Part shown: in pieces, positions 1-26,026 of the stretch
Layout: every line of letters begins with the position of its first letter
Position numbering within the stretch: the stretch's first letter is position 1
DNA from: an uncultured Ktedonobacterales bacterium
GTDB taxonomy: Bacteria > Chloroflexota > Ktedonobacteria > Ktedonobacterales > JADMIN01
Length of the DNA stretch: 26,026 nucleotides
NCBI GenBank assembly: GCA_964416775.1
Contig: CAYQFU010000035.1
Location: forward strand, 5,095-31,120
Direction: 5' to 3'
Notes under the pieces: model-generated
What the model saw: the letters and a program-made list of their open reading frames with translations, nothing else
The model's database searches: none
Told to the model about the DNA's origin: nothing
Made by a program: the position numbers and the translations under genes

Positions 1-38
1 ACACGTCTGCCGGCGCCGCGGCGGGGGCGGGAGGTGCC

Positions 39-1208
39 GTGGCCGCCCAGGAGGACGGCCAGGCGACTACGACGCCACGTATGGCCGCGGTCGCCAGTGC
101 GTCTGCAGATGCGGTGTCTGCAGATGCGGTGTCTGCAGATGCGGTGTCTGCAGATGCGGTGCCGGCGGGGGATGCCGCGACGGCGGACGATCCCGGCGCG
201 ACGACGCACCTGCCGATGCTCGAAGCAGCAGAGACCGAGATGGACGCTGGCGGGATCGTGGACGAGGTGGACCCGGAGTGGGCGATGGCCGACCAGCCTA
301 CGCTGCAGATCGTGCCGCCCCCGGCTGTCAATCGGCCGACGCAGCGTCCGGCTTTCCTCGAGACGGGCGAGCAGGAGGTGTGGCCGCCGCGCCCGACCCC
401 GCCCCCGCGCCCGGCGAGCCAGCCATCGACGCAATCCACCCCGATAGGGACGGCCGGGCCGACGAGCCGGCCGCTGAATCCCATCCCGCGACCGGTGCCG
501 CGCTCGTACCCGACGCTTGGCCGTCTGGCGTCGCCGACGGGTCGTCCGCCGCAGGCCAATGTGCCGGCGGCATACTCCGATCCGCGCATGCGGCGGCTGG
601 TGGAGCTGCGGCTGCAGCGCGACGCGCACAGCGGAGGGCAGCGCGGGCCGTCCGACAACGCACCCGTCGCTCAGCTCGTCAAGCAGTGGTGGACCGATCT
701 GATGCCGGGCGTGCAGCAGGCGCTGGATCACCTGCACGAGGCGCGTGCCAGCGGGGTGTATCCAATTCCCGCCCATGAGCCGACGCCGGCCACACGCATG
801 GGCGACGCGTTTGGGCGCCTCACCGCGGCGGTGCGCGATCTGAGCGGGCGGGCGCAGGCGGCGGCTGTGCCGGCGCTTACGCGGCTGCACGAGCGCGCCG
901 AGCATGCGGCGCAGGCGCTGGTGGACCGGCTGGAAGGCTCGCCGATTCGGCAGCAGGCGCCGTTCCTCGGGCCGGGCCGGCTCGCGGTGTTCTTCCAGCA
1001 GGGCGTGTCGGTCGGCCAGGCGCAACGGCTGCTGGTCACGAATCAGGCGCGCCCGATGCGCCTGATTCCACGCCGGCACGGATTCCTGGCGCTGGTGCAG
1101 CCGGGACGCGAGGCCGTGGTGGGCGAGCAGCTGCGCCGCCATCCGTACGTGCGCGATGTGGTGTACCTCGAATACGACGAGAAGGGCCAGCCACTCCCCC
1201 CTCGCTGA
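39..1208 (+). CDS. Hypothetical Pro/Ala-rich protein with an N-terminal (SADAV)n repeat and a folded-looking C-terminal ~110 aa. The reading frame is open back to the window start, so the CDS may be 5'-truncated by the window edge (GTG at 39 is the first start in the track).
   Basis: Long ORF with GC3-biased codon usage consistent with its neighbours. There is no in-frame stop between nt 3 and 39. Low-complexity P/A/T-rich middle. The C-terminal segment (…LAVFFQQGVSVGQAQRLLVTNQARPMRLIP…VVYLEYDE) looks like a globular domain. No family assignment made. Confidence 0.5.
   Translation: MAAQEDGQATTTPRMAAVASASADAVSADAVSADAVSADAVPAGDAATADDPGATTHLPMLEAAETEMDAGGIVDEVDPEWAMADQPTLQIVPPPAVNRPTQRPAFLETGEQEVWPPRPTPPPRPASQPSTQSTPIGTAGPTSRPLNPIPRPVPRSYPTLGRLASPTGRPPQANVPAAYSDPRMRRLVELRLQRDAHSGGQRGPSDNAPVAQLVKQWWTDLMPGVQQALDHLHEARASGVYPIPAHEPTPATRMGDAFGRLTAAVRDLSGRAQAAAVPALTRLHERAEHAAQALVDRLEGSPIRQQAPFLGPGRLAVFFQQGVSVGQAQRLLVTNQARPMRLIPRRHGFLALVQPGREAVVGEQLRRHPYVRDVVYLEYDEKGQPLPPR
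92..158 (+). repeat. Tandem 15-bp direct repeat (gcagatgcggtgtct), about 4.4 copies. It lies inside CDS 39..1208 and encodes DAVSADAVSADAVSADAV.
   Basis: Read directly in the sequence at 96-110, 111-125, 126-140 and 141-155 (the last copy is degenerate). Because the unit is 15 bp the reading frame is preserved. Confidence 0.9.
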
Positions 1209-1249
1209 TACTGCCGGGCGTGCGGCTCTGAGCGCAGCGTCGTGGAATG

Positions 1250-1258
1250 TGCTATACT
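1250..1258 (+). promoter_or_regulatory. Candidate extended -10 promoter element TGcTATACT upstream of the ANTAR regulator gene.
   Basis: The sequence tgctatact at 1250-1258 fits TGnTATAAT (5/6 in the hexamer, plus the TG extension). It lies about 130 nt upstream of the ATG at 1389, in the only AT-containing stretch of the 180-bp intergenic region. No convincing -35 is present. Confidence 0.4.
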
Positions 1259-1388
1259 GGCGCTCGTAAGCCACCCCCATGCTGGTTCCGTGCGTGCTCC
1301 GGGTCGAAGCGGAGTGACGGAGCGCGGGGGCCGCGACCCGGGTTGACGCGGCTTCCAGGCACGTGGGTGGCGCAGCGAGGGACACACG

Positions 1389-1970
1389 ATGCCGACACGG
1401 ATCATCATCGCGGAAGATGACACGCTCATCCGCATGGACCTGAAGGAAGAGCTGCAGCGCCAGGGATACCTGGTGGTGGGGGATGTGGGCGATGGCGAGA
1501 GCGCCGTCAACCTGTCCCGCGAGCTGCGGCCGGACCTGGTGGTCATGGACATACGCATGCCCCAGCTCGACGGGATCGCGGCCGCCGAAATTCTGACGCG
1601 GGAGAACCTGGCGCCGGTGGTGTTGCTCACCGCTTTTAGCGACCAGGAGCTCATCGAGCGCGCGAAGGAAGCCGGCGTCGTCCATTACGTCACCAAGCCC
1701 TGGAGGCAGAGCGATCTCAAGCCAGCCATCGAGGTGGCGTTGGGACGCTTCCAGGAGTACCGTGAATTGGAAGGCAAGGTCAAGGATCTCGAGGAGCGGC
1801 TGGCCACCCGCAAGGTGGTGGAGCAGGCCAAGGGGTTGTTGATGCAGAAGCAGGGGCTGACCGAGCAGGAAGCCTTCCGGCGCATTCAGAAGCTGAGCAT
1901 GAACAACCGCAAGTCCATGCGCGAGGTGGCCGAGGCCATTCTGCTAACCAACGAGATCGGCGACCTATGA
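1389..1970 (+). CDS. pdtaR: Two-component response regulator with a C-terminal ANTAR RNA-binding antitermination domain (PdtaR/AmiR-like).
   Basis: N-terminal CheY-like receiver: IIIAEDDTLIR…D(54) in LVVMDIRMPQLDG, …VVLLTAFSD…YVTKP. C-terminal coiled-coil plus ANTAR helix pattern (LEERLATRKVVEQAKGLLMQKQGLTEQEAFRRIQKLSMNNRKSMREVAEAIL). GAGGGA RBS 7 nt upstream of the ATG. Confidence 0.85.
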   Translation: MPTRIIIAEDDTLIRMDLKEELQRQGYLVVGDVGDGESAVNLSRELRPDLVVMDIRMPQLDGIAAAEILTRENLAPVVLLTAFSDQELIERAKEAGVVHYVTKPWRQSDLKPAIEVALGRFQEYRELEGKVKDLEERLATRKVVEQAKGLLMQKQGLTEQEAFRRIQKLSMNNRKSMREVAEAILLTNEIGDL

Positions 1971-1977
1971 CACGCAC

Positions 1978-2880
1978 GTGGTAAACGTCGTCGGGGTTCG
2001 CTTCCGCCCGGCCGGACGCATCTACTATTACGATCCGGCCGGTCATAGCCTGAAGACCGGAACCTGGGTGATCGTGCCGACACCCAAGGGCCAGGAGGCT
2101 GCGCGCGTCGTCGTGGCGCCGAAGGACGTGGAAGCCTCCGAGCTGGGGCCGGAGGGACTGAAGGCGGTCCTGCGGCTGGCCGCGGAGGACGACTTACGCC
2201 AGATGCTGGCGTTCAAGGCGAAGGAAAAGGATGCGCTGGTGCGCTGCGCGCAGCGCATCGACGACCACGCCTTGCCAATGAAGCTGGTGGAGGCTGAATT
2301 CACCTTCGATGGCAGCCGGCTGACCTTCTACTTCGCCGCGGAGCAGCGGGTGGATTTCCGCGCGCTCGTGCGCGACCTGGCGTCGACGTTCCATACGCGC
2401 ATCGAGCTGCGGCAGATTTCGGCGCGCGATCACGCCAAGCTGCTGAGCGGGGTGGGGCCGTGTGGCAAGACGCTGTGCTGCAGCTCGTGGCTCACCGATT
2501 TCGGTGTGGTCTCGATCAAAATGGCCAAAGAGCAGGGACTGCCGCTCAATCCCGGCAAGATCTCAGGCGTGTGCGGGCGGCTGATGTGCTGCCTGGCCTA
2601 TGAGAACGACGAGTACATCGACGCGAAGCAGCAAATGCCGGCGTACGGCGAGATCGTGGGGACGCCCAGTGGGCCGGGTCGCGTCGTGGGCATCAATGTG
2701 CCCAAGGAAGCCGTCGACGTGATGCTGGAGAGCGGAGCGACCGTCCAGACGCCCGTGCGCGAGCTGGACTGGAAGGCGCGCCCGCAGCCGGCTCCGCCCA
2801 GGGAACACCACTGCGGCGGCGGCAACGGCAACTGCGAGCGGTGCAGGGCGAAGAAGGCTGCGCGCGGCACGGTGGATTAG
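1978..2880 (+). CDS. ricT: PSP1 C-terminal domain protein, YaaT/RicT family.
   Basis: The N-terminus MVNVVGVRFRPAGRIYYYDP… matches the conserved start of B. subtilis YaaT (…VIGVRFKKAGKIYYFDP…). Conserved CGKTLCC…GVCGRLMCCLAYE Cys cluster (the Fe-S ligating region of RicT). It starts 8 nt after the regulator stop, which suggests co-transcription. Confidence 0.85.
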   Translation: MVNVVGVRFRPAGRIYYYDPAGHSLKTGTWVIVPTPKGQEAARVVVAPKDVEASELGPEGLKAVLRLAAEDDLRQMLAFKAKEKDALVRCAQRIDDHALPMKLVEAEFTFDGSRLTFYFAAEQRVDFRALVRDLASTFHTRIELRQISARDHAKLLSGVGPCGKTLCCSSWLTDFGVVSIKMAKEQGLPLNPGKISGVCGRLMCCLAYENDEYIDAKQQMPAYGEIVGTPSGPGRVVGINVPKEAVDVMLESGATVQTPVRELDWKARPQPAPPREHHCGGGNGNCERCRAKKAARGTVD

Positions 2881-3025
2881 GGCCTCTACCTCCGGCCTGT
2901 CCCCCACCGCGGCGGGAGCAGGGAGTCTGAACCCCCCGACTGCTCCTCTCGGCGGTGGAGCGGGGTGGCGGCGCAAGCGGCGGCTCCGGGCTCGCCCAGC
3001 GCAGTGGGGTGCCTGAGGCCCATGG

Positions 3026-4924
3026 ATGGGAGCACCTGCGAGCGGTGGCGCGAAACGTGCGAGCGATGAGCCTTCCGCTATGAGCAGGAACCAGAGGGCT
3101 CGCCCGACGGCGAGCGAGAGCGATCCAGCCGATGGCGCAGGTGCCAGGCGTGAGCAGCTCAGGTGGCGGATGGCCACCAGCGCGCCGGTGGCGCTCTGGC
3201 CGCGTGCGTGGCTGTTGGATGCGTGGCGCAGGGTGCGGGAGATGCGCGTGCCGGGCGCGCTGAGCAATTTGCCGCCAGCGTATTCGGCTGCCCGGCGCTG
3301 GTCGCCGTTGATCTTCCCTGTGGCGCTGTGGGCGGCGCTGGTGCTGTTGGGAGTGTTCCTGGCCAGCCACAGGATGGGCCATGTGATCGTCACGTGGCCA
3401 CACGTGCGCGTCCTGGCGCTGCTGCTGCTGGGGCTGAGCGTGGCGTACGCGGTGGCGCTGCGCCTGGCGCCCAATGACGCGGCATGGGTGGGCGTGCTGA
3501 GTCTCGGGCTGGTGTTGGACCTGATGGCGTCCGCGTTCGTGCTCTTTGGGCCCGGGGCGGGGATCGTGGTCACGCTGGTGCTGGCGGCGGGAAGCGCGAC
3601 ATTCGTGCGGCAGCGGCTGCATCCTGTGCGGGAGGGGACGGTGCACGTGACGGCGCTGCCTGGCGCTGGGCATCGCACGCTGCCGCCGGGACTGAACGTG
3701 CTGCTGCCGGGCGAGCGCGTGCTGGCGATCCTGCCGGTTCAGCCGCGCGAGCACGCGACGCTGCCGCAGCGGCTGGCGACGCCGGCCGGAGAGGTGGCCG
3801 AGGCAGCGGCACGCGTGGAGTATCAGCTGATCCCTGAGCTGGCGGTGCGGGCGGTGGTGGCGACGCGCGATTGGGAGCGAGCCGTGCGCCAGCTGCTAGT
3901 GGCAGCCCTGCGGGCCGAGCTGGACGCCTGGCTGGCGGGAGAGCGCGGAGCGCGCGACGAGGCGGAGCGCGGGCTGAGCGACGTGGACCGGCTGCGCCTG
4001 CGTGTGGAGGAGCGGATGCGCGCGCAAGCGCTGCGCTGGGGCGTCCATATCCGCGGGGTGGAGCTGCGCGACGTGACACTGCCAGGCGCGCGGACCGCGG
4101 GCGGGGGTGCGGGCAGCGTGGGGCCGGAGCGCGTGGTGGAAGGCTCGCTGGCACGGGGCGCCGGCGCTGAGCGAGAGACGAACCAGGACGATGGACGCAG
4201 CCAGATGGGGCGGCCTGCCGCGGCGTTCAGGCCGCCGCCTGCGGCCGGGGCTGTCGCGCGCATGATGACGCAGCCGCTGCCACCAAACCAGGAGCCGGCG
4301 GCAGGTCCTGAGGCGCCATCCTGGGAGGGCGGCGGGCAGCCAGACGAGGCCCGGGGACCAGGCGTCACACGCGTGGCGGGCCGGGGCGACGCGACGGCGT
4401 GGTCGTCGCCGCCAGAGCGATGGCTGGGACGGATGGGCGCCTGGCTGCGTGAGAGCTGGGATCGGCTCGGCCAGCGTGCGGACCTGCCAGCGGACGCCGA
4501 GAGCGACGATGCGCTGGCGCAGGAAGGTCGTCAGGCGGGCGCGGGTTGGAGCGCCAGCCCGCGGGAGGACGAGCACCAGCCCGAGGAGGAGCCGCGCGCG
4601 CTCTCGCCCAGGATACTCGAGGCGATGTACGGTGCGGTGGAGGAGGGGCGCATCAGCGATCCCTTCACGGTGCGGCAGATCGCCAATAGCTTCGCCCAGC
4701 TCGCGGTCGCGGGCGATCCCGACGAGGAGATGACGCGCGACCCCCTCCAGGCGGCGGCCACACTAAGGCGCCGGGCGGAAGAGCTGGCTGCGCAACTCAG
4801 TCTCGATCAGGCCGATCCGCCAACCGCGAATGCCGCGCCGGGGCCGGGGACGCCGCCAGCGCCTGGGCGCCGTATGCCGCCGCCACGGCTTGCGCGCGAC
4901 GAGAACGTGATGCGCGGAGGGTGA
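3026..4924 (+). CDS. Polytopic membrane protein with a divergent SPFH/band-7 domain and a long acidic, Pro/Ala-rich disordered C-terminal tail. The start is uncertain; the alternative Met is at about 3167.
   Basis: Four to five hydrophobic helices (LIFPVALWAALVLLGVFLA; VLALLLLGLSVAYAVAL; VGVLSLGLVLDLMASAFVLFGPGAGIVVTLVLAAG). They are followed by an SPFH-like core ending in the family-typical …ALRWGVHIRGVELRDVTLPG motif (compare the second SPFH protein, …[19 protein letters not shown]). About 280 aa of low-complexity D/E/P/A/R-rich tail. Confidence 0.6.
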   Translation: MGAPASGGAKRASDEPSAMSRNQRARPTASESDPADGAGARREQLRWRMATSAPVALWPRAWLLDAWRRVREMRVPGALSNLPPAYSAARRWSPLIFPVALWAALVLLGVFLASHRMGHVIVTWPHVRVLALLLLGLSVAYAVALRLAPNDAAWVGVLSLGLVLDLMASAFVLFGPGAGIVVTLVLAAGSATFVRQRLHPVREGTVHVTALPGAGHRTLPPGLNVLLPGERVLAILPVQPREHATLPQRLATPAGEVAEAAARVEYQLIPELAVRAVVATRDWERAVRQLLVAALRAELDAWLAGERGARDEAERGLSDVDRLRLRVEERMRAQALRWGVHIRGVELRDVTLPGARTAGGGAGSVGPERVVEGSLARGAGAERETNQDDGRSQMGRPAAAFRPPPAAGAVARMMTQPLPPNQEPAAGPEAPSWEGGGQPDEARGPGVTRVAGRGDATAWSSPPERWLGRMGAWLRESWDRLGQRADLPADAESDDALAQEGRQAGAGWSASPREDEHQPEEEPRALSPRILEAMYGAVEEGRISDPFTVRQIANSFAQLAVAGDPDEEMTRDPLQAAATLRRRAEELAAQLSLDQADPPTANAAPGPGTPPAPGRRMPPPRLARDENVMRGG

Positions 4925-5045
4925 GTGGATGGAGGCAGCACTCTTGCCAGTTCCGCGCCCCAAGGCGTACGATGGGACGGCGGCGCGCGACGGGACGCGG
5001 CACGGCGCATAGCCAACGGCGTGAGAGCGGGAGGGAGACAGCGGC

Positions 5046-6170
5046 ATGGCACGCGCGACACGGACGGCGGGTCTGGAGGCGCGCGTGCGCGAGACGCTGG
5101 CGACGCTGGTCGGCATTCCGTCGGTCTCGGGCCAAGAGGAGCGCGTGCGGCGCTACCTGCGCGAGCGGCTGGAGGACGACGGGGTGGCGTGCATAGAGGA
5201 CGCGGCGGGCAACCTCATCGCGCGCGTGGCGGGCGAGGGTGCGCCGCTGCTGCTGAACGCGCACATGGATCGCGTGCCGCCGGGGCTGGGGCATGCGCCG
5301 GTGGTGGCCGGCGGGCGCATGCGCAGCGACGGCACCACCAACCTCGGCGCGGACGACGCCGCGGGGCTGACGGTGATCCTGCTGGCGCTAGAGGAGCTGC
5401 GGCGGCGGGGCGTGCGGCACGCGCCGCTGGTGCTCCTCTTCACGGTGGGTGAGGAAGTGGGGCTGCACGGGGCAAGCGCGTTCGATCCAGCGCCGTGGGG
5501 AGTGGCTGAGGGCATCGTCTTCGACAACGCGGGCGCGGCGGGCGAGGTGGTGACGCGCGGAGCGACATACGTGGCATTCGATGCCATGCTGCATGGGCGG
5601 TCGGGCCACCCTGGCAAGGAGCTGGCGGACACGGCGAGCGCCATCGAGATGTTCCGGCGCGTGGCGCTGCCATTGGGCAGCCTGGATGGCGACTCGACGC
5701 GCATCTCGCTGGGCACCATCGCCGGAGGGACGGCGCGCAACGCCATCCCAGCCGAGGTGCGCGTGGCGGGCGAGGTGCGCACGCTGCTGCAGGGCGAGCC
5801 GCTGGAGCGGCTGCTGGCCTCCATCGAGCGCGACTTCGCCGAGGCGGCGCGGCAGCTGGGCGGCAGCGCCGAGTGCACGTTCGAGCCGCACGGCGCAGGC
5901 TATATCGTGAGCCCGGATGAGCCGCTGGTGCGTGCCTGGCAGACGGCATGGGAGGCGCGCGGCCATCCCTTCACGACCATCACCACGTTCATCGGCAGCG
6001 ACGCCAACGCGCTGCGGCGCCACCTGCGCGTCTTCACCGTCTCGACGGGCGTGGAGCGCGAGCACACCACGGAAGAGTCCATCGCGCTGGCGCCCCTCGC
6101 CGAGCTGATCGAGGCGACGGTGGCGCTGTTGAGCGTCTACCATCCCGAGCAGCATGGAGCGGAAGCATGA
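5046..6170 (+). CDS. M20-family metallopeptidase/deacylase (ArgE/DapE/peptidase T-like).
   Basis: LVGIPSVSGQE… near the N-terminus, NAHMDRVPPG (the His-x-Asp metal ligand region), GADDAAG, and TVGEEVGLHGA (catalytic and metal-binding Glu-Glu). Size 374 aa. Confidence 0.75.
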   Translation: MARATRTAGLEARVRETLATLVGIPSVSGQEERVRRYLRERLEDDGVACIEDAAGNLIARVAGEGAPLLLNAHMDRVPPGLGHAPVVAGGRMRSDGTTNLGADDAAGLTVILLALEELRRRGVRHAPLVLLFTVGEEVGLHGASAFDPAPWGVAEGIVFDNAGAAGEVVTRGATYVAFDAMLHGRSGHPGKELADTASAIEMFRRVALPLGSLDGDSTRISLGTIAGGTARNAIPAEVRVAGEVRTLLQGEPLERLLASIERDFAEAARQLGGSAECTFEPHGAGYIVSPDEPLVRAWQTAWEARGHPFTTITTFIGSDANALRRHLRVFTVSTGVEREHTTEESIALAPLAELIEATVALLSVYHPEQHGAEA

Positions 6171-7489
6171 CCCAGCAGCCAGCATCGCGCGTTCTCGTCG
6201 CCGACCAGACCCTCGTGGAGGGGCGGTTCGTCCCGAGCGTCGCCGTCAGCGTCGCGGACGGCTTCATTACGAGCGTGGGACCCGTGGGCGAGCTGGCGCC
6301 GGGCACGCCGGTGGAGCGGCTGGAGGGGCGACTGCTGGTGCCGGGGACGCTGAACGCGCACAACCACTCGTTCCAATCGCTGCTGCGTGGGGTCGCCGAC
6401 GACTGCGACTTCTTCACATGGCGCGATCGGGCGCTGTACGGCTATACGCCGCGCATGGACGCGCAGACGGTGTATCACGGGGCGCGGTTCGCCTTCGCCG
6501 AGATGCTGCGCGCGGGCGTGACGACGGTTTGCGACTTCTTCTACATCCATCGCGGCGGCAACGAGAACGACCGAGCCGTCATTCGCGCGGCGCGCGACCT
6601 GGGGATGCGGCTGGTGCTGGCGCGGACGATGTACGACTGGGAAGGGGCACCGGTCGAGTACCGCGAGACGATCGAGGAGGCGGTCGACCGTACGCGCGAG
6701 CTAGCGGCGGAGTTCGCGGGGCGGCACGACGTCCACATTTGCCCGGCGCCGCATTCGCCCCACGCCGCCAGCCCGCGGATGATTCAGGCGGGGTCGCGGC
6801 TGGCCGAAGAGCTGGGCACGCGCTTCCACATCCACGTGGCGGAGGGACGCTACGAGCGGGACGCGATCCGCGAGCGGCACGGCATGACGCCGATCCGCTG
6901 GCTGGAGTCGCTGGGGGTGGCGCTGGAGCGCATGACGGCGATCCACTGCGTGTGGCTGGAGGACGACGACATCCAGCTGATGGCCGAGCGCGACGCGCGA
7001 CTGGTCTACAATCCCGCCAGCAACATGTTTCTGGGGGACGGCGTGACGCGCATCGTGGACATGCTCGCCGCGGGGGTGAAAATCGGGCTGGGGAGCGATG
7101 GCGGCTGCTCCAACAACCGCGTGTCGGTCTTCGACGAGATGCGCACGTGCGCGCTGCTGCAGAAGGTGACGCACCTCAACTCGGCAGTGGTGCCGGCGGA
7201 GACGGCCTTCGCGATGGGCACGGCGGGCAGTGCGGACGCGCTGGACCTGCCGGCCGGCCGCATCGCGCCGGGGCGCTACGCGGATTTCGTGGTGCTGGAC
7301 CGCGACGATCCGTCGCTGCAGCCTCCCTGGTCGTATGAGAAGAACGTCGTGTACTCGATGACACCGCATGCCATCCGCGAGGTGATCGTGGGGGGGCGGA
7401 CAGTGCTGCGAGACGATGCGCTGCTGATGGTGCCGTGGTCCGATGTGCTGGGTGGGCTGCGCGCGGTGACACGGGATTGGCCGCGCTAA
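6167..7489 (+). CDS. Amidohydrolase-superfamily hydrolase, chlorohydrolase/aminohydrolase type (TRZ/ATZ, guanine/8-oxoguanine/formiminoglutamate deaminase-like).
   Basis: HxH metal motif in LNAHNHSFQSL, downstream HIHVAEG, LGSDGG near the C-terminus, 440 aa. Start placed at the ATG at 6167, overlapping the upstream stop as ATGA (translational coupling). The longer track ORF from 5948 overlaps the peptidase and is rejected. Confidence 0.7.
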   Translation: MTQQPASRVLVADQTLVEGRFVPSVAVSVADGFITSVGPVGELAPGTPVERLEGRLLVPGTLNAHNHSFQSLLRGVADDCDFFTWRDRALYGYTPRMDAQTVYHGARFAFAEMLRAGVTTVCDFFYIHRGGNENDRAVIRAARDLGMRLVLARTMYDWEGAPVEYRETIEEAVDRTRELAAEFAGRHDVHICPAPHSPHAASPRMIQAGSRLAEELGTRFHIHVAEGRYERDAIRERHGMTPIRWLESLGVALERMTAIHCVWLEDDDIQLMAERDARLVYNPASNMFLGDGVTRIVDMLAAGVKIGLGSDGGCSNNRVSVFDEMRTCALLQKVTHLNSAVVPAETAFAMGTAGSADALDLPAGRIAPGRYADFVVLDRDDPSLQPPWSYEKNVVYSMTPHAIREVIVGGRTVLRDDALLMVPWSDVLGGLRAVTRDWPR

Positions 7490-7542
7490 GCGAGGGCTGA
7501 GCGCGCGGGCGTCTGGGGGCCGCGGGAGGGGAGACGGCAGGA

Positions 7543-8418
7543 ATGGACGAGCAGGGGACCGGGTCGGGCGCGGACGGAGGCGGCGCCGGGGATGTGGCGG
7601 CGCTGCGCTCGGGGCTGGTGGACCAGCTGAAGCGCGAGGGGGTCATTCGCGGAGCGCCAGTGGAGGCGGCATTTCGCGCGGTGCCGCGGCACGTGTTCGT
7701 GCCAGCGGTAGCGGTGGAGACGGTGTACAGCGACGTGCACGTGGTGACGAAAGAGCGTGACGGCCAGGCGATCAGCTCGTCGTCGCAGCCGTCGCTGATG
7801 GCGGCGATGCTGGAGTTGCTGGAGGCGCGGCCAGGCCAACGCGTGCTGGAGATTGGCGCGGGGACGGGGTACAACGCAGCGCTGTTGGCGGAGTTAGTGG
7901 GCGAGATGGGCCGGGTGGTGACGGTGGACCTGGACGAGGATATCGTGGAGGGCGCGCGCGCACATCTAGCGGCGGCGGGATACGCGCGGGTGCGGGTGAT
8001 CTGCGGCGACGGCGCGGAAGGGTACGCGGCCGAGGCGCCGTACGATCGCGTGATGCTGACAGTCGGGTCGTCGGACATCGCGCCCGCGTGGCACGAGCAG
8101 CTGGCGCCGGGTGGGCGGCTGATGCTGCCTCTCACGATCATGCCTGGGCTGGGCGGCCAGTACGCGGTGGTGTTCGAGTGGACAGGCGATCATCTGGAGA
8201 GCGTGGGGGTCTTCCCGTGCGGATTCATACCGCTGCGCGGCTCGCTCGCCGGGGTGCTGGAGGAGCAGCTGCCATGGGCAGGCCCGCCAGTGGTAAGTCT
8301 GACGACGGATCCCACGCGGCTGCGCGTGCGTGCCTACCCGCGCGGCGTGGACTGCGCGGCGGGTCCGGAGGAGACGGTGCTGGAGCGGCGGTGGGTGCGC
8401 CTGGTGGTCAGCCGCTAA
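7543..8418 (+). CDS. pcm: Protein-L-isoaspartate O-methyltransferase (PIMT) with an N-terminal Gly-rich extension and a C-terminal extension of about 90 aa.
   Basis: PIMT signatures: VPRHVFVP, ISSSSQPSLMAAMLELL, SAM motif VLEIGAGTGYNAALLAELVG, …GGRLMLPL. It is 291 aa, against about 210 aa for canonical bacterial Pcm. Confidence 0.8.
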   Translation: MDEQGTGSGADGGGAGDVAALRSGLVDQLKREGVIRGAPVEAAFRAVPRHVFVPAVAVETVYSDVHVVTKERDGQAISSSSQPSLMAAMLELLEARPGQRVLEIGAGTGYNAALLAELVGEMGRVVTVDLDEDIVEGARAHLAAAGYARVRVICGDGAEGYAAEAPYDRVMLTVGSSDIAPAWHEQLAPGGRLMLPLTIMPGLGGQYAVVFEWTGDHLESVGVFPCGFIPLRGSLAGVLEEQLPWAGPPVVSLTTDPTRLRVRAYPRGVDCAAGPEETVLERRWVRLVVSR

Positions 8419-8463
8419 GCTAGCTGATGTTCTGCTGTTCGCATCCTGACGGCTCGCCGATCG

Positions 8464-9900
8464 CTACAAGGCGGTGACTACCACGGCAACCGCGGCGGCG
8501 CCCATCGCCAGCGTGGTGAGGATGCCTACGGTATTGGCCAGCCAGCCATTGGTATGCTCCCCCATAATCGAGCGGTTGTTCGCCACGAGCAGGATCAGCA
8601 CAAGCAGGGGGACCGCCACCACTCCATTGATGATGGCGACGTAGACCAGGGCCGCGATTGGGTTGATGTGGAAGAGGTTCAGCAGCATCCCCACCAGCGT
8701 CGCGATCCCGATCACCGCGTAGAATCCTGGCGCCTGGCGCAAGGTGCGCGCGAGCCCTTCATGCCAGTGGAACGCTTCGGCGATGGCGTAGGCTGTCGAT
8801 CCGGCGAGCACCGGTACGCCCAGGAGGCCCACGCCCAGAATACCCGCCGCAAAGATCGCTTTGGCGAGCAGCCCGGATTGGGGGAAGGTATGCACCAACG
8901 GCTCGAGCGCCGCCGCCGCCTGGTCCGCGGTGGTGATGTTGGTGATGCCATGGCTGTGGAGCACACTGCCCGTCGTGAAGATGATGAACCAGGTAGCAAT
9001 CTCTGAGGCCAGCATGCCCAGCGCGGTATCAATTCGGAGCGCGCGCATCCGCGCGAGCAGCCCCCGGCGCTGGAGGATGCCAGCGGGCGGCTGCACCCCA
9101 GCAGACGGAAATGAACTGTTGGGTAACTCTTCAACTTCCTCAGCGGCTTGCCAGAAGAAGAGATAGGGGCTGATGGTTGTGCCCAGGACGCCGACTACCA
9201 GGGCCAGGAAGGCCGGAGTGAGCTGGACGGTTGGCAGGACCGTGGCGCGCAGCAGCGTCGCTCCCTTGAGTCCCACGATGATTCCGGTGGCAATGTACGC
9301 GAGCAGCGAGAGGGCCAGGACCTTGAGTATGACAGCATAGCGTCGATAGGGCACGAAGACTTCGAGCGCGAGCATGCCAAGCGACAGAAGGACGATCAGC
9401 ACGAGGAAGGAGGCGCCAGGCGCGAGCAGTTGGATCGTGGCGGCCATCGCCCCTAGATCCGCGCCGATGTTGAGTGTATTGGCTACGAAGACCAAGGTGA
9501 CGGCAACCAGCAGCACCCGGCGACCGTAATGGTGACGGAGGGCCGACGCCAGCCCCTGGCCAGTTACCAGGCCGATGCGGGCGCACATCTCCTGCACGGC
9601 GATCATGAGCGGGAGCATGTAGAGCGCCAGCCAGAGCTGGCCGGTGCCAAACGCCGCGCCGGCCTGGGAATAGGTCCCGATGCCGGAGGGATCGTCGTCG
9701 GCCGCGCCAGTGATCAAGCCTGGTCCCAGGATGCGCAGCCAGCGGCGAACGGACAACCATGGATGGGGGCGGCCCCGCTGCAAGCGCAGCCATGCGGGGC
9801 GCGTGGGAGTGCGCCGCGCTGTGGCGACCGGCGCGGAATCCTGAGACGGCGGTTCCAGAGCCACGCCACACCTCCTCAGCAGCTTGTCCCGATTATACAC
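8464..9900 (-). CDS. mntH: Nramp-family divalent metal (Mn2+/Fe2+) proton symporter.
   Basis: GPGLITGAADDDPSGIGTYSQAGA Nramp signature (DPGN-like motif region), about 11 TM helices, 478 aa, and the conserved MPH-containing TM6 region (…ATIQLLAPG…). Confidence 0.85.
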   Translation of the reverse strand: MYNRDKLLRRCGVALEPPSQDSAPVATARRTPTRPAWLRLQRGRPHPWLSVRRWLRILGPGLITGAADDDPSGIGTYSQAGAAFGTGQLWLALYMLPLMIAVQEMCARIGLVTGQGLASALRHHYGRRVLLVAVTLVFVANTLNIGADLGAMAATIQLLAPGASFLVLIVLLSLGMLALEVFVPYRRYAVILKVLALSLLAYIATGIIVGLKGATLLRATVLPTVQLTPAFLALVVGVLGTTISPYLFFWQAAEEVEELPNSSFPSAGVQPPAGILQRRGLLARMRALRIDTALGMLASEIATWFIIFTTGSVLHSHGITNITTADQAAAALEPLVHTFPQSGLLAKAIFAAGILGVGLLGVPVLAGSTAYAIAEAFHWHEGLARTLRQAPGFYAVIGIATLVGMLLNLFHINPIAALVYVAIINGVVAVPLLVLILLVANNRSIMGEHTNGWLANTVGILTTLAMGAAAVAVVVTAL

Positions 9901-10035
9901 TACCCGCGGTGGAAGGGCAGGCCGATCGAAGGTGGATGCACAAGCGAGGGAAACCTACCCGCGTAGGCCCTGAAGATGCGGTGCGAGAGGTTGTCGCGCG
10001 ATGACAGACAGCGCGCGACGAAAGGCAGGCACCGC

Positions 10036-10866
10036 ATGACTGGGTTCTTGATCGGGCTAGGCGTTTTCATCGTCATCGTATTGCTGATCGCACTGAGCGG
10101 CGTGCGGGTGGTGAACCAGTACGAGCGCGGCGTGGTGTTCGTATTAGGGCGGCTGATCGGCCCGAAGGGGCCGGGCATATTCTACATTCCGCCCATCATC
10201 AGCCGTATGGTCAGGGTGGACCTGCGGGTCGTCACTATCGAGGTGGCGCCGCAGGAGGTGATCACGCGCGACAACGTGACCGTCAAGGTGAGCGCGGTGA
10301 TCTACTTCTACGTGGTGCACCCCAACGATGCCGTCAACCAGGTGGTGGACTTTCTGCGCTCGACGGTGCAGATCGCCCAGACCACACTGCGCAACGTGCT
10401 GGGCCAGTCGGAGCTAGACGAGCTGCTGGCGCAGCGCGAGACGATCAACCAGAAGCTGCAGACGATCATCGACGAGCACACCGGGCGCTGGGGTGTGAAG
10501 GTGACGGCCGTCGAGATCAAAGATGTGGAGCTGCCGCAGACGATGCAGCGCGCCATGGCGAAGCAGGCCGAGGCCGAGCGCGAGAAGCGCGCCAAGGTGT
10601 TGCATGCGCAGGGCGAGTTCCAGGCGGCGCAAACGCTGGCGGACGCGGCGGAGGTCATCGCCACGGAGCCAGCGGCATTGCAGCTGCGCTATCTGCAGAC
10701 GCTGACCGAGATCGCCGTCGAGAAGAACTCCACCATCATCTTCCCGCTGCCGCTGGACCTCATCGAGCCGCTGTTGACGCTGAGGCAGGAGCACCAGGAA
10801 GGCGTGGAGCGACGCGCGCGAAGCACCCTCCCGATCGCGGCACCGCCCACAAAGGGCGACGAGTGA
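10036..10866 (+). CDS. SPFH/band-7 protein (stomatin/prohibitin-like) with a single N-terminal TM helix.
   Basis: N-terminal TM ([17 protein letters not shown]), then [16 protein letters not shown]… and the canonical …[18 protein letters not shown] motif plus an [11 protein letters not shown] coiled-coil. Start set at ATG 10036, the first Met before the TM helix. The track ORF begins earlier, at 9976. Confidence 0.8.
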
Positions 10867-10896
10867 CGGTGAACGAGATAGCGGTGCGAGCGCTGG

Positions 10897-11883
10897 CTAC
10901 AACGCGGCGATGAGCGCGGCGAGCGCCTGGCGGAAGGGAAGGCCGCTCAGCCGCTCCCAAAGCGGAGCGAACGCGTCCTGGAGCTGTTCGCGCTCGGCCG
11001 TGCGAGCAGCGGCATAAGCGGCCAGGCCAGCGTTGCCTGGATGGGCCTTCTGGAGCGGAACGAGGAGCGCCAGGGCGAAGGTGTGGTCGTGGAGCGTGCC
11101 GAGATCGTCCTGCGCCGCGGTGACGGCTTCCAGCAGGGGGGCTGCATCTGGCCCTAGCCCGTCGGCGAACAACTCAAGGGTGTAGCGCAGCCGCTTGCAG
11201 GCGATGCGCAGCGCATGGAGGGTCTCGGGCGAGGCGCCGGGCAGGTCGGTCTCGAAGGCCAGCACGGCCTCATAACGCCGCCAGATGGCCCCGCCGGCGA
11301 AGTGACGCACCAGGGGAGGGTGTGCCGCGGCCGCGCCGTGGTGGACGCTCATAGGCGGATGGGCGGCGAGCCGGTCCAGCTGGCGCAGCAGCCGCGACGT
11401 GCGCGGGCGGTCCAGCTCGTCGAGCAGGGCGCGGCGGGCATGGGCGTGGCGCGCGTTCAGTTCGGCGTACAGTGGCTTGAGATCGGCGGCGATCGAGGGG
11501 TGGGTGGAGGCGAACCGCTCCAGGTGATCGCGCAGGACGTCCAGATCGCGCACGCGGCCAAGGGTGCGCGCGAGGCGGCCGAGCCGCTGGCGCAGCTGGT
11601 GCAGGCGTTTACGATCGAAGGTTGGGGCGTCCTCCACCGTCTCCAGGGTCGTGCGCAGCCGGCGGACGGCGGTGCGCAGATCGTGCAGGCCCTCAGGATC
11701 GCGACCGGCACGCGCCACGGGGAGGCTCTCGCGCAGCCTGGCGAGGTGGTGGCGGAGCGCGCGGCGGACCAGCTTGCGCAAGGGAAGCGTGCCGTCCGGC
11801 GTCGCCTCTGGGGCGGTGGGCGGTGAGGCAAGCAATACAATGCGTCTTGGCGAAGGTGTGGATGTGGTATCCGTGGTATCCAT
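10897..11883 (-). CDS. CHAD domain-containing protein.
   Basis: Two copies of the conserved His-containing helix motif, LHDLRTAVRRLRTTLE and LHALRIACKRLRYTLELF, in an all-alpha, Arg/Leu-rich 328-aa protein. This is the hallmark of CHAD (conserved histidine alpha-helical domain). Confidence 0.7.
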   Translation of the reverse strand: MDTTDTTSTPSPRRIVLLASPPTAPEATPDGTLPLRKLVRRALRHHLARLRESLPVARAGRDPEGLHDLRTAVRRLRTTLETVEDAPTFDRKRLHQLRQRLGRLARTLGRVRDLDVLRDHLERFASTHPSIAADLKPLYAELNARHAHARRALLDELDRPRTSRLLRQLDRLAAHPPMSVHHGAAAAHPPLVRHFAGGAIWRRYEAVLAFETDLPGASPETLHALRIACKRLRYTLELFADGLGPDAAPLLEAVTAAQDDLGTLHDHTFALALLVPLQKAHPGNAGLAAYAAARTAEREQLQDAFAPLWERLSGLPFRQALAALIAAL

Positions 11884-12040
11884 GGAGCATTTCCTGGGGA
11901 GCGGTCACTCCTGAGAGAAGGAGACACCATTGCGGACGCGAATGTCAAGCGAGCAGGGGCTCGCGCGCTCGTATGCAGACGCCGGAGAGGACCGCTCGGC
12001 GAGCCTGGGACGACGTGGTATGTTGAGATCGCAATGAGCA

Positions 12041-12933
12041 ATGAAGGGGTATGGCTGGATGAAGACGCAGTCGGCGGACACGAGCGGCGAGGCGGAACGA
12101 GCGCAGATCGCGCTGCTGCGCCAGGCTACGATGGCTCGGCGTGCGGCGCTGGCGGATGATCTCAGCAGAACAGTCATCGCTCTGTCGCGGGCGGGGATGA
12201 AGCGTGCGCGGCCAGGAGCGGACGATCGTGAGCTGGAGCGGGCGTTTCTGGCGCTCAACTATGGGGAGGACCTCGCAGAGCGTACGAGCCATGTGTCAGT
12301 AGGGAGGCAGATGATGGGTGAGGCGCCGAGCATATGGGTCGCCATGACGCCGGTGATCGCGGCGCTGGAAGATCTGGGGGTAGCGTACTACGTCGGGGGA
12401 TCGGTTGCCAGCTCGGCGTACGGGATGCCGCGCGCAACGGCACACGTGGATCTCGTGGCCGACCTGAAGGCGGAGCACGTGGAGCGGCTGGTGGCCGCGC
12501 TGCAAGACGTCTACTACGTCGCCGAGGAGGCCGTGCGCGAGGCGATCGAGCGACACGCGTCATTCTCAACGCGATCCACCTCGACACGATGATCAAGGTG
12601 GACGTGTTCGTACCGAAGGCGCGGGACTTCGACCGGGAGATGCTCCGCCGCGCCAGGTCAATGGAGGCCGGAGACGGGGATACTCAGCACAGGTTCAAGG
12701 TGGCGTCGCCCGAGGACGTCATCCTGACGAAGCTGGAGTGGAACAGTATGGCCGGCGGCGCGTCGGAGCGCCAGTGGGGCGACGTGCAGGGTGTGCTGAA
12801 GGTGCAGGCGGACGCGCTGGACCTGGCCTACCTGCGGCGGTGGGCAGGTGTGCTCGGGGTGAGTGAGCCACTGGAGCAAGCGCTGGCGGACGCTGGGCTC
12901 AGCGGGCCGGCGGAGCCGCCAGCCAAATCATAG
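12041..12933 (+). pseudogene. Split or frameshifted gene. Two overlapping ORFs (12041..12592 in frame 2, 12334..12933 in frame 1) read as one protein across an apparent +/-1 shift near 12565-12570. The product is a nucleotidyltransferase-fold-like hypothetical protein.
   Basis: Frame 2 ends …AIERHASF then STRSTSTR*, while frame 1 continues …NAIHLDTMIKVDVFVPKARDFD… from the same nucleotides. The GGSVASSAYGMPRATAHVDLVADL segment resembles the GS…DxD minimal NTase motif. Both halves carry GC3-biased codon usage. Confidence 0.45.
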
Positions 12934-14436
12934 CGCGCCCAATTGGTCGAAGATCGGCTTGAGCGCGGGATAGAGCGCGCGGTACTCGGGGTAGAGCCGC
13001 GCATACACGTCCGCGGCAGCCGGATCGGGGGCGACGCGCTCGCCCAGCCGCACGCCCGCGGCACAGGCAGCGGCGACATCGGGCCACGCGCCGGCACCCA
13101 CGCCAGCCAGCAGCGCGGCGCCGAACGCCGCGCCTTCGTCCGCCTGGACGGAGACCAACTCCACGCCGAGAACGCTTGCCAGTATGCGGCGCCAGAGTGG
13201 GCTGCGCGCGCCGCCTCCAGACACGCACACCTGCTCGACGCTGCCCAGGCCAGCCTCGCCAAGCAGGGCGAAGCAGTCGCACAGGCTGAAAGCGACGCCC
13301 TCCAGCACGGCGCGCGTGAGATGCGCGCGCCGATGGCGCACGGTCAGGCCGACGAATGTGCCGCGAGCCAGAGGGTCGGGGTACGGTGTGCGCTCACCGG
13401 AGAGGTAGGGCAGGAAGAGCAGCCCCTCGCTGCCGGCGGGCGCCTCCTCCGCCTCGGCCAGCAGCGCGTCAAAGGTGAGGTCGGGGGCGAGGGTGTCGCG
13501 GAACCACTGCAGGCTGCCGGCAGCGCTGAGCGTGACGCCCATCAGGTGCCAGCGGTTGGGCAGGGCGTGACAGAAGGCGTGGAGCCGCCCCTGCGGCTCG
13601 ACGAGCGGCACCTCCGTGGGGGCGAAGACGACGCCGGACGTGCCGAGCACCAGCGACACGATGCCTGGCTGGATAGCGCCGACGCCGACCGCGCCGGCGG
13701 CCTGGTCGCCACCGCCCGCGACCACAGGAGTGCCAGCCGCCAGGCCCGTGGCTGCGGCCGCTTCGGCGTCGACGCGGCCCGTGATCTCCGGCCCCTCGAA
13801 GACGGGCGGCATCCACTCGGGCGGAATCTCCAGCGCGGAGAGCACCTCGGCGGACCAGGTGCGCGCGCGCAGATCGAAGAGCAGGGTGCCGGAGCCGTCG
13901 GCTTTGTCCATGGCGTAGTCGCCGGTGAGGCGCAAGCGCACGTAGTCCTTTGGCAGCAGCACATGGCGCATACGGGCGTAGATCTCGGGCTCGTGCTCGC
14001 GTACCCAGAGGATCTTGGGTGCGGTGAACCCCGTGAGGGCGTCGTTGCCGGTCACCTGGATCAAGCGCTCCCGGCCGATGCGCGCGCGAATCTCGTCGCA
14101 CTGGGCGCCGGTACGCTGATCGTTCCACAGGATGGCTGGCCGGAGCACCGCACCGGAGGAGTCGAGCGCGACGAGGCCATGCATCTGGCCGGTGAGGCCA
14201 ATGGCGGCCACGCGGTCGCCCGCTGCGCCAGCCTGATCAAGGGCGCGGCGGACGCTGGCGGCGACGCCCTGCCACCAGTCGTCCGGCCGTTGCTCCGACC
14301 AGAGTGGGCGGGGTGTGGAGAGCGACAGCGGTGTGGTGGCGCTGCTGACCACGCGGCCGTCGCCGGCGATCAGCAGCGCCTTCGCGCCTGTGGTGGACAC
14401 ATCAATACCCAGAAACAGCGGCTCTTGCGCCATCAC
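12928..14436 (-). CDS. xylB: Xylulokinase (FGGY carbohydrate kinase).
   Basis: N-terminus LFLGIDVSTTGAKALL (FGGY motif 1), GQMHGLVALD, …WNDQRT, and C-terminal FGGY_C region, 502 aa. It lies immediately downstream of xylA on the same strand. Confidence 0.85.
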   Translation of the reverse strand: MMAQEPLFLGIDVSTTGAKALLIAGDGRVVSSATTPLSLSTPRPLWSEQRPDDWWQGVAASVRRALDQAGAAGDRVAAIGLTGQMHGLVALDSSGAVLRPAILWNDQRTGAQCDEIRARIGRERLIQVTGNDALTGFTAPKILWVREHEPEIYARMRHVLLPKDYVRLRLTGDYAMDKADGSGTLLFDLRARTWSAEVLSALEIPPEWMPPVFEGPEITGRVDAEAAAATGLAAGTPVVAGGGDQAAGAVGVGAIQPGIVSLVLGTSGVVFAPTEVPLVEPQGRLHAFCHALPNRWHLMGVTLSAAGSLQWFRDTLAPDLTFDALLAEAEEAPAGSEGLLFLPYLSGERTPYPDPLARGTFVGLTVRHRRAHLTRAVLEGVAFSLCDCFALLGEAGLGSVEQVCVSGGGARSPLWRRILASVLGVELVSVQADEGAAFGAALLAGVGAGAWPDVAAACAAGVRLGERVAPDPAAADVYARLYPEYRALYPALKPIFDQLGAL

Positions 14437-14460
14437 TCACGCTCCCCTCAGGTCTCACCC

Positions 14461-14493
14461 ACGCAACGCCCATGCAACGCCCATGCAACGCGC
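14461..14493. repeat. Short 11-bp tandem repeat (caacgcccatg, about 2.5 copies) in the 59-bp xylA-xylB intergenic spacer.
   Basis: acgcaacgcccatgcaacgcccatgcaacgcgcg, read directly in the sequence. Confidence 0.7.
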
Positions 14494-14495
14494 GA

Positions 14496-15677
14496 TCACC
14501 GGACGCCGAGCAGCAGCTCGACGGTGAGCTGGTCCAGCCGCTCGTACGCCAGCCCGCGCTGGCCCAGGGCTTTGCGGTCGAAGCTGGCGTCCTTGAGCGC
14601 GGCTGCTTTGGCGACGCTGTATGCGCCCTGGTAGGCGGCCGTGGCGCCGTCATCGGCCTGGATTTCGGCCAGCAGCGCCTGAATTTCGGCGTCCTGATGG
14701 AAGCGCTGGGCTTTCTCCTTCAGAATCAGGTAGGTGCGCATGCAGCCGCGAGCGAAGTCCTTGACGCCGTCGTAGTCCTCGGTGCGGTAGGCGTGGGCGT
14801 CGAAATGGCGGCTGCCGCTGTAGCCGACGTCTTCCAGCAGCTTGACGAGAAAGAAGGCGGTCTTGAGGCTGTGGGAGCCGAAGCGGAAGTCCTGGTCGTA
14901 GCGGCCGTACACCTGGTCGTTGAGGTCAATGTGGAAGAGCTTGCCGGCGTCCCATGCCTGGGCGACGGCGTGGACGAAGTTGAGGCCGGCCATGTGCTCG
15001 TGGGCCATTTCGGGGTTCACGCCGATCATCTCGGGGTGGTCGAGGGTGGCGATGAAGCCGAGCATGGCGCCGACGGTGGAGAGATAGATGTCGCCGCGCG
15101 GCTCGTTGGGCTTGGGCTCCAGGGCGAAGACGAGGTCGTAGTGCTGGTCGCGGACGTATGCGCTGAGGAAGTTGATGGCGTCGCGGAAGCGCTTGAGGCT
15201 GTCGCGGGGGTCTTTGGTGGCATCGGACTCGGTGCCTTCGCGACCGCCCCAGAAGACGTAGACTTTGGCGCCCAGCTCGACGCCGAGGTCAATGGCGCGC
15301 ATGGTCTTCTGCAGGGCATAGGCGCGGACGCGAGGATCGTTGGCGGTGAAGGCGCCGTCCTTGAAGGCGGGGTCGGTGAAGAGGTTGGTGGTGGCCATGG
15401 GGACGACGAGGCCGGTCTCGTCGAGGGCGGCTTTGAAGTCGCGGACGATGCGGTCGCGGTCGGCGGGGGTGGCGTCGATGGGGACGAGGTCGTTGTCATG
15501 GAAGTTGACGCCGTAGGCGCCGACCTCGGCGAGCAGATGGACGAGGGCGACGGGTGAGAGGGGCTGGCGCACTGGCTCGCCGAAGGGATCGCGGCCGATG
15601 TTGCCGACGGTCCAGAGGCCGAAGGTGAAGTGGTGCTCGGGTTTGGGCTGGTAGGTGGGCTGAGCGGCGGACGACAT
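14496..15677 (-). CDS. xylA: Xylose isomerase (class I, about 390-aa actinobacterial/Thermus type).
   Basis: …[25 protein letters not shown]… matches the conserved class I XylA N-terminus. FHDNDL, WGGREG and FEPKPNEP motifs. Start chosen at the Met of [14 protein letters not shown] (15677) with an AAGGA RBS upstream. The track ORF extends to 15725. Confidence 0.85.
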
Positions 15678-15698
15678 GGGGCATCCTTTCATCACAAA

Positions 15699-15728
15699 CC
15701 CATGAGAGGGCGCGGGGCGCCGCATGGG
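15699..15728. promoter_or_regulatory. Imperfect 30-bp palindrome / hairpin (cccatg-aga-gggcgc-gg-ggcgcc-g-catggg) immediately upstream of the xylA start. Candidate operator or 5'-UTR structure.
   Basis: Outer arms cccatg/catggg and inner arms gggcgc/ggcgcc, read directly in the sequence. It lies 22 nt upstream of the xylA ATG on the transcribed strand. Confidence 0.35.
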
Positions 15729-16027
15729 TCTGGTGTGGAACGCGTGGGGGTGCCTGGCCTCCCTCCGAGCTTTACACCGGCGAGAGGCGCGACGTCAAGG
15801 GAAGGGGCGGTGTAGCACCAGAGTATTGGGCATGAGCTGGTCAACCTGAATAGAGGGCGGCGCAAGAGAACGGTCGTTAAGTCTTGCAGAGGAATGGTAC
15901 AATTGTGCCGCAGCAATAAGGCATCTTGAGCGATTGCTCGCGCGTCGGGTGAGGCAATGTTTTGTTGTCTCGTTTTAGGGATGTACGATTTCTCATTGAC
16001 GCGTGCTGGCGTTTTGTTCGAGGAGTG

Positions 16028-16057
16028 CACGCGCGTGTATCGCGGCATGATATCATG
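16028..16057. promoter_or_regulatory. Two adjacent perfect palindromes (cacgcgcgtg at 16028-16037; catgatatcatg at 16046-16057) in the AT-richer region upstream of the giant helicase gene. Candidate regulator-binding sites.
   Basis: Both are exact reverse-complement palindromes, read directly in the sequence. They lie about 105-135 nt upstream of the ATG at 16164. A further 7-bp-stem hairpin ggacgcg-cctc-cgcgtcc sits at 16077-16094. Confidence 0.35.
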
Positions 16058-16163
16058 GGCGGCGGACCGATGTACAGGACGCGCCTCCGCGTCCCGTGAC
16101 GACCTATCACAGCACGAGTAGAACGAGTAGGATGCACGACTAAGCCAGGAAGTTGGGGGAACA

Positions 16164-19100
16164 ATGGCGCTGAGCACCAAGTTGCAACAGTGGCAAGCAT
16201 ATCTGCTCGACATGAGTAAGCGCAACAAACTGTTGTACTTCTCGTTGGACCGGCACCCTGGAATAGCGTTCCGCATCGATGTCCCGGCCATGCTGTATGG
16301 ACGCCTGACTACGAGCCGCAAGCCCATCAGCGTCTCTGATCTGCCGAACGATGCGGATCCGGACGAGCTCGACGAGAAACTGAACCGCCTGCGCACACGG
16401 GCGCGCGAAGCACTCAATGACCGCGGCACGAATATCCTCTTCCTCACGTTCGGTTTGCTAGAGTGGCGCGAGGCATCCAGTAGTGATGAGGTGATACGCT
16501 CGCCGCTCGTGCTGGTGCCCGTGCAGCTGCAGCGTGCGAGTATCGCCGCACCGTATCGGCTGCAACTGCTCGAAAATGAAGAGATCACGGTCAATCCCAC
16601 GCTGCGAGAGAAGCTGCGCCGTGACTTTGGAATCGAGCTGCCGGCGTCTCTCGAAGAGATGGATGATGACAGCGACACAGCGGGCGAGTCGAGCACGGAG
16701 AGGGCTGCAGCGCGCCTGGAGGCGACATTCGATGTGATTCGCCAGACAATACCACAGGAAGCGAAGAACTGGGCGGTCAAGCCGGCAGTGTATCTGAGCA
16801 TCTTCTCGTTCACAAAGCTAGTGATGTATCAGGACCTGGAAGACCATAAAGCGCTCGTGCTGAAGCATCCTGTGTTACGTTCCATCGGGGGAGAGTCGCG
16901 TTTGGCTGTGCGTGAGTCCAGCATGCGCGCAGAAGATCTGGACGACAAGCTGCGACCGCATGAAGTCGTTCAGGTGCTTGACGCCGACTCAAGCCAGCAG
17001 ATGGCGATCCAACGGGCTAAAGATGGGGCCAGCTTCGTGTTGCAAGGCCCACCAGGCACGGGGAAGAGCCAGACCATTGCGAATATCGTCGCGGAGTGTC
17101 TGGGGCAGGGCAAGCGCGTACTTTTCGTCAGCGAGAAGATGGCGGCGCTAGAGGTCGTGCAGCAGCGTCTGAAGGATGTCGGATTGGGAGACTACTGCCT
17201 GGACTTGCACAGTCACCGGTCAGACAAAAAGGTGTTGCTGGAGGAGTTGCGACAGTGCCTCGATGAGGCAGGCTCGCCGCGTCGGGCTAACGCCGCGGCT
17301 GATTGGGAACGCCAGTCGGGCAGACTGTTCGAATCCCGCCAGGAGCTCAATGGTTATGTGCGTGCGCTGCATGCGAAGCGCACGCGCCTGGAGCGTTCGG
17401 CATTCGAAATATACGGTGTGCTGGCGCGCCTGCACGACGTGCCCGACCTGGATTGCACGTTGCCCGATCCCATCACGATGACGCAGGCGCAGCTCGATGC
17501 TTTCGAACGCCTGCTAAGTGACTTTTTGACACGTGGTGACGTGCTCGTGGATCAGGCGGTCCATCCTTGGCGCGCGACGCGCCTGGAGACGTTTACCGAG
17601 GCAGTCGCAGCCAACATCAAGTCGCACTTTGAGCGATGCGCAGCACTGCTCAGGCAGACGCACGACGCTGTGAGCACGCTGGACAATGTTCTTGGCGGCG
17701 CCGACCTAGCGCATACGCAAGACGGCGCATTACGTGGACTTGCCCTTGCTGATGTGGCCGTGCGCACCCAGCTGCCTGAAGCGGCATGGCTCACGACGTC
17801 CGATCTGGCGGGGCTGCGACATTCAGCTGCGGAGACGGCGGCTCGGGCGGGAAGACATGAGGAACGCCATGCGCAGTTCACGAAGCTGTATGACCCACAG
17901 GCTATCGAGCTAGACCCTGAGCCCATCAGCGAGGCCCTGACGAGCGCAAGCGCCACTGCGATCGGCAGGTTGCAATGCGAAGGCACAGGGCCAATGGCGG
18001 ATCCACACGATGTCGCGTTGGCGTGTGCCGACGCGCTGGAGGAGCACCTGGTACATGCGGCGGAAGTGTTGGAGCGCATGACCATGGACGCTGCTCAGGT
18101 GGCGCAGATTCTGGAGCAGGTGGCGCCGACGACTCCGCAGGCGATCGCCGATCTGGCCGACCTTGCCGCGCATATCGTCGCCACTCCGCAGCCACCGCTG
18201 CGGTGGCTCAATCGCGATGAGTTCGCCGTCGCGCAGGTCGCCATGATAGACGCCGCGGAACGCTACAGGCGCGTGAGTTTGGTAGGCACAGAGCTGATGA
18301 GACGCTATCAGCCGTCAATGCTTCAGCTCAACCTCAAGCTGCTGGACGATCAGTTCAGCACCCGTTATCGGTCCATGTTACGGATTGTACATCCCGGATT
18401 CTGGCGGCAGATTCAAGATGCCAGGGCATGCCTGCAACCAAAGGTGAACCGCACAGCCAGGGAGATCGTCGCTGATGTGCATCAGGCGCGGGCGTTGGTA
18501 GACGAAGAGTCGTTCTTGCGTGATCAGCGCGTGGTCCACGCGAGTGCGCTGGGTACACACTTCGCGGCCCATCAGACAAATTGGGCGGCAGTCCATAGTG
18601 GGTTGGCATGGACCGGTCAACTACATCAACTCCTCAGTGGAGAGCGGCCGAACCAGCGGATGGAAGCGCTCATCACGGGCAATACGAGCAAGCTGCAGCC
18701 ACTGCGCGCGAGATTGCAGCGGCTGCATGCGAGCGTAGAGGAATGGCGCGCGGAGCAAGCTTACCTGGAGGATACTCTGCTTCTCGACGAGCTGCCGGGC
18801 GACGCGTTCACGCTTGACGAAGCCGATGCGGGGGCGCTGCGCGAGTGGCTGCTGGCACTGGTAGACATGCTACGCCCGTACTGGGCGGCGGCGCGCACGC
18901 TGGCGAGCCTACGCCCAACGTTGCCGGAGTTAGCAGCAAGGCGGTGGGCTGAACTGCTGGACGACATCCGATTGATTCGTGAACTGCGGGCGTCTCGTGC
19001 ATGGTTCCAGGCGCATGAGAGTCAATTGCGCGAGACACTCGGTTCGTTCTACGACGGACTAGAGACGGACTGGACCGCGATAAATCAGGCGTTGGCCTGG

Positions 19101-21479
19101 TGTGACGAGCTACGGAGCACCTGGGGCGGCAAACCCATACCGGCGTCGTTGGTCATCGTGCTCTCCCGTGAAGGCGACGAGCGAGCCCGCATGAAATTAA
19201 TGGCGGCACGCGATCAGACTCGACACCTGATGGAGTCGCTGCGGGCGGAGTGGGCGTTCTACGAAACGGTATTGCCACTAGAGGCGCTGGCACCGGCAGA
19301 CGGCACGCCATTCGCCGCTACCCCACTCACGGAACTGGCCGACCGGCTCATGATACTGGTGCATGAGCTGCCCAGGCTGGAGCAGTGGACTGACTTCAGG
19401 CGTTACTGGAAAGCGTGTGAATTGAACGGACTGGGCTCGTTCGTCGACGCGGTCACACGGCAGATTCCCGTACCGACCAATCTACTGGACCTATTCCATA
19501 AGCGGCTCTACCAACTCTGGTTGGATGCGATATATCGCGACGTGCCCGTGCTGGGGCGTTTTCGCGGCACGACGCATGAGCAGACGATCGAGCGCTTCCG
19601 GCAATTGGACGAAGAGCATATCGCACTGGCGCGCAAGCGTCTTGCCGCGTCGCTCGCAACCATGCGAACGTCCGCCATCGCAAGTGCCGCGTCCACTGAT
19701 GACGGCGAGTGGCGTGCTACCGGCGCAGGGCCCGCAGCGGGGACATTCAGTAGGCAGCTGAGTTATCTGAGGCGCGAGATTGGCAAGAAGCGACACCCCT
19801 CCATCAGGCAGATCATCCAGTCGGCCGGGCTGGCAGTCGTGGCACTGAAGCCGTGCTGGATGATGAGTCCATTGAGCGCCAGCCAGTTTGTCGTGCCGGG
19901 GGCGGTAGAGTTCGACCTCGTGGTGTTCGATGAAGCGTCACAGATCTGTCCCGAAGACGCGATCTGTTCGATTCTGCGCGGCAAGCAACTGATCGTGGTT
20001 GGCGATCCCAAGCAGTTGCCGCCTACGCGCTTCTTTGCCAAGAGTGTCAGCGATAGCATCACCGAAGATGGCGACATCGAGGAAGAGCTCTTCGAGAGTA
20101 TTCTGGATGAGTGCTCACCGGTCATGCCGGCTTACTCGCTGCTGTGGCACTACCGCAGCCAACACGAGTCTCTCATCGCGTTCTCGAATCACCACTTCTA
20201 TGACGATCGACTGTACACCTTCCCAGGTCCGCAGACGGAGCATAGAGAAGGTGTGGGCTTCGAATATGTTGAGAATGGACAATACGATCGCAGTCGGTCG
20301 CGCACAAATCCAATCGAGGCCGCGCGTGTGGCAGATCTGGTGATAGAACATTTCGACTGGCATCCGGAGCGTTCCCTGGGCGTGGTGGCGTTGAGCGAAG
20401 CGCAGCAGAGCGCGATTGACCACGAGCTGGCGTTGCGCCGGCGCAGCCGGCCGGATTTGGAATCGTTCTTTGACGAGAACGCGTTGAGCCCATTCTTTGT
20501 GAAGAACCTGGAAAGCGTCCAAGGCGACGAGCGAGACGTAATCATCCTCAGCGTCGGCTACGGGAAGGACGCGACGGGCCGCCTCTACCAGAACTTCGGT
20601 CCGATCAATGGCGCGGGCGGCGGCCGCCGGTTGAACGTGGCCGTCACCCGAGCCAGGCATCAGGTAATTGTCGTGAGCTCGATACGCGCCGATGAGCTCA
20701 ATGTTTCTAGCGCACGGAGCAGCGGCGCACGACTCTTGCACGCCTATCTCGACTATGCCGAGCACGGGCCGCGGACGCTTGGGGAACAAGGGCCGGTCGT
20801 CACGGAGGGGGATGACGCCACGCCGACCTTCGATTCCCCCTTCGAGGAGGACGTGTATCAGGCACTGGTTGCGTGCGGCTTGACAGTCGCAACGCAGGTG
20901 GGCTGTTCAGGTTACCGCATTGACCTGGCTATTCGCGATCCGCACCGGCCGGATCGCTACGTGCTGGGCGTGGAGTGCGATGGGGCTACGTACCACTCGT
21001 CGCATACGGCACGCGACCGCGACCGATTGCGCCAGCAGCACCTGGAGCGCCTGGGATGGCAGATCCATCGCATATGGTCGCGCGATTGGATACGGGATCG
21101 AGAGCATGAGATCCAGAAGGTGATGGACCGGCTGGCCATGCTGCGCGAGCAGTCGCCTGCGCCGGTCGCTGCTCTGAAAAGTGCGCTTACACCGGCGACT
21201 CCACCGGCACGCACGACCGGCACGTCGACGGCAGCTCAGCCTGTGCGGTTGACCAGCGTCGCTCCAGCATACACCCCACCGCCGCGAGCGGCAGAATCAG
21301 TGCCTGTGCAGGCGCTCAACACAGGTACGCACACGTGCGAAACGTGCACACATTTCATGGCAAAGACCTCGACGGCATTCTTGTGCCTGCATGATGCCAC
21401 TATTAAGCGGCGTGACCCCAATGGGCAGACGCCAGGCTGCCCTGGATGGAAGCGCCTTCAGGCACGTGCGACGCAGTAG
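16164..21479 (+). CDS. Giant (1771 aa) multidomain protein: an N-terminal DUF4011-like region, a Upf1/DNA2-like SF1 helicase core with a very long insertion between Walker A and Walker B, a C-terminal Vsr/DUF559-like PD-(D/E)xK endonuclease domain, a Pro/Thr linker and a Cys-rich tail. Hhe-like single-gene defence candidate.
   Basis: GAAGTTGGGGG RBS-like purine run before the ATG. DUF4011-like LFLTFGLLEW…SPLVLVPVQLQR…NPTLREKL. Walker A VLQGPPGTGKSQTIANIV (about aa 295). DEAS box LVVFDEASQ (about aa 1256), then QLIVVGDPKQLPPT (motif III), …WHYRSQHESLIAFSN (motif IV-like), and GRRLNVAVTRARHQVIVVSS (motif VI). Vsr-like GYRIDLAIRD…YVLGVECDGATYHSS…RLGWQIHRIWSRDWIRDREHEI. The gene has markedly more A/T-ending codons than its neighbours. 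Confidence 0.85.
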   Translation: MALSTKLQQWQAYLLDMSKRNKLLYFSLDRHPGIAFRIDVPAMLYGRLTTSRKPISVSDLPNDADPDELDEKLNRLRTRAREALNDRGTNILFLTFGLLEWREASSSDEVIRSPLVLVPVQLQRASIAAPYRLQLLENEEITVNPTLREKLRRDFGIELPASLEEMDDDSDTAGESSTERAAARLEATFDVIRQTIPQEAKNWAVKPAVYLSIFSFTKLVMYQDLEDHKALVLKHPVLRSIGGESRLAVRESSMRAEDLDDKLRPHEVVQVLDADSSQQMAIQRAKDGASFVLQGPPGTGKSQTIANIVAECLGQGKRVLFVSEKMAALEVVQQRLKDVGLGDYCLDLHSHRSDKKVLLEELRQCLDEAGSPRRANAAADWERQSGRLFESRQELNGYVRALHAKRTRLERSAFEIYGVLARLHDVPDLDCTLPDPITMTQAQLDAFERLLSDFLTRGDVLVDQAVHPWRATRLETFTEAVAANIKSHFERCAALLRQTHDAVSTLDNVLGGADLAHTQDGALRGLALADVAVRTQLPEAAWLTTSDLAGLRHSAAETAARAGRHEERHAQFTKLYDPQAIELDPEPISEALTSASATAIGRLQCEGTGPMADPHDVALACADALEEHLVHAAEVLERMTMDAAQVAQILEQVAPTTPQAIADLADLAAHIVATPQPPLRWLNRDEFAVAQVAMIDAAERYRRVSLVGTELMRRYQPSMLQLNLKLLDDQFSTRYRSMLRIVHPGFWRQIQDARACLQPKVNRTAREIVADVHQARALVDEESFLRDQRVVHASALGTHFAAHQTNWAAVHSGLAWTGQLHQLLSGERPNQRMEALITGNTSKLQPLRARLQRLHASVEEWRAEQAYLEDTLLLDELPGDAFTLDEADAGALREWLLALVDMLRPYWAAARTLASLRPTLPELAARRWAELLDDIRLIRELRASRAWFQAHESQLRETLGSFYDGLETDWTAINQALAWCDELRSTWGGKPIPASLVIVLSREGDERARMKLMAARDQTRHLMESLRAEWAFYETVLPLEALAPADGTPFAATPLTELADRLMILVHELPRLEQWTDFRRYWKACELNGLGSFVDAVTRQIPVPTNLLDLFHKRLYQLWLDAIYRDVPVLGRFRGTTHEQTIERFRQLDEEHIALARKRLAASLATMRTSAIASAASTDDGEWRATGAGPAAGTFSRQLSYLRREIGKKRHPSIRQIIQSAGLAVVALKPCWMMSPLSASQFVVPGAVEFDLVVFDEASQICPEDAICSILRGKQLIVVGDPKQLPPTRFFAKSVSDSITEDGDIEEELFESILDECSPVMPAYSLLWHYRSQHESLIAFSNHHFYDDRLYTFPGPQTEHREGVGFEYVENGQYDRSRSRTNPIEAARVADLVIEHFDWHPERSLGVVALSEAQQSAIDHELALRRRSRPDLESFFDENALSPFFVKNLESVQGDERDVIILSVGYGKDATGRLYQNFGPINGAGGGRRLNVAVTRARHQVIVVSSIRADELNVSSARSSGARLLHAYLDYAEHGPRTLGEQGPVVTEGDDATPTFDSPFEEDVYQALVACGLTVATQVGCSGYRIDLAIRDPHRPDRYVLGVECDGATYHSSHTARDRDRLRQQHLERLGWQIHRIWSRDWIRDREHEIQKVMDRLAMLREQSPAPVAALKSALTPATPPARTTGTSTAAQPVRLTSVAPAYTPPPRAAESVPVQALNTGTHTCETCTHFMAKTSTAFLCLHDATIKRRDPNGQTPGCPGWKRLQARATQ

Positions 21480-21602
21480 CTAACGCGGTGCACCAGCACT
21501 GCATACGAGGCCACGTGCGAGAACGATTCTACCTGGCGGGCGCGGCGATTGGCGCAAGCGGATCGTCGCGGATGTGTGGGAAGTCCGCGTGCCTGAAAAG
21601 GC

Positions 21603-21626
21603 GGCCCTGGCGAGATTGCCAGGGCC
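21603..21626. terminator. GC-rich hairpin (ggccctgg - cgagattg - ccagggcc) in the convergent intergenic region between the helicase and adh. Possible factor-independent terminator, though it lacks a clear U-tract.
   Basis: Perfect 8-bp inverted repeat with an 8-nt loop, read directly in the sequence. It lies about 125 nt after the helicase stop and about 155 nt after the adh stop on the opposite strand. Confidence 0.3.
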
Positions 21627-21780
21627 GTGCAGATAGGTGCCGTAGTACACACGCGGAAAGTGTCAGAGCCTGTTATGCCCGCTGGGGCATGCGCATTGGG
21701 TGCCCTGACCCCAAGGGGTGGAGCAAGCCAGCGGCTGCGCATCAGCTATGACGAGTCAGCCGCTCTGCGCGCTCGGTGGG

Positions 21781-22980
21781 TTATGGCCTTGTCGTCTGCT
21801 GCGTTGCCTGTTGCATCGCCTGCTGCTCGTACTGTTGCCAGTTCGGCATGGGGTGGAGGATGACCTTGGTGTAGCCCTCGATCCGCTTGTCGAACTTCTC
21901 GTACGCTGTGGGCGCTTGCTCGATCGGCAACTCGTGCGAGACGACGAAGCTGGGCTTGGCGCGGCCGGCGATGATCATGTCGCGCAAGAAGCGGTTGTAC
22001 TGGGACACATTGCACTGGCCAGTGCCCAGCGCGAGTCCCTTTTCGAAGAGCTTGCCAAAGGGGATGAGCAGGTTGCCCTGCTTGGCTTGAGGATCCGGAG
22101 AGCCTGGATCGGTTGGGACGTATAGGCCAGGAATGCCCAGGACGCCCGTGGGGTTGACGACCTGGATCAAGGCCGAGAGCACCACGTTGGGGACTTCCTG
22201 CGCTTTGGCCGGGTCAACAGCCTGATAGCCGACGGCATCGATGCCTTTGCTGACCCCGTTGCCTTTACGCATGTCTCGGATCTGTTGAACAGGATCGCCT
22301 TTGCTGAAGTCGATGGGGATGGCGCCGATATCCTTGGCTTTGTTCAGCCGCTCGGGCACTCTGTCCACCACATAGACTTCGGAGGCACCACGGAGCAGCG
22401 CGCTGTACGCGGCCATCAGCCCGACAGGGCCCGCCCCAAAGATCGCCACAGACTCGCCGGGCGTCAGGCGGGCTAGCTCTGTGCCGTGGTAACCGGTGGG
22501 GAAGATATCGGCCAGGAGGATGAAATCTTCCTCGTGCTCGGTGCCCGGCGGCAGTTTCAGCGCATTGAAGTCGGCGAACGGGACGCGCAGCAACTCGGCC
22601 TGACCGCCCCTGTACGGGCCCATGGCGACGTACCCATATGCGCCGCCGGCGAAGCCTGGATTGACCGTCAGGCAGTACCCCGTATACCCACGCTTGCAGT
22701 TCTCACAGAAGCCGCAGGCGATGTTGAAGGGCATCACCACACGATCGCCCTTCTTGAGGCTCACGACTCCTGGGCCAATCTCCTCGACAATGCCCATGTT
22801 CTCGTGGCCGAAGACAAGGCCGGGTTGGGCGGCCGTGCGGCCCTCGTACATGTGCAGATCGGACCCGCAGATGGCTGTGGACGTGATCCGGACAATCACA
22901 TCACTGGGGTGCTCGATCTTGGGATCGGGCACGTTCTCGACGTCAACTTTGAATGGCCCCTTGTAGACGACGGCTTTCAT
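21781..22980 (-). CDS. fdhA: Zinc-dependent alcohol dehydrogenase (MDR family) of the glutathione-independent formaldehyde dehydrogenase type.
   Basis: MKAVVYKGPFKVDVENVPDPKIEHPSDVIVRITSTAICGSDLHMYEG…GHENMG (catalytic Zn ligands Cys, His). Structural-Zn Cys cluster CGFCENCKRGYTGYC. Rossmann motif AIFGAGPVG. Length about 399 aa, matching FdhA-type enzymes. Confidence 0.8.
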   Translation of the reverse strand: MKAVVYKGPFKVDVENVPDPKIEHPSDVIVRITSTAICGSDLHMYEGRTAAQPGLVFGHENMGIVEEIGPGVVSLKKGDRVVMPFNIACGFCENCKRGYTGYCLTVNPGFAGGAYGYVAMGPYRGGQAELLRVPFADFNALKLPPGTEHEEDFILLADIFPTGYHGTELARLTPGESVAIFGAGPVGLMAAYSALLRGASEVYVVDRVPERLNKAKDIGAIPIDFSKGDPVQQIRDMRKGNGVSKGIDAVGYQAVDPAKAQEVPNVVLSALIQVVNPTGVLGIPGLYVPTDPGSPDPQAKQGNLLIPFGKLFEKGLALGTGQCNVSQYNRFLRDMIIAGRAKPSFVVSHELPIEQAPTAYEKFDKRIEGYTKVILHPMPNWQQYEQQAMQQATQQTTRP

Positions 22981-23646
22981 CTGCTCTCCTCCTGAGAGTC
23001 TCGATGGCTGTGGAGCAGCGCTCTCGGGCTACCGCGAGCGCATGCTCGGCCAGCCTGGGGGCACGCGACACCATTGACGCTTGCTCTGTGGACGCACTAC
23101 GTCTCCGCACGGGCCGTCCGCGGGCGCCAAACAGCGAACACCTTCGCGCAGGCGTGGGCGTGTGCCGCAGATGGTATGCCACGAGCAGCCAACCGAACCC
23201 TGTCATGTAGGTGCGCCAGGCTGCCTCAGCGCGGCCGTCGCGAGCCATAGAGCCCCAGCGCGCCAAGTCAGGCGGAGGCGCGCTGGGTGCGGCTTCAGGG
23301 CCCAGCGCACCTTTCGGACGCTGAGCCCGGCGGCACAGGCCAGATCCACCGGGCGCGCAGAGCGCCAGCCTATTTCACGTCCAACATTCAACTCCAATTG
23401 GAGGATTTGCCCGTTCCCGTGCGCGCTTCCGAGCGACCGCTGGGTGTGAGAAATGAGCGCCTCATCGCTCGCTACACCTATACCCGCGAGGTGAGATGCC
23501 GCTCCGCTCGGGCGTAGCCCTGGCGCCGCGATCCGCGGTTATCAGCACGAACCCTCAAACTTTGCATCGGTGTCCTACGCTGGAATCGTACCGGGTCGAG
23601 AGCGTGCGCACGCGATGTCCGTAAAATGCGGAACGGAGGCATTGGC

Positions 23647-24087
23647 ATGCCCGGCTTTATCCCCTGGAGCAAGATAGACCTGCCGCTACGTGCCACCCGC
23701 TCGATCTGGGTCGCGACGACCCGCCCAGATGGGCGCCCGCATGCCGTTCCCGTGTGGTATGTCTGGGACGGTACCAGCCTGTACTTCATCACGCGCCGCG
23801 ACATGCAAAAGGCGACGAATCTGGCCGCCCAGCCCTGGATCGTCGCACACCTCGGCGACGGCGATGACGTGGCGATCCTCGAAGGCTCCGTCGAAGTCGT
23901 CTCCGATCCCAGCGAGCTCAGCCGCATAGACGCCTTGTACGGCGAGAAGTACGTCGCCCCGCGCAGCGGCGCCCGCGACACGATCTTCCACGACCACGCG
24001 AACCTCTATCGCCTGCTCGTGCGCCACGTCATGGCCTGGGAATATGGCGACATCTCCACGCGCACCGACTGGCGCTTCGATCCGTAG
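23647..24087 (+). CDS. Pyridoxamine 5'-phosphate oxidase-fold (PPOX-class / split-barrel flavin or F420-binding) protein.
   Basis: …IWVATTRPDGRPHAVPVWYVWDGTSLYFITRRD…QPWIVAHLGDGDDVAILEGSVEVV is the typical PNPOx-like split-barrel pattern. Start set at the ATG at 23647, which has a GGAGG RBS at a 7-nt spacing. The track ORF starts at 23626. Confidence 0.7.
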   Translation: MPGFIPWSKIDLPLRATRSIWVATTRPDGRPHAVPVWYVWDGTSLYFITRRDMQKATNLAAQPWIVAHLGDGDDVAILEGSVEVVSDPSELSRIDALYGEKYVAPRSGARDTIFHDHANLYRLLVRHVMAWEYGDISTRTDWRFDP

Positions 24088-24145
24088 CCTCAGGACCCGG
24101 CCATTACCCTTGCCTCACGCAGCCATCCACCATGGGAGCGCAACT

Positions 24146-25165
24146 ATGGAACTCAATCAGGCTCCGCACCATGATGTCATCGCCGCGGCCCTCTGCCGGC
24201 TCGGTCGCGACCCGGCCGGTCTCGCCGGCTTTCGGGTCCTGGCGGGTGGCATTTCTGGCTCCGCGGTCTACGCTCTGCGGTGGGCTGGCGAAGATCTCGT
24301 GCTCAAGACGACATTGCCAGGCAGCCCTGACGGCGTAGTCGCCCGCGCTCGCCATGAAGCGCTCTACTACGAGCAGCTGGCCGTCCACATCCCCCTGCGC
24401 GTCCCGGATGTGCGCGCCCTGGCGAACGACGCATGCGGCGTCGCCATCCTGTTGCCCGCTTACCTGCCGCCTCTCCCCGTGGAGCGGTGGACCGAGGAAG
24501 CCAGCCTGATCGTCGCCTCGCAGCTGGCAAGCCTCCACAGCGCCTTTTGGGGTGACACGGCAAGCCGGCTCGGCATGTCCTGGCTGCGCCGGAGACGCCC
24601 CCTCCCGCTGGCGCTCCGGCGCGAGCGCGCTGCGTCTCGCTGGAACGAGCTCGTCCATCCTGAGTCCCGCTCGGGTGTCCTGAGTGCGTCGCACCTGCGG
24701 GCGGTCTGGGCTGGCCTGGACCGGCTGGAGGAGCTCGCCGCCGCTCTGCGCGAGCTGCCCCTGACGCTGTGCCATGGCGACTGCCACCGTGAGAACCTGC
24801 TGCGCACGCCCGACGACCAGCTCGTCTGGGCCGACTGGCAAGAGGTCCATCGGGGTCGGGGGGTCGTGGACCTCGTATTCTTCTGCGAGCGGGCGCTCTT
24901 CGACGGCGCCACGTTCCCTTACGAGCACATGCTCCAGGTCTATTGTGATCGGTTGGCCGAGCGCGCCGGTCGCAACTTTCGGCTTGCCACCCTCCAGCGC
25001 GCCGCCGCCAGCGCCGAGCTGCTTTCCTGGCTGCTCGACTGGCCGCCGTTCCTGCTGCGGGCATCCCCCGCCGAACTCGTCCGCGTCCTCGATCGCATCC
25101 AGGTGATCTGCCTCATGCTGGATTCTCTGCCGCGCTGCCGCGCCATTGGGTCCATCAGCGAGTAG
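24146..25165 (+). CDS. Phosphotransferase-enzyme-family kinase (APH / choline-kinase fold).
   Basis: Brenner-type catalytic loop LCHGDCHRENLLR and downstream WADWQEV…GVVDLVFF (Mg-binding D). ATP-binding-region Lys (VLKTTL). Start chosen at the Met of MELNQ, which has a GGGAG RBS at a 7-nt spacing. The track ORF begins at 24044 and overlaps the previous gene. Confidence 0.7.
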   Translation: MELNQAPHHDVIAAALCRLGRDPAGLAGFRVLAGGISGSAVYALRWAGEDLVLKTTLPGSPDGVVARARHEALYYEQLAVHIPLRVPDVRALANDACGVAILLPAYLPPLPVERWTEEASLIVASQLASLHSAFWGDTASRLGMSWLRRRRPLPLALRRERAASRWNELVHPESRSGVLSASHLRAVWAGLDRLEELAAALRELPLTLCHGDCHRENLLRTPDDQLVWADWQEVHRGRGVVDLVFFCERALFDGATFPYEHMLQVYCDRLAERAGRNFRLATLQRAAASAELLSWLLDWPPFLLRASPAELVRVLDRIQVICLMLDSLPRCRAIGSISE

Positions 25166-25296
25166 AATATCTGTAATGCCTGCGAGGGCCAGCGCGCAAG
25201 TGGTGCATGCTTGTGGTCAGAAGCTGTGGCATAAGGGACGCAGTATTCACCTGTCGAGAGGCAGACTTGATCAATGGTCCGGTGTGACGGGAGAAA

Positions 25297-25962
25297 GTGA
25301 TCTTGATCGTGGATCAGTTAGAAGTCGCGGCGAAGGCTGAGCCGCCACTGCGCGATGAAATTATCCGCACGTTGGCTGATGCAGCAAGGCAAACCCCTGG
25401 CGTCTATCAGGAGCTTTTCACTGTGCTCGTCCGCGACAAGGAGCTGGCGGATGTCGCCACGATGGTGGTTAGAGCAATCGGATACCCACAGAATGCGACG
25501 GCCATCCCGGCGCTGATTTACTACGTTTGCGATGCAAATGCTCCCGCCGCGCCCGACGCCCTGGATGCACTGCGCGATATCCCTGCGAATGTGGTCGTGC
25601 CATACATCGTTGAAATGCTCTGGGATCGGGGAGCAACCAACAAATGGTGGAGCAAAGACGTGCAAGGGCTTGCCTATGCATTGCGGCAACTGGGAACGGA
25701 GTATGCACTTCCTTGCGCACCCGTGATCGCCTACTTGCTCAGTGATCCAAAGTTGCGGGCCATAGTCTATGTGCCGGCGTTGCTGGAGGTCATCGAAGCG
25801 ATCGGGCCGCAGAACGCTACTTTTGCGTTGCCGGCGGTGCTCGACATCGTCGAACAGCATGGCGCAAGCGAGGTGAGAGCATGTGCGAGGCGGCTGGTGG
25901 AGTCGTTCGCCGAGCACACGCTCGCTGTATACCACAGAGTTATGCCGCCCGCCAATTCTTGA
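25297..25962 (+). CDS. Hypothetical all-alpha protein, possibly HEAT/ARM-like repeats. GTG start, lower G+C than the core genes.
   Basis: 221-aa ORF with a repetitive helical pattern (…IPALIYYVCD…, …VVPYIVEMLWD…, …VIAYLLSD…, …LPAVLDIVEQ…). GGGAG sits 3 nt upstream of the GTG. It has more A/T third positions than the upstream genes. Confidence 0.45.
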   Translation: MILIVDQLEVAAKAEPPLRDEIIRTLADAARQTPGVYQELFTVLVRDKELADVATMVVRAIGYPQNATAIPALIYYVCDANAPAAPDALDALRDIPANVVVPYIVEMLWDRGATNKWWSKDVQGLAYALRQLGTEYALPCAPVIAYLLSDPKLRAIVYVPALLEVIEAIGPQNATFALPAVLDIVEQHGASEVRACARRLVESFAEHTLAVYHRVMPPANS

Positions 25963-26026
25963 TTTGTAGCCTTTCTACGGGTATGTCAATTGCCTTCGCC
26001 CACCTCAGCTTGCATGGGTATGCTGA

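Follow-up and report, generated by a model that had tools for sequence, protein, structure and literature searches.

The 26,026-nt stretch of DNA from an uncultured Ktedonobacterales bacterium that we analyzed (the window) carries a solitary gene for a large helicase-nuclease, whose codon usage departs strongly from that of its host and which was probably acquired horizontally. Horizontal origin of this stand-alone islet, combined with a putative defence function like that of Hhe, is the best explanation for the gene, and we hold it with moderate confidence. Because the flanks are a divergent xylA and a convergent adh, the helicase gene stands alone. Its parts and surroundings are the following.

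14496-15725, minus strand: xylA, xylose isomerase, left flank (TIGR02631, 591.9 bits, cut-off 447; GC3 0.895, host-typical)
15726-16163, no strand: divergent spacer between xylA (minus) and the helicase gene (plus), 438 bp, 57.8% GC
16164-21479, plus strand: DUF4011/Upf1-like SF1 helicase/Vsr-like nuclease gene, 1771 aa, monocistronic (from the open reading frame list and translation)
16203-16616, plus strand: N-terminal DUF4011 domain, aa 14-151 (PF13195, E = 6.9e-28; 98.1 bits, cut-off 22.2)
17046-17069, plus strand: Walker A, GPPGTGKS, aa 295-302 (read from the translation)
17214-19763, plus strand: insertion of about 850-900 aa, between Walker A and Walker B, without a recognizable domain
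19905-20681, plus strand: second part of the helicase core, aa 1248-1506 (PF13086 AAA_11 and PF13087 AAA_12)
20841-21134, plus strand: Vsr-like PD-(D/E)xK nuclease domain, aa 1560-1657 (PF18741 MTES_1575)
21336-21449, plus strand: C-terminal four-cysteine module, C1725-x2-C1728-x12-C1741-x17-C1759-x2-W1762
21480-21780, no strand: convergent spacer between the helicase gene and adh, 301 bp, 65.1% GC, ordinary for the window (intergenic range 0.54-0.81)
21781-22980, minus strand: adh, Zn-dependent alcohol/formaldehyde dehydrogenase-like, right flank (Pfam ADH_N and ADH_zinc_N)

Codon usage of the helicase gene and its spacers

The helicase ORF has a GC content of 0.612 and a GC3 of 0.709. A gene of this amino-acid content that followed the codon usage pooled over the remaining genes would have a GC3 of 0.844; the deficit of 0.135 (binomial z = -16 over 1770 codons) places the helicase outside the distribution of the window's other genes. 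When the gene is read in 100-codon windows, GC3 is 0.62-0.77 throughout, with one window at 0.84. The background consists of 17 genes from a single 26-kb window, with a mean GC3 of 0.834 (sd 0.059) and 16 of the 17 at 0.78-0.90. These 16 lie within about ±0.07 of their expected GC3, and the helicase deficit is about twice the largest deviation found among them. The one exception is a HEAT-like gene (25423-25962), whose GC3 of 0.674 (z = -6.3) corresponds to a deviation of -0.169, exceeding that of the helicase.

The initial annotation had described a compositional islet set against a background of roughly 70% GC. The low GC3 of the gene upholds the islet, in a narrower form than claimed and alongside a second outlier gene at 25.4-26.0 kb, while the background proves lower, the window averaging 66.5% GC, or 67.9% without the helicase gene. 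The islet is one of GC3 only, not of total GC. The A/T-ending codons that had been singled out are indeed more frequent in the cases of TTG (0.20 vs. 0.07), AGT (0.18 vs. 0.04), CAA (0.23 vs. 0.12), and TAT (0.44 vs. 0.25), but not in that of AAA (0.21 vs. 0.24). Similarly, the first 60 nt of the ORF, estimated at about 53% G+C, measure 53.3%, whereas the neighbouring genes, said to use G/C-ending codons "almost exclusively," do so at 80-90%.

As for the spacers, both of which had been called AT-richer than usual, this applies to the upstream one, which has the lowest GC of the larger intergenic regions in the window, but not to the downstream one. A divergent promoter region would be AT-rich whether or not transfer had occurred. 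The upstream spacer contains an imperfect palindrome (15896-15909), a perfect one (16046-16057), and, 8 nt ahead of the helicase ATG, the ribosome-binding site GGGGGA; it holds no plausible small ORF, and a scan for promoters and terminators gave nothing above shuffled expectation. An antisense ORF at 15692-16813 was rejected as noncoding, with an atypical order of codon-position values (GC1 0.476 < GC2 0.610 < GC3 0.676) and a Ser/Arg-rich translation. In the downstream spacer, which has no plausible ORF either, there are strong hairpins, including one with an 11-bp stem (21602-21627), and the predicted RNA fold of -106.1 kcal/mol lies well below that of shuffled sequences (z = -3.5).

Domain architecture and kinship with known defence systems

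The predicted protein, for which an exact look-up returned no record, combines an N-terminal DUF4011 domain with a helicase core split by a long insertion and a C-terminal nuclease. Around Walker A, which is invariant in 25 of 25 aligned subfamily members, Pfam matches to AAA_30/AAA_19 span aa 276-336. In the second part of the core, Walker B/motif II reads DEASQ (aa 1256-1260), followed by the motifs QGDERD (aa 1453-1458) and RRLNVAVTRAR (aa 1488-1498); in the alignment of 25 members all helicase motif residues are invariant save V1494 and R1498. The nearest solved structures to the core are IGHMBP2, Upf1, and Sen1, with E values of about 1e-10. The nuclease domain matches PF18741 over all 96 profile positions (E = 2.4e-38; 130.5 bits, cut-off 38.2), and its residues D1587, E1604, and D1606 fall in columns invariant among the 25 relatives. 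Judged from the translation, the Walker A, Walker B, and nuclease motifs are thus intact.

Two regions of the protein lie outside these domains. A Pfam scan of the ~850-aa insertion detected no family at E ≤ 0.1. By size and place, the insertion seems comparable to the large helical insertion of CnuH helicases (PMC11090510). At the C terminus, a Pro/Ala/Thr-rich linker precedes the four-cysteine module, which is kept in about 16 of the 25 subfamily members. No significant Pfam family was found in this tail, where the one match, RING-like, is weak (16.6 bits, where the cut-off is 50). DUF3320 (PF11784) is absent from the protein according to Pfam and present in more distant homologues, from P0058 onwards; the four-cysteine module occupies its place in Hhe/ProA-type relatives.

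When compared with models of defence systems, the protein scores best in PADLOC against PDC-S37 (1388.6 bits, E = 0, ranking first among 12 matches; no curated cut-off is shown for this model), with Hhe at 661.8 bits (E = 5.5e-199). PDC-S37 is what we take to be a candidate system only. Among NCBIfam models, ProA (NF058533) scores 1277.4 bits and Hhe (NF042953) 947.4 bits. ProA and PDC-S37 are the top-scoring named models, each matching in four stretches along the protein, and literature searches found no source paper for either. The ProA score is below the curated cut-off of 1500, and the match stops at profile position 1731 of 1903, an overhang of about 170 positions that is consistent with a missing C-terminal domain. 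Hhe, a single helicase and nuclease gene for which phage DNA-metabolism genes are candidate triggers (preprint 10.1101/2024.10.10.617714), has the same layout of DUF4011, split Upf1-like SF1 helicase, and Vsr-like/MTES_1575 nuclease in one stand-alone gene. However, the score here is less than half of the Hhe equivalog cut-off of 2000, the best-scoring aligned stretch covers aa 1055-1666 only (two to three stretches matched), the four-cysteine tail stands where Hhe has DUF3320, and the host belongs to the Chloroflexota. Scores that fall short of the curated thresholds for Hhe and ProA alike count against the identity of the protein as a defence protein.

Two other comparisons are instructive. 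The CnuH protein of Type III-B CoCoNuT systems (PMC11090510) shares with ours an Upf1-like SF1 helicase, a large insertion after Walker A, and a fused Vsr-like PD-(D/E)xK nuclease. CoCoNuTs, however, are defined by McrB/McrC-type CnuB and CnuC partners, to which type III-B adds CnuA, and no CnuB, CnuC, CnuA, or McrBC-type domain occurs among the window genes, the gene lying alone between xylA and adh. It resembles a classical genomic or defence island in its atypical codon usage, its defence-type cargo, and the differing neighbourhoods of its homologues, but differs in consisting of one gene, unaccompanied by an integrase, a tRNA target, direct repeats, or other defence genes nearby. We assign the protein, on sequence, to the stand-alone anti-phage helicase-nuclease family that includes Hhe, ProA, and PDC-S37, its anti-phage role here being putative. 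What is added is modest, namely a solitary member in the poorly sampled high-GC Chloroflexota.

Acquisition, long residence, or a larger segment

The explanation that competes best with horizontal acquisition, although we consider it unlikely, is long residence of a native gene whose low GC3 would stem from weak expression and relaxed selection or from less GC-biased gene conversion. Its dinucleotide signature is indeed host-like (helicase-to-host distance 56-66, inside the host-to-host range of 47-77), and the closest named relatives of the protein come from the same phylum. Marks of mobility are absent as well. Domain, tRNA, and repeat searches confirmed the earlier impression that no integrase, tRNA, or obvious direct repeats mark the borders: the window genes encode no integrase or transposase domains, the window has no tRNA or Rfam family, and the borders showed no convincing flanking direct or inverted repeats, only chance-level ones. 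Consequently, the mechanism of insertion is not visible, and the "single-gene cassette" that had been proposed is unproven, having no defined borders. In P. aeruginosa, one defence hotspot has a DUF4011 gene as a conserved core flank (PMC10250203), which implies that such genes can be stable residents and lends some support to a native gene.

Population data point partly in the same direction. The helicase is present in every conspecific contig overlapping the gene: among metagenome contigs at least 99.5% identical, which come from two series of sequencing-run accessions, it is colinear in five of five, and none of the five has an empty site. (A metagenome scan with the single helicase protein yielded nothing and was repeated with an alignment, A1.) The population variants of the gene include no frameshifts or stops, and the reading frame is intact in independent population samples. 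With 13 nonsynonymous and 8 synonymous changes, helicase pN/pS is 0.53, while adh has 0 nonsynonymous and 12 synonymous (Fisher p = 5e-4), which suggests relaxed or diversifying constraint, as a native gene under weak selection might show. The amino-acid polymorphisms are mostly in the insertion or the N-terminal 200 aa. Synonymous diversity in the helicase is roughly 10-fold below that of the adjacent adh, a pattern that a recent sweep or introgression could leave.

It is the homologues that speak against a native gene. We compared each homologue with its own flanks by total GC because greedy ORF calling gives noisy flank GC3 values where GC is high, and used called genes for L087, L089, and L173. 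Across 50 homologue loci, the median gene-minus-flank difference is +0.005, with 42% negative; the helicase's own value of -0.067 is in the lowest 6%, and 3 of the 50 loci are as negative. In 20 other high-GC hosts, homologues are not GC-depleted (mean -0.002, 60% at or above their flanks). Low GC is not intrinsic to the gene family. Moreover, the deeper relatives P0005 and P0008 have host-like GC3, so neither gene length nor function alone lowers it. The nearest homologue after a 99% identical conspecific copy is P0002, at 58% identity, which lies in a different neighbourhood and forms a stronger islet than the one described here (GC3 0.572 vs. 0.78-0.85 in its neighbours), something hard to explain without movement. 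Homologue neighbourhoods were all different in the five examined, and more distant relatives are found next to integrases, with family members beside a tyrosine integrase accompanied by a D5 primase and within a lambdoid prophage. A conserved position, as a native gene might have, was seen in no relative. A xylA scan of GTDB retrieved 80 loci, all at most 83% identical, with synteny limited to xylA-xylB, a conserved pair whose xylB lies beside or close to xylA in the majority of these loci; no helicase was found upstream of xylA among those that extend upstream. The initial annotation had inferred a recent horizontal acquisition. Codon deviation, the family control, and homologue contexts favour the foreign origin, but the recent date is not sustained, there being no near-identical donor, host-like dinucleotides, and colinearity in all five contigs.

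Less probable still is that the helicase belongs to a larger acquired or variable segment running rightwards through adh to the HEAT-like gene or past the window end. Such a segment would fit the total GC, which is 0.61-0.64 from 15.75 to about 23.0 kb and 0.57-0.60 at 25.0-26.0 kb, as well as the outlying GC3 of the HEAT-like gene and the 54% GC of the spacer at 25166-25296. It would also fit the unrelated contexts in which adh orthologues of 79-83% identity are found (L171 and L172), one of them beside an IS200-type transposase. Codon usage argues otherwise, with GC3 in the host range for adh (about 0.795), PNPOx (0.842), and APH (0.822). The low total GC across adh (0.615 for the gene) is due to its amino-acid content, that is, to GC1 and GC2 (GC2 0.415), and host-like genes occupy some 4 kb between the two GC3 outliers, which suggests separate events. 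The adh product scores 348.9 bits against TIGR02819, under the cut-off of 637, and its closest named relatives are from Ktedonobacteria (77-83%); a search for adh homologues gave nothing between 83% and 100%, and for P0022 and P0198 the helicase and adh are not within 10 kb of each other. In the nearest sampled relatives, xylA and adh are each at most 83% identical.

That the difference is unreal, a product of sampling noise across a high-GC window of uneven composition, is scarcely credible: sliding-window GC does range from 0.56 to 0.77 and other stretches (1.5-2.75 and 8.5-10.75 kb) fall to 0.62-0.66, but these hold a GC3 of 0.80-0.89, and noise is already refuted by a helicase deficit of 16 binomial standard errors.

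Proposed history and significance

We therefore favour horizontal acquisition, which is ordinary for defence genes, even though host-like dinucleotides, the absence of mobility marks, the lack of a close donor, and the small 17-gene background all count against a foreign origin. The gene would have been transferred into a high-GC Chloroflexota lineage from a source of lower GC3, probably another member of the Chloroflexota, and its composition would since have drifted only partly towards that of the host. Within the population sampled it may by now have reached fixation or at least be common, and neither vehicle nor insertion mechanism has left a trace. By analogy with Hhe, the protein would be made on its own, from a promoter in the AT-richer divergent spacer, and might be activated by consequences of phage DNA metabolism, whereupon ATP-driven translocation on nucleic acid could deliver the fused PD-(D/E)xK nuclease to the substrate. 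The four cysteines at the C terminus probably coordinate zinc, in a module that would replace the DUF3320 of Hhe/ProA.

More tentatively, the protein and its ~20 closest relatives, mostly Ktedonobacteria-type or unnamed Chloroflexota sequences, could form a distinct DUF3320-less branch of the DUF4011 helicase-nuclease family ending in a conserved CxxC...C...C-x2-W, the tail of which may be another sensor or regulatory domain. This branch would be moving now between high-GC Chloroflexota. Its two most closely related sampled members each form a low-GC3 islet, at different loci.

The locus has methodological implications. GC3, rather than total GC, tells foreign genes from genes whose low GC is driven by amino-acid content; an AT-rich divergent promoter region is no evidence of transfer; and where close relatives are missing, setting each homologue against its own flanks can serve as a control. 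For the biology of these bacteria, it offers a clean case of a solitary defence-type gene amid sugar-metabolism genes, with no mobile-element scaffold, in the poorly sampled high-GC Chloroflexota, and it points to an Hhe/ProA-like subfamily with a four-cysteine module in place of the C-terminal DUF3320.

Codon usage of the helicase gene and its surroundings

The window averages 66.5% G+C over its 26,026 bp and is heterogeneous, with 500-bp windows spanning 0.56-0.77, so that the background of "roughly 70%" in the initial annotation is an overstatement. The features on which the analysis centers are as follows:

14496-15725, minus strand: xylA, identified by TIGR02631 with a score above cut-off
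16164-21479, plus strand: helicase gene, 1771 aa, GC 0.612, GC3 (third-codon-position G+C) 0.709
21480-21780: 3' spacer, 301 bp
21781-22980, minus strand: adh, GC 0.615, GC3 0.795
25423-25962, plus strand: HEAT-repeat-like gene, GC3 0.674

As background, we used the 17 other window genes, defined by ORFs plus Pfam or NCBIfam matches, which have a mean GC3 of 0.834 (sd 0.059). Total GC discriminates poorly here because several host genes are equally GC-low from their amino-acid content while their GC3 is high, such as an ANTAR regulator (GC 0.625, GC3 0.861), a band-7 gene (GC 0.643, GC3 0.892), and adh. We therefore conditioned GC3 on amino-acid composition, deriving the expected value from each gene's amino-acid composition and the pooled codon usage of the other window genes. 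For the helicase gene, 0.844 is expected and 0.709 observed, i.e., 16 binomial standard errors lower, and the depletion extends throughout the gene, 100-codon windows lying at 0.62-0.77 with a single one at 0.84. The first 60 nt of the ORF are indeed 53.3% G+C (about 53% had been counted), and most of the A/T-ending codons originally named (TTG, AGT, CAA, and TAT) are enriched relative to the other window genes, as are GCA, ATA, AAT, and CAT; AAA is not. Both spacers had been described as AT-richer. This holds for the upstream one (438 bp, 57.8% GC, the lowest among larger intergenic regions), while the downstream one, at 65.1% GC, is ordinary. The proposed islet at 15730-21780 thus reduces, where GC3 is concerned, to the helicase gene alone, together with a divergent promoter region whose A+T-richness needs no special explanation.

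The helicase gene is not the sole codon-usage outlier. Other genes fall within about +/-0.07 of their expected GC3, except for the HEAT-like gene (expected 0.843, z = -6.3), which has a spacer of 54% GC on its 5' side (25166-25296) and is set apart from the helicase gene by host-like adh, PNPOx, and APH genes. It may represent a second acquisition, or a variable region past the window end may have its edge here.

Since it is flanked by divergent xylA and convergent adh, the helicase gene is monocistronic, and neither of its spacers yields a tRNA, an Rfam match, or a small gene that is plausible. Two palindromes in the xylA/helicase spacer, at 15896-15909 (GGTACAATTGTGCC, imperfect) and 16046-16057 (CATGATATCATG, perfect), are possible operator sites, e.g., for xylose regulation. 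In the 3' spacer, between the convergent genes, 21480-21700 has an unusually stable predicted fold (-106 kcal/mol, z = -3.5), and an 11-bp hairpin at 21602-21627, which has no T-tract, may be a bidirectional terminator. Elsewhere in the window, the 645 bp between adh and the PNPOx-like gene (22981-23625) have no called gene, as in the conspecific contig L082, and no Rfam match; five differences cluster there at 23213-23257 in another conspecific contig, L083. There are two SPFH/band-7 genes (3026-4924 and 9976-10866), one unusually long at 632 aa, with Nramp transporter and CHAD-domain genes nearby, all unrelated to the helicase islet.

Domain architecture of the encoded protein

The helicase protein comprises the following parts:

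aa 14-151: DUF4011 (Pfam)
aa 276-336 and 1248-1506: P-loop region and second part of a split SF1 helicase, AAA_11/AAA_12 (Pfam)
aa 1560-1657: MTES_1575 Vsr-like nuclease (Pfam, E = 2.4e-38)
aa 1725-1762 (window 21336-21449): CxxC-x12-C-x17-C-x2-W, preceded by a Pro/Ala/Thr-rich linker

Alignment to 24 relatives shows conservation of Walker A (GPPGTGKS, aa 295-302), motif II (DEASQ, aa 1256-1260), and nuclease residues D1587, E1604, and D1606, as well as of QGDERD and RRLNVAVTRAR, in which every position is invariant save V1494 and R1498. Among solved structures, the protein is closest to the Upf1-like helicases IGHMBP2, Upf1, and Sen1. In PADLOC, the candidate system PDC-S37 gives the best match (1388.6 bits, E = 0); Hhe comes second at 661.8 bits, ahead of weaker matches to Mokosh helicases. 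Among NCBIfam models, "anti-phage protein ProA" ranks first with 1277.4 bits (curated cut-off 1500), and "DUF4011 domain-containing anti-phage protein Hhe" scores 947.4 bits (curated cut-off 2000), both below cut-off.

No Pfam family matches the stretch of approximately 900 residues that separates Walker A from Walker B. The CnuH helicases, which belong to CoCoNuT systems, are described as having a comparably large insertion following Walker A, and in one CoCoNuT type CnuH is likewise fused to a Vsr-like nuclease (PMC11090510). However, in contrast to CoCoNuT, no McrBC-type partner is encoded within the window. The C terminus also sets the protein apart, since more distant, Hhe/ProA-type relatives carry DUF3320, absent here, where the protein ends in its four-cysteine tail. 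This tail, which about 16 of the 25 members of the subfamily share and which has no significant Pfam match, probably binds zinc.

Homologues, population data, and origin of the gene

The initial annotation read the islet as a recently transferred single-gene cassette. The main rival explanation, that the gene is native and under relaxed codon selection, fits the differences among conspecific contigs. When window positions 16164-22980 were compared with L081, L083, L085, and L086, the helicase gene showed 13 nonsynonymous and 8 synonymous differences (pN/pS 0.53), against 0 and 12 in adh (Fisher p = 5e-4). What a native gene leaves unexplained is that homologues show no such depletion in other high-GC hosts and that the nearest homologue is an islet at another locus.

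The first point comes from 80 loci of more distant homologues, retrieved from metagenomes with alignment A1, plus three close-homologue contigs. Flanks of 4 kb or more are available for 50 loci, and across these the median of gene-minus-flank GC is +0.005, with 42% negative and a mean of -0.002 in the 20 hosts above 60% GC; only three go further than the -0.067 of the window. The length or function of the gene therefore does not generally lower GC. The second point comes from the called genes of the three close-homologue contigs.

Table. GC3 of close homologues and of their neighbors
P0002 (L087 329-5599): 58% identity to the window protein; GC3 0.572, neighbors 0.78-0.85; stronger islet
P0005 (L089): 45% identity; GC3 0.852, neighbors 0.82-0.89; host-like
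P0008 (L173, a Ktedonobacterales MAG): 43% identity; GC3 0.772, neighbors 0.66-0.80; host-like

P0002 lies beside HMA-domain and PrsW protease genes rather than xylA or adh. The five close-homologue neighborhoods examined all differ from each other and from the window, and none contains mobility genes. More distant family copies sit on predicted viral or integrative contigs; at L175 (7481-15055) and L176 (8867-21870), one member is directly beside a tyrosine integrase and D5-type primase, while the other is part of a lambdoid prophage that also encodes a lambda-type integrase, DUF968, and a DnaT-like protein.

The flanks place the host in Chloroflexota. No GTDB species representative matches window xylA at more than 83% identity, and the best matches are all Chloroflexota, which indicates a high-GC Chloroflexota host without a close relative among these representatives. 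Best xylA and xylB matches are scattered among several Chloroflexota classes. For adh, an identical protein is followed only by matches of 83% or less, mostly from Ktedonobacteria, and its closest named relatives (77-83%) are all Ktedonobacteria (Thermogemmatispora, Ktedonobacter), as are those of the helicase. In most of the 80 xylA loci retrieved from GTDB, xylB is next to or near xylA; none of those extending upstream of xylA has the helicase gene or an adh orthologue on that side, and two adh homologue contexts inspected are unrelated to the window neighborhood. Six metagenome contigs from two sequencing-run series (SRR31070035 and SRR31070048; SRR12266071-74) are 99.1-100% identical to and colinear with window 15336-26026. 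L086 covers xylA, the helicase gene, and the spacer downstream of it; L081, L083, and L084 extend across the helicase gene and adh; and L085 starts in the 3' spacer. In the sampled population, the helicase gene is thus at the xylA-adh site wherever visible, its frame intact in independent samples.

Synonymous diversity is approximately sevenfold lower in the helicase gene than in adh (0.006 vs. 0.042). In L081 and L083 taken together, which cover both genes, the helicase gene has 3 synonymous differences and adh has 10, for a per-site estimate of about tenfold. This hints at a recent sweep or introgression, and only hints because the adh differences are clustered (22255-22288, 22633/22636, and 22969/22972), which suggests recombination tracts, and sampling is uneven.

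Together, the homologue control, the islet-like P0002, the differing neighborhoods, and the copies on integrative contigs make horizontal acquisition of the helicase gene moderately likely, on a compositional background of 17 genes only. They favor a source lower in GC3, most simply within Chloroflexota, with partial amelioration since. The interpretation in the initial annotation is thus partly supported; "recent" and "cassette" are not demonstrated. Several findings weigh against acquisition. As previously stated, no integrase, tRNA, or direct repeats mark the borders, nor is there a transposase within the window. The homologue search found no close donor, and by dinucleotide relative abundance the gene is as far from host segments (distance 56-66) as these are from one another (47-77). 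Nor are genes of this kind mobile in every case, since P. aeruginosa has a DUF4011 gene among its conserved core genes (PMC10250203).

Putative anti-phage role

Family membership points to a putative anti-phage role. Hhe is described as one gene that combines helicase and nuclease domains, and its candidate triggers are a T7 DNA-metabolism gene cluster and the single gene g40 of Bas63; the authors argue that it responds to what these triggers do rather than to the proteins themselves (preprint 10.1101/2024.10.10.617714). By analogy, the window helicase would survey nucleic acid via ATP-driven translocation, and its Vsr-like domain would cut once intermediates of phage replication or recombination arise. 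The locus, a solitary defense-type gene with foreign-looking codon usage, is a genuine feature of an ordinary sort and adds to a known family a member with a variant C terminus.

Follow-up and report, generated by a model that had tools for sequence, protein, structure and literature searches.

Hhe is reported in a preprint, which cites earlier work, to be active against lambda, T3, T7 and PhiV-1, and hence is more than the bioinformatic proposal described by an earlier reading of the present locus (the sequence-only reading). According to the preprint, the nuclease mutation E1731A abolished the weak protection given against T7, and no protection was obtained against T4, irrespective of whether the phage DNA contained ghmC, hmC or plain C. 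A screen gave seven T7 DNA-metabolism genes as candidate Hhe triggers, and the toxicity of Bas63 g40 was limited to cells carrying hhe. The family is very large and is already modelled in PADLOC and NCBIfam. We found no primary literature for ProA and no paper mentioning PDC-S37 (PDC systems are computational candidates, mostly unvalidated). As our literature search also gave no description of a family-wide mechanism, what is to be gained from a further member lies with the family and not with the locus.

The gene described here lies in a 26,026-nucleotide stretch of DNA (the window) from an uncultured Ktedonobacterales bacterium. We consider it fairly probable that the gene is functional and by itself encodes an anti-phage (anti-foreign-DNA) helicase-nuclease of the DUF4011 superfamily, to which Hhe and ProA also belong. 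Single-gene degradation of phage DNA seems its most likely function, the defence role being assigned by homology only.

Locus and domain architecture

The gene stands alone between genes of sugar and alcohol metabolism (Table 1), as had been claimed. The Pfam matches of the neighbouring window genes are metabolic and none of the 10 other window proteins matched a PADLOC model, so that the locus lacks the known defence or mobile-element neighbours of a defence island. We looked at the locus for traces of insertion, in the form of direct or inverted repeats on its flanks, tRNA genes and integrases, and for promoters and terminators, and found nothing above chance. The purine-rich sequence GGAAGTTGGGGG, the 3' end of which lies 4 nt upstream of the ATG, is a putative ribosome-binding site. 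The promoter presumably lies in the upstream spacer, but a search of the + strand there gave no sigma-70-like site and thus the promoter was not located. The downstream spacer gave no terminator-like site.

Table 1 Features of the candidate gene and its neighbours in the window
Feature	Positions	Strand	Remarks
FGGY kinase	12928..14436	-	Upstream of candidate gene
Xylose isomerase (XylA)	14496..15725	-	Upstream neighbour of candidate gene
Upstream intergenic spacer	15726..16163	+	Divergent from xylose isomerase gene; GC 0.578
Candidate gene	16164..21479	+	Complete ORF, ATG start, 1771 aa plus stop; DUF4011 / SF1 helicase / Vsr-like nuclease / 4-Cys tail
DUF4011	16203..16616	+	aa 14-151; Pfam E 7e-28
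RecA1, first part	16989..17186	+	Walker A G295PPGTGKSQT304; motif Ia VLFVSEKMAALEVV; AAA_19/AAA_30 at aa 276-336
Insert between Walker A and motif II	17187..19763	+	aa 342-1200; about 860 residues, family-specific
Rest of RecA1 plus RecA2	19764..20693	+	AAA_11 C-terminal part aa 1248-1288; AAA_12 aa 1306-1506
Vsr-like PD-(D/E)xK nuclease (MTES_1575)	20841..21134	+	aa 1560-1657; Pfam E 2e-38, 130.5 bits vs cut-off 38.2
Pro/Ala/Thr-rich linker	21156..21323	+	About aa 1665-1720; predicted disordered; pLDDT 56-65, no secondary structure
4-Cys module	21330..21455	+	About aa 1723-1764; C1725-x2-C1728-x12-C1741-x17-C1759-x2-W1762
Downstream spacer	21480..21780	+	Convergent with alcohol dehydrogenase gene; GC 0.651
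Zn-dependent alcohol dehydrogenase	21781..22980	-	Downstream neighbour of candidate gene

The gene has a GC content of 0.612 vs 0.694 for the DNA on its left, and its GC3 of 0.709 is the lowest of the window, the 15 neighbouring genes having values of 0.795-0.900. An RSCU-based distance did not make the gene an outlier, and therefore the atypical codon usage noted by the sequence-only reading rests on GC3. Of the AT-richer flanks that it had also noted, the upstream spacer fits the description but the downstream spacer does not. A metagenome contig contains a 99.7% identical copy of window positions 15336..21681, which within the ORF differs by 10 non-synonymous and 7 synonymous changes. The gene was not taken to be phage-borne, as only 6 of 50,697 phage records gave matches and these were mostly partial.

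All of the motifs picked out by the sequence-only reading are present in the translation (GPPGTGKS, residues 295-302; DEAS, 1256-1259; VAVTRAR, 1492-1498; and DLAIRD, VECDG and GWQIHRIW within 1587-1638), and Pfam matches agree with its view that a single 1771-residue protein combines DUF4011, a Upf1-type SF1 helicase and a Vsr-like nuclease. Of the HMMs it had named, DUF4011, AAA_11/AAA_12, MTES_1575 and Hhe gave matches, but the DUF559 match was weak and fell under its cut-off, and DUF3320 gave no match. The well-folded N-terminal module extends to about residue 245, beyond the DUF4011 match. Motifs I, Ia, II, III, V and VI of the Upf1-like SF1 helicases are all present. The Walker A and motif Ia residues are invariant in 35 homologues, and the later RecA motifs (II, D1256EASQ; III, VVGDPKQLPP; WHYRS; V, SVQGDERD; VI, NVAVTRAR) are likewise invariant across homologues. 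Searches of PDB sequences with the helicase part gave IGHMBP2, Upf1 and Sen1, with E values of about 1e-10. Judged from these motifs and matches, the motor is a split Upf1-like SF1 helicase core. The long insert that splits it gave only noise in a Pfam scan at E <= 10 and has no alignable counterpart in Hhe or ProA. Within the clade the insert is conserved, with invariant residues that include W469, W542, W681, W807, W816, W861, W970, W979 and W1119. Since the motifs are intact, we rejected the possibility that the gene is a pseudogene.

The nuclease domain satisfies the marks of the Vsr/DUF559/MTES_1575 group in its Pfam gathering score, its fold and its acidic catalytic residues. Residues D1587, E1604, D1606, Y1610 and H1611 are invariant, and the predicted structure has pLDDT values of > 90. 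Foldseek matched the model to I-Bth0305I (3r3p, TM 0.80), NGO0050 (3hrl, 0.73) and Vsr (1cw0, 0.52), which bears out the Vsr-like fold proposed earlier; a PDB sequence search with the domain gave a marginal RAP-domain match alone. The VECDG of the candidate aligns with the IECDG of Klebsiella Hhe, and E1604 is invariant in 50 homologues. By way of the Klebsiella Hhe alignment, E1604 probably corresponds to the catalytic E1731 of E. coli Hhe.

I-Bth0305I, the catalytic domain of which was the best fold match, is a homing endonuclease, and together with the 10 non-synonymous and 7 synonymous changes in the metagenomic copy this match would fit a selfish or decaying element, either a gene akin to those of homing endonucleases or a relic that has lost its activity and survives by chance. 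We regard such an origin as very improbable, given that the 5.3-kb ORF is unbroken with all catalytic motifs invariant in 35-50 homologues, that flanking repeats, an intein or intron context and a target-site signature are all lacking, and that the substitution counts are too low to show relaxed selection.

Comparison with Hhe, ProA and PDC-S37

In PADLOC the top model was PDC-S37 (1388.6 bits, E = 0, four matched stretches) and Hhe scored 661.8 bits (E 5.5e-199), whereas in NCBIfam ProA scored 1277.4 bits and Hhe 947.4 bits, both with E values that are effectively 0. Hence, Hhe was the best-matching defence model in neither collection. The NCBIfam Hhe score lies below the 2000-bit cut-off of the Hhe equivalog (NCBIfam NF042953; PADLOC PDLC02194), and the ProA score below the 1500-bit cut-off of the ProA equivalog (NCBIfam NF058533). 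PDC-S37 is both the best match, as judged on HMM score, and a single-gene system; as it is the top model, PADLOC would probably label the gene PDC-S37. Given that ProA and PDC-S37 outscore Hhe and that the Hhe cut-off is not reached, the accurate label is 'Hhe/ProA superfamily'. We propose the annotation 'DUF4011 helicase-nuclease, Hhe/ProA superfamily (PADLOC PDC-S37-like)', not 'Hhe'.

BLASTP against the PGAP-named Hhe of a Klebsiella plasmid gave 41% identity over residues 1070-1669 of the candidate (E 7e-122) and 32% over residues 66-480. Against the ProA example, the 2221-residue P. aeruginosa plasmid pHPA0875-2 protein WP_003086141 (2372 bits with the ProA model, over the cut-off), the identities were 42% over residues 1021-1664 and 34% over residues 6-430. 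Hhe and the candidate are both single polypeptides in which DUF4011 precedes an SF1 helicase that is split by a long insert, with an MTES_1575/Vsr-like nuclease after it; the ECDG catalytic block is kept and there is no partner gene. The proteins differ in that about 600 central residues cannot be aligned, the candidate is 140 residues shorter, and the C-terminus of Hhe consists of about 130 other residues in place of the Pro-rich linker and 4-Cys module. Moreover, the DUF4011 match spans about 280 residues in Hhe vs about 140 in the candidate, and thus Hhe seems to carry an insertion there. Their surroundings also differ: Klebsiella hhe is part of a plasmid island that also includes DUF262 genes and IS elements, whereas the candidate is chromosomal and has no defence neighbours.

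ProA, the best-scoring named family in NCBIfam, has the same domain order but exceeds the candidate by about 450 residues and has about 400 extra residues at its N-terminus; PGAP names it a DUF3320 domain-containing protein. Like the DUF3320-bearing majority of the superfamily, ProA has DUF3320 after the nuclease, a domain that the candidate lacks. The 1550-position PDC-S37 profile runs about 200 positions beyond the nuclease, where the candidate has its own tail. The Upf1-like SF1B helicases (Upf1, IGHMBP2, Sen1/SETX, Dna2 and ZNFX1) share the motor motifs and an accessory insertion inside RecA1, but the sequence match is limited to a C-terminal part of the core of about 300 residues (E 1e-10), and they have no counterpart of the DUF4011 domain, the 860-residue insert, the Vsr-like nuclease or the tail. 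On these scores and alignments the candidate is a divergent Chloroflexi relative of Hhe and ProA, a homologue but not a strict Hhe member. The divergent, single-gene, Hhe-like system of the sequence-only reading thus holds, with the domain order of Klebsiella Hhe, HMM matches to Hhe, ProA and PDC-S37, and no partner over 68 loci. In other respects the candidate is unremarkable within a large family that is already known, its only distinction being the small 4-Cys tail of its clade.

Genomic contexts and function

The nearest relatives are 40-58% identical and belong to the same order, Ktedonobacterales, many MAGs of which carry a homologue; P0002-P0005 cover 100% of the protein. Judged from the homologues of the neighbouring XylA, too, the host is Ktedonobacterales-like. 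A scan of GTDB found the family to be patchily distributed over bacterial phyla and archaea (the single protein gave nothing as a query, and the alignment-based scan picked up L034 as the sole member of the close clade). By tblastn, matches were found on 599 plasmid records, some of them partial, and in many of the Klebsiella records hhe adjoins DUF262 genes and IS elements. No family was common to more than 3 of the 126 immediate neighbours at 68 family loci and, as no neighbour recurs, a two-gene system was rejected. Few of the immediate neighbours matched defence models.

The closest homologues on long contigs lie amid housekeeping genes. Two of them (L004 and L006) adjoin the same pair of gltX-like and aspS-like tRNA synthetase genes, and a Thermomicrobia homologue adjoins mutL and valS. 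These contexts, the metabolic neighbours in the window, the rarity of adjoining defence genes and the presence of a homologue in many Ktedonobacterales MAGs would suit a housekeeping or stress enzyme of DNA metabolism (Dna2-, Sen1- or Upf1-like) that processes stalled forks, R-loops, flaps or damaged host DNA and is inherited mainly vertically in the order, as would a report that places a DUF4011 gene in the core genome of P. aeruginosa. We think such a role unlikely. Location varies among close relatives: the gene is missing at the xylA site where XylA is 85% identical, and homologues of 55-58% identity are located elsewhere. Within the order the candidate protein is only 40-58% identical vs 82-87% for XylA. 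In addition, the family is patchy over phyla and found on plasmids, both named relatives are annotated as anti-phage, and the GC3 is depressed. The sequence-only reading had named strictly syntenic core orthologues remote from defence islands as contrary evidence. The contexts are unrelated and the location is not conserved; the locus and its nearest homologues all lie outside defence islands.

In weighing a defence function we counted in its favour the intact architecture and motifs, the Hhe, ProA and PDC-S37 scores and the BLASTP matches to Hhe and ProA. The reported Hhe activity, E1731A effect and triggers were counted likewise, as was the match of the nuclease model to Vsr, DUF559 and I-Bth0305I. 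To the same side we assigned the lack of a shared neighbour (as expected of a single-gene system), the patchy family, the plasmid matches, the non-conserved location, the lowest GC3 and the neighbourhood of one Ktedonobacterales homologue, which lies amid terminase and antirepressor genes. Counted against it were the mostly unvalidated status of PDC systems, the failure to reach either equivalog cut-off, and a locus with no defence neighbour, integrase, tRNA or repeat. On this side also stood the housekeeping contexts of homologues, the few defence matches among neighbours, the core DUF4011 gene of P. aeruginosa, and a central third, which may determine sensing, that cannot be aligned with Hhe or ProA.

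An anti-phage helicase-nuclease of this kind might act in the following order. The Upf1-like SF1 motor, the DUF4011 module and the insert would engage phage DNA or replication/recombination intermediates, and ATP hydrolysis would power translocation or unwinding. The tethered Vsr-like PD-(D/E)xK nuclease would then cut the DNA such that phage replication stops; should cleavage extend to the host's own DNA, the result would be abortive.

The target might instead be other mobile DNA (plasmids, conjugative elements or transforming DNA) or modified DNA, attacked in the manner of type IV restriction rather than phages specifically. By fold, the nuclease family (MTES_1575, Vsr, DUF559) is restriction-endonuclease-like. 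On a conjugative plasmid Klebsiella hhe directly adjoins two DUF262 genes, DUF262 being the domain at the N-terminus of type IV restriction enzymes of the GmrSD type. We found no literature evidence on the substrate preference of any family member, and the preprint's T4 result was the same for each form of cytosine; we hold this choice of target to be quite improbable. If the anti-phage function is correct and the gene is active, single-gene immunity by a helicase-nuclease of the Hhe/ProA type would extend to the Ktedonobacterales (Chloroflexota), an order for which we found no paper on anti-phage defence, although we made no dedicated search for one.

The C-terminal tail

The Cys-rich tail noted by the sequence-only reading is real and conserved (C1725, C1728, C1741, C1759 and W1762), its motif being found in 22 of 120 listed homologues. 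The 4-Cys module is predicted to form short beta strands with pLDDT values of 87-94 and may be a zinc-ribbon-like metal site. No Pfam family matches the tail, a scan of which gave only noise, and DUF3320 (PF11784) is not matched in the candidate protein even at E <= 10 on the tail. DUF3320 is absent from the candidate's clade and present in more distant homologues, from P0058 onward. A profile search of 1.84 billion representative proteins with the tail gave 12 matches, 7 of which are full-length homologues already listed and 3 of which are C-terminal fragments of the family (the other two, P0244 and P0245, were left unread). By these searches the module is restricted to the candidate's own clade.

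Held on a flexible linker in the place that DUF3320 has in most relatives, the tail would probably be a metal-stabilised module that binds DNA or a partner or is autoinhibitory. A bolder and rather doubtful proposal is that the Ktedonobacterales clade forms a third functional lineage beside Hhe and ProA, in which DUF3320 has given way to a tethered metal-binding 4-Cys module (Zn or Fe-S) that controls the nuclease or detects a trigger peculiar to the lineage. If true, this would be a mode of sensing or regulation unseen in the characterised members. With its 4-Cys tail instead of DUF3320, the candidate is in any case a natural variant for probing the role of the C-terminal module. An alignment of 21 tails has 8 invariant columns, and the linker differs between homologues in both length and sequence.

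Domain architecture and predicted nuclease fold

Pfam searches established the domain composition of the helicase-nuclease (see table), and the DUF4011 module, SF1 helicase core and Vsr-like C-terminal nuclease domain proposed in the sequence-only reading were all recovered, as were all the motifs it had quoted from the translation. The DUF559 match was weak and DUF3320 gave no match in the scan of the protein. A putative purine-rich ribosome-binding site ends 4 nt 5' of the ATG, a start codon that is credible because residue 14 already opens DUF4011. From the Walker A motif (aa 295-302) it is ~950 residues to motif II (DEASQ, aa 1256-1260). The Pfam scan found no match in ~860 of these residues (aa 342-1200), an insert that is conserved within the clade and carries a row of invariant tryptophans.

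Features and profile matches of the helicase-nuclease, and flanking features of a Ktedonobacterales MAG homologue (L034)
Feature	Position	Strand	Source	Score or remark
Helicase-nuclease ORF	window 16164..21479	+		uninterrupted, ATG start, 1771 aa
DUF4011	aa 14-151		Pfam	E 7e-28
SF1 helicase, Walker-A part	aa 276-336		Pfam AAA_19, AAA_30	
SF1 helicase, remainder	aa 1248-1288		Pfam AAA_11	
SF1 helicase, remainder	aa 1306-1506		Pfam AAA_12	
MTES_1575, restriction-endonuclease-like domain	aa 1560-1657		Pfam	E 2e-38, 130.5 bits (cut-off 38.2)
PDC-S37			PADLOC	1388.6 bits, E = 0
Hhe			PADLOC	661.8 bits, E 5.5e-199
Anti-phage protein ProA			NCBIfam	1277.4 bits (curated cut-off 1500)
DUF4011 domain-containing anti-phage protein Hhe			NCBIfam	947.4 bits (curated cut-off 2000)
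L034 homologue, flanking features	L034 4479-7378 and 16528-17121			

The structure of aa 1535-1771 was modelled from an input alignment of 50 sequences, and the nuclease domain was predicted at pLDDT >90. Its fold matches in the PDB by Foldseek were the catalytic domain of I-Bth0305I (3r3p, TM 0.80 on target), the DUF559 protein NGO0050 (3hrl, 0.73) and E. coli Vsr (1cw0, 0.52), with RAP-domain proteins also among the matches. Hence, the predicted structure confirmed the Vsr-like nuclease fold that had been read from the sequence. Residues D1587, E1604, D1606, Y1610 and H1611 of this domain are invariant in the family.

A Pro/Ala/Thr-rich linker, disordered in the model, leads to the tail, which was confidently folded (pLDDT 87-94) as a small beta module. 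The extra Cys-rich tail first noticed in the sequence proved to have the motif C1725-x2-C1728-x12-C1741-x17-C1759-x2-W1762, which is C-terminal in 22 of the 120 homologues listed (P0001-P0120), all in the closest clade; an alignment of 21 tails has eight invariant columns. A search of 1.84 billion representative proteins with a 49-position tail profile (E <= 0.001) gave only 12 matches: seven full-length homologues already listed, three C-terminal fragments of the helicase-nuclease family and two further proteins (P0244 and P0245). No Pfam model for the tail was found. The tail is a real module restricted to its clade, and most simply it would be a putative four-cysteine metal site, with Zn or an Fe-S cluster as the candidates. 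The clade is set apart by the lack of DUF3320 and, in a subset that includes the window protein, by the tethered four-cysteine module.

Relation to Hhe, ProA and PDC-S37

The scores against the NCBIfam models of Hhe and ProA were high yet fell under both curated cut-offs, and thus the protein is a homologue of both and an equivalog of neither. By sequence this homology is unambiguous. The earlier proposal of an Hhe-like system therefore stands as homology, by both HMM and BLASTP comparison, and fails as strict membership of Hhe. PADLOC models MkoA and MkoC scored far lower than PDC-S37 and Hhe; PDC systems are computational 'guilt-by-embedding' candidates, mostly unvalidated. PADLOC and NCBIfam models already cover this architecture and the family with its defence annotation, and there are thousands of such proteins.

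As references we used a PGAP-named hhe product (1911 aa) from a conjugative IncF Klebsiella plasmid and a P. aeruginosa plasmid protein (2221 aa) whose 2372 bits on the NCBIfam ProA model exceed the cut-off. BLASTP aligned Hhe at 41% identity over aa 1070-1669 of the window protein and at 32% over aa 66-480, and ProA at 42% and 34% over similar ranges, whereas the central third aligned with neither. The Pfam domains of Hhe follow the same order, and its IECDG aligns with the VECDG (E1604) of the window protein. The P. aeruginosa protein is named only 'DUF3320 domain-containing protein' in its PGAP record, and its gene (L093:4774-11439) adjoins a ParDE toxin-antitoxin pair, bacteriocin PaeM and another helicase.

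A preprint, citing earlier work, describes Hhe as a system with a Vsr nuclease and with activity against lambda, T3, T7 and PhiV-1; the same preprint reports that the E1731A substitution in E. coli Hhe abolished its weak T7 protection. Other preprints report seven T7 DNA-metabolism genes as candidate triggers from a screen, toxicity of Bas63 g40 only in hhe cells, and a phage gene acting as an anti-hhe factor. The Hhe literature found gave no mechanism. In the best-supported reading, the window protein is probably a single-gene anti-phage helicase-nuclease with a mode of action like that of Hhe and ProA. Its Upf1-like motor, driven by ATP, would bring the Vsr-like nuclease to foreign DNA or phage replication intermediates, and DUF4011, the insert and the tail would supply recognition or control. 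Substrate, trigger and phenotype we infer from homology at 32-42% identity; that the specificity is instead anti-plasmid or type IV-like seems improbable.

Distribution and genomic neighbourhoods of relatives

The homologue search returned >7,700 proteins. The nearest, 99% identical, is encoded on a metagenome contig of 6.3 kb, which aligns gap-free with window 15336..21681 at 99.7% identity. Of 18 differences, 17 fall inside the ORF (16164-21476) and one in the ~1 kb of flanks; the 10 non-synonymous and seven synonymous changes are too few to interpret. We consider a selfish or decaying element very improbable. Next come three homologues at 55-58% identity and then dozens at 40-45%, many labelled Ktedonobacterales. 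This close clade is without DUF3320, whereas proteins of about 1,890 aa that are 33-39% identical carry it. The host is Ktedonobacterales-like because the adjacent xylose isomerase, XylA, shares 82-87% identity with proteins of Ktedonobacterales and Chloroflexi; against these values, the 40-58% of the helicase-nuclease indicates much greater divergence than a housekeeping enzyme shows in this order.

In GTDB species genomes, an alignment-based scan confirmed at least 597 loci (proteins of about 1,400-2,500 aa), spread over many bacterial phyla and archaea (Bathyarchaeia, Methanosarcina, Methanosarcinales). There were tblastn matches in 599 plasmid records, some partial over the protein, and the family was almost missing from phage genomes (6 of 50,697 records).

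In relatives with an 85% identical XylA, no DUF4011 gene lies on that side of xylA and other genes are found there; in one (L089:4957-7634), the xylA-upstream region corresponding to the helicase-nuclease position is occupied by a MutS2-like gene and by a toxin-antitoxin pair of the nucleotidyltransferase/HepT-like (MNT-HEPN) type. The 55-58% homologues adjoin HMA and PrsW genes, or EF-G, and a Thermomicrobia homologue adjoins mutL and valS. Two ~45% homologues from different metagenomes or MAGs (L004:5222-9718, L006:16778-19969) both lie beside a gltX-like (tRNA-synt_1c) and aspS-like (tRNA-synt_2) pair, a partial synteny with housekeeping genes that fits a purely mobile defence gene oddly. 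Such housekeeping surroundings, and the wide occurrence of the clade within Ktedonobacterales, suggest a possible chromosomal DNA-maintenance role; we consider this main rival unlikely, in view of the variable location, rapid divergence, patchy phyletic spread and carriage on plasmids.

The flanks of the L034 homologue encode a T4-type terminase large subunit, an HTH protein and a P22 antirepressor N-domain protein, which suggests a prophage or prophage remnant next to the gene, and another homologue has a UvrD/PD-(D/E)xK/M78 protein about 5 kb away. On the Klebsiella plasmid (L092:3674-7160), hhe is directly downstream of two DUF262 genes amid IS110, Tn3-family and group II intron elements, and the region looks like a compact defence islet. 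For 68 GTDB loci, 126 immediate neighbours were scanned, and no Pfam family recurred in more than three of them; a handful matched PADLOC models (BrxHI-like, SngC and mad6, two each, for example), several through generic helicase, kinase or ATPase models. The family is without partner gene or fixed location, and no clear defence-island embedding of these immediate flanks was seen. The sequence-only reading had set its proposal against a strictly syntenic core gene outside defence islands: location does vary, and the immediate flanks lack clear embedding in defence islands. In P. aeruginosa, a published analysis notes that a DUF4011 gene belongs to the core genome and flanks a defence hotspot.

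The locus in the window

The gene stands alone between a sugar operon and a dehydrogenase, as first read: it diverges from xylA-xylB on one side and on the other converges with a Zn-dependent alcohol dehydrogenase gene. Other window products are an ANTAR regulator, PSP1, SPFH proteins, peptidases, an amidohydrolase, PCMT, Nramp, a CHAD protein, PNPOx and an APH-like kinase; none of 10 other window proteins scanned matched PADLOC. In the window we found no tRNA genes, no repeats flanking the gene, and no promoter or terminator signals exceeding chance. The atypical codon usage ascribed to it holds for GC3 (0.709 versus 0.795-0.900 in 15 neighbour genes) and not for RSCU distance, which is unremarkable. 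Its GC is 0.612 versus 0.694 for the DNA on its left.

Elsewhere in the window, a 389-aa ORF (39-1208) has strong coding-like GC3 (0.82) and no Pfam or PADLOC match. Two overlapping putative + ORFs of 183 and 199 aa (12041-12933), between the CHAD gene and xylB, likewise had no Pfam or PADLOC match and have middling GC3 (0.70-0.78). There are two SPFH/Band 7 genes (3026-4924 and 9976-10866), the first encoding 632 aa with the SPFH domain only at aa 203-353 and long unannotated flanks. Window 21500-26026 has a GC of 0.59-0.68, below that of the left 15 kb (0.69), and therefore the compositional shift extends beyond the helicase-nuclease gene; within it, GC3 is down to 0.66-0.67 in the ORF pair 25297..25962 (+) and 25318..25935 (-).
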